Below, in pieces: positions 1-64,000 of a stretch of DNA of 64,000 nt. Origin of the DNA: Kiritimatiellaeota bacterium B1221 (lineage in GTDB: Bacteria > Verrucomicrobiota > Kiritimatiellia > SS1-B-03-39 > UBA6053). Each line of letters begins with the position of its first letter. Within the stretch, counting starts at the first letter, position 1. The notes below the pieces were generated by a model, which was given only the letters and a program-made list of their open reading frames with translations, had not been told where the DNA came from and did no database searches. The stretch lies in the NCBI GenBank assembly GCA_029269125.1, contig JARHXX010000011.1, positions 1-64,000 on the forward strand, written 5' to 3'. The translations under genes were made by a program, and so were the position numbers.

Positions 1-180
1 ACCTCGGAACGGGGTCACGCCAGTAATGCGTCAGCCAAAACGGAGGGCCCGCGTCCCGCGGTCCAACATCCGGGACAAGACCTCGGAACGGGGTCGCGCC
101 AGTAATGCGTCAGCCAAAACGGAGGGCCCGCGTCCCGCGGTCCAACATCCGGGACAAGACCTCGGAACGGGGTCGCGCCA
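1..180. repeat. 79-bp tandem direct repeat, about 2.3 copies, truncated by the window edge (unit acctcggaacggggtc[a/g]cgccagtaatgcgtcagccaaaacggagggcccgcgtcccgcggtccaacatccgggacaag)
   Basis: Read directly: copy 1 at 1-79, copy 2 at 80-158 with one mismatch, partial copy 3 at 159-180, then unrelated AT-rich sequence. There are no spacers, so this is not CRISPR. Confidence 0.9.
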
Positions 181-347
181 TTAAAACATATCTTTTAAAA
201 ACTGACCGACATAAGTAGTCTTCATCTTTCTCTTCTTTCGGAGAATGAATTTTGATACATCGAAACCAGATATACCTGTCATAGCCAGCCCATAAATAAT
301 CCTAAATAGATATCGATTCATTTCAAAACCCAAAAATACGTCATCAA

Positions 348-3300
348 ATGATTTCCCCCATTCAAAAAAACTTTAGATATGCCGTGCTACTTTTCATGAT
401 TTGGGGGGCAAGTATTTCCGGCCTGTTCGCAGATGGAGAGGTGCTTCCCCACTTTAACGCGGAGATAAACTTTCCAGACGCAACCATCTATGCGACCGCT
501 TATCAAGCGGATGGCAAACTACTCATGGGAGGAATGTTTGGTTCACACACTGCCTTCGATCTATTAGGCTTGGTACGTCTTCATCAGGACGGCAGTTGGG
601 ATCAAAGTTTCACCGCAAATCCCAAGGGAGAGGTCTACGCAGTCGCGATTCAGGATGACGGTAAAATCTTGGCAGGAGGCTCTTTCACCGCGCTGCATGA
701 AGATGGCAGCTATCAATACAATTTGGCCCGTTTTCATCCTGACGGACAGTTGGACGAGAGTTTCACGACACAAATTTCCAGTACAGTGAACAATATCCTC
801 ATTCAACCAGATGGCAGAATTTTGGTCGCAGGCAAATTTGAAACGGTTAATGGAGATGACAATAAATATATCGTCCGGTTAGAATCAGACGGGAGCGTCG
901 ATTCAAGCTTTCATCCTGCGGTGACAAGAGAGGTTAAGTCGATCGCATTGAGGGCGGACCATAAAATTCTCGTGGGGGGATCGTTCGATTATGTAGGCGG
1001 AGAAGAGAAAAACAAAATTGCCTTGCTGAACACCGACGGGAGTCTCGCCCCCTCGTTCACGGCGTCCTTAAACGGAAACGTTGAATGTCTACGCATCCAG
1101 CCAGACCAGAAAATTCTGGTCTCAGGCTTCTTTAATCAGGTGAACGGGATTACCCGGGATAATTTCGTTAGGCTGAATGCAGATGGCAGTTTAGACACAA
1201 CTTTTCAGTCCGGGTTCACTTCCGGCATCCGGTCCATCAGCCTGCAGACGGATGGAAAAATTCTTGTTTTAATATACGACCTTGGGTCTATTCACCAAAT
1301 ATATCGCTTACTGCCGGACGGGAGTACCGACCCGTCTTTCGTTGATGCTGTATCCAGAGGATATCATGCCATGCTTGCGATGCCGAACGGGGATGTTCTT
1401 GAGGGAGGATACCAGTATTCCCCTGAAAAACTAAGCCTGCTTGCCAATTCTAATAGTAGCTCCGAAATTACAGTCACCGGTACTTCCCGGATTGATTGGA
1501 TCAGAACCGGCAGTTCACCGGAAATTGAAGCCGTAACTTTTGAATACTGGGACGAACAATCATGGAAAATGGCAGGAGAAGGAAGCCGAAATTCTGAAGG
1601 CTGGCACCTTACAGATCTGTCTTTACCTGCAAGTACCTGGATCAGGGCAAGAGGGACCGTAACAGGTGGATACCGCAATGGATCCATGAGTCTGATCGAG
1701 GAGACGTCCCCCTACGGAACATCAGCGACCGTAAGGATGGAAGTATCAGTGGATAGCGAAGTGCTTCCCCCCGGATATCATCCGCTTAACTTCGGGGATC
1801 AATCTTATGACCGGATGTCTGCCCCCGTGGATGTGCTGATTACCAATAAGGGTGATAACACCCTAACCGGTCTGTCTTTGAATTTATCCGGCATACACGC
1901 AGCCGAATTTATCGTATCTCCCCTACCCATATCCAGTCTGGAACCGGGGGAAAGCACCTCGGTTCAACTTTATTTCCGACCTTGGGGCGGAGGCCTCCGG
2001 GAAGCCGAAATCCTGATTCAAAGCGATATGCCATCTGTCTTCTCCCATTTGCTGGTGCTACGTGGATCCGGCAAGGTACACGATAGTACATTTACCCCTG
2101 AGCTGGAATACGCATCAGGTTTGGCGCTGCAGCCGGATGGGAAAATTTTGGCATTAGAAAACGACTTAGGAGAAAATGTCCTGATCCGTTTCCATCCTAA
2201 TGGCATTCGGGATAAATCCTTTACCCCATTTGAGACAAAAGACACGAACACTTTTGTGGTACAGCCTGACAGAAAAATTCTCCTGGGCCGATCGAATGAT
2301 AATACAGGATTCGACCCATACAATCTTTTAGTAAGGCTGGATCAATACGGGCATGTTGATCCCGACTTCAGCCCCCCTTTTACGGGATATGCAGGCTGGG
2401 GGATTCAAGCCATTGAAATATTATCGGACGGCAAACTTCTTATCGGCGGTTATTTTAAACTCACAGATGGCGATCAGTATTTCAACCTCGTCCGGTTACT
2501 TCCGAATGGGAACCTCGATCCGGATTTTACACCACTGACGGGAGCGGCAGTGACCAGCCTCGCCAGACAGTCTGATGATAAAATTGTGTTTATTACGGAA
2601 CAAAGCATTATTCGGCTGCATGCGGACGGTACCCTTGACGAACAGTTTACCCCTTCAATCCCAGATGGGTTCGAGATAGAATTGATGAAAATTCAACCCG
2701 ATGGAAAAATCATCCTCTCCGGGAATCCAACCCCGGGTTCAAACCACAGAAGTATGATTACAAGGTTTTTACCCCATGGAGAAATCGATGCGTCATTCAC
2801 CCAGAATCCCGATGGGAGAATTTATTCAATCACCATGCAGGCAGATGGTAAAATTCTTCTCGCGGGGGACTTCAAACACATTGGAGGAGAATGGAGGGAA
2901 AATGTGGCACGATTACTTCCTGACGGAAGCCTGGACAAAACTTTCGACCCAGATCCAAACGGGTCGGGGGTTAGGAGTATGCTGGTCGAACAAGATGGAC
3001 AAATCCTCCTCTCAGGCTTTTTTACTGAAATAGGAGGCGAGCTGAGTACTGGTTTGGCACGGGTGTCAAATGATCCCGCACTCACCAATCTGAGCATAAC
3101 GAATGGGGACACCCTTACCTGGCAAATGGAAGGCAGTGCACCGCAACTTCAGCAAGTGACTTTTGATTACTGGGAAAACTCGGAATGGAAGCAGGCCGGT
3201 GTATCAACCCAAACAAATTCAGTCTGGCAAGCCACAGGCGTTTCTCTTCCCCCAGATACCTGGATACGGGCACAGGGACAACAGAAAATCGGAGCGGCAA

Positions 3301-6300
3301 CTGATTCCGCCAGCCTCATGCAATCCATTGTAGGCTACGGGAATGCGGAAACACATGATGTACAAACCCTGGTTAACGGCTCTCCCGTAGATCTATCAAA
3401 CCTGCACATTGATTTCGGGACCGTCGATTGGCAGACAAACCTCACGGAATTCAGCATCACGCTATCCAATAATGGCAGCACCACTCTCAGTGATATAAGC
3501 CTGAATCTTACCGGCTCGGATCCGGATTCCTTTTATTTCACCCCTACCGACACAACCTCCCTATCCCCCGGAGAAAGTCTTACGGTCACTATCGGATTTC
3601 ATTTGGAAAACAGCGGTGACAGATCCGCCGTACTGCAAATTGTGAGCGGCGATACCCCGCAGGAAGTTTTCGGATTCACCCTCCCCCTCCACGCAAACGG
3701 AAACCCGGTAATTCCAAGTTTTCAACCCATTCTAAATAAATCGGTCACCACCATGGCCTTGCAACCCGGAAACAAACTTTTGGTTGCAGGTGACTTTAAT
3801 CAAATAAATGGTGAATCGCATAATGGATTAGTACGTTTTCATTCTGACGGCAGTATAGATTCAAGCTTTCATCCCTCTATTTCGCGATGGGGAATCGAGA
3901 CCCTTTTAACCCAGGCAGATGGGAAAACACTCATCAGTGGAGCTTTTGAAACCGGGGACCAATACTACATCATCCGTTTGAATCAGGATGGTTCCGTCGA
4001 TGAAAACTTTAACGTCACAACCAATGGGGCCGTGTATGCAATGTTGGAAATGCCGAATGGACAAATTTATATTGGAGGCAGTTTCAACAGCGTAAACACT
4101 TTAACCAGGAAATCAATTGCCCGCCTCCATGCGGATGGGACACAGGACAACACTTTTTCTCTCGATCTGGAAACTGTTCCCTATTCTAAAGGTGTCAGCT
4201 CCATTGTGCGACAGGAAGATGGAAAGATTCTTTTAGGCGGTCGCTTCACAAGCGTGGAGGGTGAAGCAAGAAATAATATCGCGCAACTGCAGACCGACGG
4301 CAGTCTTGACCTGAGCTTCAACCCCACGATTGCGAGCGCGGACGCCTACACAGTGAACGCAATGATAACCCAACCAGATGGTAAAATTATCCTGGATGAC
4401 GGCCAGGAACTCATCAGATTAGAGGCGGATGGCAGCTTAGACGAATCCTTTGACGTCCCAGTCATCGGCTCTGTCAAAAGTATCGCCTTACAAAGTGACG
4501 GAAAAATCTGGGTTGCGGGAAGCTTTACCCATATCGGAAATTATGTGCGCAACAACATTGCCCGATTACACCCGGATGGCCGTCTGGATTTAAGCCAGGA
4601 TCCCAATGCCTCTGATGAGGTGAAGGCACTGCTTTTGAATGAAAACGGGGAATTATTCATCGGTGGAGATTTTGAGCAAGTGAATGGCCAAGCGACCGCT
4701 TACCTGGCTTTATTATTTAACAACCCTGCAATTTCTCAGTTTCAGGTTTCTGGTGGAAACCAGATAGATTGGATTCGGGGCGGGAGTGCCCCCAAACTTG
4801 AAAATCCTTCGGTTTCATATTGGAATGAATCCGCTTGGGAATCACTAGGACCTGTTGAAAGAACAGACAGTGGCTGGCAGATAACGGCAGCCAGTTTACC
4901 CGAAAGCTCATGGATCCGCGGGGTGAGCGGTGTACGGGGAGGCTTTGCAACACAGTCTCTCTCTCTTATCGAAAAAATAGAAAGATATGGAACAGGCACT
5001 TTCCCTGAACTCTCGGTTCAGCTGGACGGCCAAGAGATTCGGAACCAAAGGGCGACCTTGGATTTTGGTGAGCTGAACAGTACCATGAGCTCGGATCCGA
5101 GAGTAATCACCTTAACAAACAATGGAGATGGCATTTTAGAAATACGTGATGCTGACATCCTGGATTTTGAATCTGATGCCTTCCAACTCATCGATTTCGT
5201 AGCCGTCACTCTCTCTCCCGGTGAGAGTTCAGACCTTCAAATTGTCTTTAATCCGACAGCAGGGAAAGAGGAGGAAGCAGAATTGAGAATATTTTCGAAT
5301 GATGCTGTGCATACCCCTTTTATCGTATCGGTCAAAGGATCGGGGATCTATCCACTTGGAGATTTACAAACCGACGTGAACGATTCCATTAGAGCGCTGG
5401 CGATCCAACCCGATGGAAAAATTCTCATCGGAGGAAACTTCACTGAAGTCAATGGCCAGCCCAGAGCCTATCTCGCCAGACTAAATCCGGATGGAAGTTT
5501 GGATCCAGACTTTTCACCTGTCTTGGACAATTACGTCTATTCAATTTATTTAGAACGAGATCTGAACATTCTCGTGGGTGGATCATTTGATGAAGTGAAC
5601 AGCGAATCGAGAAGCCTATTGGCGCGCCTCAGTCCGGAAGGAGAACTCCTCCCTGATTTACAAGTACAGTTTACTTCCGGTACAATACATTGCGTCACGA
5701 AAAAACCGAATGGAAAAATTCTGATATCAGGCTCTTTCACTTCCGTGAATGGCAACCAACGCCTTCGGATTGCGCAATTAAATACCGATGGCTCCCTCGA
5801 CGAATCCCTTGTTCCGGAAATTTCACCCATCGCCTTCTTTTATGTAGATGACCTTAGCATACAAAGTGACGATAAAATAATCATAAGCACCACCGGGACA
5901 TACCGAGGAACCTCCACCTTGGGTCGGTTAGCATCTAACGGAGCCGTGGATACGACTTTTTCAGCACCAAAATTTTTAAAGGTTCATGAAACACTTATTC
6001 GTAGTGACGGAAAATTATATGTATCAGGAATCGTGATCAGAGAAGGAAACGTTCAGGAAACTGGACTATTTTTACTGAATACGGATGGGAGTTTTGACAC
6101 CGATTTCGCCCCTATTATAAATTCCTACATCTACACCATGGCCCTTCAAGCCGATGGGAAAATAATTATTGGCGGTGCTTTCACAGAAATAAACGGGGAA
6201 AAAGTACAAAGGCTTGCCGCCCTAAATCCGGATGGATCTCTGGACCCTTTCTTCCAACCTAATCCAAATTCCAACGTAACCCTGATTGCACTTGATCTTG

Positions 6301-7046
6301 ACGGCAGCCTGCTGGTCACGGGTTCTTTTTCTTCTATTGGGGGGCAAGCAAGAAGCGGATTCGTAAGAGCACTAAACCGTGCCCCCCTCTCCTCGCTCAC
6401 CCACGAAGACTCAGAACTTCGCTGGCAAGTGGGTGGGAGCTTCCCTGAGCTGTCAGAAGTTAATTTTGACATTTGGCAGGGAGACAGCTGGGTACCCTTA
6501 GGTGCACCAGAAAGAACAGCGGATGCTTGGAACCTTCAAACCCCTTCCCTATCAGCTGCAGGCTGGGTTCGAATTACCGGCCAATCCACCGCCGGTCCTA
6601 CGAACGGAGGTACGGGTCTTATTTCGATTCAAGAACCATTCGGAGGAGGAGGACCTGCAAATACATTCGCAGGCTGGTCCTTTAGGAAGGAGCTCCCCGT
6701 AAATCAACGCGATCCCTTTTATACATCAGGTCCGCTTGAAGTATCCAACCTGATGGCATTTGCCATGAATCTGGACCCCAGAACTGCGGGTCCATCTGAT
6801 ATGCCCAAAATAGCAGGCCTCTCCGAAACCCCAAATCGGGCATGGTTCAGATTCCGACGTAATACCAACGCTGCAGATGTCACCTTCAGTATACAATCAA
6901 AAGAAACGCTTCTGGATGACGAATGGCAAACGCACCCCATTTCAACTTACCGTGTCCATCAAACAGGCGATGGATGGGAAGTGATTGATATTGAAGTAAA
7001 CACTTCTGAGAAGGGCGATGGATTCTATCGCCTAAACTTAGAATAA
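348..7046 (+). CDS. Giant secreted delta-60-repeat protein (2232 aa). It has an N-terminal signal peptide and four repeated modules of about 550 aa, each made of a propeller-like DGKILVGGxF repeat block, a roughly 70-aa W-rich domain and an Ig-like domain.
   Basis: Long ORF with a hydrophobic N-terminus ([28 protein letters not shown]). The DGK(I/L)L(V/I)GGxF..VNG motifs recur dozens of times. A segment '..IDWIRxGSxPxxxxVxFxYWxxxxWxxxG' recurs four times. Confidence 0.9.
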
Positions 7047-7063
7047 ACTCATACCCCATCACA

Positions 7064-7084
7064 AGCGGACACAACGGTCCGCGC
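7064..7084. terminator. Short hairpin (gcggac-acaacg-gtccgc) between convergent genes; candidate bidirectional terminator
   Basis: Stem-loop read in the 42-bp gap between the giant gene stop and the uvrA stop. There is no clear U-run. Confidence 0.3.
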
Positions 7085-7088
7085 CCAT

Positions 7089-9923
7089 TCAAAGAAGCTC
7101 CGCCAAGAACTGGCCGGTATAGGAGTCTTTCATTTTTGCCACCGCTTCCGGGGTGCCTTCGGCAATCAGTTGACCGCCGCCATCTCCCCCTTCGGGACCC
7201 AGATCGAGGATCCAGTCGGCGGTTTTGATCACATCGAGATTGTGCTCGATCACCAGCAGGGAATTTCCCGCATCGCGCAGGCGCAACAGCACTTCCAGCA
7301 ACTTGTCCACATCGGCGAAATGTAATCCGGTGGTGGGCTCATCCAAAATGTACAGGGTGTTGCCGGTGTCGCGCTTGCTCAACTCCGTGGCCAGCTTCAC
7401 CCGCTGCGCCTCGCCTCCGGACAGGGTGGTGGCCGGTTGCCCCACCTGCAGGTAGCCCAGGCCCACATCCACCAGGGTTTGCAGCTTCCGTTTAAGACCG
7501 GGCACTTTCCCGAAGAATTCCAAGGCATCCTCCACCGTCATTTCCAGCACATCGGAAATATTTTTTCCGCGGTAACGCACTTCCAAAGTCTCCCGGTTGT
7601 AACGTTTTCCCGCACACACTTCACAGGTCACAAACACATCGGGCAGAAAGTGCATTTCAATGCGGCGCAGGCCGTCTCCTTTGCAACTTTCGCAGCGACC
7701 GCCTTTGACATTAAAACTGAACCGTCCGGGTCCGTATCCCCTCACCTGACTGGCCGGCAGCTTGGTGAACAAATCGCGGATCTGTCCGAAAGCGCCGGTG
7801 TAAGTCGCGGGATTCGACCGCGGAGTGCGCCCAATCGGACTCTGATCAATCACAATCACTTTGTCCACGTGCTGCAGTCCGGTCACGGACTTGTGCTTGC
7901 CCGGAAGATCTTTGGAATCAAAAAACTTCTGAAACAACACCCGTTTCAAAATCTTATCCACCAAAGTGGATTTTCCGCTCCCACTCACCCCGGTCACACA
8001 GGTGAAAACGCCCAGCGGAATTTTTGCAGTCACATTTTTTAAGTTGTTTTCAGAGGCGCCTTTGATGGTGATGCACCTGCTCTTCACCACTTTCTTCCGT
8101 TCCGACGGCACCGGGATTTTTTTGTCCCCGTTCAAATACGCGGCGGTCAGGGTTTTCTTTTTGAGCAGTTGTTTGGGCGGACCTTCGAACACCACTTGCC
8201 CTCCGTGGGTGCCCGCCAGCGGTCCCATGTCCACCACGTAGTCCGCATCCAGAATCGTCTGTTCATCGTGCTCCACAACCAACACGGTGTTACCGCTGTC
8301 CCGCAACCCTTTCATGGTTTCGATCAGTTTGAGGTTGTCGCGCTGATGCAGGCCGATGCTGGGTTCGTCCAACACATACAGCACCCCCATCAGTCCCGAC
8401 CCCACCTGGGTGGCCAAGCGAATCCGCTGTGCCTCCCCCCCGGAAAGACTTCCGCTCTCCCGGTCCAGAGTCAGATAATCCAGTCCCACATCATTCAAAA
8501 ACCGGAGGCGGTGGTGAATTTCTTTAAACACTTCCGAGATGACCTTCTTCTCGTAATCCGAAAGGGTCAATCCTTCAAAAAAGGCCACGGCATCTTTGAC
8601 CGACATCCGGCAGATCTCAAAAATATTTTTGTCATGCACCGTGCAGGCCAGGCTGAGCGGCTTTAACCGCATGCCCCCGCAATCCCGGCAGCGCATTCGG
8701 TTCATGTAATGCCGCAACTTTGAACGGGTGTAGTCACTGTCGGTCTCCCGCATCCGCCGTTCCAAGTTCGGTATCACCCCTTCAAAGGGTTTGTCGTACT
8801 TCAGCTGCTTTCCGCCCCGGTACAACTTCATCTCCACCACTTCATGCCCGGAACCGTAAATCAGCACTTTTTTAAAGGCGGCGGGAAGTTTTTTGTAGGG
8901 AGTATCCAGGGAAACATCGTAGGCGGCAGCCAAAGCTTTGAGAATTTTTTTATACCACATCACCATCCGGCGTCCGCCGCGCTTCCAGGGATCAATCGCC
9001 CCTTCGGCCAGACTCAGTTCCGGATTGGGAACCAACAGCGCCTCATCAAAAATTTCCATATTGCCGATGCCCGCACAGGTACTGCAGGCCCCGTAGGGAC
9101 TGTTAAAAGAGAAGTGCCGGTTCTCGAGTTTGTCGTAACTTTTCCCGCAGGGAAGACAGGCAAAATCCTCACTGAACAACTCGTCTCTCCAGCCGCCCTT
9201 CCCGTCTTCCACCATTGCCAACATGCGTCCACCGCCCAGACGCAAAGACAACTCCACCGAATCCGCCAAGCGTGAGCGAATCCCTTCGTCCACCACCAGG
9301 CGGTCGACCACCGCTTCGATGCTGTGTTTGGTTTTTTTGTTGAGCGCCGGCACCTCGTCCAGCTCCACAATTTTTCCATCCACCCGCGCCCGCACAAAAC
9401 CCTGATTGCGTATTTCGTTGAACACTTCCAGATGCTCCCCTTTGCGTCCGTCGATATAGGGTGCCAGAATCATCACTTTCCGTTTCACCGGCAATTCGCA
9501 AAGCTGGTTGATAATATCTTCGGCTGTCTGATGGGTCAGTTCTTTGCCGCAGTTTGGACAGTGGGGAATGCCGATGCTCGCGTACCACAAACGCAGATAG
9601 TCATAAATCTCAGTAGTGGTGGCCACAATGGACCGCGGATTCGATCCGGCCGTCCGCTGCTCAATGGAAATCGCCGGCGACAGGCCTTCGATATGATCCA
9701 CATTCGGCTTCTGCATCTGATCCAGAAACTGACGCGCATAGGCGGAGAGACTCTCCACATATTTCCGCTGCCCTTCCGCGAAGATGGTATCGAATGCCAG
9801 AGAGGATTTTCCGGATCCGCTGAGGCCCGTAATCACCGTCAACGACTCCCGGGGGATGCTGACGTTCACGTTTTTCAGGTTGTGCTCTTTGGCACCCTGA
9901 ACAATCAAATGCGTTTGTGCCAT
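7089..9923 (-). CDS. uvrA: Excinuclease ABC subunit A (UvrA)
   Basis: 944 aa. The N-terminus MAQTHLIVQGAKEHNLKNVNVSIPRESLTVITGLSGSGKSSLAFDTIFAEGQRKY is canonical. Two ABC ATPase modules and zinc-finger Cys pairs are present. Confidence 0.97.
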   Translation of the reverse strand: MAQTHLIVQGAKEHNLKNVNVSIPRESLTVITGLSGSGKSSLAFDTIFAEGQRKYVESLSAYARQFLDQMQKPNVDHIEGLSPAISIEQRTAGSNPRSIVATTTEIYDYLRLWYASIGIPHCPNCGKELTHQTAEDIINQLCELPVKRKVMILAPYIDGRKGEHLEVFNEIRNQGFVRARVDGKIVELDEVPALNKKTKHSIEAVVDRLVVDEGIRSRLADSVELSLRLGGGRMLAMVEDGKGGWRDELFSEDFACLPCGKSYDKLENRHFSFNSPYGACSTCAGIGNMEIFDEALLVPNPELSLAEGAIDPWKRGGRRMVMWYKKILKALAAAYDVSLDTPYKKLPAAFKKVLIYGSGHEVVEMKLYRGGKQLKYDKPFEGVIPNLERRMRETDSDYTRSKLRHYMNRMRCRDCGGMRLKPLSLACTVHDKNIFEICRMSVKDAVAFFEGLTLSDYEKKVISEVFKEIHHRLRFLNDVGLDYLTLDRESGSLSGGEAQRIRLATQVGSGLMGVLYVLDEPSIGLHQRDNLKLIETMKGLRDSGNTVLVVEHDEQTILDADYVVDMGPLAGTHGGQVVFEGPPKQLLKKKTLTAAYLNGDKKIPVPSERKKVVKSRCITIKGASENNLKNVTAKIPLGVFTCVTGVSGSGKSTLVDKILKRVLFQKFFDSKDLPGKHKSVTGLQHVDKVIVIDQSPIGRTPRSNPATYTGAFGQIRDLFTKLPASQVRGYGPGRFSFNVKGGRCESCKGDGLRRIEMHFLPDVFVTCEVCAGKRYNRETLEVRYRGKNISDVLEMTVEDALEFFGKVPGLKRKLQTLVDVGLGYLQVGQPATTLSGGEAQRVKLATELSKRDTGNTLYILDEPTTGLHFADVDKLLEVLLRLRDAGNSLLVIEHNLDVIKTADWILDLGPEGGDGGGQLIAEGTPEAVAKMKDSYTGQFLAELL

Positions 9924-9924
9924 C

Positions 9925-10962
9925 TTAAGGTTTCCAGAGATATTGAAATTGAGAGTTGGGCTGAAGCGGTGCCAGAATTTCCGGACTCTTTACCGAGAAC
10001 AGCGAACTCCAGCCGCCCTCACTGTAATCGATCTGATAAAAAGCGGCGTCCTCCACGCCCAACAAGGACAACACCCGTTTTCGACTGTGGTCTATATAAC
10101 CGGTTTCATCCACCAATCCAAATTCCTGTGCGGCCGGCAGGGTGAAAATACGTCCGTCCAGCAGCTGATGCTCATCCGCAAACTCACTGTTAAAGGAACG
10201 ATGCTTCAGCACCAACCCGCGGAACCGTGCATACATTTGGTCCACCACTTCCTGTAAGATCTCTTCATGTTCCGAATTGATCGGTTCCAAAGAATTCAGC
10301 AAAGCTTTGTTGTCGCTGGAGGTGAGCGACGCATCCTGGATTCCCAGTTTTTCGCCCAACTGATGAATATTCACGGCCGAGATAATCACCCCGACCGAAC
10401 CCACGATCGAAGTGGGTTGTGCCACGATCACATCCCCCGCCAAGGCAATATAATATCCGCCGGAGGCCGCCATGTCGCCAATGTGCACCACGATTTTCCG
10501 TTCAGGCTGAGAGGCTTTGAAGTTCATAAGGGCCTGATAAATTTCATCACTCGCGGTCACCCCTCCCCCGGGGGAATTCATCTTCAGCAGGATGGCGGAA
10601 ACATCGGGATCCACGGTTACCGCACGAATTTCATGCAAAATTTTGGTCACCGGATCGACCACATCCCCGAAAAGCGAAGACGAGGACTCCCGCATGATCA
10701 CCCCGGAAAGACTGATCACCGCCACTTTCGCTTCGGCAGTGTCATTTCCCCAAATCAGGGTTTCATCCACCACCGGAAATTCTTCTACCCCAATCCCGGT
10801 CATCTGATCCCCGATATTGGAACAGGTCACAAAGTTGACCAACAAACTAATAATCAACAAAGACCACAAAATCCAAAGAGGTTTCCGCCGGCGCCGGGGA
10901 GCCGGAGGCAATTGAGGAGGGGGCATGGGAGGAGGCAAAGTGGGAGCTTCAGTAGTCATGCC
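9925..10962 (-). CDS. sppA: Signal peptide peptidase SppA (36K type). The ORF could extend to 11031, but the start at MTTEAP (about 10962) is more plausible.
   Basis: GDMAASGGYYIALAGDVIVAQPTSIVGSVGV serine-protease S49 motifs. Pro-rich N-terminus followed by a TM segment. The stop codon sits 1 nt from the uvrA start, so the two are translationally coupled. Confidence 0.85.
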   Translation of the reverse strand, partial: GMTTEAPTLPPPMPPPQLPPAPRRRRKPLWILWSLLIISLLVNFVTCSNIGDQMTGIGVEEFPVVDETLIWGNDTAEAKVAVISLSGVIMRESSSSLFGDVVDPVTKILHEIRAVTVDPDVSAILLKMNSPGGGVTASDEIYQALMNFKASQPERKIVVHIGDMAASGGYYIALAGDVIVAQPTSIVGSVGVIISAVNIHQLGEKLGIQDASLTSSDNKALLNSLEPINSEHEEILQEVVDQMYARFRGLVLKHRSFNSEFADEHQLLDGRIFTLPAAQEFGLVDETGYIDHSRKRVLSLLGVEDAAFYQIDYSEGGWSSLFSVKSPEILAPLQPNSQFQYLWKP

Positions 10963-11006
10963 CACCAATCTAAACGGGAATCGCAGAAAGAAAAGCCCGG
11001 AAGCGA

Positions 11007-11381
11007 ATGATTTACAAACCAAGAACCCCAATTTGCTTCGGTTTGTTGGCGGGACAACTTCGGGACCTGTCCCTCCGGAAGCCGGAGGTCGTCATCGGAT
11101 TTGAAGCCGCTGATTTTCTGCCGGTTCAAAATGCGGCCCCACCGGAGCTCCGGCCACTGCCCTTCGCCACCATCGAAGTGACACCCGGGAAAAGTGCTGA
11201 AGGCACCGGAATTTCCGGCATGGCCATCACCGAATTCGAAACCGGAAAACACTGCATCGAATGGCTGGACCAAATGATCCGCCTCGGTGAATTCGGGATT
11301 CCCAAAACCTCACATTTTGTGGTGTTGAAACCCACCTGGATCGAAGGATCCTCTTTACCACGAACCGTTCAGAAAAACTGA
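11007..11381 (+). CDS. Hypothetical 124-aa protein; questionable ORF in the sppA-pyc intergenic region
   Basis: ORF only. No recognisable motifs. No overlap with sppA if sppA starts at 10962. Confidence 0.25.
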   Translation: MIYKPRTPICFGLLAGQLRDLSLRKPEVVIGFEAADFLPVQNAAPPELRPLPFATIEVTPGKSAEGTGISGMAITEFETGKHCIEWLDQMIRLGEFGIPKTSHFVVLKPTWIEGSSLPRTVQKN

Positions 11382-11572
11382 AGATTCACCCGGCCAGATC
11401 AATAGTCATAAATTCATCCCGTTTCCACTCATAAACAGCGCCATAACGGGACGGTAAAGGGGCGCTCTTTTATTGGCTTTTTGTGGCCCAAAATCAAAAT
11501 GCTATACATAGAGCCATGGCTTCCAAAAATTAACTATTGCCTTTATCAATCGATTTAAGCTAAGACCCGAAC

Positions 11573-14500
11573 ATGAAAATAAAAAAACTTTTAGTCGCCA
11601 ACCGCAGTGAAATCGCCATCCGGGTCTTCCGCTCCGCCCACGAATTGGGCATCCGCACCGTGGCCATGTATTCCCACGAGGATCGCTTTTCCCTGCACCG
11701 ATTCAAAGCGGATGAAGCGTATCAAATCGGAGAAGCCGGCGAACCCATTCGCAACTATCTCGCCATCGAAAAGATCATCACCCTGGCGAAAGAACACAAT
11801 ATCGATGCCATTCATCCCGGATATGGTTTTCTCTCCGAAAATGCGGATTTTGCCCGCCGCTGTCGTGATGAAGGCATCCTGTTCGTTGGCCCGACTCCGG
11901 AAATGTTGGATGAGCTGGGCGACAAAACCGCCGCCCGGAATTTGGCCGGACGCGCGGGAGTGCCCATTCTCAGTGGAACCAAAAAAGCGGTTCGCTCCGG
12001 AAAAGAAGCTTTAACCCAAGCCGAAAAACTGGGCTTTCCGGTGATCCTGAAAGCCTCCATGGGAGGCGGTGGTCGCGGGATGCGGGTGGTGAAAACCGCC
12101 TCCGAGCTGGAACACGCCCTTGAACAGGCGCAAAGCGAAGCCCTCTCCGCCTTCGGTTGTGCGGATGTGTTTATCGAAAAGTTTATCGAACGCGCCCGGC
12201 ATATTGAAGTACAGCTCTTGGGCGATACCCACGGAAATCTGGTGCACCTCTACGAACGCGACTGCTCGGTGCAACGGCGTCATCAAAAAGTGGTGGAAAT
12301 TGCGCCCTCCCCCAACTTGAATACGGATCTTCGCAACGCCATCTGTGATGCCGCGGTGGCCATTGGCAAAGAAGTCAATTACTCCTGCGCCGGCACGGTG
12401 GAGTTTCTGGTCGATGCCGACACCAACCAGTTTTATTTTATCGAAGTGAATCCCCGCATTCAGGTCGAACACACCGTCACCGAAGAAGTCACCGGCATCG
12501 ATTTGGTGAAACGTCAAATCCTGGTGGTACAGGGGGCCAAACTCTCCGACGAAGAAGTCGGCCTGCCGGATCAAAACAAAGTGCATCTGCACGGTTTCGC
12601 CATCCAGTGTCGGGTCACCACTGAAGACCCCGCCAACAATTTTCTGCCTGATTACGGTAAGATCAGCCACTACCGCTCCTCCGGCGGTTCGGGAATTCGT
12701 CTGGATGCCGGCAGCGCATTCTCCGGGGCGGTGGTGACCCCATATTTTGATTCATTACTGGTAAAAGTCACCTCCCGCGGCACCCGCTTTATCGATGCCA
12801 TTCACCGTATGGAGAGAGCGCTGGCCGAATTCCGCATTCGCGGCGTGAAATCTAATATTCCATTCCTCACCCAGCTCATCACCCACCCCACCTTTTTAGA
12901 AGGAACCTGTACCACCCGGTTTATCGATAATACCCCGGTACTATTCGAAATGAAAACCCGCCGGGACCGGGCCAACCGCATGCTGATGTTCCTGGGCGAC
13001 CTCATGGTCAACGGCAATGAACTGGTCAAAGACCGTCCTGAAGCGCGCCGACGTGACCCTGCGCCGGTGCCCAGCTACCATCACGAGGAACCCCTGCCCC
13101 AGGGCACCCGGGATATTTTCAAAAAACTGGGCGGCGACGGCTTCTCCGAGTGGCTGGTGAAACAAAAAGGTCTGCTCATCACCGACACCAGTTTCCGCGA
13201 TGCCCAGCAATCGCTCCTGGCCACCCGCATGCGTACCACGGACATGGTGGAAATTGCCGAAGCCTACGCCCGGCTCTGCCCGCAGCTCTTCTCTCTGGAA
13301 ATGTGGGGCGGCGCCACCTTCGACACCTCCATGCGCTTCCTCAAAGAAGATCCCTGGGAACGTCTGGCCCGCATCCGCGAAAAAGCCCCCAACATGCTTT
13401 TACAAATGCTGTTGCGCGCCTCTTCGGCAGTGGGCTATTCCAACTATCCCGACAACGTGGTCCGCAACTTTGTGCGGGAAGCCGCCCATGCCGGACTGGA
13501 CGTGTTCCGTATCTTCGATGCCCTCAATTACCTGCCCAACATGAAAGTGGCCATGGAAGCCGCCCGCAAACACGATGCGATTTGCGAAGCGTGTATTTGC
13601 TATACCGGCGACATCCTCGATCCTTCCCGTCAAAAATATGACCTCGAATATTATCTGAATCTCGGTCGGGAACTCAAAAAAATGGGAGCCCACATCCTGG
13701 CGGTCAAAGATATGGCCGGCCTGCTCAAACCGGAAGCGGCCAAAGTGCTGATCAAAGCCCTCAAGGAAGAAACCGGCCTGCCCATTCACCTGCACACCCA
13801 CGACACCGCCGGCATTCAGGCGGCATCGATCCTCAATGCAGCCGATGTCAAACTCGACATCGCCGACGCCGCCATGGCTCCGCTGTCCGGCGGCACCTCC
13901 CAGCCCAATCTCAATACCCTGGTGGAAACCCTGCGCTTCACCAAACACAACACCGGCCTGAATCCGGATCATTTGGATGTGTTGGCCGAATACTGGCGGA
14001 ATGTGCGGGAATTCTACACCGCCTTTGAAAGCGAAACCCTGCCCGCCACCGCCGACCTGTACCGCCATGAAATGCCCGGCGGTCAATACACCAACCTCTA
14101 TCAACAGGCCCGTGCCCTCGGTTTGGCACAACAATGGCCCAAAGTTTGTAAAACCTACGCCGATGTGAATCAGCTCTTTGGCGACATTGTCAAAGTGACC
14201 CCCACCAGCAAGGCGGTAGGCGATATGGCGCTGTTTCTGGTGGCCAACGAACTGAAAGCCGAAGACACCCTCGATCCCAACCGGGAACTGGCCTTCCCCG
14301 CTTCAGTGAAAGATTTGGTCAGCGGACGCATGGGCAAGCCCCACGGCGGATTTCCCAAAGGGGTGGTCAACCGCATCCTGCGGGGAGAAAAACCCATGAA
14401 AGGTCGCGCCGGCGCCACCCTTCCCGCAGTTGATTTTGCGGCCGCAAAGGAAGAACTCCGCAAACTCCTTCCCTCCGAACCCACCGAACAGCAGGTGCTC

Positions 14501-15013
14501 TCCCACGTCCTGTATCCCAAGGTATACAGCGACTTTGCCAAACACCGAATCGAATTTGGTGACACCTCCGTACTTCCCACCCCGGTCTTTTTGCACGGCA
14601 TGCGTCAGGGCGAAGAAATCTCCATCGACATCGAATCCGGCAAAACGCTGATCATCAAATACGTGTCCACCTCCGATCCCCACGAGGACGGGACCCGCAC
14701 GGTCTTTTTCGAACTCAACGGCATTCCGCGTTCAGTCGATATTCGGGACAATTCTCTGGATGACGGTGCGGCCCACAAAGCCAAAGCCGATCCCACAGAT
14801 CCCACCCACCTCGGTTCCAGCATGCCCGGCATGGTGGTCACCGTGGCCGCCACCGAAGGCAATCAGGTCACCAAAGGACAAAAACTCCTCGTGCTCGAAG
14901 CCATGAAAATGGAAACCACCATCTACGCCGAAAAAGACGGCACCGTGGAACAGGTTCTGGTCAAAGCCGGCACCCAGGTGGATACCGGCGACCTCATGAT
15001 GGTGATTGCGTAA
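11573..15013 (+). CDS. pyc: Pyruvate carboxylase (biotin carboxylase, carboxyltransferase and biotinyl domains in one 1146-aa chain)
   Basis: N-terminal ATP-grasp biotin carboxylase (MKIKKLLVANRSEIAIRVFRSAHELGI..). Central HMGL-like carboxyltransferase. C-terminal EAMKME biotin attachment motif. Confidence 0.97.
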   Translation: MKIKKLLVANRSEIAIRVFRSAHELGIRTVAMYSHEDRFSLHRFKADEAYQIGEAGEPIRNYLAIEKIITLAKEHNIDAIHPGYGFLSENADFARRCRDEGILFVGPTPEMLDELGDKTAARNLAGRAGVPILSGTKKAVRSGKEALTQAEKLGFPVILKASMGGGGRGMRVVKTASELEHALEQAQSEALSAFGCADVFIEKFIERARHIEVQLLGDTHGNLVHLYERDCSVQRRHQKVVEIAPSPNLNTDLRNAICDAAVAIGKEVNYSCAGTVEFLVDADTNQFYFIEVNPRIQVEHTVTEEVTGIDLVKRQILVVQGAKLSDEEVGLPDQNKVHLHGFAIQCRVTTEDPANNFLPDYGKISHYRSSGGSGIRLDAGSAFSGAVVTPYFDSLLVKVTSRGTRFIDAIHRMERALAEFRIRGVKSNIPFLTQLITHPTFLEGTCTTRFIDNTPVLFEMKTRRDRANRMLMFLGDLMVNGNELVKDRPEARRRDPAPVPSYHHEEPLPQGTRDIFKKLGGDGFSEWLVKQKGLLITDTSFRDAQQSLLATRMRTTDMVEIAEAYARLCPQLFSLEMWGGATFDTSMRFLKEDPWERLARIREKAPNMLLQMLLRASSAVGYSNYPDNVVRNFVREAAHAGLDVFRIFDALNYLPNMKVAMEAARKHDAICEACICYTGDILDPSRQKYDLEYYLNLGRELKKMGAHILAVKDMAGLLKPEAAKVLIKALKEETGLPIHLHTHDTAGIQAASILNAADVKLDIADAAMAPLSGGTSQPNLNTLVETLRFTKHNTGLNPDHLDVLAEYWRNVREFYTAFESETLPATADLYRHEMPGGQYTNLYQQARALGLAQQWPKVCKTYADVNQLFGDIVKVTPTSKAVGDMALFLVANELKAEDTLDPNRELAFPASVKDLVSGRMGKPHGGFPKGVVNRILRGEKPMKGRAGATLPAVDFAAAKEELRKLLPSEPTEQQVLSHVLYPKVYSDFAKHRIEFGDTSVLPTPVFLHGMRQGEEISIDIESGKTLIIKYVSTSDPHEDGTRTVFFELNGIPRSVDIRDNSLDDGAAHKAKADPTDPTHLGSSMPGMVVTVAATEGNQVTKGQKLLVLEAMKMETTIYAEKDGTVEQVLVKAGTQVDTGDLMMVIA

Positions 15014-15048
15014 ACGCGTTCCGGAACCTGATTTTGGAGTCCCGCCTT

Positions 15049-15429
15049 CAGGGCCTGTTGATTTATTCGAAAATAGAAAATTTTTCTCGAAAAATATATC
15101 GATACATTAAAATGTTTCGAAAGCTTTTCACCGCAAGGATTTTTCGAAGTCTGAAAGACTTGGCTCACCGTAGCCAAGGGTTGAGCCTGTGAAACCCTTG
15201 GGGTTTCATAAACACACAAATAACTTACCCTGAAGGGGTTATGTATCTTTTTGATGTTTGTTTTTGGGTAGACATTAGGTGCGTAAGCCCTACAGGCTTC
15301 TTCTGTTTTCTACGCTTCCGAGGGTTTCGCAAGCTCAACCCTTGGCTAGGGTGCGCCGTCCCTTTCAGGGACAACTTATCGACGATTTCTTACTGAGATA
15401 GAAAATTTCCGCATAAATCAACAGGCCCT
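15049..15429. repeat. Nested inverted-repeat element of about 380 bp. Outer 17-bp IR is agggcctgttgatttat. Middle IR of about 25 bp is gctcaacccttggcta... Inner palindromes are gaaacccttggggtttc and gtccct-ttc-agggac. Candidate MITE or structured RNA.
   Basis: Inverted repeats read at 15049-15065 vs 15413-15429 and 15163-15190 vs 15329-15357. Direct repeat atagaaaattt lies adjacent to both outer arms. There is no ORF in the 560-bp gap. Confidence 0.55.
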
Positions 15430-15570
15430 TCACGCGGTTTTCCCCGGTCGTTAACGCCCCGGGGCAGGCAAATCCCAAACTTCTGCCTAACACCGGCTCT
15501 AAACTTATTTTTACATACTAGTACGTCTCTAGTCTTGTATTATATATAAACATTCCTTAGGGATATTTTT

Positions 15571-17538
15571 ATGAATATCCTGCCCCGCAGAATTTCTCTG
15601 CTTTTCCCCTCCCTCATTGCCGTCTTCAGCTTCTCCTCTCCCCGTATTATCGGGGACAACTTTTCCACAATCCTGGGTGAATTAAATGACCACCTTAAAG
15701 GAAACCGGGAACAGTCGGCGGCAGAACTGAAAGCCGCGGCCACAGTGATCCGGAAGGAAGCGGAGGCATTGGCGGACAATCCCACGCATATTCAAAAAGC
15801 CCTTTATCTGATCGGCCTCTACGATGACACCTTCGGCCCTCTCTTCCTCAGCGAATCCACCCGGGGCGGCTTTCCGCGTCAACCCGCGGGCGGACTGGAA
15901 CTGGAACGGGTAATGTTTGCCCTGCAGCAGGGGCTCATCGACCACGCTTACACTTCACACAACCTTCAGCGTTACCCTTCGCTGTATGAAGGTGCCGTCT
16001 TTGAAACCTCGACCTATTTCCCCGGCAAAGTGATGCCACCCGAAGATCCCGATGTCGTCCACAAAGTGGCCGTCAATGCTTCACAACCCGCAGCCTGGGG
16101 CAGTCCGGTTTTGGGACACGACCAACCTGCGCGCCGCCCCACCGGATGTTATGTGGCGCCGGGGAGTATCGTCCGAATCATCGTCCCGCCGGCGCTCATC
16201 AACAAGGGCTATGCCATCCGGGTGGGTGCCCACTCATGGAACCTCGAAAAGAAAAAAACCATACAACGTCTGGACCGGGTCTCCATCGTCTACCCCATCA
16301 CCGAAAGGGAAACCCGGGTCACCCACCCTCTCGGGGGCGGCATCTATCTGGAAGTCCCCTACGAAGCCTCCGCCGGCATCGCCACCCTCTACTTTAAAAA
16401 TGTGGTCCGCGCCCCCTTCTTTTCCGCCCGCAGCTTCGCTCCCACTTCACTTGAAGAATGGAAAAATTCCGAGCGCCTACACCCGGCGCCCTGGGCGGAC
16501 TTTGAATCCGACAAATTTATGATGCAGGTCCCCAGCAACTGGATCTACGCCCTGGAAGATCCGGTTCGACTGATGCAGGACTGGGATCTGGCCATGGATG
16601 CGGTTACGGAATTATTCGGACTCCCCCCGCGACTTCCAAAATCAGTGCTGTATCTTCAGGTCGATATCACCATGCGCGGCAACGCCAATTATCCCGGATA
16701 CCCCCAATCCAATTATCCCTATAATCCACTCAAAGACGAAAAGGGAAAATCGAATCACTGGATGGTACGGGGGCCGCAGTACGCCGACTGGACGGTTTTC
16801 CACGAAGTCGGTCACGCCATGGCTTTTACCAAATTCCGGGGAGAAGTCGAAGCCGTGGTCAATTTGCCGACCGTCGCGGTACTGAACCGGAAGTTCAACG
16901 TCGACCTGAATACCGCCTTTGGCCGGTCCGTACTCAGGAAAGAGCAGATCTCATTGGATCAGGCGGCCATTCAGTGGATGATTACCGAAAATTTCCGGCA
17001 GGGAAACCCCATGAATATTTCCAACAAACCCGGGGATGAAGTAAAGTATCAACACCGCGGATATGCCAAGTATGTCGAAATCGTCAACCTTTTCGGCTGG
17101 GAGGCCCTCTCCCGCTTTTGGCATTCCGTGCATCTGGATTACATGAAAGGGGTGACTTATCCCCGAAACACAGATCCCACCGACAGTCGTATCCTGCGCA
17201 TGTCCAAGGCGGCCGGCGCCGATCTCACCCCGCTGATTCATTTCTGGGGCGTCCAGCCCGAATCGCCGGAAACCCTGGCCAAAGAAATGCGCAAAGCGGG
17301 TTTACGTCCCTCCGAAGCCATCCATAAACGTCTGCGGCATTACCAGACCCTCATTCCCATGGACAACGCCGCCTTTCGCGCCCACACCGAACTTATTTAC
17401 CCCAAAGGACTCGGCACCCCCAAAAATCTGCTCTACGGTGAAGGCTGGTATTCCGTCTGGTTGCCCCAATACACCGCCGCCCACGGAGAGGCCGCCCAAG
17501 TCGCCCTGCAGAAAATCATCGACCGCTATTTTCCTTAA
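15571..17538 (+). CDS. Secreted zinc metallopeptidase-like protein (HEXXH motif HEVGH; possibly M60/enhancin-like)
   Basis: Signal peptide (MNILPRRISLLFPSLIAVFSFSSP). WTVFHEVGHAMAF with a downstream Glu. 655 aa. Confidence 0.6.
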   Translation: MNILPRRISLLFPSLIAVFSFSSPRIIGDNFSTILGELNDHLKGNREQSAAELKAAATVIRKEAEALADNPTHIQKALYLIGLYDDTFGPLFLSESTRGGFPRQPAGGLELERVMFALQQGLIDHAYTSHNLQRYPSLYEGAVFETSTYFPGKVMPPEDPDVVHKVAVNASQPAAWGSPVLGHDQPARRPTGCYVAPGSIVRIIVPPALINKGYAIRVGAHSWNLEKKKTIQRLDRVSIVYPITERETRVTHPLGGGIYLEVPYEASAGIATLYFKNVVRAPFFSARSFAPTSLEEWKNSERLHPAPWADFESDKFMMQVPSNWIYALEDPVRLMQDWDLAMDAVTELFGLPPRLPKSVLYLQVDITMRGNANYPGYPQSNYPYNPLKDEKGKSNHWMVRGPQYADWTVFHEVGHAMAFTKFRGEVEAVVNLPTVAVLNRKFNVDLNTAFGRSVLRKEQISLDQAAIQWMITENFRQGNPMNISNKPGDEVKYQHRGYAKYVEIVNLFGWEALSRFWHSVHLDYMKGVTYPRNTDPTDSRILRMSKAAGADLTPLIHFWGVQPESPETLAKEMRKAGLRPSEAIHKRLRHYQTLIPMDNAAFRAHTELIYPKGLGTPKNLLYGEGWYSVWLPQYTAAHGEAAQVALQKIIDRYFP

Positions 17539-17756
17539 CGCAAGGCCCCTTTCAAATTTATTGAGAACTGAAAGTCCTGGCACTCAACCCAATACTTTTG
17601 CACGAATATTTGACAGGGGACCACAGAGGAGAAAAACCACACCGCACCGCAAATGTGACCATCCAAAATCCCCTCTTCCCCCCAAAATAATCCGGAAACT
17701 CCATAAATACCTTTTTTAGGTTTATAATATTTTATGCAGTATGAATTGTCTTGTAT

Positions 17757-17856
17757 GGGCTGATTAAAAACACAATGCGGGCTGAAGGTTCGCTCGAATA
17801 ACGGCATAGACACGGGTGCATTCGAGCGGACCATCAGCCCGCCTCACTTTTTTTTA
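17757..17856 (+). terminator. Long imperfect hairpin (about 23-bp stem, 20-nt loop) followed by a T8 run; intrinsic terminator or small-RNA 3' end
   Basis: gcgggctgaaggttcgctcgaat..loop..attcgagcggaccatcagcccgc, then ctcac-tttttttt. It sits 220 bp past the upstream gene stop. Confidence 0.5.
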
Positions 17857-17866
17857 ACTTGATCGT

Positions 17867-17950
17867 CCCAGCCCTTCGGACTGGGCGAAAATTCGGTCGG
17901 ACCTACGGCCCGGAAACCATTGCAAGTCCCCCTTATCTTAGTGCCATTCA
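17867..17950. repeat. Dispersed repeat family, copy A (cccagcccttcggactgggcgaaaattcggtcggacctacggcccggaaaccattgcaagtcccccttatcttagtgccattca)
   Basis: About 90% identical over roughly 70 bp to the reverse complement of 39045-39122. The motif cctacggccc is shared with 40569-40710. Confidence 0.75.
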
Positions 17951-18145
17951 AGGCAGACCGCTTTTCAGCATTTTCAGGGCGTCCTCAACCCGGAAAATCC
18001 ACAGAAGCCCGGAATACCCTTTGTATTCCTAATGACTTTGTGAGACATTTACATTCTCTATTCTCTACTTCCCGCCTGCCGTCTCTGCTGCGCATCGCGC
18101 CCCCTACCCTGTTCTAACTTTTTATGTCTTTTATAATCGCGGAAA

Positions 18146-18661
18146 ATGGGGTCTATAGAACACACTGCAACTGTTAGAAAAAATAATCCTATGGACTCAC
18201 ACGAAGTAATCAAAAAGACCCTTTCCGGCGCCGGTGTTAAATCGGTGGCCGCGGACATGAATCTATCCCCCTCCCTCATCTACAAGTGGTGTGAAGCCAA
18301 AGGTGAGGACAATAGCGGCGCGGACAACCCTTTGGACCGCCTGCTGAACCTCTGTCAGGTCACAGGCAACCACAGTCCCATCGTTTGGCTCTGCGAGCAA
18401 ATGAACGCATTTTATGTGGAAAATGTGACCCCGGACATGCAGGAGGAGGAAATGGAAGTGCTGAAAATGACCCAGCGCATTCTTCGCGAGTTTTCCGATA
18501 TGCTGGATATGGTCGCCCAGTCCATGGCCAATGACAACGGCATCGACAAAAAGGAAGCCCGGGACATCCGTGCGGAATGGGAAGATCTCAAACGGGTGGC
18601 CGAACAATTTGTGTTAGGCTGCGAAATGGGCGTTTTCGCTCCGGAAACTGAAGTGAAATAA
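18146..18661 (+). CDS. Phage regulatory protein CII (CP76 family)-like HTH regulator
   Basis: The 171-aa segment SVAADMNLSPSLIYKWCEAKGEDNSGADNPLDRLLNLCQVTGNHSPIVWLCEQMN matches the LNPDQPHLLTLEELIALTKASGDSRILDGFLAELG architecture of 186-CII/CP76 proteins. This is a recalled alignment, not a computed one. Confidence 0.5.
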   Translation: MGSIEHTATVRKNNPMDSHEVIKKTLSGAGVKSVAADMNLSPSLIYKWCEAKGEDNSGADNPLDRLLNLCQVTGNHSPIVWLCEQMNAFYVENVTPDMQEEEMEVLKMTQRILREFSDMLDMVAQSMANDNGIDKKEARDIRAEWEDLKRVAEQFVLGCEMGVFAPETEVK

Positions 18662-18663
18662 CC

Positions 18664-19230
18664 ATGCCTATCCTCGAAAACATTCGAAAATTGGCCAGAG
18701 CGAACCTTTCTCAATGGTTAAACGAAAGCGAAACCCCGGAAACGGAAATTGAAGCCAAAATCCGCGAATTGGAAGACGGCGCGGTTCAGGCAAAGAATAC
18801 CCTGGCCCATTTTGTGGTGAGCTACAAACGTATGGAACAAAATATCCAGGATCTACAGGCAACGGCGGAGGATCAATCCACAAGGGCAGAAAAGGCCTTA
18901 CGCTCGGGAGACGAAGCATCCGCCCGCCGGGCACTTCACGCCAAAATCAAAGCGGCAAACCGTGCGGACAACCTCATGCCTGTCCTGGAAAGCCGCCGCG
19001 AAACCTACCATGAACTCCAGGAATCCCTGGTGGAAATTCATGCCCAACTGAATTTGGCCCGGGCCAAAATGATGGATGTCCGGGCTTCAGAAATTTGCTG
19101 CGAATCCCCTCTTGAGGCACCGGACGATGTACAAACCACCCCTTCAGGACCAACAGTACGTCATCAACAAATCGAAGCGGAACTGAAAAGCTTGCAACAA
19201 AAAATCACCGGGTCTACATCTGAGGAATGA
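18664..19230 (+). CDS. pspA: PspA/IM30 family protein (phage-shock protein A / Vipp1-like, ESCRT-III superfamily)
   Basis: 188-aa all-helical coiled-coil. Its N-terminus (ENIRKLARANLSQWLNESETPETEIEAKIRELEDGAVQAKNTLAHFVVSYKR) parallels E. coli PspA ([49 protein letters not shown]). The start is 3 nt after the upstream stop. Confidence 0.75.
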   Translation: MPILENIRKLARANLSQWLNESETPETEIEAKIRELEDGAVQAKNTLAHFVVSYKRMEQNIQDLQATAEDQSTRAEKALRSGDEASARRALHAKIKAANRADNLMPVLESRRETYHELQESLVEIHAQLNLARAKMMDVRASEICCESPLEAPDDVQTTPSGPTVRHQQIEAELKSLQQKITGSTSEE

Positions 19231-19862
19231 ATGAGATGAAGGAATTATTTGAAGCCAGCTTTAACGTCGTCAACCTACCGGCAACATTACTTTTAATCAT
19301 GATCCTTTTGCATTGGATCATCGTGATCATCGGGGCGATGGACATGATTTCCATTGATTCGGAACTGGATTTCGAACTGGATATGGACGGCGAAGGCGGC
19401 GGATTCGATAAAGGAGACTTTATTCTCGAATACTTTAATGCCAAATACATCCCTATCTCGATACTGATGAGTATTTTCGCCCTGAGTTTTTGGGCCATCA
19501 GCATGTATGCCAACTGGTATATCCACCAAAATGAAAATGGCTGGATGGGCTTGGCCATCTTTGCCGGCAACCTGATTGTCAGCGCCCACATCACTAAATT
19601 TGCCACCCAACCCCTCATCCCCATCTTTAAATCGATGCGGGAACAAATGTCCGACAACATGAACCTGGTGGGAAAAACCGTGATCGTCACCTCGTCAAAA
19701 GCCGATGCAAAATTCGGCCAGGGTCAGATTCGTTTGGACGGTCCTGAAATCACTTTAAACGTCCGCACCGCCGGGGAAGAACTTCCCCGCGGCACCGAGG
19801 CGGTCATTTTACAACACGAACCCGCAACCGATATTTACCTCATCACCCAATTGGAGATCTAA
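19227..19862 (+). CDS. YqiJ-like inner-membrane protein with a C-terminal NfeD-type OB-fold (flotillin partner)
   Basis: Two TM helices then a soluble C-terminus (GKTVIVTSSKADAKFGQGQIRLDGPEITLNVRT..). It overlaps the pspA stop by 4 nt and precedes the flotillin gene, as in E. coli yqiJK. Confidence 0.65.
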   Translation: MNEMKELFEASFNVVNLPATLLLIMILLHWIIVIIGAMDMISIDSELDFELDMDGEGGGFDKGDFILEYFNAKYIPISILMSIFALSFWAISMYANWYIHQNENGWMGLAIFAGNLIVSAHITKFATQPLIPIFKSMREQMSDNMNLVGKTVIVTSSKADAKFGQGQIRLDGPEITLNVRTAGEELPRGTEAVILQHEPATDIYLITQLEI

Positions 19863-19865
19863 GTC

Positions 19866-21848
19866 ATGGAAGGAATTATTTATGTCATTTTTATAGCCGT
19901 CGTCGCGATCGGCGCTGGCGTACTGTTCATGTTCGCCACCTGTTACAAGAAAGTGGAACAGGGAACCGCCATCATCCGTAACGGCATGGGCGGCACCAAA
20001 GTGAGTTTTGTCGGCATGCTGGTCTTCCCCATTTTCCATCGGCGCGAACTGATGGACATCTCGGTGAAACGGGTGGAAATCGACCGGACCGGTACGGTGG
20101 GCGAAGGCCTGATCTGTAGGGACAATCTCCGGGCGGATGTAAAAGTCGCTTTCTTCGTGCGGGTAAACAAAACCCCGCAGGATGTTTTGAAAGTTGCCCA
20201 GTCTCTGGGTTGTAAACGCGGCTCCGATCCGCAGGGCCTCATCGAATTCTTCGACGCCAAATTTTCCGAAGGCTTAAAAACCGTGGGCAAACAGTTCGAC
20301 TTTGTCGACCTCTACACCAACCGGGAATTGTTCAAAGAAGAAATTCTGAAAGTCATCGGCACCGACCTGAACGGTTACATCCTCGACGATGCCGCCATCG
20401 ACTATTTGGAACAGACTTCTTTATCTGCCCTGGATCCGAAAAACATTTTGGATGCCGAAGGTATCAAAAAGATAACCGAACTGACCGCGGCCCAAAATAT
20501 TCTCTCCAACGACATCAGCCGTAACGAAGAGAAGACCATCAAGAAACAGGACGTGGAAGCCCGGGAAGCCATTCTGGAACTGGAACGTCAACAGGCTGAC
20601 GCGGAACAAAAACAACTCCGCGAAATAGCTGAAATCACCGCCCGTGAAGAGGCCCAGTCCAAAGTGGTGCAGGAAGAAGAGCGCCTGCGCTCGGAAAAAG
20701 TCCGGATCAAAACCGCAGAAGAAGTCGCGGTGGCCGAAGAAAATCGTGAGCGCCAAATCATCGTCGCCCTGAAAAACAAAGAACGGACCGAAGCGGTGGA
20801 AGTGGAACGGGTGGAACGGGACCGCGGACTGGAACGGGTCGAACGCGAACGCCTGGTGACCCTGAAAGACATCGACAAAGAAAAAGCGGTCGAAGTCGAA
20901 AAGAAAAATATTCAGGAAGTCATCCGCGAACGGGTTTCCGTGGAACGCACCGTGGTGGAAGAAGAAGAAAAAATCAAAGACACCAAAGAATTTGCCACTG
21001 CAGAACGTGCACGTCAGGTGGCCGAAACCCATGCAGAGGAAGAAGGCCGCGCCCTGAAAATCAAAGCGGTGCTGGATGCCGAAGCGCAACGCGACTCCGC
21101 CAAGCACATTGCCGAAGAACGGGTCATCAACGCCCAGGCCGAACGGGACGCCAGCGAACGCGAAGCCGACGCCCGCAAAATCCTCGCCGACGCCAAAGCG
21201 CAGGAAGAGGCGGTCATCGGTATGGGGGAAGCCCGCGTGCTCGAAGCCAAAGCCGAAGCCACCGAGAAATTCGGCCGGGCCGAAGCCACCGTCATCGGCG
21301 AAAAGGCCTTTGCAGAAGCGGACGGTATCGAGAAGAAAGCCGAAGCCATGAAACTGTTCGACGGCGTGGGCCGCGAACACGAAGAATTCAAACTCCAGCT
21401 CAACAAAGATCTGGAACTGCAATTGGCCTCCGTCAACGTGCAGCGTGACATCGCCAAAGAACAGGCATCCCTCATCGGGGAAGCCCTCAAGTCCGCCAAC
21501 ATCGATATCGTCGGTGGCGACAGCGACTTCTTCGACAAGATCGTGAACTCGGTCAGTAAAGGCAAAGCCCTGGACAGCTTCATGAACAACAGTGCACTGG
21601 CCACCGACGTCGCCAACACCCTGTTCTCCGGAGACCCCGAAGCTTTCACCAATCAGCTGCGCACCTTTGCCGGACGCTTCGGTATGAGCAGTGAGGATCT
21701 GAAGAATATCACCGTCTCCGCACTGCTCACCAAGATGACGGCCCAGGCGGACGACAACGATACTCTCGAAACCCTCGGCCGCCTGAGCGAAGTTTCCAAA
21801 CAGTTGGGAATCGGTGCCAAGCAGGTCACGGACTTGATGCAGAAGTAA
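19866..21848 (+). CDS. Flotillin family protein (SPFH/band-7 domain with a long E/A/R-rich coiled-coil; YqiK/FloT-like)
   Basis: 660 aa. N-terminal TM segment, SPFH core, and a long EA-rich flotillin repeat region. Confidence 0.9.
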   Translation: MEGIIYVIFIAVVAIGAGVLFMFATCYKKVEQGTAIIRNGMGGTKVSFVGMLVFPIFHRRELMDISVKRVEIDRTGTVGEGLICRDNLRADVKVAFFVRVNKTPQDVLKVAQSLGCKRGSDPQGLIEFFDAKFSEGLKTVGKQFDFVDLYTNRELFKEEILKVIGTDLNGYILDDAAIDYLEQTSLSALDPKNILDAEGIKKITELTAAQNILSNDISRNEEKTIKKQDVEAREAILELERQQADAEQKQLREIAEITAREEAQSKVVQEEERLRSEKVRIKTAEEVAVAEENRERQIIVALKNKERTEAVEVERVERDRGLERVERERLVTLKDIDKEKAVEVEKKNIQEVIRERVSVERTVVEEEEKIKDTKEFATAERARQVAETHAEEEGRALKIKAVLDAEAQRDSAKHIAEERVINAQAERDASEREADARKILADAKAQEEAVIGMGEARVLEAKAEATEKFGRAEATVIGEKAFAEADGIEKKAEAMKLFDGVGREHEEFKLQLNKDLELQLASVNVQRDIAKEQASLIGEALKSANIDIVGGDSDFFDKIVNSVSKGKALDSFMNNSALATDVANTLFSGDPEAFTNQLRTFAGRFGMSSEDLKNITVSALLTKMTAQADDNDTLETLGRLSEVSKQLGIGAKQVTDLMQK

Positions 21849-21924
21849 GAAGTCAGAAAACATTGGTCACGATTGGACGGATCAGTCTGATCTGTCCGAT
21901 CCGACCGATCAACTTATTGAAACT

Positions 21925-24900
21925 ATGAAATCTGACTCAGAAAAACCTGAAGCCCCTGCGAAATTATCCGGCGGCGCCTACGAAATTATCCGCCGCCGTC
22001 TCCACGAACACGGTGACGGGTTGCGTGAGCGCATCCATCAACTCAACGCGGAACGACAAAAAGTCTTCGGGGGCGTCGAGCCAAAGCTGGTCGGCACCGA
22101 GCGGGTTCTCACCGCCAACAACTGTGTCCCCCGGGACATGGTGGCCCTGGGGGATCGTTTTCTGTTTGGCTACAATGTGCAGCTGGGCCTCAAAACCGAA
22201 ATGGATCCCAAGGATGTGTTTGCGGTGTTCACTCTGGATGATCACGGGCTGACGGAAATCCCCCTTCCGTCGGTTTTAGATGAGCGCTTTCTGAGAGACT
22301 TCAAAGAACTGTACACCTTCTACCGCGATACCCGATTTGCCAAATTTGCCCAGATCGGTCCGCATTTGTACATGGTCTTCCGGGTCGGCAAAGAAATCGA
22401 AAATATCAAAACCTTTAAGTGGCTCCTGAATGACGACGGTTCGATGACCTATATCGACAACCGCAGTGACCACGAATATAAATATCCGCCCCAACACGAA
22501 TTCGAATGGGTCAACGCCACCCGGGATATGCACCGCAACGGCGCTTTCCCGCACATCTCTTTTGAAGACCGCATTTTTGTGGAAACCACCGGGGGAGACC
22601 TCACCATCAAGATCGACGACAACACGGAAACCGGAGAAGGCATTTACGCGGAACCGGTCGACGATCCTGATCAGACGCTCGATGATGCTGCCTTTGCGTT
22701 TGCCTCGGTCGGCAATCTCATTTTGATGCGCATTCTCCCCTATCGGGAAGAGACGCCCCGCTATCTGGTTTACAGCGAAAAAGTCCGGCAGGCCCGGCGC
22801 ATGGATGCCATTGCCGGTGCCTGCGTGCTGTTGCCCGAAGACCACGGCATCATTTTCTCCAACGGATATTATTTGCAGACCGGCGAATTCAAGGAATTCG
22901 ATTCCGGTCTGAAAAACATGATGTTTGAACGGCGGATCTCCTCTCCTAACGGCGAAGATTCGATGTACGTTTTTTACAAGCGTGACAGCGGGTCCTACGT
23001 ACTGCTTTCCTACAATATCATCACCCAAAAAGTGGAAACCCCGATTGAGTGCAGCGGATTTTGTTTATTCAGCAGCGGACGCCTGATGTACTTCAAGGCC
23101 CAGGAAGAACCCACCAAATCCCACATCGTGCAAATCTGGCAAACCCCTTATGCCGAAACCGTGGAAGGGGCAGGAGAAGCCGCGGACAGCATGTTGTTTA
23201 AAATCGGCAACCGCGATGTGGTCCGCTGCATGGCCGGATGCGGTACCCTCATGGGCTTGTTGAACCGTGAAGATTCCTACGCCAATTTGTATGTGGACAT
23301 CGTCCGCCAATCCACCGATTTGCTGGACAGCTATTTTTGGATCCGCGAGGAGGAGGCCTTTAACCTCGGCAAACCCTTGGAAGAAATCCGCAACGCCGCC
23401 TCTTCCGCCATTGCCGAATATGAAAAAGTGGTGCAGCTCCGGCATGCCGCCGAAGCCCAGCTGAAAGAAACCGACGCGGAAACCAAAGATCTTTTAAATC
23501 AGATCCGCCTGCAACGTCAGGATGAAATTCAGGGATACGTGCAAGCGCTCGGTTCCCTGCGTGCACTGCGCGGAAAAGTCATCACCCTGAAAGATGTCCG
23601 CTACATGGATCTCGAAGCCGTGGAGGGTTTGGAAGAAACCGTAAAAGAACAAACCGATCAGCAGGCCAGGCGCTGCGTCGATTTTTTACTCGGGGATAAA
23701 GCCCTCGCCCCCTACGAAAAACGCATCTCCAAACTGGAACCCCGCATTCCGGATCTCAAAACCGTGCGCGATGGTGAATCCATGCGCGAAGAGGTGGAAG
23801 GTATCTCCGGCGAACTGGAAATGCTGATTGAAATTGTCAGCAATCTCAGCATCGACGACGCCACCCACCGCACCCAGATCATCGACGGGATTTCAGCATT
23901 GTTCAGCACCCTCAATCAGGTGCGGGCCGCCCTGCAAAACCGCATTAAGAAAATGGCGGTTCAGGAAGGCGAAGCCGAATTCGCTTCGCAAATGAAATTG
24001 TTGAACCAGGCGGTCATCAATTATCTGGATGTCTGCGACAGCCCTGAAAAATGTGAGCAGTCTTTGGGCCGGGTGATGATTCAACTCGAGGAACTGGAAG
24101 GCAAGTTTGCGGATTATGACGAGTACGTGCTGAAGCTCGGAGAAAAGCGCGAAGAGGTTTATAACGCTTTTGAGACCCGCCGCCTCTCTCTGGTGGAAGC
24201 GCGAAACAAACGGGCCGACACCCTGCTGCGCTCCGCGGAACGAATCTTAGGGTCGGTTAAAAACCGGGTCGGCACTTTAAAATCCGTGGAGGACATCAAC
24301 GGATATTTTGCCTCCGATATGATGATTGAAAAACTGCGCGGTATCATTGATCAGTTGACCGAAATGGATGATCCGGTGAAGGCCGGAGATATTGAAACCC
24401 AACTGAAGAGTGCACGCGAAGATGCAGTGCGGCAATTACATGACCGCTCGGAACTTTTTGTCGACGGTGAAAATGTCATTCAGTTTGGACGTCACAAGTT
24501 CTCGGTAAATACTCAGGAGCTGGATCTCACCATCGTACCCCGCGGCGACGACATGATGCTGCATCTCACCGGCACCGCCTTTTTCGAAACCATTAGTGAC
24601 CCGGCATTTTTGGCCACCCGTCCGGTGTGGAGTCAGGAACTGATTTCCGAAAACGATGAAGTCGCCCGTATCGAATATTTAGCTTACGGTTTCGTGCAAC
24701 AACTGGGAGACACTGAAATCCCTGAAGATCTCTCCACTGCCATGCGGGAATTCATGGCGCCACGGTATGCGGAAGGATACCAGAAAGGTGTTCACGATGA
24801 AGACGCGGTCAAAATCGTCCGCGCACTTTTGGAAATGCGGGACCAGTTGGGCACCCTGCGCACCCCCGCCTCGGTTCGGGCATTGGCGGTGGTGTTCTGG

Positions 24901-27168
24901 CAGGATTTCCGCAGACGCGCTGAAGCCGAAATTATGATCGCCCGCCTCAAAGGCGTGGGCGCGTCCAACCAGGTTTTCCGCCAGTCCCGTCGACAAGCGG
25001 ATGCGATTTCGGATATGGCAAAGGACTTAAAAAAATTTGCGGAACAGAGCGCGTCTTTTGATCCACGCGCCGCCGAAAGTGCCGCGACCTACCTCTTCGA
25101 TGTGGTCGCCAACGGCATTCAAGCACCTATCAGTGCCGAGGGCGGAAAACTGATCACCCGCTTTTTAGAACAACTACAAAAACTGGGGTCCAGGAAAAAT
25201 TTTGATGCCGCCTGTGAATCTTTACGTGAAAATGCGGAAGCTCGATTCGGCCTGGTTCGTGAATGGCTGCAAGGCTATCTGGAAAATACCAAATCTGAAA
25301 GTGCATCCACCGTGCTCGACGAAGCCGCGGCCTGGTTATCCTCCGGTCTTTTTGATGCAGGCAATGTCTCCGACTTGAGCGAATATGTACAGTTGGAAGG
25401 ACTGCGCTCCTCTCATGCCCGCATTGAAAACGGCGTCATGAATTTGCAGTACAGCGAATTCATGTGGCGTCTGGAACGATTTGCCACCGAAACCGTTCCC
25501 CGCTTTGAAGCCTTTGAGCGAATGAAAAAAGAATTCGTGGAACAAAGCCGCAAAGGCATGCGTCTTGACGAATTCAAACCGCGGGTGCTCACTTCCTTTG
25601 TGCGGAATAAATTGATCGACCGGGTGTACCTGCCCATCGTGGGTGACAACCTTGCCAAACAAATCGGAGTGGTGGGGAAAAATACCCGCACCGATCGCAG
25701 TGGCATGCTCATGCTGATCTCCCCTCCCGGTTACGGGAAGACCACATTAATGGAGTACATTGCCAACCGTCTCGGCGTGGTGTTTATGAAAATCAATGGT
25801 CCAGCCATCGGACATTTGGTTACCTCATTGGATCCGGAAGAAGCGCCCAATGCCGCGGCAAGGGAAGAACTGAACAAACTGGGCTTGGCGTTGGAGATGG
25901 GTGACAACGTGATGTTGTACTTGGATGATATCCAGCACTGTAATCCAGAGTTCCTGCAGAAATTTATTTCTTTGTGTGACGCCCAGCGGAAAATTGAAGG
26001 TGTCTACAAAGGTGTGAGTAAAACCTACGACCTTCGCGGGAAAAAAGTTTCGGTGGTGATGGCCGGAAATCCTTATACCGAAAGCGGCGAAAAATTCCGC
26101 ATTCCCGACATGCTTGCCAACCGGGCGGACACCTACAATCTTGGCGATATTCTGGGAGACAACGGCGCCGACTTCGAACTCAGTTTTCTTGAAAATGCGC
26201 TCACCTCCAATCCCTCTCTCAACCGCCTCGCTTCCGGGGTTCGGAAAGACGTGCACACGATCATCCGGGCTGCGGAAAACGGGCAGACCGAAGGGGTGGA
26301 ACTGGCCGGACGCTACACTGCCGAAGAAGTCACGGAAATGCTTTCAGTGATGCGCAAGATGATCACCGTCCGCGATGTGTTACTCAAAGTGAATGAAGAA
26401 TATATTCGCTCCGCCGGTCAGGCCGATGAATATCGTACGGAGCCCGCATTTAAACTTCAGGGTTCCTACCGGAACATGGCCCGTCTGTCCGAAAAAGTGG
26501 AAGCGGTGATGAATGATCGCGAGCTGCAGACTTTGATTGTTTCAGATTACGAAAACGAAGCGCAGACCCTCACTACCGGAGCGGAAGCCAACCTTTTAAA
26601 ATTTAAAGAACTCATCGGTATCCAAACGCAAACGGAAAAAGAACGCTGGGCAGAAATCAAAAAAGGGTTCTCACGCAATCAGGTAATGAAAGGCGTGGGC
26701 GGCGACGACCGGGTCGGTCAGGCCGTGGCTCAGCTTTCGGTGATGGGCGAAGGACTCAAAGATATTCGTCAGGTGCTCAAAGACGGGGTGGGATCCAAAT
26801 CCGCCGGCCCCGTGATGACCGGGTTCACTCCCGAGACTTTGGATCAGATCGGCAAGTGGATGGAAAAACCCAAGACGCGGAAAGGCCCTATCCAAGCCGG
26901 ACTGAGCAAAGAGACGCTGGATCAAATCGCGGAATTGATCGCCAAGATTCAACCCTCACAGGTGGTCGCCCCCTCCCCTGCGCCGGAACCAAACAGCGGA
27001 CTCACCCCTGCCCTGGCAAAAATGCTGGAACAACAATTTGAAAGATTGCAGGAGTGCATCCAAGGCGGACCCCATCAGCCCGAGAAAATTCTGGAAAGAC
27101 TCGAGAGGGCAAAAAGGGTTTACAGTGAACTCATGAATCAAGTCGGTTACGGAGGCGGGCATGAATAG
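21925..27168 (+). CDS. Giant 1747-aa protein with an N-terminal domain of unknown function, a central coiled-coil region of about 600 aa and a C-terminal AAA+ ATPase (Walker A LISPPGYGKTT around aa 1265, Walker B VMLYLDDIQH around aa 1330, sensor-1 VVMAGNPY)
   Basis: Motifs read directly at about 25717-25746 (P-loop) and 25915-25935 (Walker B, DD-type as in the AAA_5/MoxR/dynein-like clade). The ORF is uninterrupted and its start is 77 nt after the flotillin stop. Confidence 0.85.
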   Translation: MKSDSEKPEAPAKLSGGAYEIIRRRLHEHGDGLRERIHQLNAERQKVFGGVEPKLVGTERVLTANNCVPRDMVALGDRFLFGYNVQLGLKTEMDPKDVFAVFTLDDHGLTEIPLPSVLDERFLRDFKELYTFYRDTRFAKFAQIGPHLYMVFRVGKEIENIKTFKWLLNDDGSMTYIDNRSDHEYKYPPQHEFEWVNATRDMHRNGAFPHISFEDRIFVETTGGDLTIKIDDNTETGEGIYAEPVDDPDQTLDDAAFAFASVGNLILMRILPYREETPRYLVYSEKVRQARRMDAIAGACVLLPEDHGIIFSNGYYLQTGEFKEFDSGLKNMMFERRISSPNGEDSMYVFYKRDSGSYVLLSYNIITQKVETPIECSGFCLFSSGRLMYFKAQEEPTKSHIVQIWQTPYAETVEGAGEAADSMLFKIGNRDVVRCMAGCGTLMGLLNREDSYANLYVDIVRQSTDLLDSYFWIREEEAFNLGKPLEEIRNAASSAIAEYEKVVQLRHAAEAQLKETDAETKDLLNQIRLQRQDEIQGYVQALGSLRALRGKVITLKDVRYMDLEAVEGLEETVKEQTDQQARRCVDFLLGDKALAPYEKRISKLEPRIPDLKTVRDGESMREEVEGISGELEMLIEIVSNLSIDDATHRTQIIDGISALFSTLNQVRAALQNRIKKMAVQEGEAEFASQMKLLNQAVINYLDVCDSPEKCEQSLGRVMIQLEELEGKFADYDEYVLKLGEKREEVYNAFETRRLSLVEARNKRADTLLRSAERILGSVKNRVGTLKSVEDINGYFASDMMIEKLRGIIDQLTEMDDPVKAGDIETQLKSAREDAVRQLHDRSELFVDGENVIQFGRHKFSVNTQELDLTIVPRGDDMMLHLTGTAFFETISDPAFLATRPVWSQELISENDEVARIEYLAYGFVQQLGDTEIPEDLSTAMREFMAPRYAEGYQKGVHDEDAVKIVRALLEMRDQLGTLRTPASVRALAVVFWQDFRRRAEAEIMIARLKGVGASNQVFRQSRRQADAISDMAKDLKKFAEQSASFDPRAAESAATYLFDVVANGIQAPISAEGGKLITRFLEQLQKLGSRKNFDAACESLRENAEARFGLVREWLQGYLENTKSESASTVLDEAAAWLSSGLFDAGNVSDLSEYVQLEGLRSSHARIENGVMNLQYSEFMWRLERFATETVPRFEAFERMKKEFVEQSRKGMRLDEFKPRVLTSFVRNKLIDRVYLPIVGDNLAKQIGVVGKNTRTDRSGMLMLISPPGYGKTTLMEYIANRLGVVFMKINGPAIGHLVTSLDPEEAPNAAAREELNKLGLALEMGDNVMLYLDDIQHCNPEFLQKFISLCDAQRKIEGVYKGVSKTYDLRGKKVSVVMAGNPYTESGEKFRIPDMLANRADTYNLGDILGDNGADFELSFLENALTSNPSLNRLASGVRKDVHTIIRAAENGQTEGVELAGRYTAEEVTEMLSVMRKMITVRDVLLKVNEEYIRSAGQADEYRTEPAFKLQGSYRNMARLSEKVEAVMNDRELQTLIVSDYENEAQTLTTGAEANLLKFKELIGIQTQTEKERWAEIKKGFSRNQVMKGVGGDDRVGQAVAQLSVMGEGLKDIRQVLKDGVGSKSAGPVMTGFTPETLDQIGKWMEKPKTRKGPIQAGLSKETLDQIAELIAKIQPSQVVAPSPAPEPNSGLTPALAKMLEQQFERLQECIQGGPHQPEKILERLERAKRVYSELMNQVGYGGGHE

Positions 27169-27169
27169 C

Positions 27170-27335
27170 GCGACGCCCGAGTCCCGCATTTATGCGGAAG
27201 TTTTCCGACCCCGTTTACGGGGAAGTCTCGAAAAGAGCAAGGCCTCAACTTCACACGATACCGGAAGTATCTGCGTGAGCAACATCGTAAACGATGTCGC
27301 AGACTTCCGCATAAATGCGGGACTCGGGCGCAGAG
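27170..27335. promoter_or_regulatory. Array of four related 14-bp palindromes (CCGCAT-TT-ATGCGG, CCCCGT-TT-ACGGGG, CATCGT-AA-ACGATG, CCGCAT-AA-ATGCGG). The outer two are embedded in a perfect 28-bp long-range inverted repeat (27172-27201 vs 27303-27331).
   Basis: Read directly between the AAA-gene stop (27168) and the MKPKK start (27345). The half-site consensus is C-N-N-C-R-T. Confidence 0.7.
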
Positions 27336-27344
27336 GGAACTCAA

Positions 27345-27710
27345 ATGAAACCTAAGAAAACAGAATCCTCCGACCTCCTGACCCTCAGCAATCAACTGTT
27401 GGCGGAAGTGAACCGTGAACTGGATGCCCGCTTTATGGATTTACCTGAAGACGTCCGCGCGTTGCTGGTACAAAAAGGCGCGCTCACCCAAACCGTGATT
27501 CGCGAACTCACCCGCCTCATCGAACTGGCCGCCGACAAAGCCAAAAAGCACGAAGACCTGCTCGATCACTGCGCCGAATGGCAACGCGAATTTTTCATTC
27601 CGCTCAAAGCCCAGAGCGACGGAGAAAAACTCGACCAGGAAATATACCTCAAGGATCTCGAACAGATGATCGAAGAGGTGGGACGGGTTTTGGCAGAGCG
27701 GGATGCTTGA
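27345..27710 (+). CDS. Small helical protein (about 121 aa), probable last gene of the PspA-flotillin-AAA module
   Basis: The ORF at 27315..27710 starts inside the IR element. The internal Met at MKPKK (27345) is preceded by an agaggg SD-like sequence. Confidence 0.55.
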   Translation: MKPKKTESSDLLTLSNQLLAEVNRELDARFMDLPEDVRALLVQKGALTQTVIRELTRLIELAADKAKKHEDLLDHCAEWQREFFIPLKAQSDGEKLDQEIYLKDLEQMIEEVGRVLAERDA

Positions 27711-27833
27711 GCCATATTTCTTATTCAATTTTTTCGGGCAACCTGAAATATAACGGCAAGACAATGGCTCTGAAACAGGGCAAGATGATTTTCGGCAAGA
27801 TGATTTCTCTGAAAAATTTTTCTTTGACTCGCC

Positions 27834-27975
27834 TCCCAAAATTATCCTGCCCTAAATTATCCTGCCCTAAATTATCCTGCCCTAAATTATCCTGCCCTAA
27901 ATTATCCTGCCCTAAATCATCCTGCCCAAAATTATCCTGCCCTAAACCATCCTGCCCAAATTATCCTGCCCAAAA
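27834..27975. repeat. 15-bp tandem repeat (attatcctgccctaa), about 9.5 near-perfect copies. In one frame it would encode (KLSCP)n.
   Basis: Read directly. It is preceded by a duplicated ggcaagatgattt motif. It lies between convergent genes and overlaps the 3' end of the minus-strand zinc-ribbon gene by a few nt. Confidence 0.9.
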
Positions 27976-27976
27976 A

Positions 27977-28510
27977 TTATTCTGTTAAAAAAGCCAACAA
28001 CTGATCTTTCTGCGGATGTTCGTTTATCCACTCGCGGATGTCTTTGATTTTCGAATAGCTTTCTTCACCGAATCGTTTTTTAAATACGGATTCCATGGTT
28101 TGTGCCAGATTCTCTTCACGAATTTGTTTTTGCCAAGCGGTGGAAAAAATACGATGGAGTTCATCGTGAAGATTTTGAGCTTCCAGTGCCTGCCATTCAT
28201 TTTTATCCAGCCAGATGCCCCCACAGGCGGAACAGTAATCTACAAAGAAATTGAGTCCGTGACCCACTTTGTATTTCAATAAAATTTTACCACAATCAGG
28301 ACAGAGCCTCGCGCCGGTTTGATCCTCCACTTCGAATTGGACTTCGGTGAAAGGTTTCTCCGCTTGAATTTCTGTCAGTGATTTTTGCCAGGCTTCGTAA
28401 TTTTTGTGGGGGATCCATTGGCCATCACAGTTTTCACATTTCTGGGCAGTCAGGCCATCGGTTAAAGAAACAGAAGCGGTACGTTTAGAGGAACAGGTGG
28501 GACATTTCAT
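27977..28510 (-). CDS. Zinc-ribbon (TFIIB-type) domain protein with two CxxC..CxxC ribbons
   Basis: MKCPTCSS..CENCDG and CPDCGK..CSACGG motifs. 177 aa. Confidence 0.6.
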   Translation of the reverse strand: MKCPTCSSKRTASVSLTDGLTAQKCENCDGQWIPHKNYEAWQKSLTEIQAEKPFTEVQFEVEDQTGARLCPDCGKILLKYKVGHGLNFFVDYCSACGGIWLDKNEWQALEAQNLHDELHRIFSTAWQKQIREENLAQTMESVFKKRFGEESYSKIKDIREWINEHPQKDQLLAFLTE

Positions 28511-28630
28511 GAAATGTGATTATACGGAAAACAGTCATTGGACTCTATTATAATTTCAGCCAAACAGTCTAATCGAGTCCATGGATCCGCTGGGAAATCA
28601 GTGTCACTGCTCCGGGGGTTGCCCCCAAAA

Positions 28631-29822
28631 CTATTTTGTATCCGGATCGATGGTCATGACCAGTCCTTCGGATCTCAGTTCTATAGGAATTTTGGAAATC
28701 ACATTCATCCCCAGTAAATTCGGAATTTTGTTCCTCCCCTGTTCGACCATCAATCCCACCACCACATTCGTGAACCGTTGCCCATAGATTTCCATTTCTT
28801 CAATGAGGGCAGGAAACATATCGACCGTTCGTCCATCCGCAATTTTTGTTTTAACGGCCGGGCCTAACCGCCTGGCCCCGACCGAAATCCCGGTCGATTC
28901 AGGAAGCAGTGAAATCGTAGCTCCGGTATCAATGAGGAAATCCACATGCTGAATCTGATTCAGTGATGCGGTAACATAAAAATGACCGTCTTCAGCTCTC
29001 GGCAAAGTATATTTTTTATTTCCCCCGGCGGTCAGAATATAGGGAGGTTCATTCTTTTGATGGACCGCTTCAAAAGCAGCGGGATGCGCGTTCATTCGAC
29101 TGCGCAATTCCACGAAGCCTTTCGAATCTATCGATGCATCCCGCTTCATCCTTTCCTCCAATAACAACCAATGATTTCCTGCCCGCTGCGCCCTCTTCAC
29201 ATAAAGATTCCGTTTCTCACCGGCAGAGAGATATGCATCGTCTATCTGATTTTTCAGGGAGGTGGTATGGGAAATGGCGCTCCGAATTTGCTTCAAGAAA
29301 TGATTGGTTTGTTTGACCAGTCGATTGTGATCTTCAATCTGTTTATTTTTTGCCAGTGCAGATAACTGCTCATCCACAGCGAAGCCTTCAATTTGTTTTC
29401 TACCCACTTTTATTTTACGATCGAGTTGTACAATTTCAGCTTTTGTATTCTCTAATCTGCGCTCAAGATTATCAGCTTTTTCGACAGCCAGTTCCCACTG
29501 TTTTTTTAATTCGTCCAATTCCCCCAAAGCGTTAAACATCGGACGGACACTTACAGAATAATACTCTTCCTGGTGAGGGCGCGGAGCTTTTCTCTCCTGA
29601 AGCGCCACTTTACGGGCCTCGATCCCCATACGTTCAATACTGGAAATTTTTGTTCGTTTCAGGGTTAGTTGTATTCCGCTTTTCTCCACCACCACAAAAG
29701 ACGGGTTTTCAGAAATGACAATCCCGGTGATTTGATTTCCATTCACCATGGTGATAACATCCTCAGCCCGGAGAACGAAAAAAATGCAAAACAGGCAGAC
29801 AATAACCGGAACCACTTTCATT
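28631..29822 (-). CDS. Retropepsin-like (clan AA, DTGA) aspartic protease with an N-terminal signal/TM and coiled-coil region. The ORF extends to 29863, but the start at MKVVPVIV is preferred.
   Basis: FLIDTGATISLL catalytic motif in the C-terminal domain. Hydrophobic N-terminus. Confidence 0.7.
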
Positions 29823-29888
29823 GGGGAATGTATGCACAGAGTTGGAGCGGGATCAATCCACAAAGAATTTAAACAAGCACTTCATACT

Positions 29889-32800
29889 TTAAGATTTCAG
29901 GAGAGAACTTCCCAATTCCTCCCGCCGCTCAAGCAGGGGTGCACGGAGAATTCCGGAGGGTTGAAACTGCCAGATTTCATTCCGTTCCGCAGGGGTTCCG
30001 TACCAGGAGTCCGGCCCCCACCACACCCAGTCAGGGCGATGATTGTGCAGGGGCCCGAAGCTGTTGTATCGATTCCCGTAAGCGCAAATACACACAGTAT
30101 GGACACCTGCATCCAACGCTCCCAACTCCACCCGCCAAGGAGCACTGATAACCGGTCCGCAATCCCGGCCTTCACAGAATACGCGAAGAAGGGCTCCTCC
30201 AAAACGGGCACATTGCAGAGCGTAATATCCGCTTTCAGACACCTCTATTCGAAATTCATACTCCAGATTTCCTCCATAAAACGGCAATCCCTGCGGCACG
30301 ACATCCCCCCAGAAAATGCCCGCTCCGGATGGAATCAGTTTTGCATGCGCCCCCCGGGTTTCCACGGCAAAATTTCCGATCAAATAGCACCATTCCAAGT
30401 GGCGGTCGACTGCATTGAGCGAGAGCGTAATCTCCAAATGATGGCTCCCCTCCTTTAATTCCGGAAGTTTCATCGTAGGCAAATCCCGGTCCACCCACCA
30501 ACCATCCGGATTCACTTCGAGGGCTTTGCCATCCAATCGCAGTGAAGCGGATTTTAATCTTTCGCAGACCAGTTTGATCTCACGAAAATCTCCAACGCAA
30601 TTGATTTCAAATCGACGGGTCACCTGCTGGGGATCTCCGGGATCCTTCACAGAGTACGGTTGCCCCCAATCCGGCCAGCTAAACTTTTCCGCCAATTTCC
30701 GTTGGGTAACCAAACTGTCCTCAGGTGCTTGCCACGCCTCGTCGTTTAATTTCCACGCGGCGCGGTCGAGCAGATACACATTCGGTTCTGCGGGCGATAC
30801 CGTATCCGGTTCCGGACAAACGCCCTGTATTTCCCAGGAAAATTTCGGCAAGACCGCGGATCCTTCACCCGGGGTGAGACGCAACAACCGGTGACTCTGC
30901 GGATAAAGATCCCAGGGCACCTCCGTCCAGCCATTTGCCTGATGGTAAGAACAGGCCTCTTCAGATCCATCCGCAGTATTCAGCTCTTTCACGATCCAGC
31001 AGCCCCGAATGCGGATACAACCATTCATCAATTCCGGATTTCGCCAGGGATGGGTATTACTTTTTTCTTCCGCACGATTCGCACAAAAAAGAATACGTTC
31101 CTCCCCGCATTGCCGGAGCTGTGTATTCACCTGCTTAAAAAGTGAACGGTGACAAGTCAGAATCGAGATTTCCCGCCAAGGTTCCAACGCCTGCACCAAG
31201 GAAACCGTATCCGAATGAATGAGGGTTGCACCGGCCAACATGCGGGCAGGCAGGTCACTTTTTTCACCATTGCACCGTTCAGGAATCCCCCCCATCACCA
31301 CCACCTCTCCCCCTCGATCAATAAAGCGCTGCAAGCTCAGTAAAGTGCTTTCACGAAGCGTCTCCAGTTCAGGAATCACCACCACCTGATACGCCATCTC
31401 GCCCACCTGCAATTCAGGTTGTTCGGTAGATCGCTCCTGCCGGGGTAACAAAGATTCCGCAATGAAATCAAAATCCAAACCAGCATCCAGCAGGCCCGCC
31501 ACCCCTTGAGAAAATTGATGGCTCAGCTTGGACATGTAAGGGTCATCCAGCATATTGATGCCCCTGCGCATCCACGCGGATTCCACCGAATGTATCACCC
31601 CGATCCGTACCAGTGCCTTCCCTTCCGTCATCGCGGCCGCCACCCTTGCAAAATGATCTTCAATCACCGGGTATTCTTTATACCAAGGCGACTGCGGCCC
31701 AATGCTCGCAGGAAAATCCCGCTTACTCTGACCTTCCATGCTCAGCCAGGAAAGATGATGCACCCGCAAAGTAATTCCCAATGCCGCCTGCCAATCTCCC
31801 TGACGTTTATGTCCGGAAAACGGAAAATCCCAATTGGTGACCCCATACAATTCACTCATCACGGCCGCACGTCCATCCTGCCGGGCCACGCTCACCGCCT
31901 GTTTAGCGGTTACAGGTTTGTAGACATCACAAAGGATATCAATGCCTGGAATTTGAAAACTGCGGTAATGTCGCATGCACTCTCCAATACAGGCAACCTG
32001 TCCCGAGAGACTGTCTTCCGCCATCATGTGCCCCGTTAAGGCGATGCCATGTTTTTCACACCAGCCCCCCAACCCATCCGCAAATGCGGAGGCAAAGCGC
32101 TCTGAAATATGATCACAGTAACGCCAACGCCATGGACTGGGTCCCTCAATACCCGGCCAAACCACTTCGGGAAGAATATCTAAAAGTTCAACCTGATAGG
32201 CGTTCTCAAAACTTTCTCTGAGATCATCTGTCCAGGCCAGCTGCATTTGTCCTTCAAAGGAAGTATGCAAAGTACTGTTTCCCGCCAATTGGGGCTCATC
32301 GGTAAAGATCGCCGGCACATCTTTGGGAAAACTGCCGCCGAATTGTTTTAAATAGACCTCATGGGTGCTGTCGATGAAGGCCTGTACAGCGGCCGGATCC
32401 AGATTGTTTAAATACGCCGCCCCGTTGAAACGATCGCTGTCACCTTCAATCACCCGGGTCAAAAACCAATCCATGTCCTCCGCTTCGTCAAAGGAAATAC
32501 GCTGATGACCTTCTCTGAGTCCCTGCCTGTTCAACTCGATACGGTAGGCACAGAGTGGTTGCCTGCATTCATTTTTCACCTCATCCGGCCTTCCCTTGCG
32601 CAACTCCACCCAGCGGCGCCGATGGGTGAGTTCACGGGTCACCGCGCCCCCGGCAAATCCGGAAGGCCAGGTGTCTTCGTCGTAAAGGTAACTCAGCATG
32701 CCTTTAGAGGCACCATAGTCGCGGGCAGCCGAAACCGCCTCGAGAAAATCTTTTTCCAAGTACGGATTTTTTAATCCGCAACGGACATGCAAATGATATC

Positions 32801-32939
32801 CGCCAATCCCCATCTCTTCGAACGCATCAATATAATCCCGAAGCCGGTCGTGATCAGTCAAATCGTGATTAAGAGACCAAAAAGGCGCCCCCCGCAATTC
32901 AGCGGGGGGATTTTGAAAGCGGACGGAATCGAAGGACAT
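29889..32939 (-). CDS. Large putative glycoside hydrolase (1016 aa; family not assignable by eye)
   Basis: The N-terminal GAPFWSLNHDLTD motif and TIM-barrel-like acid-rich segments are typical of bacterial GH catalytic domains. No signal peptide is evident. Confidence 0.45.
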   Translation of the reverse strand: MSFDSVRFQNPPAELRGAPFWSLNHDLTDHDRLRDYIDAFEEMGIGGYHLHVRCGLKNPYLEKDFLEAVSAARDYGASKGMLSYLYDEDTWPSGFAGGAVTRELTHRRRWVELRKGRPDEVKNECRQPLCAYRIELNRQGLREGHQRISFDEAEDMDWFLTRVIEGDSDRFNGAAYLNNLDPAAVQAFIDSTHEVYLKQFGGSFPKDVPAIFTDEPQLAGNSTLHTSFEGQMQLAWTDDLRESFENAYQVELLDILPEVVWPGIEGPSPWRWRYCDHISERFASAFADGLGGWCEKHGIALTGHMMAEDSLSGQVACIGECMRHYRSFQIPGIDILCDVYKPVTAKQAVSVARQDGRAAVMSELYGVTNWDFPFSGHKRQGDWQAALGITLRVHHLSWLSMEGQSKRDFPASIGPQSPWYKEYPVIEDHFARVAAAMTEGKALVRIGVIHSVESAWMRRGINMLDDPYMSKLSHQFSQGVAGLLDAGLDFDFIAESLLPRQERSTEQPELQVGEMAYQVVVIPELETLRESTLLSLQRFIDRGGEVVVMGGIPERCNGEKSDLPARMLAGATLIHSDTVSLVQALEPWREISILTCHRSLFKQVNTQLRQCGEERILFCANRAEEKSNTHPWRNPELMNGCIRIRGCWIVKELNTADGSEEACSYHQANGWTEVPWDLYPQSHRLLRLTPGEGSAVLPKFSWEIQGVCPEPDTVSPAEPNVYLLDRAAWKLNDEAWQAPEDSLVTQRKLAEKFSWPDWGQPYSVKDPGDPQQVTRRFEINCVGDFREIKLVCERLKSASLRLDGKALEVNPDGWWVDRDLPTMKLPELKEGSHHLEITLSLNAVDRHLEWCYLIGNFAVETRGAHAKLIPSGAGIFWGDVVPQGLPFYGGNLEYEFRIEVSESGYYALQCARFGGALLRVFCEGRDCGPVISAPWRVELGALDAGVHTVCICAYGNRYNSFGPLHNHRPDWVWWGPDSWYGTPAERNEIWQFQPSGILRAPLLERREELGSSLLKS

Positions 32940-33033
32940 GATACTTGAATGGGAAAGGGATTCGAAATGCAGAAAACGTAATATTTGTCCAAGTCACCGG
33001 GTAAGATCAATCAAAAACCCCCTTCGGCACCTT

Positions 33034-33717
33034 TCAGGGAATGGGCCAGAAATAGTGGGCACCTTTGGCCGTATAAAAGACTTCCAGATTATCCACGGAC
33101 ACCCACCCGGCATGTCCGTCCATATACGCCGCATTCATTCCACTCAAAGCGTCACTCACTGCCGGTTCATTGTGGGCAAGGGAAATCCCGCCAGAGGTTC
33201 TCAGTGTCAGGCACCCCCAAACAGCCGTCCCGGCGGGATAACTTTCGCTGCGGCTCAAGTCCGGTTTGTCCGTTTGGTAGCTACCCTGAAACGGCTCTCC
33301 GAAATTAAAATACTGATAGGTGATAAAATCCGTATCATATAACTGATCGGTATGTCCCGCATTCCGCTCGCGATGCAATTTCCCCGGACAGAACATACTG
33401 TGAGCCCGATCCCCCAGCCGCTCACCAAACAACGGGTCATAATTTGAAAGAGCATGGGGATAATTTCCAATCCGCTGCGCCGGAGGTAAACGGCCCTGAT
33501 GTTCAGTCGCCCAGCCCAGAGTTGCGGTCTGAATCTGACGCAGATTATTCAGACAGCGGGTGCGGGCACCTTTTTCCATGGCACGAAAGCCTGCGGGCGC
33601 AATCAGGGAAATCAACAGTACCAGAATCGCGATCACCACCAACATTTCAATCAGAGTGAATCCCGCCCGGAGACGATTTCCGCCACCCGTAGGTGTTTCT
33701 GTAGCCGGTGCCCGCAT
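33034..33717 (-). CDS. Prepilin-type N-terminal cleavage/methylation domain protein with a C-terminal H-X9-DG motif
   Basis: GFTLIEMLVVIAILVLLISLIAP N-terminal pseudopilin signature. MDGHAGWVSVDNLE near the C-terminus. Confidence 0.9.
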   Translation of the reverse strand: MRAPATETPTGGGNRLRAGFTLIEMLVVIAILVLLISLIAPAGFRAMEKGARTRCLNNLRQIQTATLGWATEHQGRLPPAQRIGNYPHALSNYDPLFGERLGDRAHSMFCPGKLHRERNAGHTDQLYDTDFITYQYFNFGEPFQGSYQTDKPDLSRSESYPAGTAVWGCLTLRTSGGISLAHNEPAVSDALSGMNAAYMDGHAGWVSVDNLEVFYTAKGAHYFWPIP

Positions 33718-33735
33718 TTCAGATTCCCTGCAGGA

Positions 33736-34548
33736 TTATCGGGAACGTCTGCGATAGAATCCCACGCCGAACAATGACAATCCTGTCAACATGTACAAAA
33801 TGCTGCTGGGTTCGGGGATGGCGGTCACCGAGAAGTTATCGAAGGTACTTGTACCGGTGCCATAATGGTTAAAATCCATGTAAAGACTATCGCTCGACCA
33901 ATAACCACTAAAGGCCGTCCCCGCAGAAGAACTGTCCAGATCCACGGTGTTTCCGTCTACGGTCATCTCCACGGTAAATCCGTTACCGGTAGTAATCCCT
34001 GTGGTATGAACCATCAACTGAATGGTACCACTGATACCAAAGGCCGGGGTTGCCCGGGAAACTTCCCCGGTCCCTTCACGGACACTGATTTCTCCAGCAG
34101 AACCGTGCCCGGAACCTAAAAGCAGAAAACCAAAGTCCGTGGTATCATCCACAACCGGGCGGGTTTGGTTTTGAACCCCGTTGAAAGCAAATCCGGTAAA
34201 GAGATTTCCAACGGTTAACACATCAAATTCAACCTGAAAACTGCCCCCGACGGTCAAGGCCGCCACCGACCCGAAATCCAGATTCAGCTCGGTATTATAA
34301 TCAGTCGTGGCACCGGAAGTTCGGGCGACCACCAAGGTGTTTCCTGAAATGGAAGCATTCCCGGACGTGCCGAACTCATGATAAGTCTGGGTGGCCGAGG
34401 GACCACTTTGACGAGTTCCAAGATCTGCATTTATATCCGTACTTGCCGTGTCAAAGCTATCCTGAAAAATCACTTCCGCCTGAAGGGGAAGCAAGGCCAG
34501 TGCGCTGAGAGACATGAAGGCTGAAAGTTTATAAAAGTATTTCATCAT
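33736..34548 (-). CDS. PEP-CTERM sorting-domain secreted protein
   Basis: Signal peptide. C-terminal IPEPSSILYMLTGLSLFGVGFYRRRSR. Confidence 0.9.
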   Translation of the reverse strand: MMKYFYKLSAFMSLSALALLPLQAEVIFQDSFDTASTDINADLGTRQSGPSATQTYHEFGTSGNASISGNTLVVARTSGATTDYNTELNLDFGSVAALTVGGSFQVEFDVLTVGNLFTGFAFNGVQNQTRPVVDDTTDFGFLLLGSGHGSAGEISVREGTGEVSRATPAFGISGTIQLMVHTTGITTGNGFTVEMTVDGNTVDLDSSSAGTAFSGYWSSDSLYMDFNHYGTGTSTFDNFSVTAIPEPSSILYMLTGLSLFGVGFYRRRSR

Positions 34549-34617
34549 TTATTCCATGGGGAGGGTTTTAACTTTCAAAATAATAAAGACGGTCATGAAA
34601 TAAGGAAGATAAACCAC

Positions 34618-35544
34618 TTGCATCGATTGAATAAATACTTTTATTTTTTCACTATGGATTCTTTCATACCCGCCGGCCAACACACTCAGATTCCAACGGG
34701 ATTCCGTTCAAATTTCAGTCGTCTGGTACTGGCAAGACACCATAAAATAGAAAATTCCGAATTACAGAAAATGACTTGGGCGGGGAACATCGTCGGGTGT
34801 TGGCTGATTCTGGAAGGCGGCGTCCAATTAACAGATCCCCGGGGAAACACCGAAGCGGAAAAGGGAGACTGGGTGTTTATATCCTCTCAACCTGCAAAAC
34901 ATCTCTTCCAAAAAAACACCCGACTCCTTTCTATCCGCTTTCTCCTGGAATACCCGGGAGGCAGACCTTTTTTTGAGCGGACGCAACATCGCACCTTCCC
35001 TTCACAGCGCTTTCCGCAACTGGAAGATCATGCGAGGCAATTGGCAGAAGTTTTACTTTCGATTCAACCCGACAGCTCCTACTTTTCTTCCCTCATGGGA
35101 ATGCCGCCCCTTCACCACTTTCAACTGCAGGCCGCATTTTATCGCTGGATGGTTTCGTATATGGAAGTGATGCACAGCCTCGGTGAAAGCTTAACCGCAT
35201 TCCCCCATTTGGACCCCCGCGTAGAAAAAGCCGTGATTTTCATGGATCATCAGCCGCTGAATCTAAAATTTAAAGAAGGTGAAATTGCGCAACATGTGGG
35301 GCTCAGTGTGAACCAGTTACTGCTGCTCTTCAGAAAAGAGATCGGAATCACCCCGTTTGAATACTTCAATCAACGACGCATATTGGTGGCAAGAAACGAG
35401 CTCATGGAAAGTGCCAGACCCATCAAGGAACTTGCCTTCGATCTCGGCTTCGGCTCTCCCTCCCATTTTTCCACCTGGTTTAAAAAGATCACCAATCGCA
35501 GCCCCCGGGAATACCGGAATGCAGCGCAGGAGATGACTCCCTGA
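34618..35544 (+). CDS. AraC-family transcriptional regulator
   Basis: C-terminal dual HTH (IAQHVGLSVNQLLLLFRKEIGITPFEYFNQRRI...SPSHFSTWFKKITNRSPREYR). Confidence 0.85.
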   Translation: MHRLNKYFYFFTMDSFIPAGQHTQIPTGFRSNFSRLVLARHHKIENSELQKMTWAGNIVGCWLILEGGVQLTDPRGNTEAEKGDWVFISSQPAKHLFQKNTRLLSIRFLLEYPGGRPFFERTQHRTFPSQRFPQLEDHARQLAEVLLSIQPDSSYFSSLMGMPPLHHFQLQAAFYRWMVSYMEVMHSLGESLTAFPHLDPRVEKAVIFMDHQPLNLKFKEGEIAQHVGLSVNQLLLLFRKEIGITPFEYFNQRRILVARNELMESARPIKELAFDLGFGSPSHFSTWFKKITNRSPREYRNAAQEMTP

Positions 35545-35570
35545 GTCAAATTCCCTCCGCCACGAATGAA

Positions 35571-36359
35571 TCAATTCTTTCGAAAAGGCTTCCTGAAAAA
35601 CCCAAAGCCCACCAAACCTGTGCCCATGAGGAAATACAAGATCGAGGCCGGTTCGGGAATGGTCGATACCGCCACAGAACTGATGATCGTGTGCGAAAAG
35701 TAATTATCGCTCCCGGAACCATCTGAAAGCGCATAGGTCATATTAAAAATGTCATCATCCACATCGGACGATACCGTAAAATTGTAATATCCGTCCGCCT
35801 TTGGCTTCGAACCGGCAACCAGACTGGTATCGGTATATGCCGCCGCGCCTCCGGAGTTCAGTGACGCGGTCATTAAGCCTTCAAACTCTGAAGAGGCCGA
35901 CCCGATGCCCTGCCCTGAGACCCAAACCGTGATATGGTAAACCGTGGCCGCATCCGGAAGGTCCACCGCAACCGAAATCCCGGCCCCGGTCGTGTTGACA
36001 CTGTTATTAAATACGCCTTGAATGTTTGAAACGCTGCCACTCAGGGAAGAGGCACCATCACTAAAAGAAACATCCGTCACCGTCCTGTCAGCGGTGGTCC
36101 CCCGCATGGTCGTTCCGTTATGGAGGGTTAAATTGCCGATCAGTGTACCGCCGGATTTGGAATTGGTGGCCACCCCCGAAAAGGGATCCGCAGTGGAACT
36201 CCAATACGCCCAGTCCAGTTCACCCAGTGCAGTGAGATCATAGACGGTGCTCCCATCTCCGTTACTAAAACTGCCACTTAACAGTGCGGCCTGGGCAAAG
36301 TTCATCCATGTGAGGCCGCACACGATAAGTCCGTAAAAAGGATATAAACATTTTGTCAT
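35571..36359 (-). CDS. PEP-CTERM sorting-domain secreted protein (paralog of 38087..38869)
   Basis: C-terminal TIPEPASILYFLMGTGLVGFGFFRK. N-terminal region about 60% identical to the 38087..38869 product. Confidence 0.9.
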   Translation of the reverse strand: MTKCLYPFYGLIVCGLTWMNFAQAALLSGSFSNGDGSTVYDLTALGELDWAYWSSTADPFSGVATNSKSGGTLIGNLTLHNGTTMRGTTADRTVTDVSFSDGASSLSGSVSNIQGVFNNSVNTTGAGISVAVDLPDAATVYHITVWVSGQGIGSASSEFEGLMTASLNSGGAAAYTDTSLVAGSKPKADGYYNFTVSSDVDDDIFNMTYALSDGSGSDNYFSHTIISSVAVSTIPEPASILYFLMGTGLVGFGFFRKPFRKN

Positions 36360-36425
36360 CGTACTCGGAAACTAGAGAAGTACGGCCTTCAGTCAAGAGA
36401 GAATGTTTATCCCGGAATACATCCT

Positions 36426-37733
36426 TCAGCGGTAGGCGTTCCACATATTCAGGGTGAAGGTCTGAATTCCGTTGGTGCCTTTCCCTTTGCGCACTTCGGG
36501 CTCACTCTCCACTTCAAAATAACGGTCATAGTAATCAAACAGTGGCGGGTGGTTCCAGATTTCCTCCACCCCCATCAGATGCGCGACCAGCACGTGGGTG
36601 ATGGTGGGTGCACCGGAGACCGTGCGGTAGTACGCCCCCCAGTTGCTGCCGGAGCGGTCAGGTTCATGATAGTTGCGGATGCCCCATTCGGGTTTGCCCA
36701 GCATGTCGGGCGTGTAGGCATGCAGGGGACGTCCGCGGATTTCCCGGCGGGGGGTATCGATATGTTTTTGTTCGACGTAAAAGGTCTGCTGATCCTCCTG
36801 GAAGATCATAAATTCTTCGGCGTTGGCATATTTCAGAATTTCCTGATTGTTCAGCGCCAGCCCGGCCAGCAGCATGGGCATTTTCCGTCCCTGATTGTGT
36901 CCGCCGTCCGCATTCCATTTTCCGCCCAGGCGGGCCGCGCCGTAAATATCGATGCCGATCTGCACCAGGTTGATAAACAGGGCTTCTTTTTGTTCATCCG
37001 GCACATCCAGTTGCAGGGCCAGCAATCCGTAACCCAATCGATGCGCCAATTCCCGTCCGTAGGCCGGCTGATTGGATTTGGGATGAGTATACCGACCAGT
37101 CCACCCCAGTTTTAATTCGATGTAAGGACGGTCAAATTTTTCCGCCAAAGCCACCAAATCTTCCGGCGCGCCCTCCACCGGTTCCAGCTTCCGCAAAATT
37201 TCATAATTCAAATCGGCCTTGTTTCCCAAAATGGTTTTGTCATCGCCCTGATACGGAGGACGGAAACTTCCCTCCGCCGGCTTCTCCATTAACACCGTCA
37301 GAATAGCGATGGTATCCAGCTGGGGATTGTCTTTGGTGGTATCCGCCTCCAAACTGATCGCGGACAGGATGGAAGCCGGTTTATCCACCGTCAGGGGCAA
37401 CTGAGTGGCCACATTGGCTTCCGCATCAAAACTGTTCCGCTGCATGCGCCGGTCAAAAGACAGGTTTTTGTTCAGCGGCGGATTGATCATATTGCCGTTT
37501 TTGTCATCCACACTGGCCGGAGAAATTTCGGTAATCGTCACTGGCCCCAATACCCACCAGTCGCCATTGGCAAATGTCCCCACCTCATAGGCTTTATCGA
37601 AGGTCCAGGTGACACCGAAACGCTTCACCGAAGATGCCATCTCCGCAAAGAGTGAGGCCTGTATGCTGGCGACAAATAATAGACAGGAAAGAAGAGACTT
37701 CAGAACAGGGCGTTTAACTGGTTGCATATTCAT
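36426..37733 (-). CDS. Secreted hypothetical protein (435 aa)
   Basis: Signal peptide (LLSCLLFVASIQASLFA). No recognisable catalytic motif. Confidence 0.6.
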   Translation of the reverse strand: MNMQPVKRPVLKSLLSCLLFVASIQASLFAEMASSVKRFGVTWTFDKAYEVGTFANGDWWVLGPVTITEISPASVDDKNGNMINPPLNKNLSFDRRMQRNSFDAEANVATQLPLTVDKPASILSAISLEADTTKDNPQLDTIAILTVLMEKPAEGSFRPPYQGDDKTILGNKADLNYEILRKLEPVEGAPEDLVALAEKFDRPYIELKLGWTGRYTHPKSNQPAYGRELAHRLGYGLLALQLDVPDEQKEALFINLVQIGIDIYGAARLGGKWNADGGHNQGRKMPMLLAGLALNNQEILKYANAEEFMIFQEDQQTFYVEQKHIDTPRREIRGRPLHAYTPDMLGKPEWGIRNYHEPDRSGSNWGAYYRTVSGAPTITHVLVAHLMGVEEIWNHPPLFDYYDRYFEVESEPEVRKGKGTNGIQTFTLNMWNAYR

Positions 37734-38086
37734 TTTGGGGTTTGAAAAGGTTTCTGACTCATCACTCCCAACAAGATTTTATAAAGAGATGCAACCCAAA
37801 TTTTTAAATATAAAGACATGATACATCGTTTGTTCTGGGAGTTTTCAAACAAATTACAAGCAGGGTTCACCCAAAGATGAGGGCCCGCACGTGTGCCGAA
37901 ACCGGATGAAGTCCACAGGATATTGCTCCGGGGAAAAAAGTTGTTTTGAAAGGCAGAAGCAGACAGAAAGATATAAAAATCAATATCGCACTGGCAGGCG
38001 CGGGCATCAAATACATGACGTATTCAGGGCGACGCCCAATCCAATACCTCGTTCATCAGCACCTAGAGTGTAGTCTCAGGTAGATC

Positions 38087-38869
38087 TTATTTTCTTTTTC
38101 TCAGGACCACCAGCACCAGCCCCATTGCCATCAACAGATAATAGGCACTGGCAGCCTCGGGAATCACCGCAACGGTGGCCGCGGAGAGAATGGTATGGGC
38201 ATTGCCCGAACTGTTGGCCCCCGCACCGTTTGCGAGAACATAATTCAGCGTCAAGGTATCTCCATTGACATCCGATGAGGCGCTAAACGTATAAAAACCA
38301 TCTTCTTTAGGCGTTGCCTCATCGGAATTCAGACTGCTGTCGGTAAATGCCGCGGCACCTCCCGAGGTTAAAGCTGCCGTCATCAGACCGGTGCGGTTAA
38401 ACCCGCCCCCGATGGCGTATCCGGAGACCCAGACCTTCACTTCATACAAAGTACCCGCATCCGGCAGGGTGATAACAACTTCCGCACCGGTTCCCAAGCT
38501 TCCGAGGTTATTATTAAACACACCACTTATATTCGTGACCGAGCCGCTCGCCGGAGAGCTGCCATCACTGTAACTGAAATCGGTAACAGGTTTGGTGCTG
38601 CTGTTGGAGCCACGCAGATAGCTCCCGCCGGCAGCAGTCAAATTTCCAATCAGGGTGCCTCCACTCTTGGCATTACTGGGAGTCCCGCTGAAACTGTTGG
38701 TGCTCGTCGATGACCAGTACGCCCAATCCAATCCCCCGGCGGCAGTTAGATCATAACTTGCGCCACTGCCCGGGGTGAAAGAACCCGTCAGCAATGCGGC
38801 ATGAACACCGCCAAACGGAAGAAAACAAAACAAAAGGACCTGAAGCGTAACACGTAGAAATCTTTTCAT
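38087..38869 (-). CDS. PEP-CTERM sorting-domain secreted protein
   Basis: C-terminal VIPEAASAYYLLMAMGLVLVVLRKRK. Paralog of 35571..36359. Confidence 0.9.
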   Translation of the reverse strand: MKRFLRVTLQVLLFCFLPFGGVHAALLTGSFTPGSGASYDLTAAGGLDWAYWSSTSTNSFSGTPSNAKSGGTLIGNLTAAGGSYLRGSNSSTKPVTDFSYSDGSSPASGSVTNISGVFNNNLGSLGTGAEVVITLPDAGTLYEVKVWVSGYAIGGGFNRTGLMTAALTSGGAAAFTDSSLNSDEATPKEDGFYTFSASSDVNGDTLTLNYVLANGAGANSSGNAHTILSAATVAVIPEAASAYYLLMAMGLVLVVLRKRK

Positions 38870-39044
38870 AGCTGCATTCCTTCTAAATAGTAAAATGATC
38901 GTCTTCCAACAAATAATCTGAAAAATTAAGCACGCTGAAATTCCGCCCGCTGTTTAGAACGATCCATAGAAAAAGACGACTGAATGGACATATTCCCGCC
39001 TGAAGTAGAAAGTTCTTTTCGCAGAGATGCGCAGACAGCCAAAA

Positions 39045-39181
39045 CCGCAGCCCCGAATGGCACTAAGATAAGGGGTACTTGCAATGGTTTTCGGGCCGTA
39101 GTCCGACCGAATTTCAGCCCGATTATAAAGGAAGTCCTATGACCCATACCCTTAACTTAGTGCCATTCACCGCAGCTCCCC
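39045..39181. repeat. Dispersed repeat family, copy B. The reverse-orientation copy is at 39045-39122, and a forward partial copy (cttaacttagtgccattcaccgcagctcccc) is at 39151-39181. Together they form an inverted pair.
   Basis: The reverse complement of 39058-39122 aligns with 17881-17950 at about 90% identity. Confidence 0.75.
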
Positions 39182-39269
39182 CTATCATAATCATAGGTAA
39201 TAAATCACAATTCTTCGGAATTTTTCATTTGAATCAGACATTCATCCCTGTTTAAGCTATATTAAACGA

Positions 39270-40490
39270 TTGATCCCAGTAAAGATGAACCTTCGACACG
39301 GTACCGCTCTTATGAAACATCCCCATTTTCTTTTGAAAGCGACAGCTCTTTTAGCAGTCATGAGTCTCAGCAACGGTTTACAAGCGCAACTCGCTTACAG
39401 CACCACCTGGGAGGGGGATACGGACACCAACATGAACAACAACAATAACTGGGACAATGCGGGAGGGGTCGGCCGGGATGTGGCTGTAATTTTTGATGAC
39501 CCCGGCGCGGTGACTTATCAGCCGGATGTGCCTGCTGGGGCGCCCAATAACCGGGCGGAAGTCAATGCAATTGTATTTAACCAGGCCGGTTGGAATATCA
39601 CCACCGATGCCGCCACCAGTACCCATATTGCTTTGTGGAATAGTGGCGTCACCCCCTATATTATCTCCAATGGCGCAGGGACAAACCGCATCGGGGGCAT
39701 ACGGATTATCAGTGAAACAACCACCATCACCACCGGCACCGGCAACACGTTGCTCATTGATGATGATTATGTGGGGGAATTTGATGTCGCCAGTAAATCC
39801 GGCGACGGCACCCTGATCATCAACACTGACATGGGCCGCTTCCTGGATGTAAACGCCGGCACCTTTATTTTCAACGGCACCATGTATAATCACGGAAGCA
39901 CCGGTCATACCATCGCCAGCGGGGCCGTACTGGGAGGAACGGGTATCTTTCAGGAAAACAATAGTGACACCTACACCTTTAACTCCGGCGCCACCCTGGC
40001 ACCTGGAGCGTTGGGCATCGGCGACAGCTCCGCCGGCACCCTGACCTTTGAAAACACCCGGGTCGGCGCTACCCGGAATTTTAATATCAATCTCGAAGCA
40101 GGCTCGACCTTGGCTGTCGATATTTTCGGAGACGGCAGTTCCGATACCGTTGCATTCGGTGGTGCTTCCGACGGTACCGACATGAATTTTAATATCAACA
40201 CATCCGCCATCCTCGCACTCAGTGGTGCCGCAGCCTACAATACCGCTTATACCGTGGCAAGTTTCACCGGTCCCGGCAACTATACGGGCACCTTCGGATC
40301 CGTTACCCTAAATGGAGGCGCTCTCGTAGAAGATACCGATTATACCATTAGCTATGATCCAGGCTCCATCCAAGTCACCCTTATCCCCGAACCTTCCTCT
40401 CTCATGTTGATCGCGGGCGCTTTCGGACTGTTGGCCTTCCTCTCGCGTCATAAAAAAGTTGAATTTTTTCTGGATGCGGCGGGCGGGTGA
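39270..40490 (+). CDS. PEP-CTERM sorting-domain protein with a Gly/Thr/Asn-rich beta-helix-like passenger
   Basis: Signal peptide. C-terminal IPEPSSLMLIAGAFGLLAFLSRHKK. Confidence 0.85.
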   Translation: MIPVKMNLRHGTALMKHPHFLLKATALLAVMSLSNGLQAQLAYSTTWEGDTDTNMNNNNNWDNAGGVGRDVAVIFDDPGAVTYQPDVPAGAPNNRAEVNAIVFNQAGWNITTDAATSTHIALWNSGVTPYIISNGAGTNRIGGIRIISETTTITTGTGNTLLIDDDYVGEFDVASKSGDGTLIINTDMGRFLDVNAGTFIFNGTMYNHGSTGHTIASGAVLGGTGIFQENNSDTYTFNSGATLAPGALGIGDSSAGTLTFENTRVGATRNFNINLEAGSTLAVDIFGDGSSDTVAFGGASDGTDMNFNINTSAILALSGAAAYNTAYTVASFTGPGNYTGTFGSVTLNGGALVEDTDYTISYDPGSIQVTLIPEPSSLMLIAGAFGLLAFLSRHKKVEFFLDAAGG

Positions 40491-40568
40491 TTTCAGGCAC
40501 CCCGGTTTTTTATCGTTTTCTCGTCGAGCCACACCTCCAGGAAGATGTTTCTTCAGGTCCTGATCTTC

Positions 40569-40710
40569 GCGGACCTACGGCCCGACTTGAGAGATCCAAC
40601 CTCTCAGAATACTTGGGTCAATCAGCCAGCAAGCTATCCAGGTCGATTCTTGCCAAGAAAGCCCCGTAGGTGGCGACACTCCAAAGCCCGATCCGTCAGG
40701 GCTGGGTTCC
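40569..40710. repeat. Dispersed repeat family, degenerate copy C. A forward ggacctacggcccga motif sits alongside a reverse cccagccct..cctacgggg module.
   Basis: The 14-16-bp core is shared with copies A and B, and the architecture is similar. Confidence 0.45.
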
Positions 40711-40849
40711 ATCCATACAACTGAAATTGAGCCATGAAAGCGGCGGCATTCCCCCCCTCACATGGGAAAATCCGAATACAATATCGATGTTTTCAGGATT
40801 TTCTGCGGTTTACCACGGGGAGCGTGGAACGGCTTTCTTTCTTGCGCCC

Positions 40850-41665
40850 TCACCCCAGGGCCACATCCAAAATCATCATCACGGTAAACCCCAGCATGGT
40901 GGCAAGGGTCACCACATCAATATTGGCGCCTTTGCGTTGCGACTCGGGGATCAGCTCTTCCACCACCACAAAGATCATCGCACCCGCCGCAAAACAGAGT
41001 GCAAAGGGCAGGACCCCCTGCATCTGCAGCACAAAAAAGGCACCCAGCACCCCGGCAATCGGCTCCACCATACCGGAAGCCTGACCCAGCATAAAACTTT
41101 TCCGACGCGACATCCCCTCCCGCGCCAGGGGCATGGAAACCGCCGTCCCCTCCGGGAAATTTTGAATCCCAATACCAATCGCCAACGCAATGGCCGCCCC
41201 AATCGTGGCCGAAGGCAGGCCGGCTGCCGCCGCGCCAAAGGCCACCCCTACCGCCAACCCTTCGGGAATATTGTGCAGGGTAATCGCCAACACCAGCAAG
41301 GTGCTGCGCTGCCAGGAGGTTTTTACCCCTTCCCGCTTATCAAATGCCAATCCGGGATGCAGATGAGGTAAAAGTCGATCGGTGAGCCGCATAAACAAGC
41401 CGCCGCACATAAACCCAATGGCGGCCGTCATCCACGCAATCTGCCCTAAACGTTCGGCCATTTGTATCCCGGGCGCCAACAGCGACCAATAACTCGCGGC
41501 GATCATCACCCCCGCCGCAAAGCCCATCATGGCATCCATAAAATTTCGGTTCACCTGCTTGGTCACAAACACCAGTGCCGCCCCCGCCGCCGTGACCCCC
41601 CAAGTAAACAAGGTGGCTAAAAATGCCTGTAAAACCGGATGAAAATTTTGAAAGGATTCCATCAT
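40850..41665 (-). CDS. zupT: ZIP-family zinc transporter ZupT
   Basis: 8-TM ZIP protein with an [10 protein letters not shown] motif. 271 aa. Confidence 0.85.
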
Positions 41666-42018
41666 TTTTTGCGGGTAATCTCCACCGCCACCGAACGGGC
41701 AAAACGCAAAGCCCCTGGTTTATCAATGGTCACCGTGACTTGATTCACCGCCGAAGCCGCCAAACAAATATCCGCACAGCGCTCGGCCAGGGTTTCAATT
41801 AAATTGTAGGAACTCCCCTCCACATGATCGATCAACTGCTTGGTGATCTCTTTGTAGTCCGTGGCATCCGCAATATCATCCGAGGCCGCAGCCGGGGCGT
41901 GGCTGGTCACTTCCATGACCACATTGACAATGACGTCCTGCCGTTTCACCCGCTCCTCGGGAAAAATGCCGATAATGGTCCGTAATGCCAGGTCTCTGAT
42001 ATATATACAATCGCTCAT
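41662..42018 (-). CDS. folB: Dihydroneopterin aldolase
   Basis: [33 protein letters not shown]. 118 aa. Confidence 0.85.
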
Positions 42019-42752
42019 ACGCCGTTCCCTAATAGATGTTGCCCCGCATCGACAAACAAAATCTGACCTGTAATCGCCGGCGCCTGTATCAAATAGACCA
42101 CCGCCCCTGCCACATCTTCGGGGCTACATCCATGATCCAAAGGTGCATTCCCCGCATTTTTCTCCATGTAATCCAGCTCATCCTCCCTCCCCGGCGGCGG
42201 TAAAATCGCGCCCGGCGCCACCCCGTTTACCCGCAGGCGGGGTCCGAATTCCAACGCCGCCAACCGGGTCGCCTCCGCCAGCGCCACTTTTGAAAGCTGA
42301 TAAGGCACCGCGCCGGCATCATGCGCCGCAATCCGCCTGTCCAAAATATTAACCACCGCTCCTTTCCGCCCCTGCGCGGCAAACAAGCGCAGTAATTCCA
42401 GGGGTCCCAACAAATTGGGACCCAATTCTTCCATAAAGGTTTGTCGATGACTGGCGGCCAAAGGCGTGCGGTTAAACACCGCCGCATTGTTCACCAATCC
42501 ATCAAGTGGCCCCTTCGCCATCGCCTGATCCATAATCAACTGCACCCCCGCTTCCGTGGCAACATCTCCGGATACAGTATCCGCCTTGCCCCCACGGGTG
42601 CGAATCATCTCCGCAGTCTCTTCGGCCGCATCGCTACTCTTTCGATAATGAATCAGCACCTCCGCCCCGGCTTTCGCCAAAGCCAAGGAAATGGCCTTGC
42701 CAATGCGGACGCCCCCGCCGGTCACTAAAATTCGAGATGTGGATAATTTCAA
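42015..42752 (-). CDS. SDR-family oxidoreductase, probable pteridine reductase (FolM/PTR1-like)
   Basis: TGGGVRIGKAISLALA Rossmann motif typical of PTR1-like SDRs. Its start overlaps the folB stop by 4 nt. Confidence 0.6.
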   Translation of the reverse strand: MKLSTSRILVTGGGVRIGKAISLALAKAGAEVLIHYRKSSDAAEETAEMIRTRGGKADTVSGDVATEAGVQLIMDQAMAKGPLDGLVNNAAVFNRTPLAASHRQTFMEELGPNLLGPLELLRLFAAQGRKGAVVNILDRRIAAHDAGAVPYQLSKVALAEATRLAALEFGPRLRVNGVAPGAILPPPGREDELDYMEKNAGNAPLDHGCSPEDVAGAVVYLIQAPAITGQILFVDAGQHLLGNGV

Positions 42753-42829
42753 AAGTCTGTTCCTGGTTCAACCAAAGTCTTTAGGACCTCGTCCTGAGGT
42801 ATAACTCATACCCCATTCCCTCCGTTTCA

Positions 42830-43314
42830 CCAATAAGGTTATGTGGGAAATCCGGTGGACCCGCCAATGGCCTTGCCATCGCTCAGATCGGGATTCGTAT
42901 CCCCATCCATATAGCATTTGATTTCCCCCTCTCCCCACCAGCCATTGTGGTTGGTTTGCCAGCCCATGACCGTGCCAACGTAATGGCCCTACCCCTTCAC
43001 CCCGTCCAACAAGGTATGCACTTCTCCTTTTTCACCGGCAGACTTTGACGGAATTGCGCATGGAAATAGGCCGCATCCGCCGGCACGTCAGTCAAGGTGT
43101 AATTGATTTGGTAAAACAACACCATCTCCTGCTCGCTGATATTCTCCACCGTGATCCGACCCTTCTTTCGGAAAGGCATCTCCCAAAAACAATTGAAGGC
43201 ATTCCCCGGATTCACCCACACCGCCTGCGAAGTCAGTTGCGCAAATTGGTAGCCGCGCCCCGCCACTGCGGGCGCCAGTAGGGTTTTCAGACGGGATCGA
43301 GCGGCTTTCAGCAT
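42830..43314 (-). pseudogene. Decayed DUF2961-like gene remnant: a 105-aa ORF followed by a frameshifted continuation (..GHYVGTVMGWQTNHNGWWGEGEIKCYMDGDTNPDLSDGKAIGGSTGFPT*)
   Basis: Manual translation of the minus strand at 42841-42990 continues a coherent peptide in a different frame after the stop at 42997. The total length is far shorter than family members. Confidence 0.4.
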
Positions 43315-43542
43315 GAGATAACCCTGAAAGATTTCCCAAGTTCATGCCAGGTCCATTAAAGGAAGCAGAAGTAGTTGTCGTGCAGATATGCACTACTCAT
43401 CTGTACCGGAAATAAGAAAGCACAATCGCATGATATTCCGTTTGATCACCTTCCGGTTTCGTCTCCGCAGCGAAACCCTGAGTTCCCGGTGAAGAGCTTT
43501 TGACATTACAGGCGGGCAGGCGTAGAAAGGAAAGTTCAAATC

Positions 43543-45000
43543 ATGAAAAACCCCCTTCATATTCTTCACCTCATTCTCTTGGCAGTCACGGGATTTGCTT
43601 TCTGCGATGGGGCGGCACCTGAGCCATCTGAACTTTCGGTACAAGAAAAACCGCTGGTCTATCTGATCCCGGTCCGTCAGGAAATCATGCAGCCGCAATT
43701 GTTCCTGTTGCGCCGTGGCGTACAAAACGCCATGGAAGCGGAAGCCGACGCCATTGTCTTGCTCATGGACACCCCCGGGGGAAGAGTGGATATCATGAAA
43801 GAAATGACCGGCATGGTGATTGATCTGGATATTCCCACATACACTCTGGTGGAAGGACCCGAGCACGGTGCCATTTCGGCAGGAGCGATTCTGGCCATGG
43901 CCACCGATAAAATCTACATGCGCCCCGGCAGCATTATCGGCGATGCCATGCCGGTGATCGCCGGTCCGAAGGGCTACGAAACCCTTGGGGATGCAGAACG
44001 GGAGAAAATTGAAACCTACATGGACGCCGTGGTCCGCAGCATCGCCCAGGCAAAGGGCAGGAATGAAATGCTCATCCGGGCGATGGTGCGCAGAGAACTG
44101 GAATTTGCGCTCGAAGACGGCACCATCATTTCGCCTAAAGGGAATATACTCACCCTTACCAATCAGGAAGCTGAACGTGTCCTCCCGGACGGGAGCCGTT
44201 TACTTTCGGAGGCGACGGTAGAAGATCTGGATGAAATGCTCAGCCTCATCGGACTGGAACATGCCCAACGCATTGAATTGATTCCCGAAATGGCCGACAC
44301 CCTCGCGCTGTGGATCACCCGCTTTGCCCCCATGCTCCTCAGCCTCGCCGGACTACTCGCTTATCTGGAATTTCAGTCTCCCGGGATTGGCTGGGCCGGC
44401 GCCGGTGCCGCCCTGCTCTTTGCGGTCGTGGTCTTCGGACATAACATCGCCGGCCTGGCCGGCATGGAAGATCTGGTGATCATTTTCCTGGGGCTGTTGC
44501 TCATCCTGGTGGAAATCTTTGTCATCCCGGGATTTGGCATCGCCGGCCTCAGTGGTATTGCCCTGCTCTGCATTGGACTTATCAAAGCCATGAGCATCCG
44601 CTTTCCGGGAAACCCGGGGGATCTGCCCGGATTCGAAAATTTTGGAAACCTCGGGCCAGCAGTTATCAACCTCAGTCTCGCCATCATTGTCGCAGGCGTA
44701 CTCGCGGTAATCCTCTTGCGAAATTTGGGAGAAAACTCAATCTTGGGCAGAAAGCTGGTCTTGAGTTCTAATATTCAACCCGCCAACCGGGATGAAGTGG
44801 CGACCGGCCTCGAATCCCTGATTGGAAAGCAAGCCATCGCCCTCACTCCGCTCCGCCCTTCCGGAACGGTGCAAGTGGGAGACAAACCCTACGATGCCAT
44901 CTCCGAAGGAGATTATCTCGATATTGAAAGTTCCCTGATGATTGTGGATGTTCGAAATCACCGTCTGATTGTTGCCCCGCCCACGGAGTCACGCGTATGA
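43543..45000 (+). CDS. NfeD-family membrane-bound ClpP-class serine protease (long form)
   Basis: Signal/TM segment, then a ClpP-like domain (AIVLLMDTPGGRVDIMKEM..), a multi-TM segment and a C-terminal OB-fold. Confidence 0.85.
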   Translation: MKNPLHILHLILLAVTGFAFCDGAAPEPSELSVQEKPLVYLIPVRQEIMQPQLFLLRRGVQNAMEAEADAIVLLMDTPGGRVDIMKEMTGMVIDLDIPTYTLVEGPEHGAISAGAILAMATDKIYMRPGSIIGDAMPVIAGPKGYETLGDAEREKIETYMDAVVRSIAQAKGRNEMLIRAMVRRELEFALEDGTIISPKGNILTLTNQEAERVLPDGSRLLSEATVEDLDEMLSLIGLEHAQRIELIPEMADTLALWITRFAPMLLSLAGLLAYLEFQSPGIGWAGAGAALLFAVVVFGHNIAGLAGMEDLVIIFLGLLLILVEIFVIPGFGIAGLSGIALLCIGLIKAMSIRFPGNPGDLPGFENFGNLGPAVINLSLAIIVAGVLAVILLRNLGENSILGRKLVLSSNIQPANRDEVATGLESLIGKQAIALTPLRPSGTVQVGDKPYDAISEGDYLDIESSLMIVDVRNHRLIVAPPTESRV

Positions 45001-45482
45001 GCCCCACCTTGCTATTTGCCCTCTTTACCGCCATGGCGTTTGTACTCTTTGTCCTGGAAGTTTTTGTCCCCGGAGGCATCCTCGGAATCAGTGGCGGCGT
45101 CTGCCTGCTTACCGCCTGCGGATTTGCCATCGCCGCTTTTGGCCCCACCTACGGCTCATTCACCGCCCTGTTGCTCATCCTCGGCACCCTATGCGGATTT
45201 ATGTTTTGGCTCATGAAAATGCCGGACAGCCGCATAGGCAAACGCTTTGCATTACAAACCGCCATCAAAAAAAACGATACCATCGATCCCAACGCACTGA
45301 AAACCGGCGACCGGGGCCGCGCGGAAACCGATCTGCGTCCCGGAGGCTTTGCCCGAATCAATGGCAAAAAAACCGACGTCGTTGCCGTCAGCGGCTATAT
45401 TGAAAAAAACAATGAAATCGAAGTGGTGGAAGTACACGGGTCCCGCGTCGTGGTACGTCCCTTGGGGAAGGAACTTATATGA
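44997..45482 (+). CDS. Short NfeD/YuaF-like membrane protein (TM helices plus OB-fold)
   Basis: 161 aa. C-terminus GDRGRAETDLRPGGFARINGKKTDVVAVSGYIEKNNEIEVVEVHGSRVVVRPL. Overlaps the upstream stop by 4 nt. Confidence 0.75.
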   Translation: MSPTLLFALFTAMAFVLFVLEVFVPGGILGISGGVCLLTACGFAIAAFGPTYGSFTALLLILGTLCGFMFWLMKMPDSRIGKRFALQTAIKKNDTIDPNALKTGDRGRAETDLRPGGFARINGKKTDVVAVSGYIEKNNEIEVVEVHGSRVVVRPLGKELI

Positions 45483-46600
45483 AAAAATTCATCTTATTGC
45501 TTATTTGTCTCACCGGAATTCTCCCTGCCCACCCCCCCGGCACAGAAACCTGGAGTCTCTTCGAAGAAACCATTGATTTCGACGGAGCGGCAACGGATGA
45601 TTTTTTTGCCGTTGCCAATGAGATCAAACTGCAAGGTGAATTTCAGGACGACATTTGGGCCGCCGGCCGGAAAATTGAGTTTAGTGGCCGCAGCGCCGAC
45701 GATGTGCGCCTGCTTGCATTGGAAGTGCTCACCGTCAATGGTGAGATCGACGGCAATCTGCGGGGCTACGCCTCAGTGGGCAATATCCTGCTCAATACCA
45801 ACACCGTGATCGACGGACACGCCATTCTGCAAGCCGGTAAACGGATTACGGTCAAAGGAACCATCAAAGGCGATCTCTGGGTCGATGCCCCCAATGTCGT
45901 TATCGAAGCCGACATTCAAGGGAACCTCACCCTGCGGGGCAATGAAATTCAGCTGCTGGACGGCACCGTGATTCACGGCGATCTGTTTAACCGAAATCAA
46001 CAGACCCTTGCCCTCCCCTCCGGAGTGGAGGTGAAAGGCGAACGCAAACAAATTTCCGACGAAGCCGGACAATTAGAAAAAGACATTCAAACTTGGAAAT
46101 GGATGCTGTTGGCTATTCAATTTTTCACATCCTTTGTGGTGGGCATCCTCCTACTCAGATTGCTGCCGCGCTTCACCGGACACAATGTGGATTTGTTGCT
46201 CCATCATCGAACCCCCTCCCTTACCCTCGGATTGCTGACCTTTCTCCCGCTCACCCTCACCGCCTACTTTTTGCTTCCCACCCTCATCGGTACCGGCTTA
46301 GGCATTTTTCTGCTGGTGGTCACCGGTCTGCTTTTTTATCTGGGCAAAATTATGGTGGCCTATGCGATTGGCCTCATCATCCTCCGGAAAAAAACCGATC
46401 TGACTTTTGGAAAGCTCGTACAAGGCCTGTTTCTGGGACTCGTAGTCCTTTACAGCGCATACAGCTTGGTTTACATTGGAGATGTGCTTTATTTTATGAC
46501 TTCTTGCTGGGGCATGGGAACCCTCATCACCAGCATCCGTCATTCACAACGCGTTTTAAAAATAGAAATTCCCTCACTTTCCCAACCCCCATCCGAATAA
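45479..46600 (+). CDS. Membrane protein with a bactofilin-like beta-helical repeat domain followed by multiple TM helices
   Basis: Repetitive G-h-x-h-x-G segments ([50 protein letters not shown]..), then a hydrophobic C-terminal half. Confidence 0.5.
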
Positions 46601-46604
46601 TCCC

Positions 46605-47609
46605 ATGAAATACGTATTAGGCGTTCTCGCATTTTTTATCATCGTGCTGTTGGTCCTTATGGCCAACTTTATCAGCATCTACATCCGCGCCGCCGTTTCC
46701 GGTGCCCGGGTGAACTTCCTGAGCTTGGTCGCCATGCGGCTGCGTCGGGTAAACACCAAACTGGTGGTGGATTCCCGTATTCAGGCGGTCAAAGCCGGCC
46801 TGGAACTCTCCACCAACGATCTGGAAGCCCACTATCTGGCGGGTGGAAATGTGATGAATGTGGTGCGGGCCCTGGTGGCCGCAGACAAAGCCAACATCGA
46901 TCTTTCCTTCCAACAGGCCGCCGCCATTGACCTGGCCGGACGGGATGTGCACGAAGCGGTCAGCACCTCAGTGTATCCGAAGGTTATCAACTGCCCGGAT
47001 CAGAATTTGAGCAACGGATACCTCGATGCGGTATCCAAAGACGGGATCCGCCTGCTGGTCAAAGCCCGGGTGACCGTGCGGGCCAACCTCCAGCGTCTGG
47101 TCGGAGGCGCCACCGAAGAAACCATTATCGCCCGCGTCGGCCAGGGGATCGTTTCCGCCATTGGTTCTTCCGAAACCTACAAGCACGTTCTGGAAAATCC
47201 CGATGACATCAGCCGCCGGGTCCTCCAATCCGGCCTGGACGCCAACACCGCCTTTGAAATCGTTTCGATCGATATCGCCGACGTCTCCGTGGCCGGAGTC
47301 AGCGGCACCCGCGAAGTCGCCAACGTGGGCGCTTTACTTGAAACCGAACGTGCGGAAGCCGACAAAAAATTACGTCAGGCCGAAGCCGAGGGACGCCGCG
47401 CCATGGCCATCGCCGCCGAACAGGAAATGCGCGCCCGGGTACAGGAAATGCAATCCAAAGTCATCGAAGCCCAGGCTGAAATTCCCCAGGCCATCTCCGA
47501 AGCTTTCCGCTCCGGAAACCTGGGCATCATGGATTTCTACCGCATGCAAAACGTACTTGCTGACACCACCATGCGCGAAAGCATCGCCGAAGGGGAGCAG
47601 GAAGACTAA
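46605..47609 (+). CDS. floA: Flotillin-like protein FloA (SPFH domain, YqfA family)
   Basis: 334 aa. N-terminal [52 protein letters not shown] is characteristic of FloA. Confidence 0.85.
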
Positions 47610-47679
47610 AGAAGTCAATGGTCATGGGTCATTCGAATATACGAGTGACCCTTGACCCGTTCCCCATTCCTAATGACTA

Positions 47680-48387
47680 TTGACAAATGACTCCATGACC
47701 TCCCTCTTCCCTCTCGCAGAAGCCTCCGGACTTTCCTTCCTCGTATACCTTATCGTGGGAGCGTTCTGGCTTGTGGGAAATTTGCTCCAACAGAAACAGG
47801 CGAAACAAAAAGCCTTGGAGATGAAAAAGAAGCGGGAAGAACGCGAAGCGGAAGAACGGAGAACCGGGAAAAAAGTTCAAGCGCCCGCAAGCAAAATTGA
47901 ATCCGAACTGGAAGCTTTTCTGGGACGCCTCAGCGGTGAAACCGTCACCCAACCGAAGCAGCCCCCTCCCATACAAAAACAAAAACCGGTGATGGATGAT
48001 ATCCAGTTTGACAGCGCCCCGCCACCTCCCCCGCCCATTCCGGCAAAACCCAAACCCGTCAAAACATCCAACATTGGCGATTTGGATTTGGAAGCCTCCT
48101 TCAAACAAATCTCCGACATCAAAGAAGCCGTGGAACTGATCAACGGCGGCATCGATCAGAAATTGCAACAGGACGCCTTAAAGAATGTGCGTTCGATGAT
48201 GATCGACCTGTCCTCCAGCAGCATCTCCGTTCCGCGGGTTCCCCTGCAAACCATCCGGGCCATCCGCACCCAATCGCCCCGGCCTAATTTAAAAAACCGC
48301 GCAGCCTTCAAACAGGCCCTCGTCGCTTCCGTGATTTTACAGCCTCCCAAAGCGCTGCAAGCCAACCCTTTTGAAGAGACCCCCTGA
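47680..48387 (+). CDS. Membrane-anchored Pro/Lys/Glu-rich protein (possible YqfB-like FloA partner)
   Basis: TM helix, then low-complexity KKKREEREAEERR and PPPPPPIPAKPKP stretches. Confidence 0.5.
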   Translation: MTNDSMTSLFPLAEASGLSFLVYLIVGAFWLVGNLLQQKQAKQKALEMKKKREEREAEERRTGKKVQAPASKIESELEAFLGRLSGETVTQPKQPPPIQKQKPVMDDIQFDSAPPPPPPIPAKPKPVKTSNIGDLDLEASFKQISDIKEAVELINGGIDQKLQQDALKNVRSMMIDLSSSSISVPRVPLQTIRAIRTQSPRPNLKNRAAFKQALVASVILQPPKALQANPFEETP

Positions 48388-48390
48388 ATT

Positions 48391-49131
48391 ATGGGGAAAG
48401 TTAGATTGGATGTGCTGGTGCACAAACGGGAATTAACCGACAGCCGCGAAATCGCGCAACGGCTGATTCGTGCCGGAAAAATCAGGGTGAATGGACAGGT
48501 CGCCAGCAAACCCGGCTTCACCGTTCAGGAAGATGTCGAACTTACCCTCGAACAACCCCCGCGCTTTGTAAGCCGTGGCGGAGAGAAACTCATGGGTGCC
48601 CTCGAAGAGTGGGACGATCTTCCCATCAAAGGGGGAGTGGCCATTGATATAGGATCCAGCACCGGAGGCTTCACCGACTGCATGCTCCAACATGGTGCGG
48701 TCAAAGTATACGCTGTAGATGTCGGCCGCGGACAACTCCATTGGGATTTACGGAATGACGAACGCGTCGATGTGCGCGAAGAAACCAACGCCCGGCATCT
48801 GGAAGCCAAAGATTTTGATCCCCGCCCCGGCTTCTGCAGTATCGACACTTCCTTTATTTCCCTCAAACTGATTCTTCCGGCCGCCGACCGGGTGCTCCTC
48901 CCGGGATCCGAAGTGATTTCCCTCATCAAACCCCAATTCGAAGCCGGGCAAAAGAATCTCCGTAAAGGGGTGGTGGTCGATGAGGCTATCCGCCAGCGCG
49001 TGGTCGAAGATATCCGGATTTACGGCACCGAACAGTTGAAATGGGAATGGCTAGGGGTCACCCGCTCCCCCCTCAAAGGTCCCAAGGGCAACGTGGAATT
49101 CCTCGCCCGCTGGCGCCTGCCCACGGCATAA
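48391..49131 (+). CDS. tlyA: TlyA-family rRNA 2'-O-methyltransferase (hemolysin A-like)
   Basis: S4 domain N-terminus (RLDVLVHKRELTDSREIAQRLIRAGKIRVNG) and an FtsJ-like methyltransferase domain. Confidence 0.9.
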   Translation: MGKVRLDVLVHKRELTDSREIAQRLIRAGKIRVNGQVASKPGFTVQEDVELTLEQPPRFVSRGGEKLMGALEEWDDLPIKGGVAIDIGSSTGGFTDCMLQHGAVKVYAVDVGRGQLHWDLRNDERVDVREETNARHLEAKDFDPRPGFCSIDTSFISLKLILPAADRVLLPGSEVISLIKPQFEAGQKNLRKGVVVDEAIRQRVVEDIRIYGTEQLKWEWLGVTRSPLKGPKGNVEFLARWRLPTA

Positions 49132-49234
49132 CCCCGGCAGAAACGACACATACCTTCTATCCCGAACTCCTGATTTGCAGACCGGCGTCCTCCCATTCCG
49201 GACCGACTGCGTCCCGCAGTCACAAACCCTCCCC

Positions 49235-50347
49235 TTACAAGCAAGTCTCCGCAAAGCGTTTGCCGGCATTTTCCGCCAATTCCCCCGCCCGGGCCAATGC
49301 CTCTTCCAGGGGAAGCCTTTGATCATTCGCCGATAAGGCAGCCGCGAGACCGGCGGACTGCAAATCCTCATCCCTCAACAGACAACTTCCCGCGATTACC
49401 GCCACCGGGGTATCAGCTGCTGACTTCAAAATGCCCGACAACACTTTTCCATCCAAACTCTGGCTGTCCACCCGTCCTTCACCCGTAATCACCCAGTCGG
49501 CTTGGGCGATTTTCGCCGGCAAATCCGCAATCCGCATCATCTCATCCACTCCGCTCACCAATTCCGCCCCGAAAAAGGCCACCGCACCGGCGGCGATTCC
49601 CCCCGCAGCCCCTCCACCCGGCAAAGTCCGCACATCCATCCCCAGATCACGTTCGATACATTCGGCCAACCGGGTCAATCCAGCTTCCAGATCTTCGACC
49701 ATTTGCGCATCAGCTCCTTTTTGCGGACCAAACACTGCGGCGGAACCTTTCTCCCCCAGCAAAGGATTGGTGACATCGCACATCACCCGCATTTTCAAAT
49801 CAGGCTGATTCGCCGGTGGCATAATCCTGTGCAAACGGCGCAATGCCCCCCCGCCAAAACCCAATTCTTTGCCCTCCGCATCCAGAAAGCGCCATCCCAG
49901 TGCCTGCGCCATTCCCATCCCTCCGTCCACGGTGGCGGAACCCCCTACCGCCAACGTGATCTGACGACAGCCCCGTTCGACCGTATCCGCAATCCACTCT
50001 CCAACCCCAAAAGTCGTCGTCCACATCGGATTTTTTTCTTTTTCAGTCAGCAAAGGGAGTCCCGAACAGCGGGCCATTTCGATCAGCGCTTCCCCTGCCT
50101 CCGGCCAGAACAGGTAGCCATCATCCACCCGCATGCCCGCCAGCGGACCCTGTACTGTTTTGAGCACTTTGGACCCCGGCCGCAATACTTCAAATAGTTC
50201 CTGGGTCCCCTCTCCCCCATCCGCCATAGGGGCAAAATCACATTTTGCATCGGATTGGACAGACCGAATCCCTTTTGCCACCGCCTCACAGGCTTCAATG
50301 GCCGACAAAGAGCCCTTCCAGGAATCCATACACAATAAGATTTTCAT
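49235..50347 (-). CDS. Glycerate kinase
   Basis: MKILLCMDSWKGSLSA.. and ..GGGAAGGIAAG.. motifs of the GlxK/GckA family. Confidence 0.85.
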   Translation of the reverse strand: MKILLCMDSWKGSLSAIEACEAVAKGIRSVQSDAKCDFAPMADGGEGTQELFEVLRPGSKVLKTVQGPLAGMRVDDGYLFWPEAGEALIEMARCSGLPLLTEKEKNPMWTTTFGVGEWIADTVERGCRQITLAVGGSATVDGGMGMAQALGWRFLDAEGKELGFGGGALRRLHRIMPPANQPDLKMRVMCDVTNPLLGEKGSAAVFGPQKGADAQMVEDLEAGLTRLAECIERDLGMDVRTLPGGGAAGGIAAGAVAFFGAELVSGVDEMMRIADLPAKIAQADWVITGEGRVDSQSLDGKVLSGILKSAADTPVAVIAGSCLLRDEDLQSAGLAAALSANDQRLPLEEALARAGELAENAGKRFAETCL

Positions 50348-50859
50348 AACCTCTCCATCAATTCCATGCTGACGCCAAGCATCTCTTCGTCATCAAACAA
50401 AAAATCCCCTTTCACCGACTGTCCAGCCAGCACATGGGGCAACCACAGCACATCGTCCGCCCACATGCGACGATAGGGAATGGAATCCAAATCCGTCCAC
50501 AGCGGAATGGCCTCTTCGGTTTCGACCGCCTCTCCCTCATGGTCATGCGCAAGGAAAATATGCGCTTCCAACTTATAACCATTGGTAAATTCAAAGCGAA
50601 GAAGCCCCCGATGCTCCAAATCCTTTGGCGTGACCCCCAACTCCTCCTGGGTTTCGCGAACCGCACATTCAGCCGCAGTTTCACCCGGGTCAAACTTTCC
50701 TCCTGGACCATTGACTTTTCCCGCACCTAGTCCACGTTGCTTTTCAATCAGCAGCACCTGCTGATTCTGTAGAACAAAACAAAGTGTCGCTTGGTCAGTT
50801 GGGACCCAGCGGTCCCATTGTATGGCATCAAATTCCGGATGTGCTTGAGAAATAATCAT
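50344..50859 (-). CDS. NUDIX hydrolase
   Basis: Nudix box GGKFDPGETAAECAVRETQEELGV. Confidence 0.85.
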   Translation of the reverse strand: MIISQAHPEFDAIQWDRWVPTDQATLCFVLQNQQVLLIEKQRGLGAGKVNGPGGKFDPGETAAECAVRETQEELGVTPKDLEHRGLLRFEFTNGYKLEAHIFLAHDHEGEAVETEEAIPLWTDLDSIPYRRMWADDVLWLPHVLAGQSVKGDFLFDDEEMLGVSMELMERL

Positions 50860-50921
50860 GTGCAGGAATCTGTTGCCATGTTCCGCAGTTACAAGTGTAA
50901 ACCTAAATAAAAATTGAAGTC

Positions 50922-52343
50922 ATGATTACTAAAAACAGTCGCCGCACCCGTATTATCGCCACCCTGGGCCCCGCAACCGAATCTCCTGAGATGATTCAGA
51001 AGATGATTGAAGCCGGAGTAAACATCTTCCGGATCAACATGTCCCACGCCAGCCACAAACAAGTACGGGAAAGTGTTAAAATCATTCGTGAAATCAGTCA
51101 TAAACAAGTGACCCGGGTCGGAATCATGATGGATTCACGCGGACCGGAAATTCGCACCGGAGATGTGCCCAAAGACCTGAACCTCGAAGCCGGACAAGTC
51201 ATCGGACTCACCGTCCGCGGTGAAAAATCAGCGGAAGAGTACAGTGTGGACGTCAACTACGATCAATTGGTCGAAGATATCCGGGTAGGAGATGTGGTTC
51301 TCATCGACAACGGAAACATCGAATTAAAAGTGGACGAAAAGAAACAAAACCAGTTGCTTTGTAAAGTCCTCACCCCCGGCACCCTGAAAAGTCGCCGTCA
51401 TGTGAATCTCCCCGGCGTCCGGGTAAACCTCCCCGCCCTCACCCAACAGGACAAAGAAGATATCAAACTGGGCATCGAAGTGGGAGTCGACTGGTTCGCC
51501 ATGTCTTTTGTCCGGGAACCGGAAGATGTCCGACAGCTCAAAGCCATTCTGGATTATCACAATGCCCCCCAAAAAGTCGTAGCCAAATTGGAAGACCAGG
51601 AGGGAATCCGCAATTTGGATGATATTATTGAAGCTTCCGACGCCATCATGGTTGCCCGCGGAGATCTCGGTATCGAATGCCCCTACGAAGAATTACCCAT
51701 CATTCAGCGGCGCATGATCAAAAAATGTGCCCAACAAGGGAAACCGGTAATTGTGGCCACCCACATGCTGGAATCCATGATTTCCAGCCCTTCCCCCACC
51801 CGTGCCGAAATTACCGACACCGCCAACGCGGTGTATGAGCAAGCGGACGCGATTATGCTCAGCGGGGAAACCAGTATCGGCAAATACCCGCTCAAATGCA
51901 TTGAAATGATGGACCGGATTGCCAGCCGGATTGAACGCAGTGGCGGCGCCGGTTTTTACGACAATGTGAAAATGCAAAGTAAATTCGCCAAATTGGTCAA
52001 ATCTGCGGCCGTTTTGGCCGAAGAGTGCTCTGCTGATGCGCTCATCGTCTTTACCTCCAGCGGAATCATCGCCCGAAATGCCGCACGCCTGCGCTTGGTT
52101 TCAACCCCGATCTATGCTTTTTCAAGCGACAACAATCTGCTGAACCAATTGCCGATGTTTTGGGGCATTCAACCCTCCTTTCTGGAAACCAGTGATGATC
52201 CGGAAGATAATGTGAGCCGGGCCGTGGCCAAATTGGTTGACCGGGGCTTGCTCAAAGCCGGAAATACTGTGGTGGCCGTTACGGAAGTGAAAATTAATGA
52301 CCGCCTGGTAGACACCATTCTCATGTCCACAGTCGAAAGCTAA
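50922..52343 (+). CDS. pyk: Pyruvate kinase
   Basis: RRTRIIATLGPATESPEMIQKMIEAGVNIFRINMSHASH and other PK signatures. 473 aa. Confidence 0.95.
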   Translation: MITKNSRRTRIIATLGPATESPEMIQKMIEAGVNIFRINMSHASHKQVRESVKIIREISHKQVTRVGIMMDSRGPEIRTGDVPKDLNLEAGQVIGLTVRGEKSAEEYSVDVNYDQLVEDIRVGDVVLIDNGNIELKVDEKKQNQLLCKVLTPGTLKSRRHVNLPGVRVNLPALTQQDKEDIKLGIEVGVDWFAMSFVREPEDVRQLKAILDYHNAPQKVVAKLEDQEGIRNLDDIIEASDAIMVARGDLGIECPYEELPIIQRRMIKKCAQQGKPVIVATHMLESMISSPSPTRAEITDTANAVYEQADAIMLSGETSIGKYPLKCIEMMDRIASRIERSGGAGFYDNVKMQSKFAKLVKSAAVLAEECSADALIVFTSSGIIARNAARLRLVSTPIYAFSSDNNLLNQLPMFWGIQPSFLETSDDPEDNVSRAVAKLVDRGLLKAGNTVVAVTEVKINDRLVDTILMSTVES

Positions 52344-52417
52344 TCATTAAAATATTTACATTTGATTGATCACAGCTTTCGATCATTATTGAACCTCAAC
52401 TTAGGAGAAGAGAAAAT

Positions 52418-52816
52418 ATGAATACATTTTATTTAGCACAGGAATCTGGTATCGGAGAAGGAGTCGGCCTCATCGGTGGTATCATCTACTTGGCCATCCT
52501 CATTGGTGTATTCGTCGGTATCGGCAAAACATTCATGAAAGCTGGAAAACCCGGTTGGGCCTGCATTGTCCCTTTTTACAATCTGATCGTCTTAACCGAA
52601 ATTGCAGGAAAACCTATCTAGTGGTTCTTCCTTATGTTTATCCCCTTTGTAAACATATACATTACAATTGTCCTGATGATGGAAATCGCCAAGCGGTTCG
52701 GCAAAGGAACCGGGTTTGCACTCGGGTTGATTTTTCTGACTCCGATCTTCTGGTGTATCCTGGGATACGGGGATGCGGTCTACCAACCCCAACCGATTGA
52801 GACAGAAACGGTCTGA
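52418..52816 (+). pseudogene. DUF5684-like small membrane protein split by an in-frame TAG at 52619-52621 (..EIAGKPI*WFFLMFIPFVN..). The two ORFs are in the same frame.
   Basis: (52634-52418) is divisible by 3. Read-through would restore a 132-aa protein with the family-typical AGKPGW..IAGKP-WW..FGKG layout. A single A-to-G change (TAG to TGG) would give the expected WW. Confidence 0.55.
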
Positions 52817-52845
52817 AAAAACTCAGCATGACCTAAATAGAAAAC

Positions 52846-52880
52846 CGTTCCGCTTTGTCGGAACGGTTTTTTTATGCCTG
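52846..52880 (+). terminator. Rho-independent terminator (aaaaccgttccg-ctttgt-cggaacggttttttt)
   Basis: Perfect 11-bp stem followed by a T-run, 30 nt after the stop at 52816. Confidence 0.8.
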
Positions 52881-52942
52881 CCCGCATATCCAATCCTGTT
52901 TCGTAATATTGACTTTTCCCGGAAACCCCGTATCTAATCCTC

Positions 52943-53158
52943 ATGACTTTCCTCATCCTTATTCCTATCGTTCTGGCCGTTCTCCTGATTTGTGTATTGG
53001 GAATGTCTGTTGGGGTCCTCAATGGACGCAAACCCATCCAGCACTGCGGCAGCTCCTCCCGGCAATACAAAGGACAGGAAATTGACTGCCCCCTTTGCTC
53101 CAACAAAAAATGCCCCAATGAGAAAAAAGGGGCCTGCACCAAAGGGTCGCAAGACTGA
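52943..53158 (+). CDS. Small Cys-rich membrane protein (71 aa; FeoB-associated Cys-rich-like)
   Basis: N-terminal TM helix, then CGSS..CPLCSNKKCPNEKKGAC. Confidence 0.4.
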   Translation: MTFLILIPIVLAVLLICVLGMSVGVLNGRKPIQHCGSSSRQYKGQEIDCPLCSNKKCPNEKKGACTKGSQD

Positions 53159-53435
53159 AACTTCTTGCGCCGGCCTGATTTTCAGAGGCATAAAATCCAT
53201 GAAAGTTCCTGAAGAACTTTTCCACCTCACCCAAACACCGGCGGCAAAGAAGACAACCGGAAACCATCCCTTTGCCGCGCGGGCATTCGCGGGCGGGCTT
53301 TAATAGGCACGTTGCGGACCAAGGATTCCGAAATTTTCAACAAAGATTGAATACAGTATCAGGGCTTACCGGGGAAGTGCCTCCAAACGGATCTGACCGC
53401 CCGATCATCGCAAAATGTGCCTGCACTTTTATTCC

Positions 53436-54122
53436 TTAATACCCTGCGTCTTTTTTGTCCGGGTTTGCATCTCCGCAAATCACCGGAATTGATTTGTATC
53501 CCACTCCCAGACGGGTCGCGCCCATTTCAATGAGCGCCTGCGCACGTTCCTTCGAACTAATTCCTCCGGACGGCTTCACCTGAATCCGGTGATCCGCGGT
53601 CTTGAGCATCAATTTCACCTGTTCGTCTTGTGCGCCCTCTCCGTTAAATCCTGTGGAGGTTTTCACAAAATCCGCTTTGGCATTCACACACACATTTACC
53701 AGTTGCTCGATTTCAAATTCAGTTAAAAAACAGGTTTCAAAAATAACTTTCAACAGCACGCCGGCCGGACGGGTAAAAGAGCTGACCGCGGAAATATCTT
53801 CTCTGATTTTCTGCCATTCTCCGGATTTGACCCAGCCGATATTGCAGACCATATCAATCTCATCCACCCCTTCTGAAATGTAACGTTTGGCCTCATCGAC
53901 TTTTGAAATCGTTAACTGGTTCCCGTGAGGAAACCCCAGCACCACGCAGAGTCCAATTCGATTCTCATTACAAATAGGTTTGAGTAGCGGAATATCTGAA
54001 GGGCGCACACAGAACGCGCAGGGCTGATAGGGCAAACAAGACTCTACAGCCGCCAAGACTTCCTTTTCGCTCATGTCCGGCTTTAAAATCGCAACATCAA
54101 AATAACTGGAGAGAGGGTTCAT
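53436..54122 (-). CDS. deoC: Deoxyribose-phosphate aldolase. The annotated ORF's long N-terminal extension to 54353 is probably spurious.
   Basis: FVKTSTGF Schiff-base lysine motif and GFPHGNQ. The start at MNPLSSYFDVAILKPDMSE gives a typical length of about 229 aa and removes the overlap with ureD. Confidence 0.85.
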   Translation of the reverse strand: MNPLSSYFDVAILKPDMSEKEVLAAVESCLPYQPCAFCVRPSDIPLLKPICNENRIGLCVVLGFPHGNQLTISKVDEAKRYISEGVDEIDMVCNIGWVKSGEWQKIREDISAVSSFTRPAGVLLKVIFETCFLTEFEIEQLVNVCVNAKADFVKTSTGFNGEGAQDEQVKLMLKTADHRIQVKPSGGISSKERAQALIEMGATRLGVGYKSIPVICGDANPDKKDAGY

Positions 54123-54299
54123 AATGGGAGAAAGTATCGTGAGGACCTCCGGGAGGCAAGCAGATATTTGGGGTCTCATTCCCACCGAAAACTCGACATT
54201 CCTGTCTTGAGGTATACGTTTACGGATATTTCCGAATGGCATGCGAAATAGTACAGCAAGGGGCTGGCATCTTCGCGGAACTTCCTCAAAGATACCCCT

Positions 54300-55196
54300 A
54301 TGCAGATTCAACCGACTTCTCACCCCAGCAAAGCCACCATTACTTCCCGGCAAGGACAGTCCCGGCTCGTGGAATGTAGAAGCGTTGCCCCCATGAGATT
54401 TCTCAGCCCCTACTTTTCTGATGAAGCCGTTTCTTTGATCCTTTCAAGTTATGGCGGGGGCATGGTGCAGGGCGATCAAATCCTGATCGACCTGCATATC
54501 GAAAAAAATGCCCGTTTATTTTTGGGCACCCAGGCCAACAGCCGGGTATACAAAAATGACCGGGACCTCCCCACCTCCCAAATTTTAACCGGCAAAGTAG
54601 AACCCGGCGCCAAAGTGGTCTTTTTACCCGATCCATTGGTGTTGCATGCAGGCAGTCGCTTTCATCAACAACAACACTGGCAGGTCGCCGCAACGGCAGG
54701 ATTGCTAATAGGGGAATGGTTTCAATGCGGGCGCAGTGACAGCGGCGAGTGTTTTGCATATCAGGAATACGAATCCCTCATCGAGATCTCCGGCGAAAAA
54801 GAACTTTGGATACGCGAACCCTTTTCTTCCATGCCCGAAACAGAAGATCCGCGGCAGGTGGGACGCTTTGGCGATGCCAATCTCATGTTAACGCTTTTTG
54901 CCGCCGAAGAGGCACGCTCCATATTAACCGAAGCGCTGGAACCCCTCACCCAGGGGCAACGGGAATTCACCCAGGTGCCCGTGCTCAGCGGGCAAGCATA
55001 CCGCCCCTCCACTGTCAACCTCCGCGCATTGGTTCATCTCGAAGACCGCCCTGTGTCTATTTTTCGGGCACTGGGCAAAACCCGCTCCGACTTTGACCCG
55101 ATCTGGAAAGCGCTCGAATCCGCCCTCGCCACTTCGGATTGGTTAGGCCGGGACGCGCAACTTCCCATGTGCCGGCAAATGCACCGCCCGGCCTAA
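54300..55196 (+). CDS. ureD: Urease accessory protein UreD (UreH)
   Basis: YGGGMVQGDQILIDLHIEKNARLFLGTQANSRVYKN parallels Klebsiella UreD [37 protein letters not shown]. The start may be internal. Confidence 0.7.
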   Translation: MQIQPTSHPSKATITSRQGQSRLVECRSVAPMRFLSPYFSDEAVSLILSSYGGGMVQGDQILIDLHIEKNARLFLGTQANSRVYKNDRDLPTSQILTGKVEPGAKVVFLPDPLVLHAGSRFHQQQHWQVAATAGLLIGEWFQCGRSDSGECFAYQEYESLIEISGEKELWIREPFSSMPETEDPRQVGRFGDANLMLTLFAAEEARSILTEALEPLTQGQREFTQVPVLSGQAYRPSTVNLRALVHLEDRPVSIFRALGKTRSDFDPIWKALESALATSDWLGRDAQLPMCRQMHRPA

Positions 55197-55220
55197 CCCG
55201 CAAAACGTCCCCCCCTCCAG

Positions 55221-56036
55221 ATGTCCCTGTCTTGCCAGCCTCTCAGCCCTCACGCCCATCGGATGCGCATCCGCAGGGGGGAATTCACGGGCCACACCTC
55301 AGGCTTGGCCCCGGGCTATGTACAGGCCAATCTGGTTATCCTTCCCCAAGCTTATGCAACAGACTTTACCGAATTCTGCAAAGCCAATCCCCGGCCATGC
55401 CCCCTAATTTCCATCAGCGCCAGACCGGGCCAAACCAATCAGGAAAACGTCGCTCATGACCTCGATATCCGAAAAGACCTCCCCAAATACCGGATCTTTC
55501 AAAAAGGGAAACTGCAATCCGAACCTGCCGAAATCTCTGATTATTGGCGTGACGACTTTCGTACCTTTCTTATCGGATGCTCATTTTCTTTTGAAGAAGC
55601 CCTATTGCGCGCGGGCCTGGAAATTAGAAACATCACCGAACATAAAAACGTCCCCATGTACGTGACCGGACAGCCCTGCACCCCCGCCGGTATTTTTTCA
55701 GCGCCGCTGGTGGTGAGTATGCGCCCGATGAACGTCGGCGATGCGGAAAAAGCGGCAGCCATCTGTAAACGTTACCCTCACGTCCACGGCGAACCGCTTC
55801 ATATCGGCAATCCGCGTGAACTCGGAATTCGCGATCTGAATACCCCCGACTTCGGGGAGGCGGTGAGCCTCCATCCTGGAGAAGTACCCGTATTTTGGGC
55901 CTGCGGCGTCACCCCGCAACTGGCCGTGATGAACGCCGCGCCGGAAATTTGCATCACCCACAGCCCCGGACACATGTTAATTACGGATCTCGAAAATACA
56001 GAACAGGATTCATTTACTCCACCCCTGCTACCTTAA
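55221..56036 (+). CDS. DUF1445-family putative hydro-lyase (N-terminal half of a D-glutamate cyclase-like enzyme)
   Basis: APGYVQANLVILP and conserved C/H residues typical of UPF0317/DUF1445. Recalled similarity only. Confidence 0.5.
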   Translation: MSLSCQPLSPHAHRMRIRRGEFTGHTSGLAPGYVQANLVILPQAYATDFTEFCKANPRPCPLISISARPGQTNQENVAHDLDIRKDLPKYRIFQKGKLQSEPAEISDYWRDDFRTFLIGCSFSFEEALLRAGLEIRNITEHKNVPMYVTGQPCTPAGIFSAPLVVSMRPMNVGDAEKAAAICKRYPHVHGEPLHIGNPRELGIRDLNTPDFGEAVSLHPGEVPVFWACGVTPQLAVMNAAPEICITHSPGHMLITDLENTEQDSFTPPLLP

Positions 56037-56037
56037 A

Positions 56038-56883
56038 ATGAACACCGATACACTTTTACAGCACAGCATTGCCATCGAAAAATGCTTGGTACGAAAAAAC
56101 CTTCGGGGAATGCGGGACTTGTCCTCAGCCCATTCCCCGGGAAGCTGCCTTCGTGCCGCGCAAATTCTGCATGCAGCCGCCGGCACAGTGATCATCGGCA
56201 CCGGCTTCCCTGTCGCCGATACATTTGAAACCGATGGTCCCACAGGTGCGATAGCTTTATACCACTGCCTCAACCAAATGGGATGCAGGGCTCTCATTGC
56301 CTGCAGCGAACCGCTCTACTCCGTTTTACAGAAAACAACTTCCTGCCTCGCACTCCCACGGGGCCCGTCACCCCGTCACGTACATTTTTGCCGGGAAAAG
56401 TTAAGCGAGCTTCAGCCCCACTGCCTCATTTCTATTGAATGTCCCGGAAAATCCCGGGATGGAGAGTTTTATAATATGCGGAACCAAAGCATTACTTCGG
56501 TCTCTGCGGATTTTGATACGTTTATTCGCACCGCAGATTGTCCCACAATCGGCATTGGAGACGGCGGCAATGAAATTGGTATGGGCGCCCTCTGCAAGGA
56601 GATGCACAAGCTGGATATCACGCCCAGCGTGACGCCCTGTGATGAACTCATTCTTGCCGACGTATCCAATTGGGGCACTTACGGTATCATCGCCCTGCTG
56701 TCCCTGTTGCGTGAACAAGACTGTTTGAAAAACATCCAGCCTTTCGACATCTTAAACGATTTGAATCAACACGGGAGCATCGACGGACTCACCCTTCGAA
56801 ACGAACCCACCGAAGATGGTCAGCCCGCAAGCGAAGGACAAAAACTTATCGATGACATGCGGAAAATCTGCGGGTTTATCTAA
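56038..56883 (+). CDS. DUF4392-family protein (partner of DUF1445 in D-glutamate cyclase-like enzymes)
   Basis: GTGFPVADTFETDGPTGAIAL and IGDGGNEIGMG motifs. Begins 2 nt after the upstream gene. Confidence 0.5.
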   Translation: MNTDTLLQHSIAIEKCLVRKNLRGMRDLSSAHSPGSCLRAAQILHAAAGTVIIGTGFPVADTFETDGPTGAIALYHCLNQMGCRALIACSEPLYSVLQKTTSCLALPRGPSPRHVHFCREKLSELQPHCLISIECPGKSRDGEFYNMRNQSITSVSADFDTFIRTADCPTIGIGDGGNEIGMGALCKEMHKLDITPSVTPCDELILADVSNWGTYGIIALLSLLREQDCLKNIQPFDILNDLNQHGSIDGLTLRNEPTEDGQPASEGQKLIDDMRKICGFI

Positions 56884-57028
56884 CGCCTTTTTCACAAGGG
56901 ATTACTCAAAGCCTGACCCAGCACAACCCCGTCCGCGGGACCGTGCCCCGCCACCGCAAACCAAAAAGCCCCGAAGGGATCCCCCTCTCACTCATGGCGC
57001 CTCCACAGACAGAAAGCTCCATGCCACC

Positions 57029-57775
57029 TCAGGTATGGGTATGCTCTGTCCCCATCGCATGCGCCAGCGCATGATCAATATGCGCAATAATTTCCTGCAA
57101 GCCTTCTTCTTTTTTACAATTACTAAACAGAAAAGGTCCTTCGTTACGCATTTTTTTTGCATCCCGATCCATTACGCCCAAATCTGCCCCCACCAGTTCA
57201 GCCAAATCTGTTTTATTGATCACCAATAAATCCGCCTGGGTAATACCCGGCCCCCCTTTACGCGGAATTTTATCTCCACCGGAAACATCGATCACATAAA
57301 TTGTAAAGTCCGCGAGCTCCCGACTGTAGTGGGCCGCCAGGTTATCTCCCCCGGATTCTATCAGCAATAAATCGAGTTTGCCGTCAAAACGCTCCATCAA
57401 CGTTTCCAGCGCATCCAAGTTTAAAGACACATCTTCGCGAATTGCCGCATGCGGACAACCTCCGGTTTCGACTCCAATGATCCGGTCCGCATCTAACGCT
57501 TCATTCCGCACCAAAAATTCGGCATCCTCCCGGGTAAAGATATCGTTGGTAACCACTCCCAACTGATAACGATCTTTCAGCTGCTGACAAAGCAAGCGCA
57601 GCAGCGCGGTTTTACCGGTGCCCACCGGCCCCCCAATGCCCACCGTGAACGCGCGCTTGCTGTAGTCGCGCTGATGAGGCGCGTCCCGGTCGCCATAGTG
57701 TCCGGGATGATCCAGATGTTCGTGCGTGTGACCGTGGGGGCCGTGGTCGTGTGAATGCGAGTGTGGGTTACACAT
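57029..57775 (-). CDS. ureG: Urease accessory GTPase UreG with a His-rich N-terminal extension
   Basis: [12 protein letters not shown]-loop. N-terminus [26 protein letters not shown]. Confidence 0.95.
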
Positions 57776-57796
57776 AGAGAGTTCTCCGTGAATGGG

Positions 57797-58465
57797 TTAA
57801 CTTTGAAATAATTTTGAATAAATACGATCATGCCCGGCCTGGGCAATTTCCAGCGCGGGGGCCGTCCGGCGGGCAGTGCGGAAATTCCGGTTTAATGCCC
57901 GCGAAAGTTTCCGGTCCCCCTCCTGCAAAAGCTGATGTTGAATCTGATGACCCTCCATCGGACCCATGCACCCCAGCCGAATGGCCGAGGATATGGCATC
58001 CCTCAAATTGATATACATAAAACAACTTTGCGCCTCCGCCAAAGGCATACCCAGTTCAGCCAGTCCCCAACCATATACCAACAGCAAGTGGCGGCGCTCC
58101 GGGCTGCGGGGCACCCGTTCCCGGGTGCGGGTTAACGCATCCGCACCCACTAAACTTTCGAGCGACCTTAACATACTGCGCCCCTGCACCAAACTGCTCC
58201 TCAACATCGGTGGCGAACTCATACCCGCATGATAGACATCCCGCAAGGCCACCGGATCTTCCGCGTCATCAAAACAACTGTTTAAAAATGGAATCTCATA
58301 AGAGATCCATTGCTCAACCGCAGTCTGCAGGGTCTCCACAAATTGCTGCCGGCTGGTAAACAGCCCAAACTTCGCAGACGCCTCAATCCCGGATGAAAAA
58401 GCAAAGCCTCCGGTAGGAAATGCCGAGTCCGCTATATGAAACCAGTTAAGTGCCGCCGCCGTCAT
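57797..58465 (-). CDS. ureF: Urease accessory protein UreF
   Basis: NWFHIADSAFPTGGFAFSSGIE signature. Confidence 0.9.
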   Translation of the reverse strand: MTAAALNWFHIADSAFPTGGFAFSSGIEASAKFGLFTSRQQFVETLQTAVEQWISYEIPFLNSCFDDAEDPVALRDVYHAGMSSPPMLRSSLVQGRSMLRSLESLVGADALTRTRERVPRSPERRHLLLVYGWGLAELGMPLAEAQSCFMYINLRDAISSAIRLGCMGPMEGHQIQHQLLQEGDRKLSRALNRNFRTARRTAPALEIAQAGHDRIYSKLFQS

Positions 58466-60178
58466 TTAAAACAGGTGATACAATTGCGCCAGAGGCAACA
58501 CATCCGCAGGTGCACAGGTCAGATGTTCACCATCCACAGTCACCCGGTATGTTTCCGGATCAATTTCAATATTCGGCAATACATTATTTAATTTAAGATC
58601 TGACTTTTTCAATCCTCTGCATTTTTTCACCGCCACCGCTTTTTTATTAATTCCGTACTTCCGCACATTCTCTAACGAGGCTTCGGATACAAATACTTTT
58701 GAGTGTAAAGCCGCCGAAGATCCACTCGCCCCAAACATCGGACGCGAAATATACGGTTGGGGCGTAGGGATTGATGCATTGGCATCTCCCATTTGCGCCT
58801 GGGCAATTACGCCCCCTTTAATCACCAGCTCCGGACGTATCCCGAAAAACTCGGGCTTCCATAAAGTGAGATCCGCCAGTTTTCCAACTTCCACTGAACC
58901 AATTTCATGTGAAAATCCATGCGCAATTGCAGGATTGATTGTGTACTTGGCCACGTAGCGGCGGGCACGGAAATTATCATGTCCCTTCCCTTCATCCTCG
59001 GGAAGCTCTCCCCGCTGATCTTTCATCTTATGCGCCGTCTGCCAGGTTCGACAAACCACTTCGCCAATGCGGCCCATGGCTTGCGAGTCGGATGCCATAA
59101 TCGACAAGGCGCCCATATCATGCAAAATATCTTCAGCCGCAATGGTTTCCCCGCGAATCCGGCTTTCCGCAAAAGAAACATCCTCAGGAATACTGCGGTC
59201 CAAATGATGACACACCATCAACATGTCCAAATGCTCATCCAACGTATTCACGGTATAAGGACGGGTCGGATTGGTGGATGAAGGCAACACATTCTCTTCG
59301 CCGCAAAGACTCAGAATATCCGGTGCATGCCCCCCTCCCGCCCCTTCAGTGTGATAGGTATGGATGGTCCGGCCTTTAAAAGCATCCCGGCTGGCCTCAA
59401 CAAATCCCGACTCATTTAAAGTATCGGTATGAATACAAACCTGGATATCCTCCTGCTCGGCAATCTCCAGGCACTGATCAATACTCGCGGGTGTGGTGCC
59501 CCAGTCTTCATGCAGCTTGAGTCCGCAAGCGCCCGCATCGATTTGTTCTTTCACCCCTTCAGGACGCGAAGCGTTTCCCTTGCCTAAAAACCCAAAATTC
59601 ATCGGATAGGTATCGGTGGAACGAATCATCATTTCCACATGAAAGGCCCCCGGGGTGCAGGTCGTGGCATTGGTTCCGGTACTCGGTCCAGTGCCTCCGC
59701 CTAACATGGTGGTAATCCCCGAAGCCAAAGCTTCGTTAATTTGCTGCGGACATATGAAGTGGATATGACAATCAATCGCCCCGGCAGTCAGCACCATTTT
59801 TTCACCTGCGATCACCTCAGTCCCCACACCCACAATCATGCCGGCATCTACCTCCGGCATAATGTGCGGGTTCCCGGCTTTCCCAATACCGACGATTCGC
59901 CCCCCTTTAATTCCAATGTCGGCTTTGATCACCCCGGTGTAATCCAAAATGAGGGCGTTGGTTATCACCAGATCCAAAACATCCTCTGCGGGAATACCCG
60001 TGGCCTGCCCCATACCGTCTCGTAAGACTTTTCCACCACCGAATTTACATTCTTCACCAAAGACGGTGTAATCTTTTTCAGGCGAAATCCACAGGTTGGT
60101 ATCCCCCAACCGCAATGCATCACCAACAGTGATGCCATACATATCCGCATATCCACGTCGGGTAATAAACTGACTCAT
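58466..60178 (-). CDS. ureC: Urease alpha subunit
   Basis: 570 aa. MVCHHLD, nickel-binding His residues and the flap. Confidence 0.97.
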
Positions 60179-60933
60179 GACAGATCCTCCTGGTGGCTGA
60201 AATTTCGTTCCAATGCGCGGGCCAATGCGGCATCCGCCTCTTCGGGTTTGGCTGAGCCGGAGGTAATGGCATTGCCTCCAAAAATGATTTCCTCTCCGGC
60301 AATCCGCACCAATTGGACTTTTTTACTTTCCCCAGGTTCAAAACGAACCGCAGTACCCGCGGCAATATCCAATCGCATGCCAAAGGCCTTTTTCCGATCA
60401 AAAACCAGACCGGCATTGGTTTCAAAAAAGGGATAATGGGATCCGACCTGCACCGGTCGATCCCCATGATTGGTCACTTCAATCTGCACGGTTTCCCGAC
60501 CCGCATTGAGTTCGATTTTATCTCGCGAAAATTTTCTTTCCCCTGGCAGACAACTCACAGCTGCTGCTCCCGGTTCGACCCTGCGGCTGAGACCCGAGCC
60601 ATACAGTACCAAGGCCGGATCCCCCTGTTCGCGACAGACAGGATCGTGAACAGTTACCAGTTTGGTGCCATCGGGAAATGTGCCCTCAACCTGTACTTCA
60701 TGCACGGTTTCCGCAACTCCCGGCATCACATCATCAAACCCTAGAAGCTGTTTGCCCTTATTCATTAACGCAGAAACCGGTTCACCGTCCCGAATAAATT
60801 CTAAAAGCTGGGTGGCGATCAGGGCCACCGTTTCCGGATGATTTAAGCGCACCCCGCGGGCATATCGTTTCTGGGCCAGAAAGCCCGCCTGATGCAACAT
60901 CAGTTTATCTGTATCTCGTGGGGATAGCCGCAT
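60175..60933 (-). CDS. ureAB: Fused urease gamma/beta subunit
   Basis: N-terminal UreA ([31 protein letters not shown]) joined to the UreB beta-domain. 252 aa. Confidence 0.9.
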
Positions 60934-61036
60934 AGTCGCTCCGTAAGTTTTGGTTTGAAGGCTCTAACATAAGGATCACACCCGGACTGACAAGCCCGAA
61001 GCGTGATCCCTTTGATTTCATTTAAACGGTCTTCAC

Positions 61037-61999
61037 TTAGAAAGAAAAGATCATCTCTGCAGCATAGCTTTCGCCGTCGAGCGTGTCATCATCATAGTCA
61101 TCCGTACGCGCTTCAACCAGTACAAACAAGTTGTCGTTAATCGCATAGCTCGGACTGATCGTGAAGGCCGTATCTTCGTATCCGCTATCCAGTGAAACAC
61201 CGGAGGTGCGGATGGTCAGGGCAAATTTATCAGTGAATGCATAGTTGGCCATCACGAGGTATCCGTCCCCGTCACCATCCGCACCGCCAATTTCCATGAG
61301 CACATTGTATTCGGCAGCAACCGTCAACGCACCCGTGGTGTACTCCGCCCAGAAGTTGATAATGCCCTGATCATAGGACTCCGTTGCGGGTACATCATCC
61401 AGGGCTTCAACTCCGTCAAATTCCTGACTCGCATAACCGGCCTGTAAGGTCAGCCCTTCCACCGGAAACAGTTTTACCTGCGCTTCAACACTCAGACTTT
61501 CGGCATCCCCATCCGCATCATAAGATCCGTCGAGCACACTCAGGTACAAGCTAAATGCATCCGCTCCATACATAAGCGCGGCACCGTTTGAATATCCGGG
61601 ATAACCAATGATGGTTGCGGAATATGAATACTGCCACAGATCCACAGGTTCCGGACCTTCATATCCGAGAGCAGACAGGAAAAGACCGGCTTTGGTGGCG
61701 AATCCGCTTCCCAGATCCACTTCAATATAGGCCTGTTCCACTTCCATGCCATCCCCTAAATCGTTCAGGTCAATTCGGGCCGTGGTTCCGGTACCGAAAT
61801 CATACATCAGATCAATTTCCCACTGGTCCAAGCCCATGGAAGGATCCGTATCCGTATCATCCTCAACCGCATAAATCGACATATCCACAAAGCCGGTGGC
61901 GGTAAGACCTTCAGCCAGTTCAATATCCGCATATGCATTTACAGCAGCCAGCATGCCAGCAGCCGTAAGTACAGGAGTCATCATTTTTTTCATGTTCAT
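61037..61999 (-). CDS. Outer-membrane beta-barrel porin (Asp/Gly-rich, C-terminal Phe) located between the urt and ure genes
   Basis: Signal peptide. Alternating amphipathic strands. Terminal ..EMIFSF. Confidence 0.65.
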   Translation of the reverse strand: MNMKKMMTPVLTAAGMLAAVNAYADIELAEGLTATGFVDMSIYAVEDDTDTDPSMGLDQWEIDLMYDFGTGTTARIDLNDLGDGMEVEQAYIEVDLGSGFATKAGLFLSALGYEGPEPVDLWQYSYSATIIGYPGYSNGAALMYGADAFSLYLSVLDGSYDADGDAESLSVEAQVKLFPVEGLTLQAGYASQEFDGVEALDDVPATESYDQGIINFWAEYTTGALTVAAEYNVLMEIGGADGDGDGYLVMANYAFTDKFALTIRTSGVSLDSGYEDTAFTISPSYAINDNLFVLVEARTDDYDDDTLDGESYAAEMIFSF

Positions 62000-62042
62000 A
62001 TTTTTTCTCTTTTTTAGTATTCGTTATGGTTATGTTTCTTTT

Positions 62043-62753
62043 CTAAACACTTAGATACTGGTGGACCAGATCTTGTGTAAGCTCTTGGATAGAGCCGCCT
62101 GCCGAAATGGCCCCGCGGTTCATAATGTAAAAACGAGAGGAGATCTCGCGGACGAAATCGAGATACTGTTCCACGATAAGAATGGTCATCCCTTTTTCTT
62201 TTGCGAGCTGCTGCAGAATATCGCCGATTAGCTGAATAATATTGGGCTGAATCCCCTCAGTGGGCTCATCCAGCAACAGCAGTTGCGGATCCGTTGCCAA
62301 TGCACGCCCAATCGCCAATTGCTGCTGCTGCCCTCCGGAAAGATTCCCTCCCGCCCGTGCCCGCATATCGTAGAGCACAGGGAAATATTCATAAATTCCC
62401 TGCGGCACTTTTCGCAGGGTCACAGCCCGGGCTCCCAGGCCAATTTTAAGATTATCTTCGACGGTTAAGCGCGGAAAGATCTGACGGCCCTGCGGCACAT
62501 AACCCAACCCTCCTTTCACCCGGTCATGGGTCTGCATTTTCGTCATGTCATTACCGTCAAAAGTAATAGTGCCGCCATTCGATATATTTAGCCCCATCAG
62601 CGTTTTCAACAGAGTGGTTTTCCCCACCCCGTTTCGTCCCATGAGACTTACAACCTTTCCTTTCGGTACCGTAAAATCGACCCCTCTTAATGTGGCGACT
62701 TCCCCATATGCAAAAGTTAATCCCTCTACTTTCAATAAATTTTCAGCGTCCAA
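62043..62753 (-). CDS. urtE: Urea ABC transporter ATP-binding protein UrtE (LivF-like)
   Basis: Walker A GRNGVGKTT. LSGGQQQQLAIGRAL. Confidence 0.85.
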   Translation of the reverse strand: MDAENLLKVEGLTFAYGEVATLRGVDFTVPKGKVVSLMGRNGVGKTTLLKTLMGLNISNGGTITFDGNDMTKMQTHDRVKGGLGYVPQGRQIFPRLTVEDNLKIGLGARAVTLRKVPQGIYEYFPVLYDMRARAGGNLSGGQQQQLAIGRALATDPQLLLLDEPTEGIQPNIIQLIGDILQQLAKEKGMTILIVEQYLDFVREISSRFYIMNRGAISAGGSIQELTQDLVHQYLSV

Positions 62754-63552
62754 GGTAAGCCTCCTTTACTTCTTCATTTTCACGAACCGTATCCAGGCTC
62801 CCTTCAGCCAAAATTTGCCCTTCGTTAAATACGGTTACCCTCGCTTCGAGCTGGCGCACAAAATCCATGTCGTGTTCAATCACCACCACTGTGTGATCCC
62901 CCCGCAACTCCAAAAGCAATTCGGCGGTTAACACCGTTTCAGCATCGGTTAATCCCGCCGCCGGCTCATCCACCAACAGCAATTTCGGTCCTGCGAGAAT
63001 CAGGCTGCTAATCGCCAGCCATTGGCGCTGTCCATGACTTAAATATTTTGCCGGGGTATGCGCATCATCCGCCAGGCGGACCCGCTCCAGTTGATGAAAG
63101 ATCTTTTCTCGGTCATCAACGGAATGTTTATGGATCAGGTTCCTCCAGGGATTCTGATTTCCCGGCAAGGCCAATTCCATATTTTCAAAGGTCGTCAAAC
63201 TGTCGTACACTGTGGGCGTCTGAAACTTCCGCCCCACTCCCTTGAGGGCAATCGCCATTTCACTGAGCGATGTGATATCCTGCCCATCAAAATACACCTG
63301 TCCTGTTGTCGGTCGTGTCTTCCCGCTGACAATATCACAAAAGGTCGTTTTGCCGGCACCATTGGGACCGATGATCACCCGGAGCTCATTATGCTCAATT
63401 GCAAACGCGTGTAGGTCCAAGGCTTTAAAACCGTCAAAAACTGCAGTGATATTCTGTAAAGCCAAAATATATTTTTTGGCCCACAGGCTGTTCACATCCG
63501 GACATTCCATCGGGTAATTGATGGCATCAAACGCAGGCGGTGCGACACTCAT
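62743..63552 (-). CDS. urtD: Urea ABC transporter ATP-binding protein UrtD (LivG-like). The start is placed at MSVAPP.., adjacent to the urtC stop.
   Basis: GPNGAGKTT. LSHGQRQWLAISSL. The ORF-track start at 63789 would overlap urtC by 240 nt. Confidence 0.8.
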   Translation of the reverse strand: MSVAPPAFDAINYPMECPDVNSLWAKKYILALQNITAVFDGFKALDLHAFAIEHNELRVIIGPNGAGKTTFCDIVSGKTRPTTGQVYFDGQDITSLSEMAIALKGVGRKFQTPTVYDSLTTFENMELALPGNQNPWRNLIHKHSVDDREKIFHQLERVRLADDAHTPAKYLSHGQRQWLAISSLILAGPKLLLVDEPAAGLTDAETVLTAELLLELRGDHTVVVIEHDMDFVRQLEARVTVFNEGQILAEGSLDTVRENEEVKEAYLGR

Positions 63553-64000
63553 GCCTCCACCTCCTTCTTCCGTCCGATCGCCGGCATTTTCATATTTACC
63601 ACCCCGGTGGGAATCACCAACACCACTGCAATAAAGAGCAAACCAAGCAGAATCGGCCAAAAATCCGGACTCCATATCCGGACCGATCCAATGCTGATCG
63701 GTGAGGTGAGCCAACTGTAAATCAGGTTTACAAACAAAGCACCGATCACCGCACCGGTTAAGGTGCCCCGCCCTCCGACGGCCACCCATACCACAATCAG
63801 AATGGATTCAATCGGTGCCATATTTGAAGGGGTGATAATTTGCATTTGCGGCGTGTAAAGCATTCCCCCCAGTCCGGCAATCGCACCGGCAAACGCAAAC
63901 GCGATCATTTTGAAATGATGAGGTTTATAGCCCTGGAAACGCAACGCGGGTTCCGCATCCCGCACCGCAACCAAAATACGTCCGAACCGTGAATGCACCA
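63549..64000 (-). CDS. urtC: Urea ABC transporter permease UrtC (LivM-like), 3' portion; the gene continues beyond the window end
   Basis: Multi-TM C-terminal region. The reading frame stays open to the window edge. Confidence 0.7.
   Translation of the reverse strand, partial: VHSRFGRILVAVRDAEPALRFQGYKPHHFKMIAFAFAGAIAGLGGMLYTPQMQIITPSNMAPIESILIVVWVAVGGRGTLTGAVIGALFVNLIYSWLTSPISIGSVRIWSPDFWPILLGLLFIAVVLVIPTGVVNMKMPAIGRKKEVEA

Follow-up and report, generated by a model that had tools for sequence, protein, structure and literature searches.

A Kiritimatiellota version of the PspA-YqiJ-flotillin-AAA+ operon class with a DUF3686-family ATPase as candidate scaffold remodeller

The field still asks how, in the absence of a Vps4-like motor, bacteria assemble, reshape and recycle PspA/Vipp1 polymers and flotillin cages; according to a 2025 review, a Vps4-like ATPase 'appears absent in bacteria' (PMC7619361). 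The locus analysed here, in which a PspA gene and a flotillin gene precede the gene of a giant AAA+ ATPase, bears on this question. It lies in a window of 64,000 nucleotides (the whole stretch of DNA under analysis) from Kiritimatiellaeota bacterium B1221, where six co-directional ORFs, g1 to g6, occupy positions 18146-27710 of the plus strand in the ORF call (Table 1). From g1 to g6 the genes are separated by a 2-nt gap, a 4-nt overlap and gaps of 3, 76 and 146 nt. The ORF call and our profile matches agree with the preliminary description of this DNA on the six ORFs, their tight packing and their families; the gap before the AAA gene, given there as 77 nt, is 76 nt.

Table 1. Coordinates of the module genes, of the domains of g5 and of neighbouring repeats (positions in the window)
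Feature	Position	Strand	Basis or remarks
Imperfect inverted repeat, 34 nt	17766..17853	.	Arms 79% complementary, 20-nt loop; A-run before, T-run after
g1, CII/CP76-family helix-turn-helix protein	18146..18661	+	171 aa as listed; Pfam Phage_CP76 (PF06892)
g2, shortened PspA/IM30 (bacterial ESCRT-III superfamily)	18664..19230	+	188 aa; Pfam PspA_IM30
g3, YqiJ/YuaF-type NfeD membrane protein	19227..19862	+	211 aa; N-terminal hydrophobic segments, C-terminal NfeD β-domain
g4, YqiK-type flotillin	19866..21848	+	660 aa; N-terminal anchor, SPFH/band-7, long Glu/Ala-rich helical region, C-terminal domain
g5, DUF3686-family AAA+ ATPase, soluble	21925..27168	+	1747 aa; Pfam DUF3686, DUF7902 and AAA
g5 residues 33-471, DUF3686 domain	22021..23337	+	Pfam E=4.5e-182
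g5 residues 592-675, DUF7902	23698..23949	+	Pfam E=1.3e-26; in helical, partly heptad-like middle
g5 residues ~1258-1520, single AAA+ module	25696..26484	+	Family-invariant motifs
Palindromic element, 157 nt	27174..27330	+	Perfect 28-bp closing inverted repeat, four small hairpins inside
g6, small helical protein	27345..27710	+	121 aa from ATG 27345; listed ORF 27315-27710, 131 aa
Tandem array, ten copies of 15-nt unit CCCTAAATTATCCTG	27835..27984	.	Between g6 and convergent zinc-ribbon gene

We used profile comparisons to confirm the identities of the genes upstream of the ATPase. The second gene is a PspA, as had been proposed: g2 matched PspA_IM30 above the gathering cut-off (E=5.3e-14, profile positions 2-141 of 220) and keeps the amphipathic helix at its N-terminus, the hairpin region and, at the C-terminus, a short conserved helix. 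In relative L086, which has two tandem PspA genes, its orthologue is the second (224 aa; 58% identity over residues 1-139). Against the profile of Bacteroidota module-PspA proteins, positions 1-134 matched and positions 216-233 matched weakly. In g2 and its relatives the C-terminal helix comes after a disordered linker.

The YqiJ/NfeD and flotillin assignments of the third and fourth genes were likewise borne out. A whole-protein Pfam scan of g3 gave a weak NfeD match, the g3 family profile aligned to E. coli YqiJ over 184 columns in hhalign (96.7%, E=4.2e-10), and YqiJ_N was matched by 17 of 34 g3 relatives. Whole-protein Pfam and NCBIfam scans of g4 gave no match, but once the tail was removed its N-terminal 230 aa matched Band_7 (residues 30-210, E=4.9e-10), and its family profile aligned to E. 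coli YqiK with 100% probability (E=2.7e-41). The sequence of g4 agrees at 100% identity with the protein that NCBI lists as 'flotillin family protein' for Kiritimatiellaeota bacterium B1221. The AlphaFold model of g4, from a 42-sequence alignment, had a mean pLDDT of 59.8 and values below 50 across the SPFH domain and was too poor for use, so its identity rests on profile comparison. Searches of the PDB with g4 and g5, by sequence and by profile, returned nothing or P-loop-level matches only. Among the module proteins, hydrophobic segments were found in g3 (residues 9-45 and 73-95) and g4 (residues 1-28) only. The two genes form an adjacent, co-directional NfeD–SPFH pair, 3 nt apart; the E. 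coli yqiJ-yqiK locus has their homologues in the same order and with the same tight coupling, but lacks the ATPase, PspA and the regulator.

The AAA+ module of g5 carries motifs that are invariant in its family, namely Walker A SPPGYGKT, Walker B LYLDD, sensor-1 AGNP, R1400 and a GSYR sensor-2-like motif, and because of this invariance the protein is probably enzymatically active. The invariant 'DD' of Walker B agrees with the DD-type AAA+ domain noted in the 1747-aa protein at the outset; with DD in place of DE, the enzyme might hydrolyse ATP slowly or act more like a switch. The DUF3686 region has been described as β-propeller repeats (Ravi et al., PMC11237479). Where the preliminary description put about 600 aa of coiled coil, a crude heptad scan picked out some 260 residues of g5 within 447-1045; its control was poor, as shuffled g4 outscored real g4. 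The model of the AAA+ domain is of moderate confidence (pLDDT 68.9), and its predicted fold is of the MoxR/AAA_5 type, nearest to the MoxR/McrB group: it ranked closest to MoxR, McrB and midasin, not Vps4, with CbbQ and NorQ among the matches. When the AAA region was compared in hhalign with single E. coli sequences (RavA, FtsH, RuvB, HslU), the Walker A region alone aligned, too little to place g5 in a clade. MoxR-type ATPases usually act with a VWA partner, and we found no VWA domain in the six module proteins or the scanned flanking genes. g5 differs from the MoxR chaperones (CbbQ, NorQ, RavA) and from McrB in that their VWA partner (CbbO, NorD or ViaA type) or McrC nuclease is absent here, and also in its Walker B DD and in about 1250 extra N-terminal residues.

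We surveyed the gene neighbourhood of the ATPase at 80 loci, 60 of which had enough upstream sequence to be informative. They represent at least seven phyla, among them Kiritimatiellota, Planctomycetota, Verrucomicrobiota, Bacteroidota, Desulfobacterota, Bacillota and Omnitrophota. Flotillin lay directly upstream of the ATPase at 57 of the 60 informative loci (95%) and YqiJ was present at 52; the YqiJ–flotillin–AAA+ triad was also found on Pseudomonas pQBR103 and on Streptomyces and Deinococcus replicons. The evolutionarily fixed core consists of the YqiJ-type NfeD, the YqiK-type flotillin and the giant soluble DUF3686 AAA+ ATPase. PspA was found in cis at 20 informative loci, and in several independent gene orders. 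It lies downstream of the ATPase in two Phycisphaerae, occurs in one to three copies in Kiritimatiellota (with two and three tandem genes in relatives from this phylum), stands upstream of the core as a CesT_Tir_1-PspA pair in Bacteroidota, and on plasmid pQBR103 belongs to a PspA-polyamine operon fused upstream of the triad. PspA is an add-on that joined the core repeatedly and in differing positions. The conserved linkage to SPFH and PspA genes expected from the preliminary description was therefore found, but not the role of PspA as primary partner of the ATPase, since about two thirds of the loci have no PspA in cis while flotillin is nearly always there.

Because the SPFH/YqiJ linkage is near-universal and the PspA linkage recurs, a membrane-associated, ATP-driven machine is the best reading of these neighbourhoods. 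Homologues of g5 number more than 6000 and occur in at least 568 species genomes. With a large ATPase beside flotillin in hundreds of species, and beside PspA in many, the family offers a concrete candidate for the missing motor.

The module had been presented as undescribed, but its operon class had been published before: Ravi et al. (mSystems 2024, PMC11237479; bioRxiv 2020) predicted by comparative genomics a class composed of PspA, YqiJ/YuaF, a TM-band-7-flotillin and a novel AAA+ ATPase with β-propeller and coiled coil, whose AAA+ clade they did not assign. They also reported abbreviated operons without PspA and drew the same ESCRT-III/Vps4 analogy. As the motor idea was thus already published, the novelty of the present proposal is limited. 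The B1221 region is the Kiritimatiellota version of this class. The genes for YqiJ, flotillin and a DUF3686-type AAA+ ATPase follow one another as in the class, and PspA immediately precedes them. We recovered the prototype arrangement at 14-19 Bacteroidota loci, and g5 is 47-52% identical over its full length to the ATPases there. The prototype has a CesT_Tir_1 chaperone and a divergent XRE regulator, whereas the B1221 module has neither; it begins with a CII/CP76-like HTH gene, its PspA is cut to 188 aa, and an extra gene, g6, follows the ATPase. The distinguishing features are thus the PVC-restricted CII/CP76-like HTH protein in place of the CesT/Tir chaperone, the shortened PspA and the small lineage-specific gene after the ATPase. 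With its dedicated regulator and minimal PspA, the Kiritimatiellota version could suit compact reconstitution.

The CII/CP76 likeness reported for the first gene is supported by a match of g1 to Phage_CP76 above the gathering cut-off (E=8.7e-9; 35.8 bits against a cut-off of 26). Its alignment with seven homologues begins at M(D/E)SHE, so its true start is probably Met16 at position 18191, giving a protein of 156 aa. The g1 family comprises 343 proteins, all from Kiritimatiellota and Verrucomicrobiota and most of them carrying PF06892. The subfamily is chromosomal and restricted to the PVC superphylum (Planctomycetes–Verrucomicrobia–Chlamydiae), where this HTH protein travels with the core. 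At five Verrucomicrobiota loci the g1-type gene is divergent and adjoins the YqiJ gene, and g1 is a probable transcription regulator of the module. No homologue of g1 was detected in 50,697 phage records, and the family showed no prophage or phage context, its contexts being chromosomal and housekeeping. That g1 might correspond to the CesT/Tir-like protein in the operon of Ravi et al. was considered but rejected, since PspA is preceded here by the gene of a CP76-family HTH protein, and CesT_Tir_1, found in Bacteroidota loci only, is a different family of 131 aa. Relatives of g1 accompany NfeD-SPFH pairs whether or not the ATPase gene is there, and they are often divergent, like a local regulator; in Pontiella sulfatireligans the CP76 gene comes first in an operon that has no ATPase, followed by a 217-aa protein without a Pfam match and a Band_7 gene.

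Judging from gene order and domain content, we think it rather probable that the ATPase remodels an SPFH scaffold, with PspA as its client where encoded in cis. YqiJ and flotillin would form an SPFH assembly anchored in the inner membrane on its cytoplasmic side, and the ATPase would dock on it via its N-terminal propeller and helical regions. A single MoxR/McrB-like AAA+ ring would then draw on ATP for assembling, remodelling or recycling both the flotillin scaffold and the proteins that collect on it. PspA, where present in cis, would be the main client, brought to the flotillin platform, where it would seal or stabilise membrane that is damaged, and afterwards released; this step may not be general, as so many loci are without PspA. 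g1 would control transcription of the operon and g6 could be a lineage-specific adaptor of the ATPase. In B. subtilis pspA-ydjGHI, PspA is likewise genetically coupled to an SPFH protein (YdjI), on which, according to PMC8581546, the membrane recruitment of PspA depends; that operon, however, lacks both an AAA+ ATPase and a YqiJ-type NfeD, and its SPFH protein is of another subtype. The broader proposal that the DUF3686 family is a dedicated MoxR-type remodeller of flotillin (SPFH) assemblies, and of PspA polymers where these are encoded in cis, is one that we advance tentatively and with considerable doubt. If true, the DUF3686 remodeller would parallel Vps4 in function without being its homologue, and bacterial SPFH/ESCRT-III-like membrane scaffolds would have their first known source of energy.

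The likeness to ESCRT-III and Vps4, an ESCRT-III-superfamily protein encoded beside a large AAA+ ATPase, makes an ATP-driven cycle of polymer remodelling plausible. By analogy, the ATPase may act in a Vps4-like way on an ESCRT-III-type polymer without being homologous to Vps4, its obligatory partner being flotillin and not PspA. A different weighting would make it the bacterial counterpart of Vps4, dedicated to the disassembly of PspA polymers, and reduce flotillin to a mere platform. This we consider unlikely, even though PspA has joined the ATPase gene several times in differing gene orders, a Vps4-like factor is regarded as missing in bacteria (PMC7619361) and Ravi et al. make the same analogy. 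PspA is found in cis far less often than the near-constant flotillin, to which g5 is the more tightly tied, and the AAA+ domain is structurally nearer to MoxR/McrB than to the classical clade; Pfam detected no MIT domain in g5, which is about four times larger than Vps4. The C-terminal helix of g2 would sit where ESCRT-III carries its Vps4-binding motif; read by eye, its sequence does not fit what we take to be the MIM1 consensus. Less probable still is an arrangement like that of HflKC and FtsH, in which flotillin and YqiJ would confine and regulate an ATPase whose task is to unfold or extract damaged proteins in or at the membrane, and not to remodel the scaffold. The near-universal flotillin–ATPase linkage is consistent with it, as is the chaperone-like character of MoxR-type ATPases (matches to CbbQ and NorQ). 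SPFH cages that house AAA+ machines are established in published work, where HflK/C cages enclose the AAA+ protease FtsH and prohibitin pairs with the m-AAA protease, and PMC11222466 reports that unfolded proteins are stabilised by bacterial flotillin microdomains. FtsH, however, is a membrane-anchored protease of the classical clade, whereas g5 is soluble and MoxR-like, without a membrane segment or a protease domain, and there is no partner protease in the module; the repeated recruitment of PspA would also be left unexplained.

An anti-phage or envelope-defence system under a phage-type CII regulator seems very improbable to us. The membership of g1 in Phage_CP76, a phospholipase D gene at some loci, the copy on megaplasmid pQBR103 and the McrB-like side of the AAA+ fold speak for it, but PADLOC gave noise-level matches only, to IetA and LmuB, none stronger than E=0.002, no McrC-type nuclease partner is present, and the module is a single conserved operon across phyla, not a component of variable defence islands. 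With these results, the housekeeping flanks and a chromosomal, PVC-only g1 subfamily that has no phage homologue, neither the phage-responsive control nor the defence role raised in the preliminary description found support. We give hardly any credence to the database label, under which g5 would be a DNA repair ATPase with unrelated neighbours. The Pfam description of DUF3686 and the PGAP name both read 'DNA repair ATPase', and there are weak Walker A-level matches to RuvB. This similarity is confined to the P-loop region, and Pfam finds DUF3686, DUF7902 and AAA only, with no DNA-binding, nuclease or helicase domain; the gene is, moreover, fixed beside membrane-scaffold genes in seven or more phyla. 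Within the literature library searched, no paper uses the term 'DUF3686', and the repair name, which more than 6000 database entries carry, is almost certainly misleading.

Recent acquisition of the module finds no support: GC content is unremarkable, the module is flanked by housekeeping genes, and neither an integrase nor a transposase lies nearby, contrary to the suggestion of an accessory or acquired unit. The repeats said to bracket the module do exist, but they do not have the look of island boundaries: one resembles a terminator, one a palindromic insertion peculiar to this strain and one an array of 15-nt tandem units. The upstream repeat looks like a bidirectional terminator between an M60 peptidase gene and the module. 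A scan for promoters and terminators gave sites no more numerous than in shuffled sequence, and an Rfam scan of 17-29 kb gave no match.

The 157-nt palindromic element between g5 and g6 folds as RNA with -90.6 kcal/mol (z=-10.4). It matched no Rfam family and has no second copy in the window; the 26-nt core of its 28-nt arm had no exact copy in metagenome contigs. In the close relative L001, whose g5 protein is 87% identical, the element is missing and g6 directly follows g5, so the comparison points to a strain-specific insertion. As the listed ATG of g6 falls within this insertion, the start is probably the one at 27345. g6 had no Pfam match and was found in 13 cluster representatives only, among 1.84 billion proteins. 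It follows g5 in L001 and is absent from the other 79 surveyed loci; L086 has a trace of it, and in L087 a g6 of 50% identity overlaps the end of g5 by 20 nt. These arrangements suggest that g6 is an accessory gene of this lineage, as a rule coupled to the ATPase gene at its 3' end.

We surveyed the gene neighbourhoods of the ATPase family to which g5, the 1747-aa AAA+ protein of the module, belongs. This family counts over 6000 cluster representatives and occurs in at least 568 species genomes. The best 80 loci were taken for ORF calling, with the window proteins and iterated profiles as queries; counts refer to 60 of them, those offering 4.5 kb or more of upstream sequence. Flotillin was encoded directly upstream of the ATPase in 57 of these, YqiJ was present in 52 and PspA in 20 (19 Bacteroidota plus L001, a close relative), and Pfam scans of representative proteins bore out these identities. 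The linkage to PspA or flotillin genes that the preliminary description had named as a check is therefore upheld. The operon is real and well conserved, with flotillin/YqiJ as the invariant partner of the ATPase and PspA as a recurrent add-on.

The module had been called undescribed, but its operon class was already reported by Ravi et al. (bioRxiv 2020; mSystems 2024, PMC11237479). Their group consists of CesT/Tir-PspA and three further genes, for a TM-band-7-flotillin protein, a novel AAA+ ATPase with a β-propeller and coiled coil, and a 3TM YqiJ/YuaF protein, sometimes with a phospholipase D gene, and abbreviated PspA-less operons are more widely distributed. Our literature search returned no experimental paper on the DUF3686-type ATPase family and none using the term 'DUF3686'. 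A 2025 review (PMC7619361) still holds that bacteria appear to lack an ATPase like Vps4. The operon is known at the comparative-genomics level and the earlier annotation is correct in substance; its version in the window is distinguished by a regulator of the CP76 type, a minimal PspA and one additional small gene.

Other components were more restricted among the 60 loci. CesT_Tir_1 (14 loci) and a divergent XRE-type HTH regulator (17 loci) were confined to Bacteroidota, g1 homologues (7 loci) to Verrucomicrobiota and Kiritimatiellota, and a phospholipase D gene was found in four. Two loci of Phycisphaerae have PspA immediately behind the ATPase gene, and tandem PspA copies were found in a Kiritimatiellota relative (two) and Pontiella desulfatans (three). 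The plain triad of YqiJ, flotillin and ATPase was found on Streptomyces and Deinococcus replicons. On the Pseudomonas fluorescens megaplasmid pQBR103 a PspA-polyamine operon lies directly upstream of YqiJ-like, SPFH and ATPase genes, an arrangement that joins two of the classes which Ravi et al. defined for PspA operons. Further products of this PspA operon are a rhomboid protease, DUF2491, DUF350, DUF1190 and glutathionylspermidine synthase. Downstream of the ATPase gene, three Bacteroidota loci (L024, L045, L069) carry a DUF4178 gene, one unknown gene and a DUF350 gene, which belong to the yjf-type PspA/polyamine operon. Several relatives (L086, L042, L043) have small genes of endonuclease type (PDDEXK_3, DUF559) between the flotillin and ATPase genes; these look like selfish insertions into the operon's one longer intergenic gap.

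In the window, g2 matched PspA/IM30 (E=5.3e-14) over profile positions 2-141 of 220 only. Its orthologue in the related locus L086 is the second PspA paralogue (58% identity over residues 1-139), compared with which g2 is about 36 residues shorter; the first L086 paralogue is missing from the window. Scanned whole, g3 gave only a weak NfeD match, but a 34-sequence profile matched E. coli YqiJ over its full length (96.7%, E=4.2e-10), and half of the g3 relatives matched Pfam YqiJ_N. Since whole g4 had no Pfam or NCBIfam match, its assignment as a flotillin was tested directly. The N-terminal 230 residues alone matched Band_7 (4.9e-10), and the family profile matched E. coli YqiK with 100% probability (E=2.7e-41, 406 columns). 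g4 is 100% identical to the NCBI entry of Kiritimatiellaeota bacterium B1221. Among the module proteins, only g3 and g4 contain hydrophobic segments.

g5 contains DUF3686 (E=4.5e-182), DUF7902 and one AAA module. In an alignment of 13 sequences (52-87% identity), Walker A (SPPGYGKT), Walker B (LYLDD), sensor-1 (AGNP), arginine 1400 and a GSYR motif were all invariant, suggesting that the enzyme is probably active; the Walker B also bears out its earlier designation as 'DD-type'. When the AAA+ domain, predicted with moderate confidence (pLDDT 68.9), was compared with known structures, the MoxR-type proteins CbbQ and NorQ gave 11.8 and 10.1, McrB 9.4 and 9.1, Midasin 8.6 and Vps4 7.8 and 7.2. 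Foldseek matches included MCM, HslU, NorQ and RuvB, and the longest Pfam AAA alignment was to AAA_5. The segment after Walker B (DDIQHCNPEFLQKF...IEGV...VVMAGNP...IPDMLANRA) is presumably collinear with the MoxR/AAA_5 pattern. Membership of the Vps4 clade was rejected, as these comparisons favour the MoxR type and g5 has no MIT domain; we conclude that g5 lies outside that clade and is not Vps4-like in ancestry.

How the proteins might work together was considered in the light of what each gene encodes, the conservation of the triad, the several recruitments of PspA, the conserved motifs of the ATPase and the restriction of membrane segments to g3 and g4. Published precedents were SPFH cages, HflKC-FtsH and the recruitment of PspA by a B. 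subtilis SPFH protein (PMC8581546). We consider it fairly probable that YqiJ and flotillin would form a membrane-anchored scaffold on which the soluble ATPase docks, remodelling or recycling the scaffold and the PspA gathered there at the expense of ATP, with g1 controlling transcription of the operon. A stricter version, in which the ATPase would act as a Vps4 for PspA, recalls the likening of PspA-AAA+ associations to Snf7-Vps4 (PMC11237479). Given the ancestry of g5 and the add-on status of PspA, we hold this version to be unlikely. Processing of clients in the manner of HflKC-FtsH shares the SPFH precedent; we rate it as improbable.

A role in defence would go with the phage-responsive control that had been proposed through g1, whose match to Pfam Phage_CP76 is above the curated cut-off. 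That proposal was not sustained, as no g1 homologue was found in the phage collection, and PADLOC matched no defence system in the module, so defence appears very unlikely. DNA repair is suggested by the name 'DNA repair ATPase' carried by many family members; set against the conserved flotillin/YqiJ linkage, we give it almost no credence. Under the favoured scaffold-remodelling model, g1 would be the regulator. In its family alignment, invariant NPLDR and WLC motifs come after an HTH-like segment, and seven homologues share a conserved M(D/E)SHE start, which places the true start probably at Met16. In both the window and L001, g1 is the first gene of the operon; five Verrucomicrobiota loci have a divergent homologue adjoining the YqiJ gene. 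In Pontiella sulfatireligans one heads an ATPase-free operon of CP76, a 217-aa protein (no Pfam hit) and Band_7 genes; others are solitary. These contexts fit a local transcription regulator of an SPFH module in PVC bacteria.

Features of the window and of related loci
Feature	Sequence	Position (strand)	Remarks
2232-aa protein	window	348-7046 (+)	DUF5122 β-propeller repeats, Ig-like domains; no relation to module
S49 (SppA/ClpP-like) peptidase	window	9925-11031 (-)	7 kb upstream of module; sub-threshold NfeD1b_N match
Inverted repeat	window	17766-17853	upstream of module; A-run before, T-run after; looks like a terminator (putative)
Module g1-g6	window	18146-27710 (+)	
g1, listed 5' region	window	18146-18190 (+)	listed start 18146 probably too far upstream; probable start 18191
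9-nt tandem repeat GATCAGTCC	window	21880-21911	3.6 copies, just 5' of ATPase start codon
157-nt element	window	27174-27330	between g5 and g6; perfect 28-bp inverted repeat at ends, four internal hairpins
g6, listed 5' region	window	27315-27344 (+)	probably too far upstream; probable start ATG 27345
15-nt unit CCCTAAATTATCCTG	window	27835-27984	ten tandem copies; convergent intergenic region, g6/zinc-ribbon gene
Zn_ribbon_TFIIB-type gene	window	27977-28510 (-)	adjoins module
Zn_ribbon_TFIIB-type gene	P. sulfatireligans, L082	2269-2640 (-)	adjoins CP76/217-aa/Band_7 operon
PspA-polyamine operon with YqiJ-like, SPFH, ATPase genes	pQBR103, L089	1-12187	
DUF4178, unknown and DUF350 genes after the ATPase gene	L024	7084-9295	
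Endonuclease-like gene	L086	6406-6789	
Endonuclease-like gene	L042	9536-9958	
Endonuclease-like gene	L043	9362-9919	

The six ORFs lie exactly where they had been placed. From g1 to g4 they are separated by a 2-nt gap, a 4-nt overlap and a 3-nt gap; a 76-nt gap, which contains the 9-nt tandem repeat, precedes g5, and 146 nt precede g6. Collinearity with L001 is limited to the module itself, which fits a self-contained operon. The suggestion of an accessory or acquired unit was not supported: module GC (0.48-0.57) is the same as that of the surroundings, no mobility genes are present around it, and the flanking genes (UvrA, S49 peptidase, pyruvate carboxylase, M60 peptidase, zinc-ribbon protein, aspartyl protease) are housekeeping. 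The S49 peptidase gene is the second NfeD-related gene of the window, and the Zn_ribbon_TFIIB-type gene may be a conserved neighbour.

The 157-nt element folds as RNA at -90.6 kcal/mol (z=-10.4), has no Rfam match, and no further copy was found in the window or the metagenome contigs. Its absence from L001, where the g5 protein is 87% identical and g6 directly follows g5, marks it as a recent insertion, MITE-like or palindromic. The annotated g6 start codon falls within the element, and the alignment of homologues points to the later ATG. g6 had no family match and is narrowly distributed (13 representatives among 1.84 billion proteins). Yet it comes after the ATPase gene in both L001 and the related locus L087 (50% identity, overlapping the g5 end), and L086 retains a trace; we read it as a putative lineage-specific accessory of the ATPase.

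Follow-up and report, generated by a model that had tools for sequence, protein, structure and literature searches.

The window, that is the whole stretch of 64,000 nucleotides of Kiritimatiellaeota bacterium B1221 that was analysed, contains a gene cluster in the order CII-like HTH, PspA, NfeD/YqiJ-like, flotillin-like and AAA+, the last large gene of which encodes a giant ATPase:

18146..18661, + strand, phage-CII-like (Phage_CP76) HTH protein of 171 aa (PF06892, E 8.7e-9, 124 of 146 profile positions)
18664..19230, + strand, short PspA/IM30 (ESCRT-III superfamily) homologue of 188 aa (PF04012, E 5.3e-14)
19227..19862, + strand, NfeD/YqiJ/YuaF-like membrane protein of 211 aa with 2-3 TM helices and a C-terminal NfeD OB-type domain
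19866..21848, + strand, divergent flotillin/YqiK-like protein of 660 aa
21925..27168, + strand, giant AAA+ ATPase of 1747 aa, a single ATG-to-stop ORF
27345..27710, + strand, small lineage-specific downstream gene of about 121 aa, 88% identical to a gene of strain B12222

The HTH gene ends 2 nt ahead of the pspA start and is also present in strain B12222, and a homologue is located upstream of, and divergently transcribed from, the NfeD-flotillin-AAA genes in four Verrucomicrobiota loci. It is the probable first gene of the cluster and its product the probable regulator. The 188-aa PspA homologue additionally matches the NCBIfam profile phageshock_pspA with an E-value of 2.5e-14, a match that scores below the cut-off of this profile. 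The Pfam NfeD match of the 211-aa protein (E 6.8e-4) likewise lies below the gathering score; hydrophobic segments are found in this protein at aa 17-35 and 75-93. The 660-aa protein, called 'flotillin family protein' by NCBI and 'YqiK' by JGI, combines one N-terminal TM helix (aa 4-22, followed by lysines) with an SPFH-like region and a long E/K/R/A-rich helical region, and its bulk is predicted to be cytoplasmic. No Pfam match, including Band_7 and Flot, was obtained for it even at E<=10, nor did phmmer find a match in the PDB; the profile of its family gave a weak match to the SPFH protein QmcA (8z5g, E 0.003). Its assignment as a flotillin, based on source annotation, architecture and this profile match, is tentative. 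The product of the small downstream gene showed no family match, and its B12222 counterpart overlaps the AAA stop codon (ATGA); it is probably the sixth gene of the cluster. A promoter and terminator scan of positions 17400-28600 did not delimit the operon, because the counts were no higher than those in shuffled controls.

The giant ATPase is identical to the database protein MDF3129348.1 of Kiritimatiellaeota bacterium B1221, which is named 'DNA repair ATPase' by NCBI. Since this exact protein exists in public databases together with more than 6000 homologues at E<=1e-5, the ORF is real and not a product of chance. A sequence scan revealed no TM segment, and the protein is predicted to be a cytoplasmic member of the DUF3686/DUF7902 family, which would place it in one compartment with the bulk of the flotillin-like protein. 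Its layout can be described as follows:

21976..23154, + strand, aa 18-410, N-terminal helix (aa 18-48) and beta-rich domain of about 28 strands, the DUF3686 core (AF2 pLDDT mostly 85-93)
23191..24459, + strand, aa 423-845, elongated region built of more than 12 helices, several of them 40-58 residues long, including DUF7902
24475..24594, + strand, aa 851-890, small beta-sheet domain (AF2 strands 851-889, partly low confidence)
24667..25344, + strand, aa 915-1140, compact all-helical domain (AF2 pLDDT about 85-95)
25384..25560, + strand, aa 1154-1212, beta-hairpin and long linker helix into the ATPase (AF2 models)
25597..26139, + strand, aa 1225-1405, AAA+ alpha/beta core
26140..26709, + strand, aa 1406-1595, enlarged helical lid with the invariant motif LQGSYRNM (AF2 pLDDT mostly 80-96, lower at the start)
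26710..27165, + strand, aa 1596-1747, poorly conserved tail, disordered in part, that contains two [ST]xETLDQI repeats and ends in two helices

Pfam searches identified DUF3686 (PF12458) at aa 33-471 with full profile coverage (E 4.5e-182) and DUF7902 (PF25472) at aa 592-675 (E 1.3e-26). The same Pfam set is carried by the best 120 of the more than 6000 homologues, which are full-length, collinear and 51-92% identical over 89-100% of the length. The giant ATPase has DUF3686, DUF7902 and the C-terminal AAA+ module in the arrangement of the other members, and is by these profile matches assigned to a Pfam-defined, named but uncharacterised family. With the N-terminal domain alone as query, at least 722 clusters at 50% identity were found, and the listed full-length matches comprise about 1500-2040 aa and carry the domain N-terminally in nearly all cases. 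The family is present in at least 524 species genomes, and the loci of the ATPase derive from Kiritimatiellota, Planctomycetota, Verrucomicrobiota, Bacteroidota, Desulfobacterota, Omnitrophota and Firmicutes.

These data also bear on the possibility that the ORF is an annotation or assembly artefact, in which the gene of a DUF3686 protein was fused to a separate AAA+ gene. Many database matches of the N-terminal domain are indeed short (180-1200 aa), but these are metagenome fragments, and the full-length protein is encoded in complete genomes, namely those of B12222, Symmachiella dynata, Gimesia and Pontiella. Conservation spans the whole length, is unbroken over the domain junctions and reaches its maximum in the ATPase module (83-88% identity to the query per 50-aa block). 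In addition, 65 of the 150 listed cluster representatives of the N-terminal domain are at least 1500 aa long and end in the same invariant C-terminal motifs. The artefact reading, whose probability we consider negligible, was therefore rejected; the phylogenetic check proposed in the earlier note places thousands of full-length, collinear homologues in at least seven phyla.

For the N-terminal beta-rich domain (aa 18-410), Foldseek returned Kelch, WD40, clathrin terminal-domain and prolyl-oligopeptidase propellers with probabilities of up to 1.0 and E-values of 1e-5 to 1e-3, and in the models the domain is best described as a distant beta-propeller. The best matches of the N-terminal 1200 aa, propeller and helical part together, are IFT-A, nucleoporin and clathrin-type proteins. 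The ATPase had been placed by the earlier note at the C-terminus, behind a globular region of about 450 aa and a very long heptad-rich centre. Its C-terminal position is borne out, as about 1220 aa precede the module, and the globular region corresponds to DUF3686 (aa 33-471), which is beta-rich with pLDDT values mostly of 85-93. The centre, however, is made up of several separate domains, some helical and some of beta structure, according to AF2 and periodicity. Fourier analysis of hydrophobic residues gave no strong heptad signal over the central region, and the picture of a single long coiled coil was dropped because the observed periods of 3.4-3.9 residues are those of ordinary amphipathic helices. 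The all-helical domain at aa 915-1140 is the least conserved structured part, with a mean identity of 24% among the 50%-cluster representatives. In the tail, identity falls to 19-25% with gaps and pLDDT is low; its repeats were read from the sequence.

In the translated ORF, the Walker A and Walker B motifs noted before, ISPPGYGKTT and MLYLDDIQH, occupy aa 1265-1274 and aa 1330-1338, in agreement with the positions given there, and VVMAGNPY occupies aa 1377-1384. The module unites Walker A (GYGKTT, aa 1269-1274), Walker B (LDD, with D1334 and D1335), sensor-1 (N1382) and an arginine-finger candidate (R1400) with an alpha/beta core and a helical lid, as is characteristic of AAA+ proteins. A pre-sensor-1 beta-hairpin (aa 1356-1369) is modelled by AF2 as strands at aa 1356-1361 and 1364-1369, directly ahead of beta4 and sensor-1. 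R1516 in the LQGSYRNM motif is presumably sensor-2-like, judging by its resemblance to the GxSPR motif of MoxR. Among 65 diverse representatives, all but one aberrant sequence retain Walker A, the DD Walker B, the sensor-1 asparagine, R1400 and R1516, and from its catalytic motifs the giant ATPase is likely to be an active enzyme. Hardly any variation is seen in the family at the pre-sensor-1 hairpin or in the loop spanning aa 1292-1309, and this implies that the substrate is presumably conserved as well.

The Pfam profile AAA_5 matches the module with 27.4 bits (cut-off 22) over profile positions 2-126 of 139; AAA_22 (27.1) and AAA (25.4) score close to it, AAA being aligned over the P-loop only. 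The closest structures are CbbQ (12.6) and NorQ (11.1), followed by McrB (9.1, 8.9 and 8.5), with the next clade at 8.4 or below. The underlying AF2 model has a mean pLDDT of 76, corresponding to moderate confidence, and is low near beta1 and the P-loop entry; in its secondary-structure output, on which these two features are based, the helix-2 insert region (aa 1292-1309) appears as a loop without hairpin and the lid is greatly enlarged. The AAA_5 call made earlier holds, because the best structural matches are the MoxR-type proteins CbbQ and NorQ and then McrB, and because the profile scores above the gathering threshold; the module is accordingly modelled as an AAA_5 or MoxR-McrB type fold. 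The DD Walker B, which had been taken as a pointer to this clade, does not serve as one: MoxR, McrB and dynein AAA1 carry a DE Walker B, and DD is a peculiarity of the giant ATPase family, in which it is invariant. The replacement of DE by DD could point to slow hydrolysis or to a switch-like role.

MoxR proteins are stand-alone rings with subunits of about 300 aa and usually act with a VWA adaptor. The giant ATPase departs from MoxR proteins such as CbbQ, NorQ and RavA in that about 1220 aa of additional domains precede its module, the lid is enlarged, DD invariably replaces DE, and no VWA partner was found among the cluster proteins and the neighbours sampled at other loci. Dynein and midasin, too, are giant proteins of the AAA_5 type that bear helical extensions, but they join six AAA+ modules in one chain, whereas the giant ATPase has a single module and no stalk inserted in the ring. 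The claim of an unusual layout stands with respect to Clp, Lon, FtsH and stand-alone MoxR, but the layout is not new, as it is that of the Pfam family DUF3686/DUF7902, and the operon appears in Ravi et al. (mSystems 2024).

The genomic surroundings of the ATPase gene are strongly conserved. Of 69 informative loci, 66 have a flotillin-like gene immediately upstream of the ATPase gene and in the same orientation, and an NfeD-like gene precedes it on the same strand at 58 of 66 loci. The flotillin-like proteins of these loci are 40-91%, mostly 48-59%, identical, and this partner is conserved across phyla as strongly as the ATPase itself (about 50-59% identity), which fits direct co-evolution. The pspA gene adjoins the AAA gene in 27 of 80 scanned genomes. 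As it is missing from most loci of Planctomycetota and Verrucomicrobiota, PspA cannot be a universal substrate of the giant ATPase. CesT_Tir_1 occurs in 22 loci, the identifiable ones of which belong to Bacteroidota. This NfeD-flotillin(-PspA) context is the main clue to the function of the ATPase, although gene adjacency does not prove physical interaction.

An operon type composed of PspA, flotillin, YqiJ and AAA+ genes has already been described from comparative genomics, and a role in membrane dynamics, linked to PspA, was proposed for it (Ravi et al., mSystems 2024, PMC11237479). Our loci L019 and L046 show exactly the Bacteroidota form of this operon, and the 'abbreviated' NfeD-flotillin-AAA form was seen in Planctomycetota. 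The cluster in the window contains pspA (PF04012, 18664-19230), and its flotillin-like and NfeD-like genes are 48-54% and 20-33% identical to those of the Bacteroidota operon, so that orthology is clear. In contrast to the described operon, which has a CesT/Tir chaperone by pspA, the window and B12222 have a phage-CII-like HTH gene at this place; furthermore, PspA is short in the window, with 188 aa, there is a small lineage-specific gene behind that of the ATPase, and the propeller precedes the helical region instead of coming after it. A literature search, including flotillin plus AAA+, found no experimental work on the giant ATPase or the operon and no mention of DUF3686; a preprint on a 'flotillin-associated rhodopsin' proved irrelevant to the ATPase.

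The conserved context has to be weighed against the database name, according to which the ATPase would act in DNA repair, for instance as a RuvB-like or SMC-like motor on DNA. Both NCBI and Pfam use the labels 'DNA repair ATPase' or 'ATPase involved in DNA repair', uvrA is located about 12 kb from the ATPase gene within the window, and there are weak, P-loop-only matches to RuvB. Those matches, however, cover about 50 residues round Walker A and reach 21.9 bits against a curated cut-off of 282; in the PDB, neither the protein sequence by itself nor a profile of 86 sequences found more than P-loop-level matches to p97 and RuvB, and no family assignment resulted. Profile searches detected no DNA-binding, nuclease or helicase domain in the protein, and the genes conserved next to it at 66 of 69 loci code for membrane proteins rather than for repair functions. 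uvrA is outside the conserved neighbourhood, because the flanks already differ in strain B12222, and no literature support for the name was found. The giant ATPase is probably not a DNA-repair enzyme, and we regard a motor of this kind as highly improbable.

Another reading is a motor for anti-phage defence or abortive infection, with the membrane proteins as effectors of an McrB-like or other system. McrB is the GTP-dependent motor of McrBC restriction; the giant ATPase is far larger, has membrane proteins as conserved neighbours and shows no DNA-binding domain or defence signature. No McrC-like nuclease was found among the scanned cluster proteins, and PADLOC gave no meaningful match for any of the five cluster proteins, apart from P-loop-level IetA matches with E>1e-3. 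Because of this negative PADLOC result, defence was dropped as the leading idea. The ATPase and the flotillin also retain about 50% identity across phyla in a stable gene order, unlike fast-evolving defence islands, and the neighbours in the window (pyruvate carboxylase, UvrA, SppA) are housekeeping genes. A role in defence is thus very unlikely.

The similarity to CbbQ and NorQ, the best structural matches, would also suit a MoxR-type maturation chaperone that inserts or extracts a cofactor or subunit of a specific membrane complex, flotillin and NfeD serving as platform and not as substrates. CbbQ acts in this way for Rubisco and NorQ for nitric oxide reductase, and the beta-propeller on its helical arm could be a client-binding adaptor. 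Against this, no conserved client enzyme or VWA adaptor gene is found nearby: VWA gave no match in the cluster proteins or in the neighbours sampled at other loci, the recurrent genes are those for flotillin, NfeD and sometimes PspA or CesT, and flotillin is as conserved across phyla as the ATPase. We consider such a chaperone rather unlikely.

Since a flotillin-like gene, and often pspA too, adjoins its gene, the ATPase probably remodels membrane-protein assemblies. In our favoured reading, to which we give somewhat more than even weight, it is a MoxR-type motor of the cytoplasm whose targets for remodelling are assemblies of flotillin, of PspA or of both. The ATPase would be the energy-consuming subunit of a conserved membrane-associated module, together with a divergent flotillin (an SPFH-type scaffold with one N-terminal TM anchor), an NfeD/YqiJ-type membrane protein and, in roughly one lineage in three, this Kiritimatiellota genome among them, PspA as bacterial ESCRT-III. 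The C-terminal MoxR/McrB-type domain would oligomerise, probably into a hexameric ring, and the N-terminal beta-propeller on its long helical arm may dock at the inner membrane face onto assemblies of flotillin, PspA or both, possibly in contact with NfeD. ATP turnover would then remodel the flotillin/PspA polymers during envelope stress, be it by assembly, turnover or disassembly, and the CII-like HTH protein probably regulates the cluster.

The pairing of SPFH scaffolds with AAA+ enzymes has a precedent in HflK/C-FtsH, and SPFH proteins also occur with NfeD partners (PMC2636767). The module resembles HflK/C-FtsH and the prohibitin-m-AAA protease in this pairing, but FtsH is a membrane-anchored protease of the classical clade in a periplasm-facing cage, whereas the giant ATPase is predicted to be soluble, of the MoxR clade and without a protease domain. 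A second analogy concerns Vps4 and ESCRT-III of archaea and eukaryotes, as here, too, an AAA+ ATPase stands beside an ESCRT-III-superfamily polymer, PspA. The bacterial proteins PspA and Vipp1 are homologues of ESCRT-III. A Vps4-like ATPase appears to be absent in bacteria according to a 2025 review (PMC7619361). Features of Vps4 and the classical clade (MIT domain, Vps4_C, a core without pre-sensor-1 hairpin) were not found in the giant ATPase, which could be a non-homologous, MoxR-clade counterpart whose propeller-on-arm recognises PspA and/or flotillin cages for ATP-driven disassembly or recycling. This bolder version is a doubtful proposition; if true, bacteria would have independently evolved a way of turning over membrane-scaffold polymers at the expense of energy. 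More speculatively still, the propeller and helical N-terminal 1200 aa might form a coat-like membrane-binding element in PVC and Bacteroidota lineages.

For the family as a whole, the name 'DNA repair ATPase' lacks support and probably mislabels thousands of genes. To our knowledge, it is not known how bacterial flotillin assemblies are built up and turned over. The giant ATPase, highly conserved and encoded almost always with a flotillin/NfeD pair and repeatedly with PspA, is a candidate, concrete enough to be tested, for what powers remodelling of this kind.

The giant ATPase is encoded on the + strand by an uninterrupted reading frame from the ATG at 21925 to the stop at 27168 (1747 aa), and the identical deposited protein is MDF3129348.1, "DNA repair ATPase [Kiritimatiellaeota bacterium B1221]". 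When 5.8 billion proteins were searched through a word index, over 6000 relatives reached E<=1e-5; the top 120 are full-length, mostly 1600-1950 aa long, and 51-92% identical over 89-100% of the query. Conservation is unbroken along the chain and peaks in the ATPase module, with 83-88% identity to the query per 50-aa block. Because of these full-length relatives and this continuity, a fusion artefact of two genes was refuted and the reading frame is, on sequence grounds, a real gene. The N-terminal 480 aa gave 722 matches at E<=1e-3 and 261 at E<=1e-30 among 1.84 billion cluster representatives. Among the matches listed, full-length proteins have about 1500-2040 aa, and the domain is N-terminal in nearly all. 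In a scan with one genome per species, at least 524 genomes encode a relative; these belong to Kiritimatiellota, Planctomycetota, Verrucomicrobiota, many Bacteroidota, Desulfobacterota, Omnitrophota and Firmicutes.

Pfam assigns DUF3686 to aa 33-471 (E 4.5e-182) and DUF7902 to aa 592-675 (E 1.3e-26), followed by weak matches to P-loop families at aa 1258-1386. Among the latter, AAA_5 alone both covers almost all of the domain (profile positions 2-126 of 139) and passes its gathering score (27.4 versus 22 bits). Two AlphaFold2 models from 86-sequence alignments (mean pLDDT 83 for aa 1-1200 and 76 for aa 1121-1747) predict the following elements:

aa 18-48: helix
aa 54-406: beta-rich domain of about 28 strands
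aa 423-845: more than 12 helices, several of them 40-58 residues long
aa 851-890: small beta domain
aa 915-1140: compact helical domain
aa 1154-1212: beta-hairpin and long linker helix
aa 1225-1405: AAA+ alpha/beta core
aa 1406-1595: enlarged helical lid

A poorly conserved, partly disordered tail (aa 1596-1747) carries two [ST]xETLDQI repeats and two terminal helices. In the helical parts, hydrophobic residues recur with a period of 3.4-3.9 residues and no heptad signal dominates over the region, so that the centre, described in the earlier note as one long heptad-rich stretch, is rather a chain of domains than a single coiled coil. A membrane-spanning hydrophobic segment was not found anywhere in the protein.

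The modelled N-terminal domain structurally matches the Kelch propeller of KLHDC3, WD40 proteins, the clathrin terminal domain, prolyl oligopeptidase propellers, and IFT-A and nucleoporin chains, in which propellers are followed by helical regions. Based on these matches DUF3686 is predicted to be a distant propeller, and its strand count appears compatible with seven blades. This agrees with the "beta-propeller repeats" described for the family by Ravi et al. (PMC11237479).

In the motor, the quoted motifs were located at aa 1265-1274 (ISPPGYGKTT), 1330-1338 (MLYLDDIQH) and 1377-1384 (VVMAGNPY). The model places a beta-hairpin (aa 1356-1369) between alpha3 and beta4, a pre-sensor-1 insert which excludes the classical clade including Vps4 and p97; PDB sequence matches to p97 and RuvB are confined to the Walker A neighbourhood. 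An alignment was made of 65 full-length sequences, each representing a 50%-identity cluster; in the propeller they share 30-56% identity with the query. Except for one aberrant sequence, all keep SPPGYGKTT, the DD Walker B, MAGNPYTE (sensor-1 N1382), PDMLANRAD with R1400, the likely arginine finger, and LQGSYRNM (R1516), which resembles the GxSPR sensor-2 motif of MoxR. Near-invariance extends to the aa 1292-1309 loop and to the pre-sensor-1 hairpin, both of which have pore-facing counterparts in MoxR-type rings. Motor model and conserved motifs thus support the AAA_5/MoxR assignment proposed earlier, while the DD Walker B, then taken as one of its signs, is a peculiarity of the family and not an AAA_5 hallmark. 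Judged from the sequence, this MoxR/McrB-type motor is probably active.

Four tightly packed genes on the same strand precede the giant ATPase gene:

18146-18661, + strand: phage-CII-like HTH protein (Phage_CP76, E 8.7e-9)
18664-19230, + strand: short PspA (PF04012, E 5.3e-14)
19227-19862, + strand: NfeD-like protein with 2-3 TM helices (sub-threshold NfeD match, E 6.8e-4)
19866-21848, + strand: flotillin-like protein of 660 aa with a single TM helix at the N-terminus and a long, charged helical stretch

Pfam gives no match for the 660-aa protein, which NCBI names "flotillin family protein" and JGI "YqiK"; a profile of 24 orthologues weakly matches the SPFH protein QmcA (E 0.003).

The related strain B12222 has the same five genes with other flanks, and its ATPase is 87% identical. 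There, the stop codon of the ATPase gene and the start codon of the following gene overlap (ATGA), and the product of that following gene is 88% identical to that of a small gene at 27345-27710 (about 121 aa, no family match) in B1221. Since this gene type was found in Kiritimatiellota loci only among the loci examined, it could be a sixth cluster gene specific to the lineage. The B1221 ATPase stop is followed directly by two 28-nt arms that form a perfect inverted repeat (27174-27201 and 27303-27330, 101 nt apart), present as a single copy within the window. In view of the overlap in B12222, this element of about 157 nt (27174-27330) looks like a MITE-like insertion uncoupling the two genes. 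An M60/enhancin-like (SslE/AcfD-related) metalloprotease gene (15571-17538) about 600 nt upstream of the cluster is missing from that position in B12222 and therefore lies outside the conserved unit. Elsewhere in the window, 348-7046 encodes a 2232-aa protein with 15 DUF5122 beta-propeller repeats and HYDIN/ASH-type Ig-like domains; by its make-up it looks like a giant repeat protein that is secreted or sits on the surface, with no apparent relation to the giant ATPase. A 1016-aa reading frame (29889-32939, - strand) without a Pfam match at E<=1e-4 adjoins 33034-33717, whose product has an N-terminal methylation motif like that of type IV pilins.

Across genomes, 66 of the 69 loci with enough sequence have a flotillin-like gene immediately upstream in the same orientation (40-91% identity, mostly 48-59%), and 58 of 66 loci have an NfeD-like gene upstream. 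PspA adjoins the ATPase gene in 27 of 80 scanned genomes; Symmachiella (Planctomycetota) has the NfeD-like, flotillin-like and ATPase genes only. A CesT_Tir_1 chaperone gene precedes PspA in 22 loci, the identifiable ones being Bacteroidota. The NfeD-flotillin-PspA-ATPase cluster corresponds to the operon of Ravi et al., who also noted abbreviated versions without PspA (PMC11237479). In the Kiritimatiellota form, the CII-like (Phage_CP76) HTH protein, not mentioned in that description, replaces CesT/Tir before pspA. Its divergent transcription from the NfeD-flotillin-AAA genes in four Verrucomicrobiota loci (L034, L035, L053 and L057) suggests a dedicated regulator of the operon. In two Bacteroidota loci (L019, 5844-7744; L046, 7039-7943), the flotillin-like and ATPase genes are separated by one or two small genes that weakly match DUF6779, DUF3592 or DUF6141. 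In a Desulfococcaceae locus (L009, 7258-7926) this place is taken by a gene for a nucleotidyltransferase toxin of the AbiEii type, which is probably a toxin-antitoxin gene inserted incidentally.

Identity and synteny of the giant ATPase are near certain. A role in DNA repair, as stated in the database name, is extremely unlikely: neither a DNA-related domain nor a repair gene among the conserved neighbours was detected, and no paper supporting the name was found. The McrB-like fold, the CII-like gene and the one AbiEii insertion would fit anti-phage defence, but we consider this very unlikely given the absence of PADLOC matches, the very high cross-phylum conservation and the housekeeping surroundings in the window. 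That the protein is a MoxR-type maturation chaperone serving an unlinked client seems rather improbable.

The giant ATPase gene is almost always linked with those of a membrane-anchored flotillin and of an NfeD partner, and recurrently with pspA. We slightly favour a model in which its soluble product, with a propeller on a long helical arm, remodels membrane scaffolds. The motor would assemble into a ring, propeller and arm would dock onto flotillin and/or PspA assemblies at the cytoplasmic membrane face, and ATP turnover would remodel them when the envelope is under stress. Precedents exist for an SPFH protein paired with an AAA+ enzyme (HflK/C-FtsH) or with NfeD (PMC2636767), and for an ATPase paired with ESCRT-III (Vps4); according to a 2025 review, a Vps4-like ATPase appears absent from bacteria (PMC7619361).

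Pfam already lists the family, and a comparative genomics study of 2024 described its operon; experimental characterisation of the family was not found in the literature. What the B1221 window contributes is a new member whose operon varies in minor ways: HTH stands in for CesT/Tir, PspA is short and a further small gene lies downstream. The giant ATPase is not a new discovery, but it makes a credible candidate, open to testing, for an enzyme that uses ATP to remodel flotillin and ESCRT-III scaffolds in bacteria.
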